DNA of 64,000 nucleotides from Eledone cirrhosa. Its lineage: Eukaryota. Below the pieces are notes generated by a model that was not told where the DNA came from, did not search any database, and worked only from the letters and a program-made list of their open reading frames with translations. Below are positions 1-64,000 of this stretch, piece by piece. The stretch spans positions 93,930,001-93,994,000 of the forward strand of contig OZ024742.1 in assembly GCA_964016885.1 (NCBI GenBank), read 5' to 3'. Both the position numbers and the translations under genes were made by a program. Each line of letters begins with the position of its first letter. Positions within the stretch are counted from its first letter, which is position 1.

Positions 1-417
1 AAGTTATGAAAATTAACCTTAAAAATTAAACCTTCCAACAGAAGTGACAAAGGACCATGAGAGCTGGCGCTATGTTGTGCTGGTGAAGACCCAACCAATA
101 GCATACAATGGGACTTATCTCCATGTTCTCCCTACACTAACACTCCCTAGCAGCTATTTTTTCCATCAGAATATACCCCACCCGACCCATGTCCCCTTCA
201 GCATTCACGCATTAGCTGCTGCCCCCTCAAAACATCTCAGACACCCTAGTAGCTACACTCTTCCTACCCATATCTCCTTCAATAGTACTCCATAGCAACT
301 ATCCTTATCATCAAAGGTTTGGGAGGACTCTTCAGTCATGTCAAGGGCTTAATAGCCTCCCGAGATTTGGTGATCTACATGATAAATGCACTCAGTACAC
401 ACTGCAAAATTGTTGGG

Positions 418-490
<73 letters not shown>

Positions 491-499
491 CACATACAT

Positions 500-765
500 A
501 TCTACATACAAGGGGAGGAAAAATAATAGTACCACTGATGATGTCGTAGATGTGTGACGAAAGAACTTTGATAGACTATATATATATTTATATCTGTATT
601 TTTAACCATTGGTCAATCAATGATAAATATTGATTGCCAAATAAATTAATTATGGAGATATAAAAGATACGGAAGCGAAAACCAACCCAAACCAAACAGT
701 GAGTGTGTTCTGTTATTATTTCTGGCAATACTATAACAATAGTACCCTCCCCAAGTATAACAATA
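500..765 (+). mobile_element. Non-autonomous HHR-bearing element between (TA)n tracts, copy 1
   Basis: Closely similar to 27905-28195, flanked by (TA)n, and contains an HHR motif. Confidence 0.7.
527..578 (+). ncRNA. Minimal type I hammerhead ribozyme candidate
   Basis: tagtacca CTGATGA t gtcgt-agatgt-gtgac GAAA gaac TT tgatagacta; stem II differs in a pairing-preserving way from the copy at 27923; stem I has a mismatch. Confidence 0.6.
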
Positions 766-780
766 TATATATATATATAT

Positions 781-1069
781 CGAAGGAATTGTGGTAAGGA
801 ACCAGATGCACCATAACGCACCAAAGTACTCAATACTTAGGGTAGTAGAGTGGGTAATAGGAACAAGTATGACCCCGACGGCAGAGCTCAAGCCGTTTCG
901 ACGTCTTGTCGAAGCGGCTTGAGCTCTGCCGTCGGGGTCATACTTGTTCCTATATATATATATATATAGGAATATCTTCAAGACCACGACGGCAGAGCTC
1001 AGGCCGTTTCGACGTATTGAGTACTCTGGTGCGTTATGGTCCACCTGGTTCCTTACCCCACTTCCTTCG
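781..1069. repeat. Nested inverted repeat carrying three partial HHR 3' halves
   Basis: Outer arms 781-836/1014-1069; inner palindrome 857-902/908-953; third, diverged copy of the inner arm at about 968-1013; minus strand reads gtc GAAA cggc..gccg TC. Confidence 0.85.
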
Positions 1070-1148
<79 letters not shown>

Positions 1149-1189
1149 TTTCTAGTTTTCTGTTTATCTGCAAAATTTCTAATAAAACT

Positions 1190-1990
1190 ATCAAAATTAA
1201 TTTCTCTGGGCAAGTTGGATTTGGACATAGTAGATCTTAAAAAGTATTTGATACATTTCAATTTGCTAAAAGATATTTCTGTTAATGCTACTGAAGCTAA
1301 AATCATCATGAATATTCTGAAAGCAATGCAAACATTTGGAAATATCTCACAAAATTTGTAGTCAGTTAATAAATTTAGCAATTCTAAAGGTGTCAGTTTT
1401 GATTTTTGTACTGACAGCAAATGTTACATGAACCAAAATATTATATCTTACAAATGCAATATTCTGGTTTATATTTCTTGAAAGAAGTAAATTATGTTGT
1501 CCACTAACATTATTTGCTTAATCTGTCCCAAGTCCAGTGCAATTATTTGTATAAATGTTGCTTGTTGTAAAAGATATTTCAGCTGCCTTACTGCAATGTT
1601 CAACAGTCTTTGAAACAATGGAACTTATTTTTAAAAAGGATGTTCCTTCATTTTAAGACTTATAAAAAAGCTCCATCATACTCATGTCCATTACCTTTAG
1701 GACACATGGGGTAGTTAATTTGTTAATACACAATGAATATTTTGATACTTCTAAATCACCAACTAACTCCTTGTGCAAGCCAGAGCATTAACATTCTTGA
1801 TTAGACTCATAAATTTGTTTGGCATAAATCCTCTTAGTGTAGCTTGTTATTTGGTGAGTTACCAATATTGTGTACTGCATACCAAATATTGCTGTGTTGC
1901 TATATTTAATTTGAAATCGTTCTCTTCTATAGTTTCAGTTCTAGCCCCCATAAATATATTTGAAATTAGATTTGAGTTTTCACAATTATC
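1190..1990 (-). pseudogene. Degenerate hAT (ZMYM1-like) transposase, C-terminal part
   Basis: FPNVCIAFRIFMMILASVALTEISFSKLKCIKYFLRSTMS matches the hATC dimerisation motif; 5' extent is approximate. Confidence 0.75.
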
Positions 1991-2834
1991 ACCATTTTAT
2001 GGTTTATAGATTTATCATCATCATCATCATGCATCTGCTTTCCATGCTAGCACGGATTGGGACTTGTTAGTACTGCATAAAATTATTCTGACATATAACA
2101 ATGTGAATGGACGTTCCTAATCTATGTTATACTGTCTTCCCACATTAGTATCTGACTTTCCCTCTTAAGATAAGGTAAAAGTTTCTAATAGAGGGACATT
2201 TCTGTTACTATAGCAAGAGACATTTCTTTTCACCTACCATATATACTCATGTATTAATGAATCCAAATTTAAGCTGAACCCCTATTTAATGTTTGAGAAA
2301 TGGGCAACAATAAAAACTGTCTATGAGTCAAGGTATTAAAAAAGCACATTATGTTTAGATGGTGTGGTTTTGTAAATTCCCATGAATGGAGAATAGTTTT
2401 ATATCTAAAATATTTTAAGTATCATTTAGAGTAAAGATTTTGGTTTCTTATTTCCATTATATAATGCTTTCTTTACCATTTTATCAGTTTCATATTGTTT
2501 CAACATTCTCCTTGAATTTTTATTTACTCCCTTTTAGAAGGTTTTTATTTAACATAGAAATCAAATAAAACATGTATATATGTACAATAACTATGTACAC
2601 ACACACATAGATATAAATCACCACTTTTCGAACATCCTACTCACAAACTTCCACAGATACTAACAGTCTCATGAAGAAAAGAAAATTTTGTCTGAGTTTG
2701 AAATTCGGCCCTTTCAGGCCCTTTCATACCTACGGTATGGGATACCATTCTGCTTTCACAGAATTGCAAATGTATTTTTTGTCTCTAACAATTTATTGTC
2801 ATTAGCTTTACAGCATTGAAATTCATTATTACAT

Positions 2835-3013
2835 GTGGATTGGCAGTATCGGTAGAGGGTCGGACGCCATGCTTTGCAGCAAAGAGTTACAGCCCTTTAT
2901 AGGAGTTCAAATCCCGCCGAGGTTAACTTTGCCTTTCATCCTTACGGGCTCGATAAAATAAAGTACCAGTAATACACTGGATAATTGCTGGCCTTGTGCC
3001 TAACGTAGAAACA
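2835..3013 (+). mobile_element. tRNA-derived SINE
   Basis: A box TGGCAGTATCGG, B box GAGTTCAAATCC, body shared with seven other copies. Confidence 0.9.
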
Positions 3014-3906
3014 GTTATAGATACTGCTATGCCGTTAATGAGAGCTATCTGGTCCACAGCCACAGAGACTAGGAGTAATAAATTCTGTGTGGATATATCC
3101 TGGCCAAAACCAGCTAATTGTGACGGTGGAGAAGATCAGATTAAAGGAGATATATTCTATAGAGGTCAAGGAGGTTATACAAAGTTATAAACAATTATAA
3201 AATATAATAGAAATTTATAAAAAAGTATTGAAAATTGGGTTGAATGTCTTCTTAAGTAAGTGCACAAAACTTAATTACAAACAATACATTACGTAAAAAA
3301 TATATTAAGAAAAATTATAAGTAAATATAGATATAAATATATATGAGTTATTGCCAGTGTTTCATTAGAATAATTGATTATGGGTAAGTAATCTAGTTCA
3401 CACATATATGTTTGTATTGTGAAAGAAAAGACAAGAAGCGTAGTTTGGCGTTCTGTAGCGACTGAAAGGTTCAAAAAATGATAGACCAGTACCGAGTATA
3501 TTCATACATTGAAAATGGGAGAATTAATTAATTAATTCCAAGCACTAAATAAATGGAAACAAATTCCGGCATCTTGTGTGTAACTCGGAAAGTCCTCAGC
3601 TAAATGTTAAAGTTGTGACGATCGTCACATAGCTAGCTTCATAAACACCTGGTATATTATTAAATGCAAACAGAAAAACCACCCTTCAGGCGGTTTTCTG
3701 CTAGCATATATAGTGTGCATATTAGTATTATACGCAAATATATATACCTATAGATATATGTAAATTGATAAGTAAATTGACAATATCTTCTTCTTCGCCC
3801 ACTTATTTCTGCTTGGCGGGGTTGCCGGTTTAGTCGCCGACGACACGACCATGAGATAGGTTGTACTGGGTTACATGTCACTAGTAATACTCGAGAGCTA
3901 CCTGAC

Positions 3907-4231
3907 ATACATACATACATGATGGCTGCCCCCTCGTTATCGAGTATGGTCATTGCACGATATACTATTATTAATAATTATTAATTAATTCTATCGTGCA
4001 ATGCCTGTGCGTGAAGATTTTTTTAAACTGAGGAAAGACTGTGCACTGAGCCAATCCCACTCTCTGAGCGACAGTAGCTATAACCCGAAAAGAAGAAACG
4101 ATCAACATCATCGGTAACTACTGAGCTGCAGCTTTTATATCGGAGTTATCCCAGTTTCATGAGTTGCCTTCTCCTAGAAGAATGCCCTGACAAAGACTAG
4201 GAGTCCTTCACTCCCAGTGGTTTAACAGCGC
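3907..4231 (-). mobile_element. Short non-autonomous retroelement, probably RTE-related, copy 1
   Basis: Near-identical to 4285-4611, with (ACAT)n at its left end; the RTE relationship is recalled similarity only. Confidence 0.6.
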
Positions 4232-4284
4232 GATCGGGTGTCCAGCCCGACTATTTCTATGTCCCCGCGCATGTACATACACAT

Positions 4285-4611
4285 GTACATACATACATGA
4301 TCGCTGTCCCCTCATTATCGAGTATGGCCATTGCACGATATACCATTATTAATAATTATTAATTAATTCTATCATGCAATATCTGTGCGTGAAGATATTT
4401 TTTAAACTGAGGAAAGACTGTGCACTGAGCCAATTCCACTCTCTGAGCGACAGTAGCTATAACCCGAAAAGAAGAAAAGATTAACATCATCGGTAACTAC
4501 TGAGCCGCAGGTTTTATATCGGAGTTATCCCAGTTTCCTGAGTTGCCTTCTCCTAGAAGAATGCCCTTTCAAAGGCTAGGGGTCCTTCACTCCCAGTGGT
4601 TTAACCGCGCG
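4285..4611 (-). mobile_element. Short non-autonomous retroelement, copy 2 (tandem)
   Basis: Direct repeat of 3907-4231; segments 3810-3910 and 4740-4840 are also duplicates of each other. Confidence 0.6.
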
Positions 4612-4850
4612 GTACATGAGTATATACATATTTACACACTACTGGATGGTCGTTGACTCTTATGAGTTCTTCCGCCCCCTGTCAGGGTTTGTTTTTTGTC
4701 CTGCAGGGTGTCCAAAATCACCCTCCTCACCAAGTAAACTTGGTGGGGTTGCCGGTTTAGTCGCCGACGACCCGACGATACGACAGGTTGTACTGGGTTA
4801 CATGTTACCAGTAACACCCAAGAGAGACCCGACATACATACATGCATGCA

Positions 4851-4894
<44 letters not shown>

Positions 4895-5467
4895 AGTGTG
4901 TGTGTGTTCACTACAACACACACACACGTGTGTGTTGTAGGGAAAATCGGGTTTGAAAAATGCAATGAGAGACCATTTGGTTATTTATGTGCCACGCGAT
5001 TTGATGATTATTTATATATGCACTTTTACTGGTGTCCGCTGTTTGTAGCCTTTTGAAAAAGATTTTCGTTGCAGCCTTCCGAAGAATACTTTTCGCGTTG
5101 TTGTCCCCTTATATTTTTGCTGAACAAAAGGAACGCCACTGGTTTTATCTTTGTCTCTTATATCGAGGAGAAAATATTTAATTACAAGGGACGTAATTCA
5201 GGTTCTTAATAATAATAAAAAAAAAATGTGTGTAAAAAATTGAGTTTGGCTAGAATTTACTTATGAAAATTATTTCCTTATTAATATGTTTTTCCTGAAT
5301 GATATTTTCGCTACACTGGTAGAATGGGCATCGAAATCTGGCAGAATTCGTCATCAACATTCCTCTATATGTTGGCTTTGAGGGATCTTTCTGGTATGCG
5401 AGTCCTAGATTTGTTGACGCTGAACTGTCATTTGTCTTCGGAGTGAAGTGCCTGCTGGTCTAATATA

Positions 5468-5639
5468 ATTATTTCTACTTTTGGCACAAGGCCAGCAAAT
5501 TATCCAGTGCATTACTGGTACTTTATTTTATCGGCCCCGTAAGGATGAAAAGCAAAGTTAACCTCGGCGGGATTTGAACTCAGGCCATAAAGGGCCGTAA
5601 CTCTTTGCTGCAAAGCATGGCGTCAGACCTTCTACCGAT
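5468..5639 (-). mobile_element. tRNA-derived SINE inserted in the PLE endonuclease region
   Basis: Reverse complement of the SINE consensus. Confidence 0.9.
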
Positions 5640-7107
5640 GTTCGTGGAACCCTTTACACGTTATAATGTAGATTCTCCTAGTGGCACGGGAAGTTATTTT
5701 TAATTTGAAAGATATAACCGTCCTTGAAATTAAATTTGTTGCTCTCTAACATACTTCGCAGAGAGGTCAATTGCACTTTTTTTTACATCAGGCACTTTAG
5801 TAACGGTTTGCAGTTTTGCATTCGTCAGTATCTCGTTTAGTGATCGTGGTTTTCGCTTTTTGTAAGATGTTTTTCATTTTCTGGCCCATTAGTAAATGGA
5901 TAAGTTTAGTTGTATCTGTGTGTATATCTCTGTGTTCTTTGGATTGAAAGTTGAAATGTATGGCATGACCTCTTTTTCTTGTTTTGTTTTTGCTTCTGTG
6001 TTTGGATATTGATTTGATTTGCATTTTCGATACTATTGTTAATTAAATTTTGAGGATCTTTTCTCTTGATAAGTATTTGTTTCATCTCGTTTAGTCTGTG
6101 GTTTCTGGTTGTTGGGTTTTAGGTTATTGTACAGATACGCTTGGCTAAGTTATCAGGGATGTTGGTACGGGTGAGTGATGGATGAGAAGATGTAAAAAGG
6201 ACGTATTGTCGGGGGCCAGTAGGTTTGAAATATATGTCAGTTTCTAATGTTCTGTTTCTTTTTGTTACTAGGATATCTAAAAATGGAAGATTCGTATTGC
6301 TAAAATCCATAGTGAATTGGATATTATGGTTTATGTCATTGATGAGGGTTTGAAATTTCTTTAGATAGTCAAGATTCTTCCTCCACAATATGAAGCAGTT
6401 GTCCAAGTAACTCTTCCAGTTTTCTTTTATGGAGTCACCGAAATTATTCACATGAATTTGTTCTTTTTTTTTTCTTTCTGTAAATTTGTAATTCATGGTA
6501 TCCCATGACTAGGTTGGCATATGTTAGTGCAACATTTGTCCCCAAGGTGGTTCCTGATTTCTGTCGATAAGCCTTTTCATCAAACATGAAATAATTGTTT
6601 TTTAAAATGAATTCTATGATGAAATTCTTATTGAAACGGTCTGGTAGTTCATAGGGGAATGAGTCTAACCAGTGTTTGATGACTTCGATTCCGTAATCAT
6701 ATAGAATGTTCATCCAATGAGACCATTTCATCTGGTAGATAGTTGAGAAAATCTCAATTATCTTGTATGAAAATCCGAAAGTGTTTGAGGAGAGGTTTCA
6801 ATAAAATGCCTAAAGAATTGCTTAGATGGTGTGTTTTGCAAATTGGACCAGCTATAATAGGTTTTAAGTCAGTTTATATGGTTATAATAACACAATTGGT
6901 TTTCGCTATTTTACATGTGTCATTAATTATTTTGTTATGTAATTTCGGCAAACCATAGAGATTACTCGTTTTACATCTAAAATTAGTGAGATAGTCTAAT
7001 TCTTTATCAGCTTAGCACTCTATATAAATATATATAGAAAATCTGCGGTGCTGAAAGCTAAAACCGCGTGGCGCAATGGTCGGGGTTTTCTCCCCCCCCT
7101 CTCTCTT

Positions 7108-7160
<53 letters not shown>

Positions 7161-7347
7161 TATATATATATATACAGTATATATATATATACACACATTA
7201 ACTTTCTTTGGTTTATCCAACAAATAAATAGTATGACACAAGCTTCTACCATTCCTATTTTTATAACTTTTATGCTTAATTAAAAATTTAATTCATTTCA
7301 TGAAAGTCATTTTAACCCAGTCAAATCTGTTCGGATTCCATGAAACA

Positions 7348-7437
7348 AAAGCGCTCATTTTAAAGTGTTCCTCTTTGGGTTAAAATCTTCAAAAGCGCTC
7401 ATTTTAAAGTGTTCCTCTTTGGGTTAAAATCTTCAAA
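7348..7437. repeat. 45-bp tandem duplication
   Basis: aaagcgctcattttaaagtgttcctctttgggttaaaatcttca occurs twice. Confidence 0.9.
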
Positions 7438-7803
7438 CATAATTTTATATAAGAACCACACGTTAAGTTATCATCTTAAAGATTTACTAAAATTAATAAT
7501 TATAATTTTAGTAAATCCCTCGAAATTTTTCATTAACTAAAATAGAGAACATTTCATAAGAAATAAGGTTACGATAGGATTAAAGCACGAATTATTTCAG
7601 TTATGTTTGTGTATATACGGTTTCTTTTATTAAAACCTGCTGATGGGGTATCTTTTCTTCACTATCTGAAGTAGAGTGTGATTCTGTTAATTCTTTAAGG
7701 TCTTCTAGTTCGAAATTTATGTTATCAGCGTGTAATAAATCATGAATATCACCTGCACCGACTTACCCAAATCTTATTTCCTGCACCACTTCTACAGTAT
7801 TAT

Positions 7804-7989
7804 GATTGGCAGTATCGGTAGAGGATCGGATTCCATGCTTTGCAGCAAAGAGTTACGGCCCTTTATGGTCTGAGTTCAAATCCCGCCGAGGTTGACTTTG
7901 CCTTTCATCCTTACGAGGTTGATAAAATAAAGTACCAGTAATGCACTGGGATAATTGCCGGCCTTGTGCCAAAAGTAGAAATAATTATT
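7804..7989 (+). mobile_element. tRNA-derived SINE
   Basis: A and B boxes plus the shared body. Confidence 0.9.
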
Positions 7990-7992
7990 GTA

Positions 7993-8237
7993 GAACGAAA
8001 ATGTTTCCGAGGTAATCCAATCTAAAGACAAGTTTGTGGACAGAAATAATGTTTTCATAGCCGAAGTCCGTTCCCTTCGGCTATGAAAACATCATTTCTG
8101 TTCGTTTCCTTGTCTTTAGATTGGATTGCTTGGAAAGGTAACGTTTTGCATAAAGATTCTGTCTGGTGATATCGCGTGACCGGTTACGTGACTGAACAAT
8201 CACGTAGCCACGATCGTCATTAAAATACGTATCACAG
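7993..8237 (+). repeat. About 70-bp-arm inverted repeat followed by a degenerate HHR
   Basis: Arms meet at loop 8067-8074; then ctgt CTGGTGA...aAAA tacgta TC acag (8159-8237) with two core mutations. Confidence 0.65.
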
Positions 8238-8449
8238 TTTTGTCAATAAAGGAATCTTTAACATCTACATCAAACTTCGGATCTTTCTCTCTCTCTCTTT
8301 ATATATATATATAATCACTGGCCCTTTGAAGGTGTACAAACGACAAAATTAATCCTGTATATTTATATATATGTCCAGAACATTCTAAAGTCGTTTTAGA
8401 ATGATCTGGAACGTGCATGCGTGTCATACTCTGATTGGACAGTAGTAGA

Positions 8450-8495
8450 TTTGCACAATGAGTGATACGTACTGTCCTAGTTTCAGCCAATCCAT
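8450..8495. promoter_or_regulatory. Second of two opposed CCAAT boxes (ctgattggac at 8431, agccaatc at 8485); possible promoter
   Basis: Motif match only, in non-repeat DNA. Confidence 0.2.
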
Positions 8496-9692
8496 TCTGT
8501 ATGCCAAATATTCACATATCTGTCTTTTCCCCCGAGTGGATTATTTTACATTCTTAGAAAAGCAACGACTAGGTCTTTCTTCATAATTTAAAGGATATGA
8601 TTTCGATTATTACCTGTGGATCATCCAAACAAAATGAAAATATTTTCACTAGGTACACACATTTGGAGTGAATCAAGGTTTGAATGACATTCAGAAACAC
8701 CCCCAAAAGTCATAAGTACCTTGAGCTCAAGATCATTTTCAGTAAATTTCGACAGCGAAATTTTCATTAAAACAAATTTTGTGTAACCTATTTTTTCTCT
8801 TACAATTTCATATAACAGGAAGACAAAATTTAGAGACGTCTTTCCTTCGCTTCTAACAACAATACTTCTTTATATCCTGGTGCATCATAATTTTCATAAT
8901 TTTGATTGATAAATTGTATTGAAATTTCATTTACAGTAGTAGTGTAAAATGTGATATTTGTGCATATAATTTACAAATATTCTATATTTGTAAAAAGCTA
9001 TATAATTCCAAACGTGCTCCTAAAAAATTTAACACTTTTTCCACATTTTTCACTATTTTAATGTGAGACTATATTAGTTGTGATGTGTTACATTTGTAAG
9101 TGAAAGGTGTAAATGCGAGCATGAAGCCTAATATTACAGTTTTTTCAGATAAAATCCTTTGCGATATTTGTTCCAGCCATGTTATACAGACAATCTATCT
9201 CAATATTTTAAATGCAATGAACCAGTGACTGGTTCATTGGAAAATTATAGCCAGCTTTGTTATTGTTCACAAATTGCAATAAAAAATAAATGATTTGATA
9301 ATTTCGATATGCCATCCAAATACACAACATTATTTGAGTTAATGATAATATAAATTAATGCATGGAACATTAAAAGTCTAACTAGAAATAAATATGCAGT
9401 TGGGGAAAAACATTATATTAATAAATGATTAATATGTTTTCCTTTAGTTAATAGCGTCTCTGAATGATTTCATTTTTAAACAATACTGTTTCCGATACCA
9501 ACAAATATATTAAGTTGGATATTTAAAAAATCCAACAAATTCTCCTAACTGCTGATGAAGACATAGAGGATTTTTAACCTGTTGAAGCCCATCCCTCTTC
9601 AAGTCTGAATATACCTGATTTCTTCCAGAAAGAGGAAAATAGAAAGAAGGCAAGAGAGAGAGAGAGAGAGAGAGAGTGAGAGAGAGAGAGAG

Positions 9693-9729
<37 letters not shown>

Positions 9730-12282
9730 GATAGAGAGAGAGAGAGCCCGATAGAGAGAGAGAGAGAGAGAGAAAATAATTTGGCCTTTTGAATTACTCG
9801 CATCCCATATTCAACCTTCTTCAATCAATGTACTTCTCAAAACTATTAATATATAGAGTTGCTGCATTTCACTTGAATGCTGTGGATGTTAGTGTCTGCA
9901 CCCTCAACCACCCTTTAACAATTTTGAAATCTGCAGCTCTGTTTCTATGAAACAAAACCACCCATTTTAATTTTATAAAAAAACACGTTACGTTATTATT
10001 TTAGTAATGAAATAATTAATGATTTCATTATTTGCTTCAGAGTGTATTTCCTTACAAACATTCTTAAATCACCATCAACACTTCAAAGATACATTCAGGG
10101 TCCTCAATTATAGTCCTTTGCTTGAGGAAACCTAGGAGACATCGGTATCTGTCAATGGAATGACAAATTTAAGCTGGGTAGGGTTAACATTTCCACTATT
10201 CTAAGAGTTTGACCATCTAATGGACAAGAAAATATTGAATAATTAAGGAAAACTAATAATGTAAAGTTCAGAATTAGACTTACAAAACTTTTAGAAAAAC
10301 GTTGGAAAAATATTGTTTATAAGAAAAGTGCTTCCATTATATATATATTTTTTCGTTATTATTTATTTAGTTATTTATTTCATTTGTATCTTTTTCTCCA
10401 ATTTTTGTTTTGTTAGGGAATAACTAAAAGTTTTTTCTATCTCTTTCATGTTACAATTATCAGTTTGCTGTGTTGTTTCCCCAGGCAAAATATCTAAGAT
10501 TAAAGCAAAAGCTTTTTATTCCTTTGGATAAATGAAACTTCTGTGATGGTATCAAATAAAGACCAACTATTATCATCCAACCCATCCCTAATCCCCTTCT
10601 TCACACAGCTCATCACTGACAAAGCTATAGTTACTCAGTTGAGTTTTCAAAAATGGGAGTGAAGGAAGTTAACAACATTTCATTTCAAATTAGTGCAATT
10701 TGCCACCATCCTCTGGTGAGATTGTATTATATTTGCTGATATAAATATATTTTATTTTATATTGTTTAACCCCAGGACAGGTCCGATCAAGAATTTTGAT
10801 GATTACCCCTTTTGATACCTCATGGTGAGTAAAAAATGATCTGTATAATATGGTTGGAATAAATATCACAAGAGACATCATTGAAAAAAATTAGATTAGC
10901 AGTTTTCTTACATGCATTCACAACATTCTCCAATATACATCAGCAAAACATTCTCAACAGTCTTCTGCACATGTTACAGCAAACTGCTTCTGGTTCTATA
11001 ACAAAAGCTGCCTGCTTTTTACATCCATCTTGTTCCACCTGTTTGTCCATGCTTGCAAGAGTTGGAATTGTTCTCTCCAGCATAGCACCTTTCACTTGTG
11101 TTCACCTGTATATAAAATTATTGATAATCTTATGAGTTAGCTTGTTTATCTGTTTAGTTTTTGGAGAGCATACTTTTCCTGAAAAAAGGTCCTCTCTGTT
11201 ACCAATATCTTTAAAGCATAGACTAGGAGCATTTTATTGTGCCATGTGAAATAGCGAGGTTGTCTGACAGGATTTAAAGTCTTCTCTATCTTGAAACAAT
11301 TTTTATTCAGAGTGACTATTCTCCTAGATGGTTTGCCTTCACTATGACTTATGGAGCTCACCTATACCCCTTGTAATCTTATTTATTCCTAGTGACTACT
11401 CACCTAGATTTGATGCGTTCTCCATGACCTATAGCACTCATGTCTACCCTATAGTTTTATTTATTTCAAATTACTGTTTCTCTAGAAGTGTTGCCTTCTG
11501 TATGCCATATGAACCTCTTGTATTCCTGCAAGATATCTACTGCATATAAGACATTTTATCACCCTTTTATGGAGAATGTTTCATTCGTTCCAAACCTTAT
11601 CTTACCATTTTAAAAATGCAAGCAATTTTATTACATTTCTTCAATTTCTTGATTATTTTCAAAATCAATTGAAATAGTGGTAGTGGATCCTATTTTTGTT
11701 CAACCTGTATATTACATGACATAACCACGTACACATCCATGGAGACGCATAGAGACTCACTCACATTATTGGCTTCTGAAGTTTCCATTTAACAAAGTCT
11801 ATTAACAAGGCATTGGACCAACCGAGTTTATAATAGAAGACATACTAACGAACTGAACCTAGAACCATATGTTGTGAAGCAGTCTCCTTACCTGCACAGC
11901 CATGTCTCTTCTCTATATCGATTTATTTCTTAAAAGTATTTGGATCGTTCTATATTATTAAATACATTTTAAGTAAAGTACTAGTTGTTATATAAAATTT
12001 AGAAAATAAAACAAGTTTGTTCAAATTTTAATGTTTTTCTATATTAGTTGATATATATGTGAAAGTTTCTATCAAAATAGTTCATCGTCTGTCCATATAT
12101 ATCTACACTACACTGTATATATCTGTATCAGTGTAAGTTATAAGAATATCTATCTGAAATATACATGGATATATATGTCTTCACAAATAAACACACACAC
12201 GTGTATGTGTGTGTGTGTATACACATATGTGTGTTACCAAGATTCACTCACCTATGTCAATGTCACAAGTGTTTAAAGTATA

Positions 12283-12287
<5 letters not shown>

Positions 12288-12331
<44 letters not shown>

Positions 12332-12417
12332 ACATATATATTCCAGACAGAAAGTTATTTGTCACTAATACACACGTACCCAGAGGCACACATGCACACA
12401 CACATATATGTATATAA

Positions 12418-12448
<31 letters not shown>

Positions 12449-12484
12449 ATATATAGTATATATATATATATATATAATATATAG

Positions 12485-12557
<73 letters not shown>

Positions 12558-12578
12558 TATATAATATATAAATATATA

Positions 12579-12668
<90 letters not shown>
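12288..12668. repeat. Long compound (TA)n/(GA)n microsatellite, representative of dozens in the window
   Basis: Seen directly. Confidence 0.95.
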
Positions 12669-12673
<5 letters not shown>

Positions 12674-13447
12674 GTACCATAATGTAAGGTTGTTTATATA
12701 GGTATCCAAGAACATACACACATGTACATATATACAAACAACATAATAGTATGTCTATATAGGCCTATGTTAGTATTTAACTGTTGTTATGTCTCTAATA
12801 TGACATATGTCTTTATCACACAACTATTATTATTATTTGTATTAGTTTCCTCTTTATTAAATCGATACTATTATGTTTCTTAATTATGTATTTTTTATAT
12901 CCAGACATTTAAATGTTTATATAAAGTAAATATATATATATATATTTATATATACACATACACACACGCACACACAAACACACATATATATATATATATA
13001 TATGTATATAATATGTATACACATACACACACACACACACACATATACATATATATATATATATATATATGTATTTTTAAAAATGTTGTCCTGCAACATA
13101 TATTTCTCAAAGACAAACTAAAAATAAAAGTTGATATTAAAGATGGAAGTAATAAAACTCAATATTTTCAAGAATTATAGGTTCCCTATAAAAATTTAGC
13201 AGACAGTCGTAAAGTATTGATAACCTGGCTTGTTCATAAAATAATAAAACATAAAATTAAACTTTTTCTATTCATTTGTTTGAGGGTTGAGACATTAACA
13301 CAAAAAATGAAAACAAATTATAGAATGTCATACACTCACAGACACATACACATCCATATCATAAATGTGTGTGTGTGTGTGTCCTCTCTGTGTGTGTATG
13401 TGTGTGTGTATGTGTGTGTGTATATATAGAAATATAAACATACAAAA

Positions 13448-13490
<43 letters not shown>

Positions 13491-13520
13491 GTTATATAAT
13501 AAACAACATAAGATCATTAT

Positions 13521-13578
13521 TTCATTTACCGATGGTTTCTTGAAAGCAGATGTATCTATTTTCAGTCGTCAGAATGAA
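13521..13578 (-). ncRNA. Type I hammerhead ribozyme
   Basis: Minus strand: ttcatt CTGACGA c tgaaa..tttca a GAAA ccatcgg TA aatgaa; 6-bp stem I, GUA triplet. Confidence 0.8.
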
Positions 13579-14351
13579 TGAAAAAACATCGTGTTTTTAT
13601 TAAATATGGATTTGAAAACAAAATTTAAGAAATATGAAAGTGAGGCTGAGAAGAAAACAGGCGAAAAAGAAGAGGGGAAAAAGAATATAAAAATATATAT
13701 ATATAAACAATAAATATCCACAAGGTAAACATACACACACTCAATCACGCGCATATACTTAAAAAGTACGTAAACGTATACATTTCACGTAAGGGTATAT
13801 GCGTCTACAGACAGGGACATAAATACATACACATACAATTACATGAAGTAAGAAGAATAAATAAATAAATGAATAAGAACAAAAAATACAAAGTCAAAAA
13901 CGAAATAAAGACAAAAGGAGACGTGTTGACAACGATAAGTATAAGTGTGTGTGTGGGGGGGGGGGGGGAGAGATATGCATATACATAAATATATATAAAA
14001 AAAAATATATATACACATACATACATACACACGCACACACATAAACATGCATAAATACTCATACACACGTATAAACACACACATATGTATGTGTATATAA
14101 ATATATATATATATACACAAAAATATAAAATAAACATACGTACACATGCTTGCAAAAATACATATACACATACACATACACACGCATACCCACGTATATA
14201 TAAACATGAATACAACCAAATATGCAAACACATCCACATACATACACATAAAAGCCTACAATAAAGAGCATTGGTTCATAACCTACGTACATACGTATAC
14301 AAATGCGTGCGCGCACACTCACGTAATAAGAAAACATATATATATATACAT

Positions 14352-14383
<32 letters not shown>

Positions 14384-14384
14384 G

Positions 14385-15942
14385 AAGAAGAAGTTTATGA
14401 AACGGAAATGCGGGTATAAAGAATTTATTAGGTAACAATTGTTTCTATAGTGTATACCTCGCTATTTGTATAATATAAAAATATTATCATAAATCGTAGG
14501 TACACTGTAAGAAAACACACCATATCGTCAGACCTTTGTAGTAGAATGATATGAAAATATTTTATACACTAGATATAAGAGAAAGAAGGAGGTAGGAAGG
14601 ACAGAGGAAGAGGAAGAGGGAAGCGAGTAAGGGGGAGGGAGTCTTAGGATTTAAGACTGTCAGAGTAGTAGAGATTGTAAGGAGAAAATGTTTTGGCAGC
14701 AGTTAGCTTAATGAGGCGTGTTAGGGTTGGCGGGGGAAGTAAATTCTTCTAGTGGTGTTGTTTGGACAAAATTTAGTTAAAGGGGTCAGAGTAGTACAGA
14801 ATTACAGACAAGTTATTGGGGCTATTATAGTAGCAGGTTATTTCTAAAGGGGTCCAAAAAACAGTGTTTAGTACTATTATTATAGAAAGCCATATCGTGT
14901 GTATAAACATATAAAACAGAAATTTGCAAACGGTGGTGTAAAAAGGTAACATTACATGCATTTAAAAAAGAAAAAGTCGTTTTCAAACGATGGTTACAGT
15001 AAAGTGAACGTTCAATTTTGCTGTTCAAAAGTTTGTTTTCCGATGTTAAAATGCAGTATATCTCCATATTGCATAATTTACAGAATCGATGATTTTGCAT
15101 ATATGCAGGCGCAGCTGTAATAATTTGCCAATCAAGGGAGAATGCTTGATTGTTCCTCCGAAGCTGCCAGGCTTTATCGGCGTTGTTACGGAGCGCATTT
15201 TCTCATGCCTGATCGAAGATCAATGTTGGTATAGGCGAGCTTTGAAATATGTTGCGGTACATCCGACGTAATACCATTTGTTGGTTCCGGAATTTATTGT
15301 ACATCGGTAGACAATATTGCGTGCTAGGCACTGGTTATTCAGTGGGCACGTACCTGGTTTGGTGCAGTTACAGTTATTTTTATGTTTTGCAGTAGTATCC
15401 TGGATAGTTTGGTGGGGTTGTAGTTGCGTGTTAGTGCGTTGTATGTCGCTATGCTGGTGCGCTGTGTCATTAGGGATGTACTTATTTAGTATTGTTGAGT
15501 TGAGTTTTTTTAATTAGTTGTTCTATGTTAGGTGCAGTGGAGTATGAGAGTCTAATGGTGCGCGAGTTTAAGATTTTATAGTATTTATGTGAAGTTGTAA
15601 AGTGTTTATTGATCAGTGTATAGAATTGTGAGATAATCTTAGTGCTAATAGAAATATTGTACACGGGGTTATACTATATGTACTCCCTACGTCTGACTCT
15701 ATTTGTTGGTTTGCACCTATTAGTATGCCTATTGATGTGTGTGTGTGGTGCAATACTAGTTCGACTTAGATGTGGTTTATTCATAGTACCTAAGCGGTTA
15801 TCATCTAGATATTCTATTTTCTCGCAGTAACCAGCTTTTCTAAGTGCGTCCTTATAATATTCAGCATGCTCGTTGAAGGTCTGCAAATTAGACGACAGTC
15901 GGGAGATCCTTATGGATATATTTTTAGGGATAGATTTATTAT
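14385..15942 (-). mobile_element. 5'-truncated Naiad-like PLE (RT thumb, GIY-YIG, 3' region with HHR)
   Basis: YKDALRKAGY, KHFTTSHKYYKILNSRTIRLSYS, CNCTKPGTCPLNNQC, YYVGCT, CKLCNME..LLNSKIE; frameshifted. Confidence 0.85.
14430..14535 (-). ncRNA. Type I HHR with long stem II
   Basis: aggt CTGACGA [about 79 nt] GAAA caattg TT acct; lies downstream of, and in the same sense as, the PLE ORF. Confidence 0.75.
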
Positions 15943-16033
15943 ATATACGTAATAATAATAAATTTGGAGACTAAAATCCAAAGAGAGCTCGATAAGGATA
16001 AATATATATCAAATATGTAAGAACCGTAGAGCA

Positions 16034-16172
16034 AATATTTATTAAAATAACAGATTAAAGTTTAAGCAAATAATTGCTGCTTTCACCCTTAACGGGATCT
16101 TCTGAAGATCCCGTTAAGGGCGAAAGCAGCGATTCTTTGCTTAAACTTTAATCTGTTATTTTAATAAATATA
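16034..16172. repeat. Near-perfect palindrome centred on an HHR CTGAAGA box
   Basis: About 69-bp arms with the axis at 16103; the arm equals the HHR at 61964-62037. Confidence 0.9.
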
Positions 16173-16179
16173 TATATAT

Positions 16180-16995
16180 CTTAGATAAACACTTTCCCAT
16201 ATGTCACAAATACCGCTCCATCTTTAACAGACACAGAGTAAAACTAGAGCACTCCTGCGCTAAGAATATGAAGGCCCACATCACCAACAGTCCTAAGACT
16301 GCCACCCCACGAGGATGCTCTTGCCGAAAGCCTGAAGCTTGTCCCCTTCAACAGCAATGAAACACACCCGCTATAGCTTATGAAGCTGTAGTCACTTCCA
16401 ACCGACCAATCAACCGCAGGAGGCCAAATCCTATGTGGGTATGGCGGAGGGCCGATTATAGGAACGCTTCCTGAACCATCAGTCGACCTTTAGGTACCCG
16501 GACAAACGATCAGCCACGAAACTCGCGAGCCACGTATGGTCCCTCAAGGACTCGGGTATAGACTACTCCATTCAATGGAAAGCCATCACTAAGTCCAAGA
16601 CATACGCTAGGGGCAATCCGTCTTGTGGACTGTGTATTGAAGAAAGGATAAATATTCTAAAGAGATTACGCAATAGCAATTGCCTAAATTCAATAAATGA
16701 AATCTTCTCACGTTGTCCACATGTCTGGAAACACCTCTTGCATAACTACAAAGCTTCGATTTAATAACAATAACATTCTAATTTTCTTATCAGCTCGAGC
16801 ATTTTTTTCGACTTTTGTAGTTATCTCCCTTACACCTTTCGCCCGTGGCTTTGCATCGCTTGGGTGAAGTGACCGTTTTTGCGCATATGGTTGTTCTTCC
16901 TGTTCTGTATAACCATGACCAGTACGAGCTGAAGATCCGCTAAGGTGAAACAATTGTTTTCGGTATGGTGAACTAACTGTTGTGTTACCACTTCT
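16180..16995 (+). mobile_element. 5'-truncated Naiad-like PLE (GIY-YIG + 3' region with HHR)
   Basis: LDKHFPICHKYRSIFN, CSCRKPEACP, SYVGMAE, LASHVWSLK, CGLCIEE, LNSINEIFSRCPH; contains stops and a frameshift. Confidence 0.85.
16925..16962 (+). ncRNA. Minimal type I HHR with palindromic stem III
   Basis: cgag CTGAAGA tcc gctaa ggt GAAA caattg TT ttcg. Confidence 0.85.
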
Positions 16996-17169
16996 CTCTC
17001 TCTCTATATATATATATATACATATATATACATACATATACATACATATTATGTATACTTATATATATATACACACATATATATATGTGTGTGTGTATGC
17101 ACATATGTATATACATATATAATATATATATATATAAATATGTGTGTGAGTGTATATATATATACACGA

Positions 17170-19270
17170 TGACTCTCCTGGCGATTTCAACATATGAGGA
17201 TCCAAACAACCTATTCCATTTATTTACTGCTTTTGTCCTCCCTCTTGGTCTTTGTGGCCGATTGATACAACCAGATTCGAATTGCCTGATTCCATTATGA
17301 CACACAGACCTCCAATCCTTCCTTTCTAAGTCCACTTGCACAAATATCTCACGCGGTGTATTTCTTGCAGCAAGATTACTCTTCAGCTTGGTTTTGAACC
17401 TGAGCCATAGCCATCCAACATTTCTATATCCACTATCAAGCTGGCTGTACATGTAGTCTTTTGGTATTCTTTTGTCACTCATTCTGGTGACATGATCCAC
17501 CCAGCGTAGTTTTGATTGCATCAGAAATTTATCAATGCCTCAAATTTTGCACTTTCAAGAGGTCATCATTAGCTCGTTTGTCTTTGGCTGGGCACCCACA
17601 GATTGCTCGATGACAACTTTTGTGATAGTCGTCTAGTTGGTTGATGTATGCCCCATATGGATTCCACTTTTTTATATATATAAAATTGGGATCAATACAA
17701 CAGCTTTATAAACCTGTATCTTGGTACAGTTTTATGCCCCTCTCATTCCAAAGGTAAAGACGGAACTTGCCAAATTCACTCGTGGCTTACCCTGTATGAT
17801 TGATTATCTTGTTATTGAGAGATGTACTTCACTGCTAATATATGGGAATGATTTCATATATTTGAGATTTTTCTCATCGACTTTTATAAGGGTTTCTGGG
17901 AACTGGTGAACTGGTGGTTTCTGTTTGACACCTTATATTTGTTTGGGCATAGAGCATGTTTGGTAGATCACCTCTGTTTTCTTTATGTTGTTTTCTTTAG
18001 GCTTTATTTACAACAGAAAATGGTATATGTGTTCCTGGGGTTCCTTTCTAAGATCATATTACAAGTGAATCTTAGATGCATCTTGATTGAAAAGTATGCC
18101 ACTCTTGTGACACTGGAATCTAAAACCTGTGTCTTTTTCACCAAAGGTATATTTCAGCATCTCGGAGAAGTATAGTACAAAAAGAGCTGCAGCCATGCCA
18201 CAGCTTTAATTTGTGCTATTTGTCACATCAAAGGAATCCAACAAATCCTATCAAATAAAATAGTAGCTTTCATCTGCTCGTGGAAGGAGACAATGTGGTT
18301 AAGCATCTTGCTAGGTAGACTAAGTTTCATTAGAATTTTCCAGAATATTTGCAGATTTAAAGTGTCAAAAGAGATGATTAGATCTGAGACAACCATATGG
18401 GGCTTCTGACTTTTTTCACAGACCTTCTCAGCAAGCTGATGAAGAGAAAGACACATTTATCAATTCTATGTTGCAGTTGATACTGAAACCACATTAGCAA
18501 GATATTCTTGAAATGGCCAGCAGTACTATTACACAATACACGGACTATGGACTGAATGGTTATTTCGTAGTTGATTGTCATCAAAGCTCTTTTGTCACAC
18601 ATTCTGTGACTAATTTTGTTGTTTTTTGTGTCTCTTTTTGTTCTGTCTTACACATTCTTGTTTTTGTTAACAAATACAAAAAAGAAGTATATATATATAT
18701 ATATATATATATCAGATGCAATGCTGATGTAACCTTTCCAGCTTCTTGATATGATGCCTATATGTTGTCCACATTTTGCATCCATATAGCACAGCTTTAA
18801 GAACACAGGCTTCATACACAGAGAGCCTTGTGTTTCTCGTGAAACGATGATCTGATCAGAATCACTTCTGAAGATTCCTGAAGACAAATATCAATTCACA
18901 ATACAGTGATTTATTTCAGCATCGAGAGTACCATCCCTACTAAGTGTATTTCCGAGACACACAAAGATGTCCTCTACCTCAAGATTTTATCATCCCACAA
19001 AAAATATCTGACTACACATGCATTTCCCCAACTGGTTGAGTGTACATGACCTTCGTCTTTTTTATGCTAACATTTAGCTAAATGCTGAGCATGAATTGCA
19101 GAAGGTGTCCAGCATTAACTGCCTGTCCTCTACTGTGTGAGCCACAAAATCTGCATCATCAGCATAAAGAAACTCTCTGACAAGTGTGCCAAATGTTTTG
19201 AACTTGGAGCTAAAACATCTTCGATTAGAGATTATAAATCACAAATATACACCAATTTCAATGTCTTGGG
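17170..19270 (-). mobile_element. Degenerate RTE-clade LINE pieces
   Basis: [17 protein letters not shown]; YADD codons near 19150-19165; RT motif remnants at 18223-18456; appears rearranged. Confidence 0.8.
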
Positions 19271-20329
19271 CTGCACATGTCATATCAGTAGCATGGCAAA
19301 GTAGATGGATAACAGAGTGGGTGCATTTGCACACAATCACACATATGTATATATATATATATATATGCACAGCATGCCTTACTGTATTCCGGGCTAAATA
19401 ATTATTTATATGTAACATAAAATTAATTATTGATAATTTTCAATATCCTCATTGTACTTGTGATATTTATTTTGTATATTACATTCCTTCATTTCTTAGG
19501 ATAAATTGTTAATAAGCGATATTATTTAAGAAATGTAAGGAGAGGAGGTTTCCATTTGCTTAGGGAGAAAAGAAGAAAAAGCAATGAATTAATTGCTTTC
19601 TTTTTCTATTTCTTTGGAGCATGAAAGAAAAAACATAGAAATCGAAGAGGGGGTAAAGATGGAAAGGCAGTGGTGTTAGTTTCTTTCTTATATTAGTTTT
19701 TTCCCTATTGAGAAAAGAGCATAAAAAGAAAAGAGGTGAAAAATGTGTGCGAAAGAGAGAAAGTAAAAGCTGGATATTTACTGCTTGCCTTCTTGTTGTT
19801 TTAAGCCACCAGGTATGCTATTAATATTTTCTCCTGGAGTGCTGATGTTTTTATTTTCCTGTGTGGCTGAGATCAAAGACTTGCATATTCAAAGGACTTA
19901 AAGCTTTCGGACAAATTTAGATGAAAATGGGTATTTAGATAATTTCCAAGTTTGCTTTATTGCTGATTCTGGTTTCTTTCGTATGATTATTCAATACTGA
20001 ATAGTATGTATAGAATCTTTGGTGACCCTAATATCACATCAAAATCTCCCCTTTTTACTGCTTTTAAGATCCAGATTAAGTTATGAGACCTCTACCGAGA
20101 ATTTTCTTCTTGTTCATTTCACAATTAGAGCAAAAACGAACAACCAGCAATGTTTATTTTGTGTAATTAAAAAGGTCATGTTTTTATCCATTTATCCATT
20201 CCATTGCTTTTAAATTTGATTTTAAATATTTAAAATTATTTAAAGAAAAGTTATGTAAAAAATGCACTAACACTGACATTCTTTGTTAGAATAAAGCTTC
20301 AATTCATTAAAAAATTATAACCCACTAAT

Positions 20330-21600
20330 ATTTTTGATGTTTTTATTCACCCACATGATGGCAAAAGAGTCAATTAATACTTTTTCTTCTCTAGAGCAAA
20401 GACGTTATCTTCATTTTGATTCCAAGTGTTGTGAACAGTATGAATGGATGATGATATGTCCCATTCTGAACAAAGGTTTCTGTTTCCCATGTCTGTTATT
20501 TTGTCAACCTAAGAACATATGGACAACTACTAGCTACTGCGATTTGAACAATTTGATTACAGCTATGACAAGACACAAACAATCTTGGAAACATCTGAAT
20601 TCCATAATTGCTCTGCAATCAACCACTGTAAAGCAGATCATGATATATCAAAAAGGTTAATTTATTGTATTGAAATTTTGGCTTGTTAAGAATTACCATT
20701 TCAAGGATTCGATGAAACAGAAGGATCAAATAATAAGGGTAATTGCCTCGCTATGTGTGAAGCAGTAGCAAAATAAGATGATTGTTTAAGATCGCATTTA
20801 GATTTTGTGAAGAAAAATGCTAAGAGCACATTTTCTGTACTTTCAAGTGATATTCAAAACAAGATCATTAATTATATAGCTGCTACAATTGAAGGTAAAA
20901 TTAAAGCAATAATTGAAAAAAACATAATTTGCTGTTATCTGTCACTAGTCTTTGGATTTACAAATTAAATCTCATTTGTCATGGGTATTGTGATTTGTTA
21001 AAGAGATGGAAAACCCTCTAGAAAAGTTTTGGGAGATATGTCAATGTCAGTATAGGTAGAAAAGCTGACACAAAAAGTTCAAAATTGTGTTAATGAATTC
21101 AACTGTGACCAGAAATTCATTGCACAAATTTATGATGGAGCAAGCATGATGGCTAAACATTTGAATGAAGTGCAAGCAAGAATAAAGATTTCTGGTTCGA
21201 ATGTCATTTATCCATTGTTATGCATATTCACTTAATTTGGTACTCTCTCAATCAGCTTCAAGTATTCGTGATTGTCAAATTTTCTTCCAAACTTTAGAAT
21301 GGATTTCAACTTTTTTTCTCAAAGTCAATGGCTTGAAGAGCACTACTGGATGAAATATTTGGAAGGCGATTTCCAAAGTTACCTGAGATACATTGGAATT
21401 ATTCATCTCGACAAATATCCATTTTGCTTGACAAAATTGCTTCTTTCTGAGCTATTTTTAACCATATTAGAACATTCAGAGGATTATAGTGCTTCTGAAA
21501 TAACAAAGGTAATGCTTCTGAAATAACAAAAACAATAACAAAAAGCTGTTTTAAGGAATTGTTTAACAGCATTTTAGATAGGGCCAAAATTTAGATGAAG
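20330..21600 (+). pseudogene. Old hAT (ZMYM1-like) transposase relic
   Basis: TTF-like FCFPCLLF; remnants of LPFQG.DE and YDGASMM..HCYAH.LNL motifs; many stops. Confidence 0.75.
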
Positions 21601-22515
21601 TAATACGTTGGGCCAACATTTAAAAAAATGTGAGAATTCAGATTTGTTGAATTCAAAAATTTCCTCTATTACATCTCTGTCAAATACCCATCAAATGTCA
21701 TACACCCATGACAAACTTCTCACCACCCCCTCACATCATCCTTTAAATCTGATCACACTAATCATACATTCAGGACACCATACATGTCAGAGCCCCTACT
21801 TACCCACCTGTTGTCATTCATCTATGGCATCATATTTATCACTTTTCTAACACCTCCTGCTAAACTTGTCTCACTTAAGACAAATCTTTGTCAACATCTC
21901 ACAGAGAGGGCTCTTCAGTTGAGTCAATAACTGACAAACTCCCTAGTGCTGCTGCCATGGCATTCAGTACACCCAGTAGAGTGCTTATGTTAGAAAGAGC
22001 ATCCAGTTTTAGGAGAAATGCCAAAAGTGTTGAGAAGACTCTTCAGTCATTGCATGGTCATGCGAACCTTTCTACTTCTGGTGCCATGAAAATGCATCAA
22101 ATAATCCCTATAAAATGTTGTGGCATTAGGTAGGGCATCAGAATGTTGAGAGGAATTTTCAGCTGTGTCATGGACATGACAACTTCCCTAAAGTTGATAC
22201 ATTATGTAAAGTGGTTGGGAATAGGAAGGGCATCCAATATTAGAGAGAGAACTTTCAAAACAAAGAGTCAAAAATATACCCTCCCTAGCATCTTATGCTG
22301 CTATGATAAAGGGCAAACACTTCACTCTGTACAGTGTGGAAATGTGGCCCCGGTCCAGTTTGAGAGGTCAGTAATGTGAATTAAGTATTGGCATGGCCAA
22401 TGGCAACACATCCAACGTTTGCTAACAAAGGAAATGGACATTAAACAATGATGATGATAATGGCTATCGAATTGCTATTGAACTTGACCACCTTTTGCAT
22501 CCCTTTCCTTTATTG

Positions 22516-22975
22516 CAGGGTTCTCAAACACATGGCCCACAAACTACTTTTCTATGGCCTGTGGCAGAAGAATTTTCATGACAAATACTTATCTAAGGCT
22601 CGGTAATTTGTCCCTGTTTGAATAATATCTATAATACAATGCATTGGAATTTACCCATGAAATAAAATAAAATAAAAGAAGTGGAATTTATCAAAAGAAA
22701 AACGGAATTTGTCAAAAGTAAAAATGAAATTAAAGAAAATTTTAAACAAAATAATTGTTCCTCTACAGTTTGTACTAATTCCCATTTCCAACTTACTATC
22801 ATATCTGTATTCCTTTTGATAAAAAAAAAAAATAGATAGCAGCCTATCAGGTGTATTGCAGATTAGCATTATAACTGGAGGGAAACCATGTCATTCCTCA
22901 CAACTAATTTTTGGCTCACTCTGTCTCACTTTGAAGATGTATGGCCCTTTTGTGTCTTTGAGTTTGAGACTCCTG
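22516..22975. mobile_element. hAT-type MITE
   Basis: TIRs cagggttctcaaac / gtttgagactcctg; TSD degraded. Confidence 0.65.
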
Positions 22976-23061
22976 TTTTAAAGGTTTGCCAGATGAAGTC
23001 ACACAGAAATATGACAAAACCATGCCCTCACATTCTAGGCGCTAACAAAACTTTAACGGAA

Positions 23062-23120
<59 letters not shown>

Positions 23121-23391
23121 ACATATGTATGTGTCTGTGTGCCTAAATAAACAGATAGGACCATCAAATATATATATCTGAAAGTAGATATATGCAGAAC
23201 AAATACAAAATAATTGTTGAATGTCCCTCTAAGTAAATAATACAGTCTGAAAACAAAGCCAACAATAAACAAACAACTAGTAGATAAGACCATCGAATTC
23301 CAAACTCATAACTAATACACTCATAAAACGAAGCCAATAATGAACTAACTATATATATATTCTATCACCATGGAAAGCGGACATAAAAATT

Positions 23392-23985
23392 TCACACACA
23401 TATACTCCTGAGAAAGAGAGCATCTTTAGTACTTTTATCTGGCACAAATCTAAACTGCATTTCATCAAGGTTACCTCGACCACTAATCAGCTGTCTGATA
23501 ACTGTTTCTGTGACCTTCATGATCTTGTCAACCAAATTAATGCCATTATAGTTTTCTCTGTCTAGAGCATCTCCTTTGTCCTTGTAGCAGGTAATGATGA
23601 TGCTGTTACACCAGTCATTTTGTATGACAGCATTTTGCATTACTTGGTTTACAGTGCAGGTGACTATGAGGTAACCCACCATCCCAGATGCTTTCAGCAT
23701 TTCAGCAACTATCCCCGAGGGGTCCAGCTGCCATGCCTGTTATCTTTGATTACTTTATTCACTATACAACTGCTAACTTGCACAGCCAGTCCCTCTGTTG
23801 TGTCAACTTGGAGCAAACTATCTTCATCCCATTCATTCTCCACATTTAGTAGTCTTTCACAGTGGCACTTCCATGCTACCTTATTGTAAGCATCAGTGAG
23901 GGCAAGTACTCTATTAAAGTTGCGGACACACTTCTCCAAAACGACATCTCAATTTTCCCTGAAACATTGCCTTGCAATCCTGATC
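23392..23985 (-). pseudogene. RTE LINE RT fragment, same family as 36028-38290
   Basis: MLKASG...CYKDKGDALDRENYNGINL...LDEMQF. Confidence 0.85.
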
Positions 23986-24389
23986 ACTAATCTTCTAATG
24001 GAAAAATTATATTTTGTGGTACTAGTTCAAAGACTATTCCTACTAAAGACAATCTAAGTCTTGAAATCCATTACTTCAAACATGTTTATTCTATCAAACA
24101 AGATAGTTCGTGAATTTCTTCCTCTGAGATTCAATACAGCTGTTTAGGTATAACAAGTAATGTAAGTAATATTTTTATATTCTGATTGCTTTTGTACCTT
24201 GTCATATGTAATGCATTATATAACTATATTGTTTCTTTTGTTTTTTTTTTGTAATATCCTTGAATAACTGAGATCTGGAATGAGGTTTTCCGAATATTTC
24301 TTCTCCACTGATCTTTTTACAAAACAATGAAGTCGAGATGTTTTTATTTTCTATGTATATATATAATATATACATATGTACATATACAT

Positions 24390-24429
<40 letters not shown>

Positions 24430-24439
24430 ACACACACAC

Positions 24440-24477
<38 letters not shown>

Positions 24478-24996
24478 GTGTGTGTGTGGTTGTGGGTGGA
24501 TGAAGACTTTCAAAATTGCATGTATTTATATTGGGTTATTGGGTAAATATATGGCATAAACATTTACATGTGAATTTTCAAATGTTGAATAATGTTTCAA
24601 GAACAACACCAAAATGTTATTTAAAAGGTTATTTACATCTCACACTTTAAATTGTCAACATGAAAGTTACACTAAACCTCATTAAAATTCTTGGATCATT
24701 TCTTTAACAAAAAAGAAAAAAACCCATTAGGTTTATTCAAAAGCTAAGTTGAAATATTGATAAAGGTCTCATCGTTGTGGTAAATATTAACATGAAAGTT
24801 ATTCCAAACTGTGAACTTTCCATAAATATGTCTCCTAAAATTTGTCATATTTTGTTTCAATATATTTCATATTTTCAAACGTTTATTATTTAAGTTCAGT
24901 TTAATTGCCAGCATCCACTGCTGTTTCTCAGACTTTACATGTCAAACGCTATCTAATACCAAATTACTAAAATATAGAGGAAGATATTTTTGTCAT

Positions 24997-25052
<56 letters not shown>

Positions 25053-25114
25053 TATATAGTTTACTCAGCTGTAGAAATGAGATGATAGGGACTGGGATCC
25101 ATATCATTCCACTG

Positions 25115-25265
25115 CAAAGTGGTCGTGTAGGTGCCACGGCAAAAAAGCACCCAGCACTCACTGTAAATGAGGTTGGTGTTAGGAAGGGCATCCAGCTGTA
25201 GAAATCAAGCCAGAATCAGTTCCCGTCCCACCCTTGCAAGCAGGGAAAAAGCGGACGTAAAATGA
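25115..25265 (+). mobile_element. RTE 3'UTR-like fragment
   Basis: ggtgttaggaagggcatcc and flanks match 38085-38270; a related minus-strand relic lies at about 34960-35170. Confidence 0.65.
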
Positions 25266-25266
25266 A

Positions 25267-25304
<38 letters not shown>

Positions 25305-25306
25305 CG

Positions 25307-26467
25307 AGAGAAAAGGTGAAGTTGGAAATAGCACAGAAAATATATTTTAGGGTCTGTTTTTCTTTTTTTTCCTTTCATTGATTCATCAAAGTGACATTAT
25401 TGAAAGTCAATCCCGCCGAGGTTGACTTTGCCTTTCATCCTTACGGGGTCGATAAAATAAAGTACCAGTAATGCACTGGGTAATTGCTGGCCTTGTGCCT
25501 AAAGTAGAAACAATTATTGAAAAGATGATATTATTGAAAAAATGAAAGGGACAATTCTTTTAAAAAAGAGTTTTATAATGTATATAAAGTATATGAAGTA
25601 TTACCGGTTTCGATTTATTATTAAAATTCATCTTATCAAATGTTGAGTATTACAATTAAAAAGAATGAATAAGAATTAAAAACTAAAAATTAAAGATTTA
25701 AAGTTAAGTGTTGGGGTAAGTTTTTTTTCCATCTTCCTTGCTCAGAAGAGGACTGGAGAATTAGTTCTTGTGTATAGGGTGAGAGGTGTGTAGTCATGAT
25801 AGTAGCAGCAGTGTTGGTAGTTGTGTTTCTTCACAGAACAAAATTGTTTATTGGGGGGCAAAGTAAATATTCTGTAAATACTTATGTGTATATCTGATTG
25901 TGTTAATTGACTGGTCAAGAGTTGAAATGGGGGTGGCAAGGGGGATGGGGAATTGTAAGCTAGAGGCAAATTTTATGGCAACTGTAGGGTTGTAAAAGAA
26001 ATTCTATTATTGGAATCTGGTTTTAGGGAGTGTGTGTAGAGTGTGAGGGTGTATATATAAAAATACACACATGTGTGTGTTGGGGGTGGGTGGGTGTTTT
26101 CAGCCTGTCTATCACAGGTCCCTTTGTGGTGGGAAATTTAAAAAGAATTTTTTAAATTAAAAAAAATATTTTTTAATCTTATCCCAACACTTAACTTTAA
26201 ATCTTTAATTTTTAGTTTTTAATTCTTATTAATTCTTTTTAATTGTAATATTCAACATTTGATTAGATGCATTTTAATAATACATTGAAACCGGTAATAC
26301 TTTATATACATTATAAAACTTTTTTTTAAAAGAATTGTCCCTCTCATCTTTTCAATACTGAAATCTTTTCAATAATGTCACTTTGACGAATCAAAGAATA
26401 AAAAAAAAAAAGAAAAACAGACCCTAAAATATATTTTCCCTGCTACTTCCAGTTTCACCTTTTCTCT
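25307..26467. repeat. Fold-back element with about 290-bp inverted arms, flanked by microsatellites
   Basis: 25307-25720 (including a SINE insertion) versus 26178-26467; arms contain GAAA ccgg TA, an HHR remnant. Confidence 0.85.
25407..25512 (+). mobile_element. 5'-truncated SINE with 10-bp TSD attattgaaa
   Basis: TSD at 25396-25405 and 25513-25522; absent from the opposite arm. Confidence 0.9.
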
Positions 26468-26482
26468 ATATCCACTGTTTTG

Positions 26483-26550
26483 TATAGAACCTTACTTCCC
26501 TTTTCTGATATATATATATATATATCAGAAAAGGGAAGTAAGGTTCTATA
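26483..26550. repeat. Perfect palindrome centred on (TA)n
   Basis: tatagaaccttacttcccttttctg / cagaaaagggaagtaaggttctata. Confidence 0.9.
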
Positions 26551-26687
26551 TATATATATATATATATATATATGGAAAGTTATATTTAAAATTGTTGGGT
26601 TACAACTAGTAAATATTTATAACTGATATAAAAGCACTCGACAAATATTTGGAGTATATTTACAATATTAAATAAATGGAAACTATA

Positions 26688-26762
26688 TTTATTTCATTAT
26701 ATCTGAGGAAGGCATAGCATATTGTTAATATGATATCCCCGAAATATATATAATGAAATAAA
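26688..26762 (+). ncRNA. Type I HHR candidate inside an inverted repeat (26661-26802)
   Basis: tttatttcatta(tat) CTGAGGA [catatt-gtt-aatatg hairpin] GAAA tata TA taatgaaataaa; stem I register is slightly ambiguous. Confidence 0.6.
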
Positions 26763-26797
26763 TATGGTTTTATAAATATAGTTTCCATTTATTTAAT

Positions 26798-26845
<48 letters not shown>

Positions 26846-26939
26846 TACATATATATATATATATAGAGAGAGAGAGGTAGAACCTTGGAAGGTAATATCC
26901 ACAGTGGTAGAGCACTCAGTCCATGGGACGAGTTAGGTA

Positions 26940-27011
26940 GAAGTGGTAACACAACTGTTAGTTCACCATACTGAGAACAATTGTTTCACCTTAGTGGAGT
27001 ACGAGCTGAGG

Positions 27012-27013
<2 letters not shown>
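26940..27013 (-). mobile_element. Rearranged copy of the 16921-16995 HHR region
   Basis: 3' half on the minus strand, joined within stem II to the 5' half agtacgagctgaggat on the plus strand. Confidence 0.75.
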
Positions 27014-27042
<29 letters not shown>

Positions 27043-27904
27043 AATAGTTATAGATCGAAGGTTAGCTATTGTAGAGTAAGTACTATTCGATTTGTTTGAG
27101 GCAATCACAAAGCACTCAATAGATCGAAAGTTAAAAGCAAACATTAGGTCCAGAATAAATACAACAGTTAAAGTGTGAGACCAAGAAAACTGACCAAAGG
27201 CACAGGCTATACATATAACATAACTACAATAGATACAGAAAGGTTTAACATACCTGGACCATCTCTGATTGATTAAAATCAATATAATCGATTAAATCTC
27301 AGATAGGCTTTTGGGACCCCTGAAAGTTATATAACAAGTTATATAATGTACAAGTAATACATATAATACATGTGTGTACTTCCATGATCGGAACCTTCTG
27401 CAGGTTTCATCTTTATTTAAATTGTGTTATGGCAACAGATTCATCACTACTTGTAGTAGTAATTTTGTCTGTAGTCATGTGACCTTTCTCAAAGGATGTG
27501 GTCAAGTAGTGGAAATGCTGGCGGCATTTTCGGGTGTAAGAACAGAGGAATCTTTACAGCCACAAAAATAAAAATTCTCCACTAGAATTTGTAAATGAAA
27601 GATAACTAAATATAACTATATCATCATTGATCAAATACATGGGTTTAGGAAAATAATTTTATAATAGTTGTAAATCAAAGTTTAGCTGTTGTACAGCAAT
27701 CACAAAACACTCAATGTATGTAAAGTTAAAAACAAACATTCTGTCCAGACTAAGACCAACCGAATACACACACACACACATACGTATATATACATATAGT
27801 GTAGGTTATTCAGTAATTAATTAAATTACTAGAGATGGCACCAAGGTGACCACCCAAGGCAAAGTGTGTATGTATAAAATAAAAATGGCGTAGACATTAC
27901 AATA

Positions 27905-27982
27905 CAATAGGAGGGAACATAATAGTACCATTGATGATGTTGCAGATGTGCAACGAAAGAACTTTGATAGACTATATATATA

Positions 27983-28021
<39 letters not shown>

Positions 28022-28195
28022 ATATCTGTATTTTTTACCATTGGTCAATCAATGATAAACGGTGATTGCCAAATAAATTAACTATGGAGATATAAAAGAT
28101 ACAGAAGCGAAAAACAAACCAAATAGTGAGTGTGTTCTGTTATTATTTCTGGCAATATTATTACAACAATATGACCCTCCCCAAGTATAACAATA
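27905..28195 (+). mobile_element. HHR-bearing element, copy 2 (HHR 27923-27974, core TTGATGA)
   Basis: Homologous to 500-765; stem II gttgc/gcaac. Confidence 0.7.
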
Positions 28196-28689
28196 TATAT
28201 ATATATATATATGGTAAAGAATATCAAAAACTAGGAGATTGTTTAATCTGTGGAAAGGGTTATGATATTTCGATATTTGTTACAATAATTACTGTGTCAT
28301 TTACACACAACTGTTACTCTGGGTATGTCTTTAAGATTCCATTGAAACATGTCCCAAACCTTCAGCGTATATTGACTCAATTTTGTAAAAAAACTGTTGT
28401 ACTTTTAATTTAAACAAAGGAGTTTCAAAAGAGAAGAAAATGTAAGAAATATATAGAGATGTGTGGTTTAGATAAAGATATTGTTAATAGATTGTAATCA
28501 ATTTCACATGCTTGAGGATAGAATTGCATCGACATAAAAATGTGCATCAGTGTTGAAAGAAAATAACACACACATGTAATGGGAACAGAATAAACTTTTG
28601 GGAGAAAAATCAAATTGTCAGAAGGAACAAACAGGAATACATATGTCATAAACAGAAATATGTAATCTACACGAAATAGTAATACATAT

Positions 28690-28854
28690 AATTGTTTCTA
28701 CTTTCGGCACAAGGCCAGCAATTACCCAGTGCAATACGACCCCATAAGGATGAAAGGCAAAGTTAACCTCGGCGGGATTTGAACTCAGAATGGCAAGGGC
28801 CGTAACTCTATGCGTCAGAGCATGTCGTCCGACCCTCTACCGATACTGCCAATC
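28690..28854 (-). mobile_element. tRNA-derived SINE with internal deletion
   Basis: Matches the consensus. Confidence 0.9.
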
Positions 28855-29506
28855 ATTAGTTGGTAAAGTGTAGACAATCACAAAACAAATATGTAACAAA
28901 AGGCATGAAATAAATAAATAAATAAAAAAATGTATACACACATCAACAGCGTTCTAATAAATATTGCCTGTATAGGTAATCAAAGTGTGTATATATTTTA
29001 TGTGTGTGTGTGCGTGTGTGTGTTCACGTGCGCGCACGCGTGTGTGTGTCTGTGTGAGTATGTGTGTGAGTGTATGTGTGTGATTGGGTGAGTGTGTGTG
29101 TATGAATGCATTCGGTGTCAGTAGGACTACCTCTTGAAAAGTACCTCTCATTCCTAATTTGCCAACAATCAAATTCCAATACTTGTGGTTGGCCAATTTT
29201 TTCAGAGCATGAAATCAAATTTGGTCGAGGTGATTGAAGTGAAAGTATCTCAACTCTTTCTTAGTTAAAATGTTAAAATTCTTAATTTTCTTGGATTGTT
29301 ACCACCTATTTGTTCTATATGGGTTCTACTTTCCTATAAATGAATTACTGAAACAAATTATCTACGTAAGTGGCAGAGCTATTATTGAGCGGTTCTATAG
29401 GAAGCAGGATTGAATATATTTATATATATATATATAGTGACGAAACATAATATATATATATATGTATAGCAGAGTATTGTAGTTTGCTTGAAGCATTGTT
29501 GAATAG

Positions 29507-29780
29507 GAAACTCAAATTTAAATAATTTCGAAAACCATACAATCCACTAGAAATAAAATTAAGATTGCTAAGATAACAAAAAAAATCTGACCTTAGCAAA
29601 TTTAATAATCCAAAATATTCTTGGGTTTAAAAACCCACTATCAAGGGAGTATCCCTATGAGAGACTGAAAGGATCGATTGGAGTCGACATGTTTGGAAAG
29701 CAGATTTAAGTTATTTTACCAATTTTAATTGTCTTTCTAGTGCATTGTATGGTTTTCAAAATTATTTAAATTTGTGTTTC
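29507..29780. repeat. Fold-back with about 80-bp inverted arms
   Basis: gaaactcaaatttaaataatttcgaaaaccatacaatccactagaaa versus tttctagtgcattgtatggttttcaaaattatttaaatttgtgtttc. Confidence 0.8.
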
Positions 29781-30699
29781 ATATATATATATGCATATAT
29801 ATATACCTAGTGGATGAAATATATTTGCCTCCTCTTTAGTGGTAATGAAACTGTTACAGCTTTCTCTTTGCACCAGTCAATGTTGAGACTTCAAGCAATC
29901 TTGGTCCACAAACAGTTGACTACCTCTGTAAAATTGTAATCACAGCAGCCCATCGGAGGAAGGAGCCTCATCATGTGAAATGGCTGTTGTGGCAGGTGTC
30001 ACGAGCCATTGTCTGTGGAAATGTCTTTGTAATTTTGTATGCAGTGCATAGCCAAAATACCACTTTGATCTAGATGTAAAGTCTGTTACCATCTCCCTTC
30101 CCTTGCCTAATAGTCCTTGTTCTTTCCATCTTTTTCTTTTCATTTATGGCTTTTATAGTCTTTTACGATTCATCTTTCTTTTTCTCTATGATTGACCAAT
30201 TTGTAGTTTTATCAACAATAAATAAATTGAAAGTTTATTAATTGGATGATTATTTGTCGAAATACTTTTCTCACAAGATGGAGGAAATAAAATAAAATCA
30301 AAATCAAGGGAAGACAGTAGGCCAAAATCGTTATTGAGATGATCAAAGAATTTATGAAGAAAGAGCTTTGACAATTAAATAACCATCCATTTGCTAAACC
30401 AACCAATGAATAGATTAGTTACTTGACTAATATCGAAAATCAAAGTGAAACTAGATTTGTACGTGTGTTTATATTGGCAGCATGACCCTCCCAAATTATA
30501 ACATTATATATATATATATATACGCACACACATATTTTTACTTCTGCTTCTTCTATTCATGTCAAAGGTCTAATGAATCCTGACATCTACCATTCTTCTT
30601 TATATATTTGGCATCCAATCATTCCTGTAAGATGTGAAAAAGTGGTGATATTGATAATGCCAATGATGGTAATGTAATAATGTCACAGAGAGAAATATT

Positions 30700-31920
30700 A
30701 AACCCCCCCCCCCCCCACCACCAACACCACTATCAACAACAACAATAACAACGAAAACAACAACATCAACAGCAGCAGCTGCAATAGCAAGAGAAACAAG
30801 AAAATACTTCCCATAGTCAATTTCTAACTACAATTCCATTGTAGACTATCATCACTTCCAAAAGCTGACCCAAACACTAAATGTTTACACTATGGTTAGA
30901 TTTAAATCACTGTGTTGTTAGTAATGTCGACATTTACTGCTCAGGAATTGGTAAACTCTGCTTTAGTGTACATCAATTATGGGGTACACACAGAGTAGTA
31001 GAGGAAGAACACCAATACTAGCACTCTATCTTCTCCAACAACTTCATTTCTAAATTAAAGCCATAACCACAAATACCACCACTGTTACTAGTATTACAAT
31101 TATAACTGACACCACCACAGTTATTATTAACACATTTTCTAACACTACCATTACTATGATACTCACTCACCACCACTACTACAACCATTTTACTAACACA
31201 AATACAAAGATCATTATCACCACCACCACTGCCACCACCACCACCATCACCATCACATTCACTACCACAGCCAACAGCCCAAACATTAACGCTACCATCA
31301 AATTACTGCCACAACCACCACCACCACCACCACCACCACTACCCCCCACCATCACGACCATCCACCCCTACCACCACCAATACTATTGCCATCATTATCA
31401 CAGCCATGAACGCCAACACTATTACTATCATCATACTCCTTACTACAACCTCCAATACCACCACTATCAATTATAATTCAGCAATCACACACACTACCAC
31501 CATCCTCATCATCACTACTGTTACTAGCATTGCTGACATGCGCATTACAGCATACACCAACATCCCTATTACTATTCCAAAATTACAGCAATGTAGACTA
31601 CCACCACTTTACTTTCACCCCTACCATGTGTACCACAACTATCATCTACATTACAACCATTACACTCATTTCCACTACTAAAACTACTATCAATAATATC
31701 ACTACCCCCCCCCCCCCCCACACACACACACTTACCTCCCCCCCCTCTCCCCACACACACACTGTAATCAATATTACTACCATTACCACCAATCCCACCA
31801 CCTCTATCATCACCATCACCATCATCATCACCATCAGAAACATTTCAATCTTCCCTACCACGACTAACTAATCCCAATCATCACTATCATTACCATTACC
31901 ATCATTACCATTATTTCCAT
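30700..31920. repeat. Degenerate (CAC/CAT/TAC)n low-complexity tract
   Basis: Seen directly. Confidence 0.85.
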
Positions 31921-32136
31921 CTAGCTATTATCTCTTTCATTTGATTGCTTTTTTTTATATTTTATTTTAGTCAATTTCCTTATCACCCCAGCCTCACCGA
32001 CCTCAACACTGTCTTGGTATAATTTCCTTTAGAGAAACTATTATTTTCTTAGTAACATTTTAATATACAGCTTCAAGCATGATAAATCTTACATATATGT
32101 GTGTCTGTGTCTAGATACATATATACATACATACAT

Positions 32137-32204
<68 letters not shown>

Positions 32205-33069
32205 ATATAATATTTATAAAGGTATACACTTGATTGAAAACTAGAAATAGAAAAGAGAGTATTCGATATTGTAAGTAGAGTGAAATAATTTATTGGAAAG
32301 CTCAATCTTCATAAATTGTTACTCAGATGTTCTCTTTGGCAATCTTAATATATTTCTGAAAAGTGGAATATAAAATTTATTAATTGAAATGTATACAGGA
32401 GGCTTTGAATAGGATATCTTGCACTGGTTGTCTAACAGAAAATAAAGGCAGGTAATTGAAAAGATATTATTGCCTGATAGGATGTAATTGATTGATATTG
32501 TAAGCAATATGTGGATAGCTACTTTTTGCACTAAAGTTATAAAAGTAGTTTGTTCAAAGAAATATCATATATGATAATAATGACAAAGAGATAAAAGATT
32601 ACTGCGAAGTGGAAAGAAATTAAATTTTAAAAGTCTCAAGTGATATGAGAATGAGTGGAGATTTAAATAAAAGGATGGTTTATACCAGTGGAGGTTCTTT
32701 GTTCTATTTTTATGCTGCTATTATTTTTATGTTGTAAATTCAGTAACTAAAATCACTGTACTATTCCAATCAATTTTCTTCTGAATGGCAAGTAAATGCA
32801 TTGGCTTACAGAGCTAAAATCTGTCTTAATCTCTAAAGTCTCTCATATAAGTGGTTGAGCACTTTGGAATGTTACTTATTAACAATTATTTATTATAGGG
32901 AAATTGTAAATCTCGGATCACTGATCCCAGTTCTCCTAATAGAGTCATAGGAATATTGTCATTGAATTTATCCCCCCCCCCCCTTCCTGTTTAACAACAG
33001 CTGATTTCTTCTTTTTCTTACAGAGACAGATAAAGAAAGAGGGATTGGAGATGGAGAAAGTGTAAGAAA

Positions 33070-33225
33070 TTGAACCCAGTACTTGACTGGTACTTTATTT
33101 ATCAAGCTTCAAAAGAGGAAAGGTAAAGTTGGCCACAGCAGGGTTTGAACAGGGTGCAGAAAACTGGAACGAATAACACAAAATATTCCACCTAATGCTC
33201 TAAAAAAATCAGCCAATTTGCTGCC
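33070..33225 (-). mobile_element. Old diverged SINE
   Basis: ctggtactttattttatc...aaaggtaaagttg...tttgaac core. Confidence 0.65.
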
Positions 33226-33542
33226 CAAATTGTAAATATGGTATATTTGTTTATTTTTTATTTCATTTCATTCCCTCAATCTATTGAAACATGTCACCTC
33301 ATTTTGTATGAAATATATGTGTTAAATAATTATTAATTATCACCATTTCTTAACTGATAAATTCACATGGGGTATGGAAAATTAATAAATAGCCAAAGCA
33401 ATTTTAATTATATACTTATTTTACTATCTGCTTATATAAATTATGTTGCTCCTCAGTATTTTTAAATGTCTAACTGTACAATATATTTATATAGCTCTAG
33501 TGTGATCATATAGCTGCAATCTGCAATATGGAACATATGCAT

Positions 33543-33584
33543 GGCTCTGATGATCATCAAACAGCGTGAAACAGACTGTTAGCT
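33543..33584 (+). ncRNA. Minimal type I HHR candidate with decayed stem II
   Basis: ggct CTGATGA tcatcaaacagcgt GAAA cagactg TT agct. Confidence 0.6.
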
Positions 33585-34309
33585 TCTCTCCCTTCTTTCG
33601 CTGAAAAGAAGTAAGTGACATAGTCACTACTTTAAAACCAATAGCGTATGGTCTTTAAAATTTTTTTAATTAAGCAGACGGTATATTGCCATATATACAT
33701 ACATATATATATATATGTGTGTGTGTGTGTATGTGTGTGTGTGTGTGTGTATGATGTGTGTGTATATATGTATATTGTTTAATATGGCTAAGTGTTGAAT
33801 ATTGTTATTATGGAGACTCACCTGTGAGTACACAGTTTACTCTAGAGTAACGAGATATCACTAGAATATTATTAAACTCTACTTCGGCATTGAATACTCG
33901 TTCTTGCATCTATCAACATCATCTGAATATATATATGTGTGTGTGTGTGTGTATGTGTATCACCACTTAACTCATGTTAGATACATAGGGGCATCATCAG
34001 GACTCAGTGTCCTTGTGGAACATCCAAAAGTCTTGTTATAGAGGTTGTTTGGCAGTGCCTCCTTCCAGAGTAAGTGTGCACGTTCTTTTGAATAAATAAG
34101 AACAAATATAGCTTTATTTGGTTCATAATTCATCATTTTATTTCTCCAGCTTTTCTATTTTCCATCTAGTTGTGTTTTGTTCCTTCTAATTTCATGCTTG
34201 TCTTCTAAAATTATGAATTGTTGGTGTTACTTTAAGTAGGCAGATTAAATGAAAATAGTGTTGACATTTTGGGTAGAAGAGAAAACAAAGTGATACCATG
34301 GTATTAATA

Positions 34310-34498
34310 TGAGAGATGACTGAAATGTTCACAGGCCGACCAAAATACTCTCATAGAAGGACCAAATGAGGTTTATTTTTCAACATAGTCCCTGGAAAGG
34401 AACAATGCAGTTATTAATAAGAAAAGTTGAAATTAATGCATGCAAAATTTCACATCATTCCTTCATAGTCAGCCTATGAACTTTTCAGCCAACACTTG
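34310..34498. mobile_element. Tc1/mariner-derived MITE
   Basis: About 30-bp imperfect TIRs (ctgaaatgttcacaggccgac / gtcagcctatgaacttttcag) flanked by TA. Confidence 0.7.
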
Positions 34499-35972
34499 TA
34501 TGTGATATAATGCAGATATGTAAATGATATACTCATTCGAATGGACACCCCAGAAGATGCCAATAGATTAAAGTTTTTGATACAAAACTGCCTGAACCCC
34601 CACTGGGTTTATGATAAAAACATGTTTATCCTTTTATAAAAATCTTCCATTATAATTTCAATTTTGAAATTTTAGTTAAGTAATGTTCTAATTATTGGTT
34701 TACTAATAACAAACGTTGTTATTTTATTAAATTCCTTCAAATGTTTAGATATTTTCCAAATTAATTGAAATATTTAGGTAGTGTATTTCATAAAAAAATA
34801 TGGTAATGAAAGAAATATAGGAAGACCTAGAAAACAGAACAAGTAGATACATAAAAAATTACACACAGAATAGTCTAAATAAAATCCTAGTGATACATTA
34901 ACTCCATTTATAGAAATATATATTCAGATAAAGAATAGTGTGTGTCATGTTTGTCCACATCATCATTTAACATCTACTTTCCATGCTGACATGAGTTGGA
35001 CAGGTTGCAACAGTCTGAGGCTAGATGAAATGAAGAGACTATATTTTCTCAAATGTTCTATAATTTTGCATGGTTTCTACGGCTGGATACCCTTCCTAAT
35101 GCCATTCACATTACAGAGTATACTGGATGAATTTTATTATGATACCAGCACTAACACTTTACAAAGTATGACTGATGCAATTTCTCACCAAACATTAAAT
35201 GCACACACACACATACAAAATGCTTGTATTTATATGAATATTGTGATTGTTCAAAGAGATGTAAAAAAACACCAGTGGTAATATTTCTATTTAGCAGAGC
35301 ATTTATTTTTTCCTCTAAAAAGGGAGTATTAATGAAATAAATCTGCCAACTAAAACAAGAAAGACTGTTTAAAAAAACAACTAATAGACAGAGTGATATA
35401 AAACACAAACAGAAATACAATGCAATAAATACTTCAGACAGAACTACACCTGTTAATAATGAACAAACTACATAACATGGATGAAATCAATGATTCAAAT
35501 GAATCAAATGTGTACTAAACTATAAAATGGATAAACTAATTATCAAAAACTCATAAAATAGAAAAGGGAAATTGATTGCAGTGAACCACAAACTATCACT
35601 AACAGTATTTACTATAAAAACACTAAAATTAAAAACCTCCTTATCAATAACTAATTGCAAACCTCTTGTAAATGCATGAACAAGATACTAATGATCAATA
35701 TGATTTACAAATTTAATTGCCAGTGTGGACATTGTAATCTTCATGGCTCCAACTGTTACATTCACTATAAATCATTACGCTTTCTAACTAGCTCACCATG
35801 TACTTACAAGGAACAATCCAATACACTACACAACACAATATAAAATAAATCTAAATGGGAAAGTTTTGTAAACAAAAGATCTTCCTAATACAAAAGTCCT
35901 CACAGAATTAAATTAATGATAGGAGCCATCACACAAGACAAGGTTAAAATAAAGATGTACTTAACACTAATA

Positions 35973-36026
<54 letters not shown>

Positions 36027-36027
36027 C

Positions 36028-37898
36028 GTGAGGTGTTCAGGATTGCTAGGCAATGTGTCAAGGAAAACAGTGATATTGTCGGGGAGAAGTGTGTACTTAA
36101 CGATGACGGCGTACTTGCCATCACCGACGCCGATAAGAAGGTAGCTTGGAAGTGTCACTATGAAAGGCTACTCAATGAGGAGAATAAATGGGAGAAAGAC
36201 AGTCTCCCCCACATCGACCTAATAGAGGGACCAGCAGTGTTAGTCGAGAGTAGTATAATAAGTAAGGCAATCAAAGATATGAAGACAGGCAAGGCGGCTG
36301 GGCCTTCGGAAATAGCTGCCGAGATGCTGAAGGCATCTGGTACGGTGGGACACACCATGGTCACCCGGATAGTCAACCAAGTCATACAGAATGGGGTTGT
36401 TCCGAAGGACTGGCGTAGCAGCATTATCGTTAATTGTTATAAGGATAAAGGAGATGCCCTAGATAGGAGTAACTATAGAGGCATTAAATTAATCGACCAG
36501 GTCATGAAGGTCACGGAAAAAGTAATAGCGCAACTAATCAGAGAGCGAATTGATCTAGATGAAATGCAGTTCGGGTTTGTGTCAGGAAAAAGTACCACAG
36601 ACGCTCTTTTCATTGTACGACAACTACAGGAGAAGTACCTAGCTAAAAGTAAACCCCTATACTTAGCTTTCGTCGACTTGGAGAAGGCCTTCGACAGAGT
36701 CCCCCGTTCCATTATCTGGTGGGCTCTTAGAAAACTAGGTGTCGATGAATGGCTTGTGAGAGCTATACAAGCCATGTATAAAGAAACAGTCAGCAAGGTT
36801 AGAATTAACAACGAATATAGTGAAGAGTTTAGTGTAAAAGTTGGTGTTCATCAGGGCTCTGTTCTTAGCCCCCTACTATTTATTATTGCCCTCCAGGCTA
36901 TAACAGTGGAGTTCAAGACCGGCTGCCCATGGGAACTCCTATACGCAGATGATCTAACGCTCATAGCTGAATCAATGGCCGAGTTAGAGAAGAAATTCCA
37001 AACATGGAAGCACGGGCTAGAATCAAAAGGCTTTAAAATTAACCTGGCTAAGACTAAAGTTCTAGTTTGTAAGAAAGAAAATAAGGCGGCGGTCCCCTCC
37101 GGGAAGTGGCCATGCGCAGAGTGTAGGAAAGGCGTAGGTAGAAATTCCATTTTGTGTCCCAAATGCAAAGTTTGGGTTCATAAAAGATGTAGTGGGATCA
37201 CAGGCAAGCTAACTAAGAACATAGATTTTACATGTAGCCGGTGTTCTGGGGCAATAAGTAGCAGCAAGTGCCCACAAAATACTAACTCTTTCAACTGCGC
37301 AGAGGGTTCTATAGAAATAGTGGACAGCTTCCGTTACCTGGGTGACAAAATCAGCAGTGGGGGAGGGTGCTCTGAAAGTACAGTAGCTAGAGTCAGAACT
37401 GGGTGGAAAAAGTTCAGAGAGCTTATACCACTATTAGCCGCTAAAGGGTTCTCCCTAAAAATGAAAGGCAGGTTGTACGATGCCTGCATACGAACAGCAA
37501 TGTTGCATGGCAGTGAGACCTGGGCATTGTGTGCAGAGGATATACGCAGACTAGAGAGAAACGAAGCTTGCATGCTCCGCTGGATGTGTAATAGTAATAT
37601 ACGTGAACGACAAAGCATAAACGAACTAAGGAAAAAATAAGAAATAAGAGGGATCAGATGTTGTTTACTAGAGAGAAGGCTACGTTGGTATGGTCACGTG
37701 ATGCGCATGAAGGACGATAGCTGTATAACAAAGTGCAGGGCAATAAAGATAGACGGTAGCCACGGAATAGGCAGACCCAGAAAAACCTGGGACGAGCTGA
37801 TAAACTCCGACCTCACACACTTACACCTCACCAAGACAATGTCATTGGACCGAGACCTTTGGCGGTACTCAGTAATAGAGAAGACCCGCCTTACCTAA
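36028..37898 (+). pseudogene. RTE reverse transcriptase with an internal PHD-type finger; one in-frame stop at 37638-37640
   Basis: NYRGI, QFGF, FVDLEKAFD, GVHQGSVLSP, YADD, FRYLG, LRWYGHV, GRPRKTW; the ORF-track N-terminus is microsatellite read-through. Confidence 0.92.
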
Positions 37899-38290
37899 AT
37901 ACAAAGTAAAACCTACTACAGTCAGTAGGCATCTCTAACAAAATGCACCCCCGTCCCACCACCCCCACCCCATCCACACCGCCCCCTTCTATGTAAAGTT
38001 ATGTTGGTGCCACACCATCCAGGCCGAAACGAATGAGATCGTGTAGGTGTCACGACAAAAAAACACAGTCCACGCTGTAATGTGGCCGTGTAGGCAACAC
38101 GGTAAAAACCTCCCAGACCCACACTGTAAATGTGGTTGGTGTTAGGAAGGGCATCCAACTGTAGAAAACCTGCCAGACAGTCCTATGCGAGCAAGACAAT
38201 CACTCTTGCCTCAAGTGGGAAAACGCCCGTCCAAACCCATGCAAGCGTGGAACACGGACGTTAAACGTTGATGATGATGATGATGATGAT
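36028..38290 (+). mobile_element. 5'-truncated young RTE-clade LINE with 3'UTR and (GAT)n tail
   Basis: Inserted in TA-rich microsatellite; tandem 3'UTR motifs at about 38040-38150. Confidence 0.92.
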
Positions 38291-38419
38291 ACAGATATAT
38301 ACACATATATATATACATATATATATATACATATATATATACATATATATATATATACATACATAAATAAAATAAAATAACAGGAGGCTGGACTGGTGTA
38401 AATTCTTGAGAGGTTTATT

Positions 38420-38477
38420 ATACTATGATCATTTCAATGACTGGGTTCCATATGAATCCGGTGATATCATCAGGTAT
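38420..38477 (-). ncRNA. Type I HHR
   Basis: atac CTGATGA [31-nt imperfect stem II] GAAA tgatca TA gtat; palindromic stem III. Confidence 0.75.
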
Positions 38478-38689
38478 TGGAACATAACAAATGAATATGT
38501 AAAAAACCATGGGTCCGAAAAAAAAAAAAATATATATACGCACATACTCATATATATATGTGCATATACACATAATGCATATATGTACACACACACAAAT
38601 ACACAAATACACACATATATATATATATATGATGGCAGCAACTCAAATTTTAGCAATGCCATTGCTTGACACTCCTCTTAAGCATAAGC

Positions 38690-39060
38690 AGCAAGGACGT
38701 GACTTTTTCATCCCGCTAATAACCCACACTCATTTGCACAGCTGTGGCAATTATGGGGACCTCTCTCAGTAGGAATTACTGTGCTGCGTTGGTGCACTTT
38801 CATATAAAATTTCAGTCTATTGAAGATATTTGAAGAAACATTCTCTCCATTACCATCACGAGTAATGGGAAATAAATAATTTTCTGTATAGATGATGCAC
38901 ACAACCGCAATGATATGTTCAGACTACTAACTGAGGCACATTCTTTACCATATCGTTGCAAACAGAAATGCCATATAATTCATAGTTGACAGTGTCCTTG
39001 TGCATGTGGCTTCTTAGATGACTTCTAAGGCCTGCCTTACTTAGACAAAACTGGATTCAT
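38690..39060 (-). pseudogene. Degraded tandem C2H2-type zinc fingers
   Basis: SKAGLRSHLRSH, GKECASVSSL and CHSCANECGLLAG*KSH found across frames. Confidence 0.45.
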
Positions 39061-39469
39061 TCTTTACCAGTTAAATTGATTTTTCACACACACACACAAA
39101 CACACACACACACACACACACATATATCATAAATGTATCAAAACAAAACACAAGAAGCAAAATTACAGTTATTAGGTTCACTTTGGAGGAAGTGGGGTGG
39201 GGTGAGGGGGCTTCAAGATATCGGACAGATGTCCTTCTTCAAGAAAGTTCGGATAAAGTGAGAACAGATGGATGTAAGAGCAGTGTGAGAAGGTTAGGAA
39301 AGGAAATTAAGAAAAAGGAGTCGGGAGGATCCCCTTATATACCGATGCTGAAAAATAAGTTACATGTATGTGCCACTATGAAAGACTACTCAATTTATGG
39401 TAGGAAGATAGTTTTCCCAAGTGAACCCAAAAGAGAGACCCACCATACAAGACAACAGCAACGTAATAA

Positions 39470-40420
39470 GTAAAGCAATAGAGAATATGAAGACAGACAA
39501 AGTAGCTGACTTATCGGGGGTAGTTTCTGAGATGCTGAATGTATCATGGGTTGTGAGTCATGCCTTAACCACCTGTATAGTAAACTGAATAATACAGAAT
39601 GGTCTCATACACACTGATTGGTGTAGGAGCCTCATCGTCAACTGCTACAAGGACAAAGGAGATGCAAGCTATGGAGGCATTACGTTGATAGACCAGGTCT
39701 TGAATATTACAGAAAGTGTTAACACCTTTCTTCAGTTATGTTCCAAATACCAACTTAATAGTGAGAAAGTTAGTGAACTTAATGATGATTTATTAAATTG
39801 TAATAAAATGGTAAAACAAATCCCTCTGTTGGCTATATGAACAGGATGAAGCCACAGTGGGACGAAACACATCCAGAGCTAAATCACTTCACAGCGAAAC
39901 AATTACATAGAATTGATAAATATGTCCGAACACGGAAGAGCCGAACTCCAACTGTCATCGCCTCCATCTCTCTCACCCTCCCCATCTCTCTGTATTATGA
40001 GCAAATGGGGTCCCACGTGCTGGACGCCCCACGGCCCCGGCTGACAGAATGGAGAAGGCGTTTCCCCGGAGGATTGTAAGGGAGATGCGCTGGAAGAGCC
40101 ATTCCAACAAGACGAAATACAGTTTGAATTTGTGCAGGTTAAAGTACCACTGATGACATCTTCATTGTGAGGCAGCCACAGGAGAAGTACCTAGCTAAAA
40201 GTAGTTGGCAGTTGCTTATCTGGTGAAAGAATTTGATAACGTCTCTCCTTCCATGTTCTGGTGGGCGCTTTGAAAAAGGGGTAGAGCAGTGACTTGTGAC
40301 AGTGGTACAAGCCATGTATAGAGGAGCAATCAACAAGGTTAGAATTAACAATGATTATAGTGAAAAATTTAGTGTGCAAGTAGGAGTCCATCAGGGTTCT
40401 GTTCTAACCTCTCTCCAGTT
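39470..40420 (+). pseudogene. Old RTE RT fragment split by an insertion at about 39720-40090
   Basis: NCYKDKGDA...QEKYLAKS...VGVHQGSVL, homologous to 36260-36880. Confidence 0.8.
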
Positions 40421-40734
40421 TACTATAAACGTGATGATAATGATATTATCGCTTTAAACAAAAAATTATTAATTTTAATCGAGCAATTTTCTAAAGTTTT
40501 GAGCCAAGAAATATTTTTGTTGTATTTGGAAGATATTTATTTCAATTATCACACGCACTCGTGTCCATACATTTAAATAAATAAAAAGGTAAAAGAGGTC
40601 TTAACTCATCATGGAGTCGTAGGGGTGCCATCGTAACACATGATGTGTTTTGGGCATTCTAAACTTGGTGGAGCCAATCACTCATCCAAGACAATGCAGC
40701 AGATTTCTTCCAAAGAAAGAAAATAAGATTTAAC

Positions 40735-41530
40735 CCCAAGACTCGACTGGAACTTTATTTATCAATCTTGAATTTATGAAACTCAAAATGATGTCAGCAG
40801 GATTTGAACTCGGAGCGTAGTGAGCCGGTACAAATCTGACACATTTTTAATGTGACACCCTTACAGCTCTACCAAATCTTTAGTTTATGTATTCAAATAA
40901 ATCTATTTAAATTGAATCCAAATGAATGGAAAAACTTATTGATAAAAACATTATCAACCACCTATCTTTCGCTGAAGGAACGTCGGATAGAATGCTTTAT
41001 TGTATTCGTTGTGGCTCTCTGCTTTCTGAGTTCAAATTCCGCCGGGGTCACATTTGCCTTTTATCCTTTCGAGGTCGATAAAAAAAGAACCAGTCAAGTA
41101 CTGGGGTCGATTCTTCCTCTATATCTCTTTCTCATTTCCTCTCGAGGAAACTTGCCTCTGTAAGAAATTTCAGGCCTCGAGAAGGATGGGCTCCACCAGG
41201 CTTAAAATGCGCAAGAAACGCAGTATGTCAACACAGTGCCCCTACGACTCTAACGAGAGTTACGGGCCTATACTTAAATACAATACACTCTCTCACCATC
41301 TATTCCGAACTGTTCCAAAGTCACTCACTCAGGGGATTGGTGGAAATGGTAGAGCATCGGATAAAATGTCATGATCATATTTGTTTTGGCTTTTTACTTT
41401 TTGAGTTCACATCCAGTCCTGATCAAATTTGCCTTTAATTTTCAGGTCAGGATTAAATAGCGTAAAAGTCATGTACTGGTGTTGATATGATTGACTTTGG
41501 CACTTCCCACAAATTGTTGGCCTTGTGCAT
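40735..41530. mobile_element. Cluster of three old SINE copies (about 40735-40875 -, 40980-41110 +, 41335-41530 +)
   Basis: B-box and core remnants, e.g. gagttcaaattccgcc..tttgccttttatcctttcgaggtcgataaa. Confidence 0.7.
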
Positions 41531-42200
41531 GATTAGTGCATAAATTAGAGATTATAATGATATAATTCTAACTTGATCTTTTTTAACATGAATTGTATGT
41601 CAGTAGATTGAAAGAAAATTGCAATTTGTCTGTAACAAATCATTAAAATATATAAATAAATATTTACATTCTGAATTTTTGTCTTGACCTCATCATTTCA
41701 TAATGGTTACTAGTTATGTTATTAGCCCTTTGAATCTCTCTCTCTCTCTCTGTGTAAATATAAAGAACACCTATATATACGAATTCACCGAAGGGTAGAT
41801 CCCAGTATAGTACTCTAAAAATGACACTTCACAAGCATCTTTCCCAATGGACATATTCACAGCAGTGGCGTAACCAGCTTTCAAAGCCGGGGGGGGGGGA
41901 TCCGATCTAAAGGGGGCCCACCAATTCCATACGCTCATTTCCATCAGCTGCAAGAAAATATGTTCATACGGGCGTCTAGAATAGATAATTTATAATAGAG
42001 TAGAATACATCATAGATTACAAAGTTAGCATGTTCCGTGAACACTTTATTAACTGCAAAGACGGTGGTCTATCTTCAGAAAAAACAAAACAATATCCAGT
42101 AAAACTAGTCTTGCAATCGATTATTCACAAACAAAAATTCGTATGTGCAACAAATCGTCCATCTAAAACTTTACTTTCACATTCGAGCATATCACTTGTT

Positions 42201-44920
42201 CTACAGTTCTAATTTGCGATGTTTTACTTTAGAAAATTTTTCAATCACGATGCTGAAGTCAATTTTTCAGCCAGTTCTCGCTCTATGTACATCATTGCCA
42301 GAGCATTCAACCGCTCTTCACTCATGGTACTACGCAAATAATTCTTTATCAGTTTGAACCTGCTGAAGGTTCGCTCAGCCTGCGCCGAGCTAACCGGAAT
42401 AGTTATGAACATTTTTAATAAGGCAAACACGTTCGGATAGGCTCTATCTAAGTCATTAGAAATCATAAACGGAACGATCTCAGAACTCGATATGGATTTA
42501 TTTAAACACACTTCCTTGTAAAAATCTTTTAATGATAAATACTCATCGAAGATAGTGTCATTTTCGATGTCACCCTCGTAGAATTTCGCAAGATTATCGA
42601 TTCTCTCTTTATTGCATGTGTCGTCGTCGTCGAAGTGCGCCGGTATCAAGCACGAAAAATCCTTCACTAGACCGTGCAAGTCGGCAAAACGTTCGTTAAA
42701 GCTACTAATGATTCTATCTAGGATAGTGAAATAAACGTCCCGTTTAAAATGCTGACTCATCGTCTCATGAGGTTCGTCACTGGCATTTTCGTCATGAAAA
42801 CGCTTCTTTTTCTTTTCCGTTTTTCTGTTGTAAACTCTGGTTCAACTTGACATTGCTCGGCGAGATTTTTAGTGTCTGATAATGTTCGGTCAAAATATTC
42901 ATTTGAGCGGATTTCTTCAATTTCTTTTACTACATTTTTAATTATGACGTCCGCGGAATATAAGTCGATAGCCTCCTTCTGCAAATATTGGGAAACAGAA
43001 TGCAGCTTTTTAAGTAAATTCTGAAAAAACTTCAACATGAAAATGAATTCAAACTTGCTCACATTTAGTAGCAAACCTCTGGCCTTAGCTAATACTTTCG
43101 GAGAAGTGTTGCGAACATCCCCACTTACTATCCTCTCTAGTGCACTTATTACTGCCGGTAAGTTGTTAATGGTAGCCTCTACAGCCTGAATGTGACTAAA
43201 CCAGCGGGTATCTGAGAGTCTTTTTAATGTTAATACCGTTGAAGTCAATAGTTTTTCTTGTTCTTCTTCGAGGATTTTCAGCCTTGGCAAGCTTGATGTT
43301 AAGAAAACATACAGGCTCTCCAATGTACCAAAAAATAATTTACCATCCATTGACGATTGGCTAGCATCGATTAACACCAGGTTCAGGTTATGAGCACAAC
43401 AATGGACGTAAACAGCTTTCGAAGAGCATCCCTCTTTAACTCTAGCCTGAAGCCCAGAAATATGGCCGGACATATTCGACGCTCCGTCGTAAGCTTGTCC
43501 TCTAATATATTGAGCATCCAAGGAAAGATCCTGGAAAAGAACTTTCACAAGCGTATCGAAAAATGATTCAGCGGCTGCTGATTTTAGTTCACAAAATGAC
43601 AAGAAACGCTCCTGTGCGTGGCCACTTTTCGATACATATCGCAGTGACACAGAGCATTGATCCTGATGCGAAATGTCTATTGTGGAATCGACAATGACTG
43701 AATAGTATTTTGCTTCTTTCACTTCCGTGATTATTTGTTCAGTACATTCGTTCGCCAGGCATTCTATGAATTCGTTTTGTAATTTTGGACTTAAGTACAT
43801 AGGCTGTCTTTTAGTGCGCCCAGGCGAGAAGAAATGGCTTTCCAAGATCGTATCATACTTGGCTATCAATTTCAACAATTCAATAAAGTTTCCTTCATTT
43901 TCTGATTTGGCGCCAAGTCCAGCATATTCCCTGTGACCTCTGAAGGCCAAGCCTTGTTTTGCGAGAAATAATGTACAATCAAGCAATCGCCCCAATATCT
44001 GGCGATTTCGTTCAATTCGCTTCTTCTCTTCATGGATGAGGTTATCGATCACCGTTTTATTTGCGTCCAAACGATATTTTGTCATGAAGTATTGCTTTTG
44101 TGCATTGATGTGAATGGTACTTTTCTCATGATTGGCAATTTTTTCGATTCCCTTTTTGAAGTTTGCCATCCCACACTCTGGATTACCCCAAGTCTTCGAG
44201 TAAGATTCGGCATTTTTATCAGCAAACAGCCAACAACAAAAGCAATATAGTCTGTTGGATTCAGGAGAGTATACTAACCAGTGTCGGTCAACTTCATGGA
44301 TTCCAGCACACTTTCTCTTGTACCAACTGATGTTGAATTTTCTGTGGTTCGAGTCGAGAGGGAAATCAGCAAAATGATCTTTCAATCCTGGCTGACAAGG
44401 ACCAACGGCCATAAGGGCACGAATTAGAGGTGTCGTCAATGGTCTGTCTTCGAAATGTTTCGGGTCGCTTGGATACTTCTCTTGTAAATTCAACATGCAC
44501 TCTACTGGCTCATACTCTGGGATTTGTTTTGCCGATGTAGTTTCCTCTGAATCATTTTCATTTTCAGATTCCGATACAGCTATTTTTTCCTCTATTGAGT
44601 TTGGATCCCCATTTGGAACTATATCTTCAGTGACTACGACAGTTGTTGAGATAGTCGATGGACCTGAGGCATCTTCGACGTCAGGTTCTCGCGACTCTCC
44701 AGTGATTTTCTGTTTCTCCAGTTCATCTGACCAGACCGACTCGCCGGAAATTCCGGCAGTTACATTGGTTTGGGATGCGTCACTACTTGTTGACGAAGAC
44801 TGTTGACTTTTCAGAAAACTTGTGATTAGATGACATTTCTTTGCTGATTCTACCCATGGCAGCTTGTCTAGCATTTTTCCTCTTTGTTGATCCAGTTTTG
44901 TAACTTTTTTTAGGCAACAT
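42201..44920 (-). pseudogene. hAT transposase (TTF zinc finger, DUF4371-like region, DDE, hATC) with three 1-bp frameshifts
   Basis: YCFCCWLF, LAFRGH, VDSTID, QAYDGASNM, HCCAHNLNL, TRW, AERTFS..IKNYLRSTM; frameshifts near 44853, 42810 and 42264. Confidence 0.92.
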
Positions 44921-45045
44921 TCTTAATGAGTACTATATTGACACAGTTGGAATAATGCAATTCGCTTGATTTGATATTCAACACCGAAGAATGTAAAACA
45001 CGTCAAATAATCGACGAAAAACAAAACATAGAGCAAAAGTCCAGG

Positions 45046-45099
<54 letters not shown>

Positions 45100-45300
45100 C
45101 AGATTAATCTACCGGAGTAAACGGTAGTGTCGAATCCGTATAGAGAACCCAATGTAATCCAAATGTGGAAAAATCATAAAAAATACATGTAGTTAATTAA
45201 TAATGTAAAACAATTGGAAGACAGAGTCAAAATAAGACATTGAAAAACAATGAAAAATTAAATAAAGAACATGTTCTTCCTATTAATATTGATTTACACC

Positions 45301-45430
45301 TTAACAGACGATCGTTTCAAGGGATCAGATATTGGCATGTGTATTTTATTTAATATATATATTTTATATTTTACAAATTATACAAAGAAAATACAAGATA
45401 CCTCCATCCGCTCTCTATCGTCAGTGTTGA
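45301..45430 (-). ncRNA. Type I HHR with about 99-nt stem II, in a module (about 45100-45720) inside the hAT
   Basis: aaca CTGACGA ... GAAA cgatcg TC tgtt; GUC triplet. Confidence 0.75.
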
Positions 45431-45901
45431 ATGAAAACTAATTTTATTACAAGAATAAAAAACATATCAAAATATAAAGGAACATTGACCGATGGTATTC
45501 ATTGGCTGGTTTCTAAATCAACAAAATCCATCGGCTGAAAAGGAGATAAAAGATGAAATTCAATGGAAAGCAGTTAGAGGATGAGGAGGGGTGTTACAAT
45601 AGAGGAAGACAATTAGGTCAAAGTTCTGGACAGAATATTTAAGGACAGCAGAATGTCAGATATCAAGTTACAACTTTAGAAAGTTCATGATGAGAACGAA
45701 TATTTTATTCCAACTAAATATATATTTGTGTGTATATACTCATGCATAATTATACTTTTAATTAAATATTAGGTTAAAAAACTGCGTATCGAGAATAACA
45801 TAAGCATGTATTACAACATTTCAAACAAAAAGAATAATATAGAATTTAGATATTAAATCATTTATATATATTTACAAATCAAAGAATATAACAATCGGTT
45901 T

Positions 45902-46147
45902 TTAATGAGATCCCTGTGATTGAGGCAAGGCTACTAATTTGTCAATGTTTGGTGTCAAAGCCGTTAGAGAGAGTCGTAAACCACCTCTTCTTTCTATATC
46001 AAGGCGATTTCCACTTTTAGAAAGCAGATGCATAACCCGACTGAAACCTGACTCAACTAAATAAGATGTGGAGAAAGCAAATAAAAAGAATGTAACGCTT
46101 TTATTCGACTGAATATTCTCCACACATTTTTTAAATGCAGTTGCCAT
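45902..46147 (-). pseudogene. C-terminal fragment of a different hAT (Buster/Charlie-type) transposase
   Basis: FSTSYLVESGFS...NRLDIERRGGLRLSLT..PNIDKL...QSQGSH. Confidence 0.8.
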
Positions 46148-46559
46148 TTTATCCGAAATATTATATTCTTTAAATAAACAATTGGTCTTAACTTCTAGTC
46201 TTATTAGAGATTAAGGGTTTTCTTTAAGTTGTTGTAGTTAAGGATTCGTAATTACATGTGTAATAAGTTATATGTTTAGAATTATAGCCTAGGGGGCCCA
46301 CCTAGACCGAGAGGAAAGCCAGGGGGGGGGGTCGCCCCCCCTGCCCCCCGCTAGTTACGCTGGAGATTCACAGTCAAGCAACCTAAAAATAATAAGCCTG
46401 ACTAAAATTCCATGACCGCAGTTTCGACATATTTATGTATATCGTAATTCAGACCTGGATTTCAACTTCTCACCTTTGGACTGTGATCTTCAAATATCTT
46501 GACCAGCCACCGATCAATAGCGGATTACCTGGACTTCGGATTGCGGCAGTATTTATTAA

Positions 46560-46635
<76 letters not shown>

Positions 46636-46644
46636 GCCCCCCCC

Positions 46645-46707
<63 letters not shown>

Positions 46708-47015
46708 GTGTGTATATATGTGTAGGTTCCTGAGTGATATAGGGAATGGGGATAACCACAGTTAAAGAAGAAAGTACTCAATACGCATAATATATATATA
46801 TATATATATAAGTATGTATACGTACATACATATATGTATACAGACGTACAGTAGTATGTATATATATATATACATACATGCACACATATATATATGTACG
46901 TATGGATTCACCGAACATTTATTATAATGCTCGGTGTGTTTGTAAACAAACATCCCGAATTAAGCCGTAGTATCTAGCAACCATCGTTGCTCATTTGTTC
47001 AACACTGACAAAGGA

Positions 47016-47058
47016 ACGCTGTACTAGTTTCAAGCTTATTAGCTATCGTCAGCAACGT
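47016..47058 (-). ncRNA. Minimal type I HHR with an intact core
   Basis: acgttg CTGACGA t agct aata agct t GAAA ctag TA cagcgt. Confidence 0.88.
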
Positions 47059-47502
47059 ATACCTTCCTGCCAGATGATTGAACGTCTGAAAGTATATACT
47101 CGCCCTATGAATATTAACGGCCGAGCAGCCCAATTTGCACATCGAGTTAGACAATAGGCCGGGCGCGCCGAAAACGATAAACGGAAAAAATGAAACGAAA
47201 TTTCATTTCTCATACATACTTATATTTAAGTAACAGCCGTACTAAGAGTTTTCCAGCCAAATGTGATGTATGTTAAATATTGTGCGTAGTAAAGGCAATG
47301 ACTGCAATAATGATGACTAAGATGTTGATTTTGTTGAAATTAATAAAGAATTATATTAATAAAGATTATTGTTATAATAATAACCTTCAGAATATAATGT
47401 AGTGGATCAATGGTTACAATAATATTGATCATAATGTTCAGGAAGCTAATTTATAACTATGGCGAAGTTAATAAGGAAAAATCATAATAATAATAATAAT
47501 AA

Positions 47503-47684
47503 TAATTGTTTCTACTTTAGGCACAAGGCCAGAAATTACCCAGTGCATTACTGGTACTTTATTTTATCGACCCCGTAAGGATGAAAGGCAAAGTTAACCT
47601 CGGCGGGATTTGAACTCAGAATGGCAAGGGCCGTAACTCTATGCGTCAAAGCATGGCGTCCGACTCTCTACCGATACTGCCAAT
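47503..47684 (-). mobile_element. tRNA-derived SINE in (TAA)n
   Basis: Matches the consensus. Confidence 0.9.
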
Positions 47685-47959
47685 AATAATGATTTCATTT
47701 ATTAGTCACAAGGGCCGACATGTAGGGGACAATACAAAGACAGGGACAGTGGGGGTTTACAATAAGGTCGAGTAAAAGTGTACAATGGCAAGACTAATTT
47801 AACAATGTAGATATACAAATATAAAATAGACTATGCATAAATATAACAAAATAATTTCCCCGATAGGGGGTGGACGACTCTGGTGTGACTCGGGTACCCC
47901 ACCAATTCTGAACCACCCTATGTTTCTAGGACACTCAGGGAGAGTACCCCTCTCCTCAA

Positions 47960-50900
47960 GTTAGCTAGCCTATAGGCGCATGGTCAGAGTAGGCCCATTC
48001 ACACGAGCCATTCTCGCCACATTCATCCACCTTTTAGCAAATGTACTGGGGGGCAGCACTTCTCTCTCCACCCTCACCTTCCTTTCTAGGTGAAACTTGG
48101 AGAAGTTGATGAGGGATTGGCCGAAGAGAAAAGTGTCTGTCTTCAGTCCTTTTAATCTGGTCCACCATATAACCTATTTCGCAACTGCCACCAGACAGAG
48201 GAACATTTCCTGCTCTTCCTGACCTAAGGAAGGCGGCGAGTCGATCTTCATTATGGACTCGGCCGATAGCCGGATACGTTCCACACGCGACAGTAGCTGT
48301 TCGACATAACTCCACAAGTCAGTAATGCACGGACATTGGACAAGTGCATGCAGAACGGTTTCGTCGTTGGGCAGGTCCGTCTGACAGCACTTCCGTGCCT
48401 GTAGAGTTTATCCCGAACCGGTAGTGCTCCCCGGTAGCACTGCCAAGCGAGGGATTTCTGGAAATTGTCCATCGTCCCCGGCTCGAAAGTCCTCCGGTAC
48501 AGACTGGTCAGTTCGACTTCGTCGACGCCCAAAGTATCTCCGAGTGCGTCATCGCACTTGCCCACCACTAATCCTCTATAGAACTCTAGAGTGGAAGTTC
48601 CACTGATCTCATTACCCGCTTGGTAGAGGGAAGCGAGTGCCTGGCATCATTCCAGGTGCCAGTCACCCAGTCTCGGTCTCTTCTTGACCCAGGACTCCAG
48701 CTCAGTCAAGCAAATGAGCTGCGGAAAACGGCGACCACACCTGTTCACCGTTTAGGCAGAATATCTGGAGATGTCGCAGCCTCAACGCATGTCTGCGCAT
48801 CATTAGCCACGGCATGCCCAGCCCTCCAGTAGAGGTTGCTTGCAGCAGATGGACCGCCTCACCAACGGAACTTGTCCCCTCCACAAGAATTTGAAGAGGA
48901 AGCGTTCCAACTTGACGAGACGCGGACGGGGGCAAGGCACGACGATCAGGGGGTAGTAGATGACGGACGTGATGTACGCATTCGCCACCTCCGCGCGACC
49001 TTTCAGTGATAGCTTCCTCCCAGCCCATTTTTAGGTGAGACTGGCTGCTCTGCTCGTTACCTCGTCCCAATTCTTTTCTACCTGGAGATCTGGTCCGAAC
49101 CAAACCCCGAGCAACTTTACCGGTCCGTCCGTCCAGCGCCCCACGACGCTGTTGGACGGCATGGGCTTGCCTCTCCAGGTTCCGAGCTGCAAGCCCACCG
49201 AATTTTCCGGGTTAAGTTTGGCTCCTGTCAACCTTTCATATTCCTTCAATAACGTGCCGAGCACCTCGATTTCTGAGGTGTTCGACACCATCACGGTGTT
49301 GTCGTCCGCATAAGCCGACACCGTCTTTCCACGTCCCGGTTCGATCAGGATGCCCTGCAACAGCTCCATCTTCCGCAGTAAAGGCTCGAGAGTCAATACG
49401 TACAGAAGGGAAGAGAGAGGGCACCCTTGACGGACCGATCTGAGAGCCGAAATGGTTCCGAAAGGTGGCCATTAACCTTGACCACCGAGCGTGTGCCGCT
49501 GGGCATTGCAGCAATTCAGCTTCTGAAAACAGGGCCGAAGCCTGCTGATTTGAGGACAAACTCCATATACCGATGGTCGACCCTATCGAATGCTTTCGAT
49601 TGATCTAAATTGATCAGTGCCCCACCGAAGCCAGGTTTACACCCTACCCTCTCTATGATGTATCGCATGAGGTGGAGATTGTTGTGTATGTACCTGGCTG
49701 GGATTGCGCAAGTTTGCACCTCCCCAACCAAATCCTCTACGACAAGCGCCAATCTATTTGTTAACACCTTGGCCAAAATCTTAAACTCTGTGTTGAGCAG
49801 AGTTATTGGCCTGAAGTTGTCTAATGTATCCCTCTTGTTCTCGTCTTTCCTTATCAGCGTCTCCACTCCCCAGCTCACAGAACTGGGAATACTCCCATTC
49901 TGCTGCCAGTTGCAGTAGAGTGCTTCGAGGAGATCGGAGAACAAGTCTGGCATATTTACGTAAGCTCATAGGGCGGGCCATCCAAACCGGGTGACTTGCG
50001 CCTCATGCAGCCGACAAGGGCGTCCTGAATTTCGGCTGAAGAAATCGGCCTTTCGCAGCGCTCAGTGTCGAATGTCGAGATGCGCGCAAGCCATCAAGGT
50101 AGGGACTGAAATCTGCTACTCTCTCTGACTCGCCACTCGCCACTCTCCCCGAACAACCGAGCAAAGTGCTGGCGAAATGCCTCACACATCCGCTTGGAAT
50201 CGTTTTTCTCGTGCCCGTCTCGGTCCGCCAAAGACCGAATTGTGGTTTTATTACCACGCTGCGCCTCCGCCACGCGGGCCCATCGAAAAGCTTTGGTTCC
50301 CCCGTTTCTCAGCGCACGCGCCTTAGCTCTGACAATGCAACCTTCGTGTTTCGCATTGAAGAAATGGTCCAATGCCATTCTCGCCGCTAGCACGTCAGTT
50401 GCAATACCACTACAAATAGCCTCGTCTAACTTATCTACCAGCTCCCACTACTTTCTATTTTTCTCTAACGCTAGTTCTTTGCTGAACTCTATCGAAGTTA
50501 TTCTAATCTCTCTTTTGAGAGCCCCCCCCCCCACAATCTGTTGTTGATGATCCCCCCTGTCAACTTTTGCTTAACTAAATTGTTGACTAGGTCCCTGTAA
50601 GACTTGCATGCAGGATGACATGTTCAGCTTCCAGTAACCCGGTCCTAACCTACGCGTTTTATCTAGGTCGACCTTACATATCACAAATGTGTGACCTGAA
50701 TAGGCGAACGTTTTAAAAAGTGGGCAGCCTACACTATTTCTATCTATTTTCCTAATGAAGATCCTGTCTATATACGATCTAGATGACCCCATTCGGTTGG
50801 TCCATGTCCATACTGGCACATGGGGAAATTTAGTCGATACCTGTCAGACAGTTGGAACTGGCTGAGTAGGTGCTTGAGGCTTTTGTACCCCCCCCCCCCC

Positions 50901-51380
50901 CCGCTCCTATCGGATACTCCCACACAATCCCAGCGTGCGTCTAAGATGCCATTCCAGTCCCCCGCTAACAGTAAAGGGCGAGACGTACCCAGAAATGTCT
51001 CCAGGCGCCTAAAGAAGTCCGGTCGTCCTGCCCCTGTAGGGGCGTAGACGCCAAGCAGTCTAAAGGCACCACCTTCGCTACTGCTCACATCCAAGACCAC
51101 CAACTTACTGTCCGGGTCCCGGAAGATCGACCTTACGTCGAGATCCAGTATTTTCCTAAACAGCATTGCCACCCCACCTCCCATTCCCGGCCTGCTAACA
51201 GATGAGAAGATCTGATAGTCGTCGAAAATGGGGGCTAGTGAGCGCATGTCGGAAATTCTGGTCTCGCTGACGGCAATCACATCCATTTCCAGCGACCTGA
51301 GGTCGTTGAGCAGGCGACCCTGCTTCCAGGGTGACCCCAGGCCGCGAACATTTAAAACTTCCTACTCTTAATATGGCTAT
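47960..51380 (-). pseudogene. Tx1 ORF2 (APE endonuclease, RT, C-terminal zinc-finger region), frameshifted
   Basis: NVRGL, SET, VYAP, GDWN, SYIDR, YWKLN, NFRPITLLN, LDQSKAFDRV, AYADD. Confidence 0.9.
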
Positions 51381-53395
51381 GTTGGCAAGCTAAAAGAGAG
51401 AGGGAAGGTTTACTCACCTCCCGGGTCTTGTGAAGGTCGGGTGGTTCGACCTCCATGGTTGGTGGGGTTTCTTTTGGGAACCCCTTTAAAAGTGTCGATG
51501 TGGGTTTCACATTCGAGGTTCCCACGTCTTGAGGAAAGCTATCTCGAATTTCTTTGAAGGAATCGAGTGACATTTGGACCAGAAGCAAATCTTCTGGCAC
51601 GCAAAATGTGCTCATTTCAAAGATCTCCCCCTCTGTTTGAATGTCCTCGCTTCGTGCTAAGAGGGCCATCAGTTTATCGTATCGTTGGCCCTTCTGACAA
51701 GCACGAAGTTTTTAACATTTTGTTGATGTGGTTTTATTTGTTTTCGTTTTGATGACTGTGGTGGTGATTGTTTTGGTGGTGTTGTTTCGGGTATGTCTGT
51801 GTTTGTTGTAGGTGTGGTGTCTGCAATTTCAGGTATTTGTGTGTTTATTTGTACTTGTGTTTGTTTAGGTTGTTTGCGTTTCGGGGATTGTGGGGGTGGT
51901 GTCGATGTTGCTGTTGGTGCTGATGTTATTGGGGCAGTGTTTGCGTTAGTGGTGTCTGTATTTTTTGATGTGTATGTTTTTGTGTTTCGTTGGGGCTTTT
52001 CTTTTGGTGAGTTTTATGTTTTTTTTTGCACTTTTGGGTTTTCCTTCATCTTCGCTGCTGGAAGACAAAGGGTCTGTGACTGTGAGTGTCTCTGTGCCTG
52101 TGTGTACGTTTATTGTTTTGTCTATGTGTATAATTGGTGGGTAGGGGGAGTCGGAGAGCTTTCCTCATTTTCCCCTTGGATTGGTTTCGGTGGTGGTCCG
52201 GCTGTTTTTTATGTTGGTGTCCGTGTCATTGTTGGTGTTGTTTTTGGTGGTGGTGGTGCATCTTTCCGTGCTGACACTGGTTGGAAACAAAGGAGGTTTG
52301 CGACCCCCTGCATTTTTGCGCTGAAGGCAGAAGGCGTGCAGATGCGTTGCTTCCCCGCAGACGAAGCAGTGTGGCCTTCTTCCCTCAGTGATTAGTTGGA
52401 TTGTTGACCCGTCCTGTAGGCGAGCAAAATCCGGGATGTTGTTCATGTCCTCCGGTTTCATTTGGAGAAGAATCTCCAAATTCATGCCGGACCAGTCCTC
52501 TCTCTCTGTCATTTTGATATCCAGGAGGGTAGTGTCTGTCCCCTCCTCGATTACGCATCCCAGCAGCCACCATATGTTCATTCCTGGTGGGATGCTGGGT
52601 ATGCGGACCTTTACTGTCCTTTTCCTCTTGTAGGACGGGTGCATGATAATGCGTTCCGTTCTTCAGGGGTCACCGAGTGCTTAATAGCAAGGGCCTCGGT
52701 TTTGAACAGTACCGAGATGGTACCGAACCGTTTGGCTCTTGCTTTGTACTCTATGTCACTTCCGATGCACTCCAAAGCAGCCTCGGCCTCTGCTTGGGTG
52801 GCAAGTTCCACTTTTCGTGTCTGCACCGAAATGCATCGAAAGTACACCGTCCTCCTTTGCATGGCCGCTATTGCCCCGTCCGGGATGGTCACGTTTGCCC
52901 AGGACTTCTCCCGTTTAATTAGCCTCCACGCCTGGGCCAACTGTTCGTCTTTATCGCTAATATCAATATCCAATAAGCGCTTTGTTTTTGCTGCTGCTGC
53001 AGCAAATGTGGTGCTTCTGATGCTCTTGTTGTTGGTGTTGTCGTTCTTGCTGTTGTTATTGGCGTTGTTGTTGTTTTGTTTGTTGTTGCTATTGCCACCG
53101 CCATCCGTGTTTACATTGAAGATGTCGGTGTTATTGTCGTTGTTGCTCTGAGTTGTTGTTGTTGTTGTTGCGGCGGTGGCGGCGGTGGCGGCGGTGGTGG
53201 TGGTGATGTTGTTTTCATATGATACTGCGCTAACACAGAAGGTTGTGATGGTAGCTTTTGAGTTTTGCCTTCACATTCAGGAGAGTGGACGACAGGCATG
53301 ACTGTAGCCGTCGTAGTTGTGGTGAAATCTACAGTGGCTGCTTTTAAACTTTTGACCTGAACATTGTTTACCGTTTCAAGGTAAAAAATTTCCAT
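51352..53395 (-). pseudogene. Tx1 ORF1 with CCHC knuckle and low-complexity T/Q/P regions, frameshifted
   Basis: CFVCGEATHLHAFC. Confidence 0.8.
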
Positions 53396-53598
53396 TTTTT
53401 TTTGGAAGTTTTAAAAATAAATCTGAATATTCGGACTTAAAGCCCCAATATTGAGAGGTATCACTCCCTTGAAACCAAGATGTGTACCTTATGTTTCGTT
53501 AACGACAAGAAAATACAAAAATTGATACTTTAAAACAGCTTAAAGTTACGAACCTTTTCGCCCGCAGACTTGTACTGTCTTCACACATGTGCGTCCAT

Positions 53599-53640
<42 letters not shown>

Positions 53641-53644
<4 letters not shown>

Positions 53645-54430
53645 TCATTATTAACCACAAGGGTTTACATAAAGTAGACATTAAGGACAGTACAGGACAA
53701 TACAGGACGGTACAAATGGGCATTTCTGCGTGTAAAAAAAACAAAAACAGGATGTAACAAAAAATAAGAATGAAAAATTCCCCAATAGGGGGGAGACTTC
53801 CGAGGGACATTTGTGGAGAAAGCCCATTAAAAGGCGACAGTGACCCTGACCACCAGGGCAAGTGCCCTCTCCAAGTTTTCCACGTTTAATTTGCAGACAC
53901 ATACTCAGAGTAGGCCCATTCACTTGGGCCATACTTGCTTCTCTCACACAACTTTCGACAAAATGCTGGGAAGAGAGCACTTCCCTCTCTACCCTGATTT
54001 TCCTTTTCAAATGAAATTTGAAAAAGTTAATCAGGGCATCACCGAAGAGGTAAGTGTTCGTCTTCAGCCCTTTCAAACGTGTCCGCCATACTATCTCTTT
54101 CGCCATGGCCACCAGACAGATAAAAACTGCCTGCCCTTCCCGGCTAACGGAAGAGGGCGGGGCAATCCTCACGATCGACTCAGCTGATAGCTGGATCCGT
54201 CCTACACGTGACAGCAGGTGTTCGACATAAACCTACAAGTCAGCAATGCTCGGACACTGGACGAGTGCGTGTAGGACGGTTTCGTCGCCCTCCGCGCATC
54301 TCGGACATGCTCGGCTGACGGTACCTCCATGCCTGTAGAGTTTATCCCGAACTGGCAAAGCTCCTCGGTAGCACTGCCAAGCCAGGGATTTCTGGAAGTT
54401 GTCCATATGCCCCGGCCCGAAAGTTCTTGC
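53641..54430 (-). mobile_element. 5'-truncated second Tx1 copy from a related subfamily
   Basis: Homologous to 47690-48490; AMAKEIVWRTRLKG..FFKFHLKRK. Confidence 0.85.
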
Positions 54431-54445
54431 GAATAATAATAATAA

Positions 54446-55125
54446 CCATAATATGACAAGGAGGAGGCTAGCTCACTGTGTAGGATGTGTGGAGAGAGAG
54501 GAGACTGTGGCTCACATTGTATCCGAGTGTAAACACCTAGACCAGACTCACTATAAAGGCTGGAGACATGATGTGATAGGCAGGGTGATCCACTGGCATC
54601 TATGCAAAGTAAACAATTTACCACATTCTGAGAAATGGTATGAGCATAAGCCAGAGTCGGTGATAGAAAACGATCTGGTGAAGGTGCTATGGGATTTTAG
54701 GATACAGACGGACAAGAAATTAGAACACAATAGGCCTGACCTTGAGGTTTTAGACAAGGAAAAAAGATCGTGCCTGATGGTAGGTGTAGCCTGTCCATTT
54801 GACACGAGAGTGCAAGAAAAGGAGAGGGAGAAAATTAACCGATACCAGGAATTGGTGGGTGGTAAAAAGGATTTGAAAACTGCCATGAAATCAAGGTTGT
54901 CTCGATTGTCATAGGAGCACTAGGTACTATCTCAAAGAGTTTCCAAGGATGGTTAAAGAAATTTAGTCCAGCCTCGCTTTTTGGAACACTTCAAAAGGCA
55001 TGCCTGCTGGGAACAGCAAGAACCCTCCGATTCGTCCTTAATATCTGAGGCTGCAGGTAGTGGCTGGATATTCCTTTCAACAAACTTTCCAGTTAAATAA
55101 CATCAATGACTGAGACCCAAAGAAC
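54446..55125 (+). mobile_element. Dong/R4-like REL LINE, 3' fragment 1
   Basis: CCHC remnant, RHD, RPDL, KEREKINRY; bounded by (TAA)n. Confidence 0.85.
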
Positions 55126-55179
<54 letters not shown>

Positions 55180-55186
55180 TATAATA

Positions 55187-55790
55187 AAGTGTAAACACCT
55201 AGCCCAGAATCATTATAAGGGCTGGAGACATGATGTGATGGGCAGGGTGATCCACTGGCACCTATGCAAAGTAAACAATTTACCACATTCTGAGAAGTGG
55301 TATGAGCATAAGCCAGAGTCGGTGATAGAAAACGATCAGGTGAAGGTGCTGTGGGATTTTAGGATACAGACGGACAAGAAACTGGAACACAATAGACCTG
55401 ACCTGGTGGTTGTGGACAAAGAAAAAAGATCGCGCCTGATTGTGGATGTGGCCTGCCCATTCGACACGAGAGTGCAAGAGAAGGAGAGGGAGAAAATTAA
55501 CCGATACCACGACTTAAAGTGGGAGGTAAAAAGGATTTGGAACTGCCATGCAGTCAAAGTGATCCCGATTGTCATAGGCGCACTAGGGACTATCTCAAAA
55601 AGTTTCCAGGGATGGTTAAAGAAAATTGGCCCCTTCACGCTTTTTGGAACGCTTCAAATGGCATGCTTGCTGGGAACAGCAAGAACCCGCCGATACGTCC
55701 TGAATATCTGAGGCTGCAGGTAGTGGCTTGATATTCATTTCAACAAACTTTCCAGTTAACTAACATCAATGACTGAGACTCAAAGAATGA
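55187..55790 (+). mobile_element. Dong/R4-like REL LINE, 3' fragment 2
   Basis: RHD..RPDLVVVD..IVDVACP..KINRY..VIGALG. Confidence 0.85.
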
Positions 55791-55799
55791 TAATAATAA

Positions 55800-55842
<43 letters not shown>

Positions 55843-58510
55843 TTTTTCTGCCTGTTTGTTTGTTTGTTTATTTATGTTCGTCTACAGCGTGATAGTGCCA
55901 CCCAAAAATCACCGGGAGTGACGAAATCACCGGAGGTGATGAAATCACCGGTGGTTATGTAACCATACATTCACCAATCCTCGATAAGAGTGTTTAAATG
56001 TCGAACCTAAACAGTTCGAATAACGGTGAAGTGGAGACTAGAATGTCATGTGACAGACTCTCACCCAGCAGGTGCTCCCTAGCTCAGCAGCAGGGACCTG
56101 GCTGTCAACCAAATGCTGCTGGTGTCGGAGGAAGAAGAAGGAAAGGGACCAGAACCAACTGGACGAAAGAATTGAATAGAACTGTTATGCAATGTTACCT
56201 GAAGAGTAACCCGAAGGTGAAAGGCTATAGGAAACGGATGCATAACATCTGGAACGAGATTGGTCTATTTAAATTAGATGAACAAAAATTGGCCGGGCAG
56301 GCTCGGGTAATAAGAACTAATGGGTGGTTAAGCGAGCTGGAACTAGAGGAAATGAGCAGAGAGATTAGGTTGGAATGGGAGAGTGGAGTATGCCAGGCAA
56401 ACGAGCCAGTGGGAAATGAAGGTGAAGAGGTTGAGAGAACGGAGGAACCATCCGAAGCAGACAATGATCTGAATGCTGAAATAAATAATACCTGGAACAA
56501 AGATACGGCCATTGAGGAGATGAATGCTGACAGGCTAGGACAAGATTTGGTTGATATCCTAAACTTAGTGGTAGATGAATTGAACAATGATAGTGGGAAA
56601 CCTATGAACCTAAGATTTGTAGACGGGAAAAAGTTAAAAGAAACAACAGCTAAGGTAAACAAAGTCATCTCATACCTTGAGGCGAGGAGCCTTCACCAGT
56701 GCAACAGCAAATACAGTGAGGAAATTACTTTGTATAAAAGCGAAAGGAAACAACAAACAAGAAAGATCAGAACCTTGGTGGAAGAAACGACTGAGTGGTC
56801 CAATCAGGGAAATGAGAAATGACATTGGAAAGCTTGAGTCCCTACTGAATGCGACACTAAAAAACATAGACACTAAAAATAGACTGGAAATAAAGTAAAA
56901 AACTAGGAGGAAAAAGCTAAATATTATCATAGAGGAACTGAAGCAACGCATTGTAGCAAAGAGTGCAAAAATTAGGCGATACGAGAGCAGAGTCAATCAG
57001 TATAGACAGAACCGCATATTTGACAACAACCAGAAGATGCTGTTTGGACAGCTTGAAGGGAAAGAAAGAGGCAACGACTTGATCCCTGAGGCGGAACAAA
57101 CTAAAACATTCTGGAGAGGAATATGGGAGCAGGATGTTAAACATAATGACCAGGCAGTGTGGATTGAGATAGTACAGAAGGAGATTAGTGAACAGGCACA
57201 CCAACAAACTAATTAGAGTATCACAGTTGAAACTCTTAATGGGCAGGCCAAAAAACTAACCAACTAGAGATCGCCAGGCCCAGATGGTGTGCAGGGGTAT
57301 TGGATTAAAAATATAACATCCCTCCACCCGAAACTGACAACCATGTTCAATGACTGCTTGATGTCAGGTGAGGTACCAAAGTGGTTGACAAAAGGTACCA
57401 CAGTTCTGATAATGAAAGACCGAATCAAGGGTAATGATGTTACCAACTATAGACCTATCACATGTCTGTCCGTAATGTGGAAACTGTTGACAAGCATTGT
57501 GTTTGAGGAAATCTACCATCACCTCCACACAAACAACTTGTTACCGGACGAACAGAAAGGATGCCGAAAGTGACTGATGGTAAGGAGCCAATGCTCAGAA
57601 CTGTACTGAAGGAGAGGACAATAGACCAGGGTATGTCCAAGGAGGAAATAACAACAAGGAGAAAGAGCAGCCTTCAGGAAAAATCCCTTCATAGTACCTT
57701 CTTTGAGAAAACTGAATTCAGAGATCCACAGACATGGAACTGGTTGAAAAGAGGAGACCTTAAAAAGGCTACAGAAGGAATGCTAATGGCTGCGCAAGAG
57801 CAGGCCCTCAAAACGAAGTGGTTGAAACACCATATCTACAAGGAGGAGGCTAGCCCACTGTGCAGGATCTGTGGAGAGAGAGAGGAGATTGTGGCTCACA
57901 TTGTATCCGAGTGTAAACACCTAGCCCAGACCCACTATAAGGGCTGGAGACATGATGTGATGGGTAGGGTGATCCACTGGCACCTATGCAAAGTAAACAA
58001 TTTACCACATTCTGAGAAGTGGTATGAGCATAAGCCAGAGTCGGTGATAGAAAACGATAAGGTGAAGGTGCTGTGGGATTTTAGGATACAGACGGACAAG
58101 AAACTGGAACACAATAGACCTGACCTGGTGGATGTGGACAAAGAAAAAAGATCGTGCCTGATTGTGGATGTGGTCTGCCCATTCGACACGAGAGTGCAAG
58201 AGAAGGAGAGGGAGAAAATTAACCGATACCAGGATTTAAAGTGGGAGGTAAAAAGGATTTGGAACTGCCATGAAGTCAAAGTGTTCCCGATTGTCATAGG
58301 CGCACTAGGTACTATCTCAAAAAGTTTCCAGGGATGGTTAAAGAAAATTGGCCCCTTCACGCTTTTTGGAACGCTTCAAAGGCATGCTTGCTGGGAACAG
58401 CAAGAACCCTCCGATACGTCCTGAATATCTGAGGCTGCAGGTAGTGGCTTGATATTCATTTCAACAAACTTTCCAGTTAACTAACATCAATGACTGAGAC
58501 TCAAAGAATG
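55843..58510 (+). mobile_element. Dong/R4-like element with both ends but a deleted RT core
   Basis: 5'UTR, N-terminus (WTKELN..GYRKRM), SPGPDG, NYRPITCL, EQKGCRK joined directly to the post-RT region at about 57570; CRICGEREEIVAHIVSEC; REL domain. Confidence 0.88.
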
Positions 58511-58523
58511 ATAATAATAATAA

Positions 58524-58568
<45 letters not shown>

Positions 58569-58942
58569 CAACAACAATGATAATGGTCTTAAATGACATT
58601 AAAACCGCCCGCAGTCGTAATGGCTACACTCATTGCTATTTATCAATATAATAGCAAGGTGTCATAACAAACAGTGTAATAATAGCATTTGTCACGAATA
58701 TTAAAATTAATAACAGCGAAGATACTCATAAAATTCACTGTGATAGGGATAACGATGATAGCGATGACAGTGGTAGTATATTATAATAAAGAAATTAATA
58801 GTAACGAAAGTCGCAGTACTGGAAGTCTTGTAACAAAATATGACTAAATTATAATGATAAAAATTAAATATAGTTAAGGTAGTCATGATAAAAATGGTGA
58901 TTAAAGTCATAATTTTGTAGTGATGGTGATATTAATAATAAT

Positions 58943-59095
58943 AATTGTTTCTACGTTTTGGCACAAAGCCAGCAGTTACCCATAAGGATGAAAGGCAAAG
59001 TTAACCTCGGCGGGATTTGAACTCAGAATGGCAAGGGCCGTAATTCTATGTGTCAAAGCATATCGTCCGACCCTCTACCGATACTGCCAATCCAC
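58943..59095 (-). mobile_element. tRNA-derived SINE with internal deletion
   Basis: Matches the consensus. Confidence 0.9.
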
Positions 59096-59274
59096 CGCCC
59101 TTTAACAATAATAATGGTGATCATTGTAATAATGACAATAATAATAGCAGTAGTGGTCATAATCATCCTTATGATTTCAGTCACAACCATCAATAATGTA
59201 AAGTGGGTCGTAATAGGTGGAAGGATTAAAGGGGAAGGTGGATACTTAGTAAAGTAATAAATAGCCGATCTATC

Positions 59275-60760
59275 CTAGCATTCTGGATATAGAAATGGTT
59301 TATAATTTCTGTATGTTGTGTTGATTCTATGCACGCAATTCGGGCATCGTTCAGAGGGTTTGTTCAGGATGGGGCCCTTAGCCAATTCTATTTCGTAGCT
59401 CTCGGTGGTGCATAATCTACAGCACATATGTCCGTCCATGTACGAGTGTGCCTGCTGGAGTAACCTCCATCGCAGAGTAAAAGGAATATATTTCTTCTTT
59501 AGGTACCATATATGGGTGGTGAGTGCCATTTGGTTGGCCTTGTCTGGTCCTCTGATAATGTAGGTATGGGCGTATAACCGGGTCTTGAATTTGTTCGGTG
59601 TCATACTAATATGTGTTTCTTTTGGTGTGTTATGTAACGACATCGGATTTGTATACGATGCCGATCATCAAGCATTTATTGTCAAGTGAGGATTTGTCAC
59701 TCTTTGGGCAGTTCCACAGTTGCTCTCTCTTGCTGTGGGCTCTGGAAGTTGGGGACTTGTTCATTTTAGATACATCCAGGTTGGCTATGTTCTTGGCTAA
59801 GGTAGGTGTGGTTGAGTAAGAGAGCCTAATTGTGTTCTTATTGAGGATTATGTAGTATTTATGCTGTGTGGGAAAGTGCTCTTTTAGTAATCTGAAAAGG
59901 ATCTTAGCTACTGGCATGGACACTGCACCGTTAAAGGAAGGATAGAACCAGTTAATCTGTCTATACCTATTACTGTTAGGGGATCTGGGAGTGCTGTATA
60001 TGTAAGTAATTTTATGCTGCATGTTATGTCCTCGTTATAGTAGGGATTGGATCCTCTAAAAATGTATATTCCTAACTAGTTTATTTTCTATGTTTGTTGG
60101 CTGGTTTGAGCATATTTTTATGTATTTTAGGGATTCGCTTAGTTTGTGGTAGGGGTGGTAGAGGGAGGTGACTAAATCTCAAGTAACATCAAGGAAGTTT
60201 GCCCTAGTTATGTTTGACTCTGTTTTTATCTTCAAATCCAGATAACTAAATAGAGTGTGGAGGTTCTTCCTGAACCCAAAGTAATTCTAGGGTTAAATCT
60301 GTGCAAAACAAAAAGACAGTCGTCGTGATATAATCCTCTGGTAATTCCCCTGAACAGTTTCTTTAGATTTTGTAGGATGTATTGCCCCACAGGTTCACTA
60401 ATCTCCACCGAGTCGCTCACTCCCATACTAACATTGAAGTGGGGTGTTAGATTTCTTATTGATCCAGTAAGATCGTTCATGGTGCAGGAATGTTTTTTGT
60501 ACATGGAGGATCGCATCGTTCTCCTCGTCGGAAATTATGGTAAGTGTCTTAGCGAAAGACAGCGCATCCTGAAGCAGGGGCTCGATGATACCGACGTAAT
60601 ATTCTTCTAGATTGAGTTGTAGGAAACGGGTGTTGCACTTATCTGGAATATTCTGGAACCATATTATGACATTAGATGTTTTAGGAGTGGTGAGGCTCCT
60701 CGGACGATTGGAATGATCATGTCGAGGATCTTTTAATGATGGATCCAATATCTGAACATG
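59275..60760 (-). mobile_element. Degenerate Naiad-like PLE (RT + GIY-YIG)
   Basis: VIIWFQNIPDK, FNVSMGVSDSVEISEPVGQYIL, GLYHDD, EHFPTQHKYYIILNKNTIRLSYS, CRLCTTE..ILNKPSE..CVH. Confidence 0.85.
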
Positions 60761-61276
60761 TTGGCCTCATGAGCCGAACTGAGTGCTTTCTATGAAAGCT
60801 CAGGTTGTGGTTCTTGAGGGTGAAGTACGAAGGGTTTCGTCCGCTTGTCGATGTTCATATGTCATTAGTCTTCCTCCTCTTGAGCTTCTTCTTCTTCTTC
60901 TTTTTCTTCTTCTTCTTCCTGATCTTCATTTCTTGGTTCTTCTTTCTCTTCTTCTCCTTCGTCTTATTTTCCCCCTTGCTCTCCATCCCCGTCTTCCCTC
61001 TCCTCCCACACCCCATTTACTAAGTGACATTTCTCCTTTTCTCCTCTTCTCTTCTTCCCATCTACTACTATCGCCACCACCACCACCAGATACCTATATT
61101 ATTGGAGAGAATCTCCCCCCTCCCCAACTACCACAGGACAGACTCCTATATATAACTACAACTCATCAATTTTACCTGATATTCCTAATGATTTCATACG
61201 AATGAAACAGCTCTATTCGAGTTGCATAATTTCAACATATATATATATATATATATTCCTTTTGAATAATTTCGAC

Positions 61277-61349
<73 letters not shown>

Positions 61350-61509
61350 TATAGTGAGAGAGACGAGGGACAGATATGCATGTGTGTGTAAAGAAAAGTG
61401 TATATTAAAACAAGAAATAATATATACATACACCCAAACATATATATATATAAGTAAAATAAACCAAAAATATAGTAGGCTGCATGTATGTATACCCCCC
61501 TCCCCCACA

Positions 61510-61559
<50 letters not shown>

Positions 61560-61885
61560 TTCAGAAATTGTTACAATAATTTCGTAGAATTATATATAAT
61601 TCTATTTCTCTCTTTTGCAAAGCTGACCTTTGAAACACCAAAGAATTCTTAAATATTAACTCTCATGTCTGCTGCCTTCATGCAAAGACGGAAATGGCTC
61701 TACTGAGATTGAAACCTTTATTCTATGAACTCAACTTACGTGAACTCGTCGTCTTTCACAACTATTAACCTTTAGCAATATTTTTCTAATTTCAAAAATC
61801 GAGAAACGATTTTGCATACTTTTGCTAAATGTTTGGATTTATCGGTATGTATATGTATATATATGCTTATATTTATATGCGTGTA

Positions 61886-61961
<76 letters not shown>

Positions 61962-61963
61962 AA

Positions 61964-62037
61964 CAGATTAAAGTTTAAGCAAAGAATCGCTGCTTTCACC
62001 CTTAACGGGATCTTCTGAAACTAACAAAGTCAATCTG
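61964..62037 (-). ncRNA. Type I HHR with a U4-to-A core change
   Basis: cagattga..agttt CAGAAGA t ccc gttaa ggg t GAAA gca..tgc TT aaact ttaatctg. Confidence 0.65.
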
Positions 62038-62343
62038 TGAACGCAGAAGTAAATATTTCAAAAAACGTTGCAACCGAAGGAAGACAGGAAGACGATACTT
62101 TGGTTCTTGGAAAGGTTCCCTGTTAAAGAACGGGAAAAAACGAATATAATATGTCATTATTTGGAACGGTGAAAAACAATTACACGTAAAGACAAAACCA
62201 CATTTCAATATTTGCTCTGCGGTTATTATATATTTGATATATATTTATCCTTCTTTGGATTTTAGTCTTCAAATTTATTATTATTACTATATATATATAT
62301 ATATATTTGTGTGTGTGTGTGAATATATAAATGTATATATGTA

Positions 62344-62394
<51 letters not shown>

Positions 62395-62482
62395 TTGTGT
62401 CTGTGTGTATATATATATATATATATAAATTAATAAAAACAATGAAATAAACACAAAGAACATGTTCTTTATATTAAACAAA

Positions 62483-62618
62483 TCATCATTTTACGATCGT
62501 TTCTGGGATGTATATGTGTGTTGGTATGTATATCATATAGATCTATGTAAAAATATTACAAATTATCAGAGGAAATATACATACCTTCACATATACATGC
62601 CGTCCTCAGAAATGATGA
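62483..62618 (-). ncRNA. Type I HHR with about 100-nt stem II
   Basis: Inverted copy of 63749-63884 with an intact core. Confidence 0.85.
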
Positions 62619-63325
62619 GAAGTGTTTATTGAAAGAAACAAAGAATTAATATAAAGGGTCTGTTTGGGAACAGGTTTTGAATTGACCAATAGAAAAGGAG
62701 TTAGAAGTCAAGTTGATAGAATGACGGTAGTAGAAATTAAATCTAGGGGTATAGGAGTGCAGACTTATGCTTTGAATGAAAAGAATACTATCGAGATGAA
62801 ATGAGGTCAAGTCAAGAAGATAGTGAAGGGTACACGAAAGTTTGATGTTATTAAATAATATTGTTAAAAACGAAGGAAAATAAAATTTTAGGGTAATAAA
62901 AGATAAATATATGGAAAATATATTTATCTTTTATTTTTATTGCTTTAATTTCTTACTTCTTTATTTATCACATTCATATGAATTAATATAATTTTATCCC
63001 TGTAAGTATACCTATAAATTAATTTAAGTTCCTGTTATGTATTTAGATTTCTTGTAGTTTAAATAAAATTTGTATTTCTCACTAATACCCCTATCCCCAA
63101 ATTTTATTTTCCTTCGTTTTAACACCATTCTTTAATAACATCAAGTTTTTATTTATCACATTCATATGAAATAATATAACTTTATCCCTGTAAGTAAACG
63201 TATCAATTAATTTAATTTCTTGTTATATATCTAGATCCCTTGTGGGTTAAATAAGATAGGTATTTCTCACTAATACCCTTGCCCTAAAATTTTATTTTCC
63301 TTCGTTTTTAACAATATTATTTAAT

Positions 63326-63507
63326 GTGGATTGGCAGTATCTGTAGAGCGTCGGACGCCATGCTTTGCCGCATAGAGTTACGGCCCTTGCCATTCTGAGT
63401 TCAAATCCCTCCGAGGTTAACTTTGCCTTTCATCCTTACGGGGTCGATAAAATAAAGTACCAATAATGCACTGGGTAGTTGCTGGCCTTGTGCCAAAAGT
63501 TGAAACA
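63326..63507 (+). mobile_element. Full-length SINE with 10-bp TSD attatttaat
   Basis: TSD at 63316-63325 and 63508-63517; empty site in the left arm near 62850. Confidence 0.93.
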
Positions 63508-63748
63508 ATTATTTAATAACATCAAACTTTCGTGTACCCTTCACTATCTTCTTGACTTGACATCATTTCATCTCCATAGTATTCTGTTCATTCAAAGCAT
63601 AAGTCTGCACTCCTATACCCCTAGATTTATTTCTACTACAGTCATTCTATCAACTTGACCTCTAACTCCTTTTCTATGGGTCAATTCGAAACTTGTTCCC
63701 AAACAGACCCTTTATATTAATTCTTTGTTTTTTTTCAATAAACACATC

Positions 63749-63884
63749 TCATCATTTCTGAGGACGGCATGTATATGTGAAGGTATATATATTACCTCTG
63801 ATAATTTGTAATATTTTTACATAGATCTATATGATATACATACCAACACACATATACATCCCAGAAACGATCGTAAAATGATGA
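63749..63884 (+). ncRNA. Type I HHR with about 100-nt stem II
   Basis: tcatcattt CTGAGGA cggc atgtatatgtg...cacatatacat ccca GAAA cgatcg TA aaatgatga; 9-bp stem I. Confidence 0.85.
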
Positions 63885-64000
63885 TTTTTTTAATATAAAG
63901 AACTTGTTCTTTGTGTTTATTTCATTGTTTTTATTAATTTATCTTGACTCTGCTTTCCTATGATTTTTATCGTAAATGTTTGAATGCATCTTCTCTTTTC

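Follow-up and report, generated by a model that had tools for sequence, protein, structure and literature searches.

A fold-back insertion in Eledone cirrhosa, probably formed when a Hydra-clade PLE primed twice on one RNA

Introduction

The canonical PLE unit, as portrayed in the parts of PMC8557442, PMC2377424 and PMC3846280 available to us, carries an inverted 5'-truncated copy and a one-sided tail. The Penelope pLTR has an internal promoter, according to the same portion of PMC2377424. The accessible sections of PMC8557442 characterize the Hydra clade by RWK, DKT, a CxCX5C linker, CxxC and CxH, and its members (e.g. Hydra-1_Obim, Penelope-13_HM) combine these motifs with a (TA)n target and a hammerhead near the 3' end; in Penelope-13_HM an inverted copy truncated at its 5' end is found as well, and both strands carry hammerheads. 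Those sections give a size mostly below 3 kb, a tail of 30-40 bp and, in the published Hydra rows, a helix II of at most ~25 nt, and call it unclear what hammerheads do in PLEs that carry an endonuclease.

In vitro, the Poseidon element PAc starts reverse transcription at two internal sites that bound its tail, cutting and extending both strands of an AT-rich target, and the part of PMC11167929 consulted reports no RNA ends at its hammerhead cut site. In R2, genomic 5' junctions reveal where the ribozyme cuts, the ribozyme being HDV-like, in a non-LTR element, and setting the full-length end (PMC3774820, in part).

The family described here has the published architecture of the canonical unit and falls putatively in the Hydra clade, and like PAc, a member of another clade, it has two putative start sites bounding the tail. 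It differs from the Hydra clade in a 99-nt helix II, a length of ~3.6-3.9 kb and a tail of ~135 nt, and its sequence differs by eye from Hydra-1_Obim. To the canonical unit it adds a counted end rule (42 of 42 fold-backs), coinciding inner ends and two presumed RNA ends mapped by 5' ends. Genomic ends are enriched at the predicted cut site, unlike the RNA ends of PAc, and in contrast to R2 the ribozyme is a hammerhead and concerns a minority of truncated copies.

In twin priming of LINE-1, a single RNA is copied from primers at both ends of the target, followed by joining of the cDNAs; sequence is inverted, but the 3' end is not duplicated. In the Eledone cirrhosa family the primers would start near the same end, so that sequence is duplicated. 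A literature search, mainly of open-access text, returned nothing on PLE 5' ends at a hammerhead site, on such a long helix II or on PLE twin priming.

Structure of the locus

The window is a stretch of 64,000 nucleotides of E. cirrhosa (GCA_964016885.1, contig OZ024742.1, positions 93,930,001 to 93,994,000, forward strand). The following features make up the main locus, with reference coordinates given as L034 counted from base 4601:

62288..62427, no strand: microsatellite of (TA)n/(TG)n flanking the target on the left; 60 of 77 family short ends run straight into (TA)n
62428..62896, minus strand: inverted 5'-truncated PLE copy with a "short" 3' end and no tail (reference 2787-2319)
62895..62935, no strand: head-to-head junction, 18-bp stem and 5-nt loop, found once in the genome
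62918..63940, plus strand: direct 5'-truncated PLE copy (3' UTR and pLTR, non-coding)
62960..63325, plus strand: 188-bp tandem duplication in the 3' UTR, common to the family
63326..63510, plus strand: SINE-like repeat of 185 bp, not in the left arm, with an apparent 10-bp target duplication
63941..64000, plus strand: one-sided tail of ~132-140 nt, running to window-equivalent 64072 and followed by (CT)n(AT)n

Self-BLAST of the window aligned 62425-62859 with 63508-63942 at 96.3% identity over 436 columns, giving an arm of 435 bp that abuts the (TA)n tract on the left, as the preliminary description had stated. The ~470-bp arms that it proposed are reached only when the SINE is skipped: another 47 bp pair beyond it (62850-62896 with 63279-63325), for an arm of 472 bp. 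What had been called an AT-rich non-coding spacer consists of the element's own 3' UTR with the 188-bp duplication, and of the SINE. Since the copies meet in the 18-bp hairpin with its 5-nt loop, this hairpin is the true centre and the "spacer" is unpaired arm.

The direct copy begins at reference 1957 and contains just 3' UTR and pLTR, with no ORF. The inverted copy covers reference 2787-2319 and continues with ~24 nt matching reference 1951-1975, so the two copies stop within ~6 nt of each other in the element while the left one is without ~340 nt adjoining the junction. The tail, ~132 nt in the right arm, corresponds to the 5' UTR downstream of the pLTR in full-length copies, and the element extends beyond 63942, the last position of the stretch first described. 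In the microsatellite the target duplication is unreadable. The original palindrome likely had arms of ~830 bp, of which the left now lacks ~340 nt and the right has gained the SINE, which likely inserted after the fold-back formed. Carriage of the SINE within the template was ruled out by L036 and L259: each has a SINE at this very site, but the 5' junctions differ, and identity is 90.6% for the copy in L036. Three independent SINE insertions share one 3' UTR site (window 63311-63326; L036:7258; L259), and this site resembles the SINE's own 3' end.

A 30-mer across the junction occurs once in 3.0 Gb, allowing up to 2 mismatches. Recurrence of the junction had been proposed as the check between a mobile unit and a structure formed at insertion; its uniqueness points to the latter, and the fold-back is not a MITE. 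A mobile unit of its own, whether MITE or DNA transposon with long TIRs, would account for the long inverted ends, the TA target and the many small copies alike in size. We regard it as extremely improbable, because the junction is unique, the arms are the 3' ends of an element encoding RT and GIY-YIG, the outer ends are asymmetric, the centres vary and no fixed target duplication was seen.

Family identity

The arm is a dispersed repeat, with 2343 first-look candidates (40 scored) and 520 exact matches of a 28-mer. Longer copies extend 5' into a single ORF in which RT motifs plus a GIY-YIG at the C terminus were recognized by eye, and full-length copies run from the pLTR through the tail and a candidate intron to the ATG. 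This intron candidate in the 5' UTR, of ~70 nt and bounded by GT..AG in the DNA sequence, is present in L151 and L130, the donor being mutated in L154. The layout is that of endonuclease-bearing PLEs, with a pLTR delimited by partial tandems (L151, L154), an inverted truncated copy and a one-sided tail. The earlier view of the structure as resembling a MITE and yet retro-derived is supported: it is of PLE type and formed at insertion, as the unique junction and the RT and GIY-YIG ORF of longer copies indicate. A TIR transposon is contradicted by terminal repeats that are not symmetric, with no fixed TSD and no recurring centre. Nor is the family a non-LTR retrozyme, for it has an ORF and shows no same-strand pairs closer than 5 kb among the 92 places listed.

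Motifs read by eye, and a likeness of the protein to the published Hydra rows, also judged by eye, place the family putatively in the Hydra clade of PLEs with a C-terminal endonuclease. RWK is found in KRVRWKAYHF (L151) and DKG is replaced by DKT in SDKTGNLY; the CxCX5C linker reads CNCRNKANC, CxxC and CxH surround the conserved E and N as CRLC..E..N..CNH, and the target is (TA)n, a trait of the clade. A CCHH motif, which Hydra-clade endonucleases lack, was not evident by eye in the endonuclease as read unaligned to published sequences. The estimated length of 3.6-3.9 kb, with a long 3' UTR, exceeds the 3 kb below which Hydra elements "generally" fall, a non-strict criterion. Nematis or Neptune, our first guess, was dropped as the motifs point to Hydra. 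Pfam returned nothing above cut-off for 7 family or family-like ORF pieces, while the ORF of an unrelated neighbouring PLE did match GIY-YIG, and PDB gave no significant match for the family ORF pieces.

One long and one short end

A 24-mer close to the short end served to anchor 153 arms, drawn from most of the first 100 of at least 773 anchor places and from 62 of 71 matches of the window's subfamily. Nine subfamily matches were left out, eight of them being near-identical segmental duplicates on C4; eight family copies there (L005, L006, L009-L012, L016 and L018) lie in near-identical flanks ~125-150 kb apart, at 203.8-204.7 Mb and 233.5 Mb, in a large segmental array.

The 3' ends fall at two fixed sites ~135 nt apart (77 short, 73 long, 3 partial). 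Grouped by position, the arms represent 136 loci, among which 42 are fold-backs with one long and one short end and none has two long or two short ends. Nine more have a partner with an unclassed outer end, 3 a tiny inverted tail end, and 82 no partner within ~1.5 kb, the partnerless copies ending at either site (40 short, 41 long). On C1, where 92 places were listed, 10 pairs within 5 kb face outward, with none inward and none in tandem. Inner ends lie at most 10 nt apart in 16 of the 42 fold-backs (permutation mean 6.0), and outside the hot spot described below in 10 (mean 1.4); neither value was reached in 20000 permutations, for which 5'-end values were hand-curated and two unknown ends were given arbitrary upstream values. 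In 11 of 13 fold-backs tested, the partner arm is surpassed in closeness by no more than 7 of ~99 other copies, the exceptions being L135 and L176 with many closer copies. The arm that reaches further 5' is the short one in 22 fold-backs and the long one in 9. We examined 37 junctions and found 20 tight palindromes, with loops of 0-2 nt in 5 and of 4-25 nt in 14 of them; six further junctions have zero loop.

The 42 of 42 rule, the coinciding inner ends and the close relationship of partner arms argue for one shared template. We consider it probable, with good confidence, that the main locus is a dead 5'-truncated insertion of a Hydra-clade PLE whose fold-back arose in one integration, both cut (TA)n ends priming cDNA on the same RNA. 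A first RT would start at the short site, and a second would start at the long site and displace the first cDNA; both would stop at or short of the RNA 5' end, and the two cDNA ends would be joined head to head, blunt or by microhomology. A trailing second enzyme would be expected to leave the short arm further 5', in line with 22 against 9. Natural RNA 5' ends would then appear as hot spots, at a presumed start at 63751 and at the cleavage base 63876. In vitro, the anole PLE cleaves and extends both strands from two internal RT start sites (available part of PMC11167929). Counting against double priming, inner ends are more than 10 nt apart in 26 of the 42 fold-backs, and L135 and L176 have partner arms that are not the closest. 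The 82 loci of 136 without an inverted partner imply that double priming is not obligatory or often fails.

Self-priming, by cDNA snap-back or on an antisense template, could also give the inverted arm, with endonuclease trimming of one end leaving the one-sided tail; the priming is proposed in PMC3846280 and the tail part in PMC8557442, both as available to us. It explains identical arms, coinciding ends and the loops of 4-25 nt, including the 5-nt loop of the main locus. We think it unlikely, since loops of 0-2 nt and the six zero-loop joints are hard to produce by snap-back, the further-reaching arm is not fixed and partnerless copies end at either site.

Reads and contigs of four runs do not span the junction, but they differ from the window at many fixed positions and so carry no weight for this locus. 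An assembly or chimeric-read artefact has next to no likelihood in our assessment: the arms differ at ~4% of positions besides the SINE and the deletion, the long/short rule holds throughout, and head-to-head joints at the family hot spot occur in raw DNA reads of other samples (4 reads in X5 and 3 in X6, with 2 starts each).

At the long ends, (CA)n, (CT)n or (C)n runs separate the tail end from (TA)n in at least 16 of 73 cases (16 more were unclassed by the script; examples are L037:3073 onward, L107, L121 and L157), while a single (CA)n was seen in 77 short ends. Such runs may come from an RT that stutters at the long start site, or else microhomology may have determined the choice of primer. 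In L154, L130 and L151 both 3' end sites open with the same 8 bases, a candidate start signal, within a degenerate direct repeat (14-18 of 24 nt). We found no "twin hairpins" at these sites in the family, only this repeat.

The hammerhead motif

Each arm carries an outward-facing hammerhead motif, CUGAGGA...GAAA, as first described:

62484..62617, minus strand: hammerhead motif of type I in the left arm, with the core beginning at 62609 and the predicted 3' product at 62491
63750..63883, plus strand: type I hammerhead motif, right arm; core at 63758, predicted cleavage after 63875

The type I core elements (CUGANGA, GAAA, UH and helices I-III) are all present, with a helix I of 8-9 bp, a helix II of 99 nt, a C.A mismatch at the base of helix II and a palindromic helix III in the right arm. 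Rfam at gathering score gave 0 matches for the arm hammerheads, while a relaxed descriptor found 101 distinct matches in 873 kb of the DNA analysed and 0 in the reversed control. The right-arm motif folds with z = -4.9, and the free-energy fold does not yield the catalytic core. Across 40 copies, 94.3% of the cells of the drawn structure pair (96.9% in helix I) and two helix II pairs are compensatory (G-C/A-U), though these changes go back to a handful of events in subfamilies and not to many separate ones. Shuffled data are exceeded in the number of cells and in covariation score, but not in the number of compensatory pairs.

The G10.1-C11.1 closing pair is replaced by C.A in 53 and by U-A in 17 of 73 family matches, and the base of helix II is unpaired in 33 of 40 sequences. 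A non-G-C pair at this position occurs in the published PLE table, as U.U and U.C in Hydra and C.A in PLE-X1_cBra (PMC8557442, in part). The palindromic helix III suits dimers, and its pairing would likely need one. L406, L407 and L408 are fold-backs whose joint passes through this helix.

Hot spots of 5' ends

The 5' ends of the arms concentrate at two places, the first being an initiator-like site:

63749..63757, plus strand: site resembling an initiator, on the 5' edge of helix I, and a hot spot of family 5' ends

Of the 153 arms, 28 have their end within reference 2594-2601 (window 63749-63756), as many as in the whole of the 106 positions 2612-2717. By consensus likeness 63749-63757 is presumably an initiator, and from the pile-up of 5' ends we infer that 63751 or 63754 may be the transcription start. 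Cleavage for poly(A) addition, following the AATAAA that lies ten bases upstream, would also be in keeping with this hot spot.

The second hot spot coincides with the predicted start of the 3' cleavage product, reference 2721 (window 63876). We searched the genome for a pattern demanding a non-family base just ahead of this position and inspected all 39 matches; 18 are truncated there, at 16 loci. At six loci both arms end exactly at the cleavage base, all six being long plus short with sequences that differ between loci; one of them, from an unplaced contig, may be an allele of another. Among controls, reference 2714 gave 3 truncations in 30 inspected of 80 matches (the script flagged 6, of which three continue), 2729, at the 3' edge of helix I, gave 4 in 30 inspected of 31, and 2746 gave 2 in 27. 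Scaled by the pattern match rates of the C1 sample (0.23, 0.21, 0.18 and 0.48), the values become ~35, 86, 22 and 4 for 2714, 2721, 2729 and 2746, an enrichment at the cleavage base of at least 2.5-fold over just these three controls. A gapped junction pattern was discarded as mostly chance (83 places against 22 in the control); 5 of 8 gap-junction candidates examined were not full family fold-backs.

The enrichment suggests that the hammerhead likely cut element RNA in living cells. Taken further, the truncated copies could be a fossil map of that RNA: they would mark the start site, cutting in vivo would be the work of a hammerhead whose helix II is 99 nt long and lacks a G-C closing pair, the cut RNA would still be reverse-transcribed and integrated, and two enzymes on one RNA with two fixed start sites would give the inverted copy and the one tail. 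To this whole reading we assign slightly under an even chance.

For the cleavage step alone, there is a sizeable possibility, though one we would not call probable, that ends at 63876 mark RT stalling just 3' of helix III or of a folded core, with no ribozyme cut. This base sits 1-2 nt 3' of the palindromic helix III, where a stall would predict almost the same position. The non-canonical base of helix II and the free-energy fold without a catalytic core are in keeping with a stall, as are the anole PLE hammerhead, which needed protein and has no read ending at its cut site (PMC11167929, as far as available), and the poor in vitro cleavage of minimal PLE hammerheads (PMC4209133, in part). Against it, the 3' edge of helix I, the structure that the RT meets first, is far less often an end (4 in 30 inspected against 18 in 39), six loci have both arms at the exact base, and the pattern left out junctions preceded by A, which biased the search against the cleavage site.

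Double-stranded RNA

A transcript folding into a long dsRNA hairpin with a hammerhead had been predicted from the arms. The predicted fold of a read-through transcript has 420 long-range pairs, but it would bury 137 of 139 hammerhead bases in the duplex. The presumed promoters of the element face outward and would not make the hairpin. The locus as a transcribed source of long dsRNA for ADAR or Dicer is distinctly unlikely in our view: a read-through transcript would have the 420 predicted pairs, but A>G changes are not in excess in the arm DNA (0 of 10 changes on the left, 2 of 13 on the right), a scan of the 153 family arms shows no excess either (at most 6 A>G), and by eye the window's long ORFs resemble further transposable elements rather than a host gene. 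Neither the main locus nor the family arms show fossil A>G editing.

Other repeats of the window

The same two-ribozyme plan had been reported at five further loci. All five are inverted repeats (67-89% identity), but the plan recurs at none: a relaxed CUGANGA...GAAA scan found no core at 781-1069, 7993-8146, 25307-26467 and 29507-29780, and one only, at 26703 (+), in 26661-26802. The repeat at 781-1069 belongs to a fold-back family that is abundant, occurs with long as well as short arms and has a GAAAC-stem-GUC motif; CUGANGA is absent both from the copy in the window and from three relatives.

Other elements were found beside these. A near-perfect 137-bp palindrome at 16035-16171, absent from the preliminary description, belongs to another abundant family and has a compact hammerhead core at 16102 (+); 13495-13700 (-) holds a further hammerhead with a core at 13572 (-) and a C.A base. 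An old relative of the PLE family, 69% identical, lies at 45150-45420 (-), and a perfect 68-bp palindrome surrounds (TA)n at 26483-26550. By eye, the 721-aa open frame at 42245-44922 (-) resembles a hAT transposase, the 583-aa frame at 35889-37640 (+) a LINE RT, and 48700-58400 nested LINE fragments.

About 250 bp to the right of the window end, L037:3249-5587 contains ~3.3 tandem 545-bp units (-) and one inverted copy. A hammerhead with a C.A base, a helix II of ~60 nt and a palindromic helix III is present in three tandem units and in the inverted copy. This is a retrozyme-like array with the PLE inverted layout, and it fits the definition of non-LTR retrozymes. Diverged relatives were found in L185, L286, L283 and L104.

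Implications

The main locus itself is inert repeat debris. What is new in the family is the long-helix hammerhead, the long tail and the genomic evidence, which is indirect, that the two arms share a template and that the hammerhead cut in vivo. A helix II of 99 nt is missed by Rfam, so hammerhead counts in such genomes are probably underestimates. Genomic 5' ends at the cut base allow cleavage to be read out at little cost, in further genomes as well, and the strict rule of one long and one short end, together with the coinciding inner ends, helps to choose between the published models of PLE inverted structures.

What the first reader, a model, noticed from the sequence alone, without database searches (positions are those of the whole stretch)
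62483..63884. Hammerheads with giant (about 80-100 nt) stem II in at least three families
Seen: intact cores with CTGANGA and GAAA separated by about 100 nt (62483-62618, 63749-63884, 45301-45430) or about 79 nt (14430-14535). The 63.7-kb copy has an 11-bp basal helix atgtatatgtg/cacatatacat and a 9-bp stem I. Known: minimal PLE HHRs normally have a very short stem II, and typical descriptors limit loop length. Inference: this is an expanded-stem-II class that standard searches would probably miss. The insert could bind the RT or supply tertiary contacts.
Basis: partly seen in the sequence, partly recalled or inferred. Interest (0 to 1): 0.8.

Follow-up and report, generated by a model that had tools for sequence, protein, structure and literature searches.

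The report
Long-armed hammerhead ribozymes in Penelope retroelements
Hammerhead RNA motifs at the tail ends of Penelope-like jumping genes in this likely octopus genome carry an unusually long folded arm (80-116 bases, too long for the published search pattern) in about 19,000 copies, and they are predicted, not shown, to cut RNA in pairs.

Summary
Four type I hammerhead motifs have 79-99 nt between CUGANGA and GAAA; 40 shuffles give none. They lie in the 3' pseudo-LTR of Hydra-clade Penelope-like elements. Three exact genome patterns give about 19,000 matches with 70-131 nt spacers against 24 control matches. The insert is a long hairpin whose base pairs across 11 sequence groups (80% of cells, 34-45% in controls), with compensatory changes.

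Corrections: the 62.5 and 63.7 kb copies are two arms of one inverted insertion. The 45.3 kb copy is a related fragment carried inside a hAT transposon. The 79-nt copy is a deletion variant of a 90-nt family. 'Giant' is the tail of a continuum: 3 of 60 motifs in 1 Mb, while 41 of 60 exceed the 26-nt limit of the published descriptor. Rfam misses the short motifs too.

Cleavage, expression and RT binding are untested. No printed case above about 54 nt was found, but two key papers were unavailable. Verdict: a real new variant of a known ribozyme kind; the insert's function beyond holding the core together is unshown.

The parts
63749..63884 (+). Type I hammerhead, family A: stem I 63749-63757/63876-63884, CUGAGGA 63758-63764, 99-nt stem II insert 63765-63863, GAA 63864-63866, palindromic stem III 63867-63874, predicted cleavage after A63875
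63765..63863 (+). Stem II insert: rod of C.A mismatch, 2 bp, C.C mismatch, 11 bp, internal loop, about 12 bp, and a terminal hairpin; -29.8 kcal/mol, z -5.1
   Evidence: compensatory variants 63766/63862 and 63771/63857
62483..62618 (-). Same hammerhead in the inverted arm of the same insertion
62425..62859 (-). Inverted, truncated copy of the element's 3' end (typical PLE inverted-repeat insertion)
   Evidence: (I2, I9, I16)
62918..64000 (+). 5'-truncated 3' UTR/pseudo-LTR of a Hydra-clade PLE (family A), with a duplicated unit of about 180-190 bp; ends about 78 nt beyond the window at (TC)n(TA)n; no ORF left in this copy
63326..63513 (.). Unrelated dispersed repeat of about 185 bp inserted in the UTR (SINE-like; the label is recalled, not tested)
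   Evidence: (I4, I8, I11, I14)
45303..45428 (-). Hammerhead with 99-nt spacer (family B), on a Hydra A-group 3' fragment of about 45045-45437
41861..46365 (-). hAT DNA transposon that carries the family B fragment about 380 nt upstream of its transposase frame (42757-44922)
14430..14535 (-). Hammerhead with 79-nt spacer (family C, 90 nt in other copies)
14828..15883 (-). Broken 3' part of the family C Hydra ORF (RT thumb, Cys linker, GIY-YIG-type endonuclease), about 430 nt upstream of the hammerhead
16925..16962 (+). Short hammerhead (11-nt spacer) behind another Hydra-type endonuclease remnant; internal comparison
47016..47058 (-). Short hammerhead (14-nt spacer); internal comparison
38420..38477 (-). 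Intermediate hammerhead (31-nt spacer); internal comparison

Best explanation
These are type I hammerhead motifs in the 3' pseudo-LTR of Hydra-clade Penelope-like retrotransposons whose stem II has grown into an 80-116 nt hairpin, and they are predicted to self-cleave only as a double hammerhead, with the long arm likely serving as a self-folding clamp that holds the two core strands together. Shown: sequence, position in the element, copy number, pairing and compensatory change in the arm. Inferred: transcription of tandem copies; pairing of two palindromic stem III strands to form two active sites; slow or protein-assisted cleavage after GUH, as in other PLE hammerheads; lengthening tolerated because these motifs lack the usual loop I-loop II contact, with selection on pairing and not on length or sequence. 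Reverse transcription likely uses uncut RNA, because genomic copies run 40-200 nt past the cleavage site.
For: Hydra ORF linkage: family C lies at both ends of an ORF with RWK, DKT and CxCx5C motifs in L091; family A UTR is continuous with such an ORF in L141 and about 20 other loci; motifs match the clade definition (PMC8557442 section 11). Basal helix: positions 2-8 paired in 80% of cells in 48 representatives of 11 groups, against 34-40% slid and 45% permuted; one per group 83% vs 46%, 0 of 5000 permutations. Stem I first three pairs 46, 42, 44 of 48, against stem I of 3 bp or more in 4 of 121 chance metagenome matches. Distal arm of one group: 93% paired, 7 pairs with two-sided change, 0 of 500 shuffles for cells. 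Common variants in run contigs, not chosen by the core: none in the 11 invariant core positions, stem I or stem III; one at N7; two compensatory pairs. Double-hammerhead fold is about 9 kcal/mol below two monomers for family A and 12 for the 116-nt subfamily. Lengths form a continuum and inserts of different groups do not align. Two 3' termini per family, both past the cleavage site, as for Poseidon (PMC11167929).
Against: No cleavage, expression or binding data; no RNA run was available. The first stem II position is a mismatch in 36 of 48 representatives, where G10.1-C11.1 is the consensus (PMC4209133), although U.U is common in published Hydra motifs (14 of 26 rows by hand count). The monomer MFE pairs the core strands into an inactive rod, and the free dimer MFE is still 3-5 kcal/mol below the double hammerhead for A and C. 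For the window's B and C copies the double hammerhead is less stable than two monomers. Within families the core is only slightly better kept than flanks: 2/297 vs 67/2802 (P 0.06) and 2/319 vs 42/3027 (P 0.43), pooled P 0.02. 12 of 18 Hydra endonuclease remnants found by protein in 1 Mb had no detectable hammerhead within 1.6 kb. Conserved unpaired motifs inside the arm are more than a pure clamp needs.
Confidence: 0.6

Rival explanations
1. The arm is a functional module: it would bind the element's own RT-endonuclease protein or dock on stem I, and so gate cleavage or package the RNA.
For: Distal helices covary. Short motifs are kept within groups, such as UGAUAnUUUGUA and UACAUAGAUC in the A group. 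A basal helix, internal loop and distal hairpin recur from 48 to 116 nt. The Poseidon hammerhead cleaves only with its protein (PMC11167929). The 116-nt subfamily is the most abundant form seen.
Against: No sequence is shared by all groups; length varies 11-116 nt among Hydra lineages and published Hydra elements do with 12-26 nt. Copy ends map downstream of the ribozyme. In Poseidon the required RNA region lies in the first 172 nt of the ORF, and core mutants transpose normally in vitro.
Confidence: 0.2
2. The arm hides splice signals of a pseudo-LTR intron (or DNA promoter motifs), so that splicing would remove part of the ribozyme from the mRNA while unspliced RNA is copied.
For: One group has a conserved branch-like UAAC, a pyrimidine tract and YAG 12-13 nt before GAAA (scored 12 or more in 10 of 12 representatives); the A group keeps GUAUGU and UACAUAG 42-54 nt apart. 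The D. virilis Penelope intron ends at helix I (PMC4209133).
Against: Across groups acceptors are not enriched: 5 of 11 vs 3.2 shuffled, P 0.18; donors are as frequent on the opposite strand, 15 vs 15. These motifs are also paired in the hairpins. A 42-nt intron with 19 nt from donor to branch would be very short (own knowledge).
Confidence: 0.1
3. The motifs are catalytically dead or nearly so; the fold is kept as an RNA structure for another step, such as template folding, and most genomic copies are inert.
For: Mismatch at the base of stem II and an inactive monomer fold. PLE min-HHRs cleave weakly in vitro, and no cleaved ends were seen in anole RNA-seq. Inverted-arm insertions like this one would trap the motif in a duplex of about 430 bp.
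Against: Core, palindrome and stem I show no common variants in run contigs while N7 does. The cleavage-site base is A, C or U in the group representatives (not filtered there). Related short PLE motifs cleave as dimers (PMC4209133; review PMC6765202).
Confidence: 0.1

Closest known systems
Hammerheads of Hydra-clade PLEs (Craig et al. 2021, PMC8557442, File S2; includes Hydra-1_Obim of Octopus bimaculoides)
   Same: Type I topology, 3' pseudo-LTR position, near-palindromic stem III, an unpaired base on each side of the stem II base, (TA)n insertion sites, ORF with RWK, DKT and CxCx5C.
   Different: Published spacers are 12-26 nt in 26 rows (hand count); here 77-116 nt with several helices, branched in some groups, and about 19,000 pattern matches.
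Minimal PLE hammerheads, min-HHR (Cervera and de la Pena 2014, PMC4209133)
   Same: CUGANGA/GAAA core, palindromic helix III that implies dimer cleavage, extra base after A9, motifs in opposite orientation 100-700 bp apart.
   Different: Descriptor allows at most 26 nt in stem II and a 2-nt stem III loop; G10.1-C11.1 consensus is replaced by a mismatch followed by a long helix; stem III palindrome is 8 nt.
PLE-X1_sMoe and PLE-X1_sTam hammerheads (PMC8557442 File S2, marked as deviating) and Naiad 'HHR_half_core' cases
   Same: PLE hammerheads with enlarged loop 2: about 54 and 47 nt between core strands (hand count); half cores 35-50 nt apart.
   Different: About half the length, single families in spike mosses or unvalidated half cores, no covariation shown in the passages read.
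Discontinuous Clec2 hammerhead of mammals (as reviewed in PMC6155905)
   Same: A natural hammerhead that tolerates a large insertion (150-1500 nt) in one helix.
   Different: Type III, insertion in helix I, single-copy host 3' UTR, experimentally active.
Poseidon (PAc) hammerhead of Anolis (Frangione et al. 2024, PMC11167929)
   Same: PLE hammerhead upstream of two RT start sites that define the 'tail'.
   Different: Short stem II that overlaps the start codon; tested in vitro and found protein-assisted.

Membership tests
Hammerhead ribozyme, type I | Core C3-A9 (CUGANGA), G12-A15.1 (GAAA), U16.1 and H17 | tested here: met
   no common variant at these positions in run contigs, only at N7
Hammerhead ribozyme, type I | Three helices around the core, helix I open | tested here: met
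   stem I 4-9 bp, basal stem II covaries across 11 groups, stem III palindrome
Hammerhead ribozyme, type I | Base pair 10.1-11.1 next to the core (G-C consensus) | tested here: inconclusive
   first position unpaired in 36 of 48; can be read as extra N10 and N11, which the min-HHR descriptor allows
Hammerhead ribozyme, type I | Self-cleavage after NUH | not testable with these tools
   no RNA run listed; needs in vitro assay
Hammerhead ribozyme, type I | Loop I-loop II tertiary contact of fast natural hammerheads | not tested
   stem II ends 40-55 nt from the core; an internal loop could substitute; no pseudoknot search was run
Rfam hammerhead families | Match to an Rfam covariance model | tested here: not met
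   no hammerhead family at E<=1 in the window or E<=10 in 62400-64000; short motifs are missed as well
Minimal dimeric PLE hammerhead (min-HHR) | Palindromic, unstable helix III | tested here: met
   ACGAUCGU, ACAAUUGU; double-hammerhead fold favoured over monomers for family A
Minimal dimeric PLE hammerhead (min-HHR) | Located in the pseudo-LTR of a PLE | tested here: met
   L091 has the motif at both ends of the ORF; L141, L095, L146, L156 behind the ORF
Minimal dimeric PLE hammerhead (min-HHR) | Stem II 3-7 bp with 3-10 nt loop (published descriptor) | tested here: not met
   77-116 nt against a 26-nt limit
Hydra-clade PLE | RWK and DKT motifs in the RT region | tested here: met
   family C frame in L091 has RRIRWKAF and KADKT; for family A the N-terminal part was not held, so shown only by homology of the rest
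Hydra-clade PLE | CxCx5C linker and C-terminal GIY-YIG-type endonuclease | tested here: met
   CNCTKPGTC in family C, CNCRNKRNC in family A, followed by YxG endonuclease frames; Pfam gave no hit for these Hydra fragments
Hydra-clade PLE | Insertion into (TA)n | tested here: met
   microsatellite follows 115 of 119 A-type and 44 of 47 C-type motifs within 400 nt, at two preferred distances
Hydra-clade PLE | Phylogenetic placement with published Hydra proteins | not tested
   only read side by side with Hydra-1_Obim; the tree holds genome copies alone
Non-LTR retrozymes | Head-to-tail 170-400 nt repeats without ORF, canonical short stem II | tested here: not met
   inverted arms and ORF-linked UTR

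The most novel reading that the evidence does not exclude
Cephalopod Penelope-like elements have repeatedly turned stem II of their hammerhead into a structured 80-116 nt domain that binds the element's own protein or gates splicing, making tens of thousands of protein-switched ribozymes that current catalogues miss, and pointing to a similar hidden set in other animal genomes.
Probability: 0.2. Interest if true: 0.75.

Novelty: new variant of a known kind. Interest (0 to 1): 0.5.

Why it matters
Published hammerhead counts in animal genomes depend on descriptors that cap stem II at about 26 nt. Here 41 of 60 motifs in an arbitrary megabase exceed that cap, so the ribozyme content of such genomes is undercounted, and statements that a PLE family lacks a hammerhead may need a wider search. 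The natural length series (11-116 nt) inside one PLE clade gives a ready panel for asking what PLE hammerheads do, which is still open. It does not by itself show new chemistry: engineered hammerheads tolerate stem II insertions (own knowledge).

Tried and rejected
Rfam scans: no hammerhead hit, only microsatellite hairpin artefacts. RNA evidence: no RNA holder listed; three contig runs of one sample, kind not on record, showed no joint at the candidate GT..AG and cannot test splicing or cleavage. Mini-intron idea: not enriched across groups. L142 first looked like a family A 5' pseudo-LTR before an ORF, but that ORF starts at a microsatellite and ends in its own short hammerhead-like motif, so it is a nested other family and was dropped. 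Poseidon-type frames next to family A or B motifs (L030, L098, L013, L034) were not counted as linkage, because they are not part of the UTR homology. RNAalifold on MAFFT alignments with flanks failed for two of three groups because of misalignment; an alignment-free anchored test replaced it, leaving out 2 of 50 representatives (L215, L219) that were short motifs with a chance upstream core. An intact family A ORF could not be fetched, so full-length frames of 706-834 aa are known only from the search table. The endonuclease tree has an unresolved backbone and no root, so gain and loss of long arms cannot be told apart; L206 is mislabelled noHHR there (its spacer is 83 nt). Earlier-findings searches by sequence, by place and by the full word set gave nothing.

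Full report
Observation. A script scan for CUGANGA, a spacer of up to 250 nt, GAAA, a palindromic stem III and a closing stem I finds 7 motifs in the window, 4 with spacers of 79-99 nt at the stated coordinates; 40 dinucleotide shuffles give none. The 63.7 kb motif has a 9-bp stem I, core CUGAGGA at 63758-63764, a 99-nt insert, stem III ACGAUCGU and cleavage triplet GUA. The insert folds as one rod (-29.8 kcal/mol, z -5.1); inserts of the 45.3 and 14.4 kb motifs fold less well (z -2.9 and -2.0). The host is an AT-rich animal genome of 3.0 Gb; I infer an octopus from size, microsatellite load and the likeness of its PLE proteins to Hydra-1_Obim. That is inference, not a tool result.

What the copies are. 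The motifs at 62.5 and 63.7 kb are two arms of one inverted repeat, a known PLE insertion structure (PMC8557442). The forward arm is a 5'-truncated 3' UTR that ends just outside the window at (TC)n(TA)n. In L141 and about 20 other loci the same UTR is continuous with an RT-endonuclease frame. Family C lies 430 nt behind an endonuclease remnant in the window, and in L091 it flanks a whole, frameshifted ORF at both ends. These proteins have RWK, DKT and CxCx5C, the marks of the Hydra clade; Pfam gave no hit for them. Family B is not a third PLE family here: its segment is 70-80% identical to the A-group 3' end and lies inside a 4.5-kb hAT transposon, whose copies match over the whole length at 96-97% in 7 of 7 long loci tested. 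Other family C copies have 90 nt, so 79 is a deletion in this copy.

How common. Exact genome-wide patterns: stem III ACGATCGT with spacer 5-35 nt, 124 matches (control 9); 70-100 nt, 2,292 (5); 101-131 nt, 10,777 (13); stem III ACAATTGT with 70-100 nt, 5,986 (6). The 36-69 nt range and other palindromes were not counted genome-wide, and a few matches are short motifs with a chance upstream core. In five arbitrary 200-kb blocks there are 60 motifs: 10 of 20 nt or less, 31 of 21-40, 16 of 41-69, 3 of 70-131; reversed and shuffled controls give 0. Two of those three long ones belong to one family and the third may be chance. So long arms are abundant in number but are the tail of a continuum.

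Is the arm under selection? From 188 distinct long motifs I took 50 representatives below 90% identity and dropped 2 false ones, leaving 48 in 11 groups. Anchored on the core, stem II positions 2-8 pair in 80% of cells, against 34-40% when slid and 45% when arms are permuted; with one representative per group 83% vs 46%, 0 of 5000 permutations. Within groups P was 0.001, 0.08 and 0.009. Position 1 is unpaired in 36 of 48 (C.A 13, U.U 11). In one branched group, 30 named pairs are 93% paired with two-sided change at 7, five of them in a distal hairpin (the structure was derived from these sequences, which favours it). In contigs of three runs of one sample, common variants in 63749-63884 fall at N7, at two compensatory pairs (63766/63862, 63771/63857), at one position where the window copy has a private change, at five loop or weakly paired positions and at one paired position; none hits the core, stem I or stem III. 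Against this: core sets found by pattern are conserved by construction; among copies found by DNA similarity the core is only slightly better kept than flanks (pooled 4/616 vs 109/5829, P 0.02; neither family alone is significant), as expected if inserted copies decay neutrally; and 12 of 18 Hydra endonuclease remnants found by protein had no detectable motif within 1.6 kb.

Evolution. On a tree of 52 endonuclease fragments, arms of 77 nt or more occur on four separate branches, with 20-, 30-, 36- and 61-nt motifs on others. The backbone is open and unrooted, and single links rest on proximity, which nesting in (TA)n can mislead. Inserts of different groups do not align, which fits repeated growth or fast turnover. 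A 49-52 nt family was seen once upstream of a Poseidon-like RT (L098), so growth may not be confined to Hydra.

Mechanism. The palindromic stem III points to the double-hammerhead mode described for PLE motifs (PMC4209133). For family A the double-hammerhead fold is about 9 kcal/mol below two monomer MFE folds and 3-4 above the free dimer MFE; the monomer MFE pairs the core strands into an inactive rod. Copies end at two preferred distances past the cleavage site, about 60-70 and 190-200 nt in A and 40-50 and 150-160 nt in C. This matches the two RT start sites of Poseidon and means that uncut RNA is copied (PMC11167929). The window's own insertion has its two motifs on opposite strands and no ORF, so it is most likely inert. 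I rate the clamp model 0.6, a protein-binding or docking module 0.2, hidden splice or promoter signals 0.1 (one group has a striking acceptor-like motif, but no enrichment overall), and dead ribozymes 0.1.

Comparison with print. The example min-HHR descriptor allows 26 nt at most in stem II. Published Hydra motifs have 12-26 nt; the longest PLE case I found is about 54 nt, in PLE-X1_sMoe, and Naiad half cores lie 35-50 nt apart (hand counts). A giant squid annotation lists 235 Rfam hammerheads (PMC6962438). Seven full-text searches found no report of 80-116 nt stem II in PLE hammerheads. What I saw: PMC4209133, main text parts 1-2 of 4, passages, supplement parts 1-2 of 3 and the descriptor passage; PMC8557442, passages, section 11, supplement parts 1-2 and passages; PMC11167929, section 3 whole; bioRxiv 10.64898/2026.07.22.740005, part 1 of 5, supplements closed; PMC7229834, PMC3088659, PMC6765202, PMC6155905, PMC13725137 and PMC6962438, passages only. 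Lunse et al. 2017 and Arkhipova et al. 2017 (relaxed descriptors with longer loops) were not held and may contain precedent, so novelty is provisional.

Verdict. Real, abundant, structurally conserved and apparently unreported at this length: a new variant of the PLE hammerhead, not a new class. Activity and the role of the arm are untested. Interest 0.5.

Noticed in passing
window 41861-46365 (-); L092, L096, L101-L105: A hAT transposon family (at least 7 full-length copies, some with a 909-aa frame) carries the long-arm hammerhead in sense orientation about 340-380 nt upstream of its transposase frame; trans cleavage would cut the transposase leader.
   Followed up: partly
five 200-kb blocks L231-L330: About 60 hammerhead motifs per Mb, which would be of the order of 10^5 in this genome if the blocks are typical; most abundant are 26-36 nt and 49-52 nt families, some with an (AU)4 palindrome as stem III.
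   Followed up: partly
L129, L144, L148, L153 and related loci: A branched long-arm group has a conserved branch-like UAAC, pyrimidine tract and YAG just before GAAA, a candidate splice acceptor inside the ribozyme.
   Followed up: partly
G000 C5:96881983, C4:377437574: Open frames of up to 834 aa in the family A group suggest intact, possibly active Hydra elements.
   Followed up: no
L165:1500, L167, L164: Natural deletion variants of long-arm families keep core and basal helix with 12-19 nt spacers; single copies, useful as controls.
   Followed up: no
L333:301-406 (-): One AT-rich metagenome match has the same C.A base and a 7-bp basal helix with an 88-nt spacer, but no adjacent stem I; a weak hint of the form outside this genome.
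   Followed up: partly
window 59275-60824 (-), 16166-16764 (+), 5333-6783 (-): Further PLE remnants: two Hydra-type and one Poseidon-like.
   Followed up: partly
L001:2248-2863 (-), L094:447-1586 (-), just beyond the window: Three head-to-tail repeats of about 530 bp, each with a 51-nt-spacer hammerhead, an arrangement that could form cis dimers.
   Followed up: no
window 35889-37640 (+), 48251-53270 (-), 54372-58424 (+): Long frames that look like non-LTR retrotransposon remnants (labels from reading the translations, not searched).
   Followed up: no
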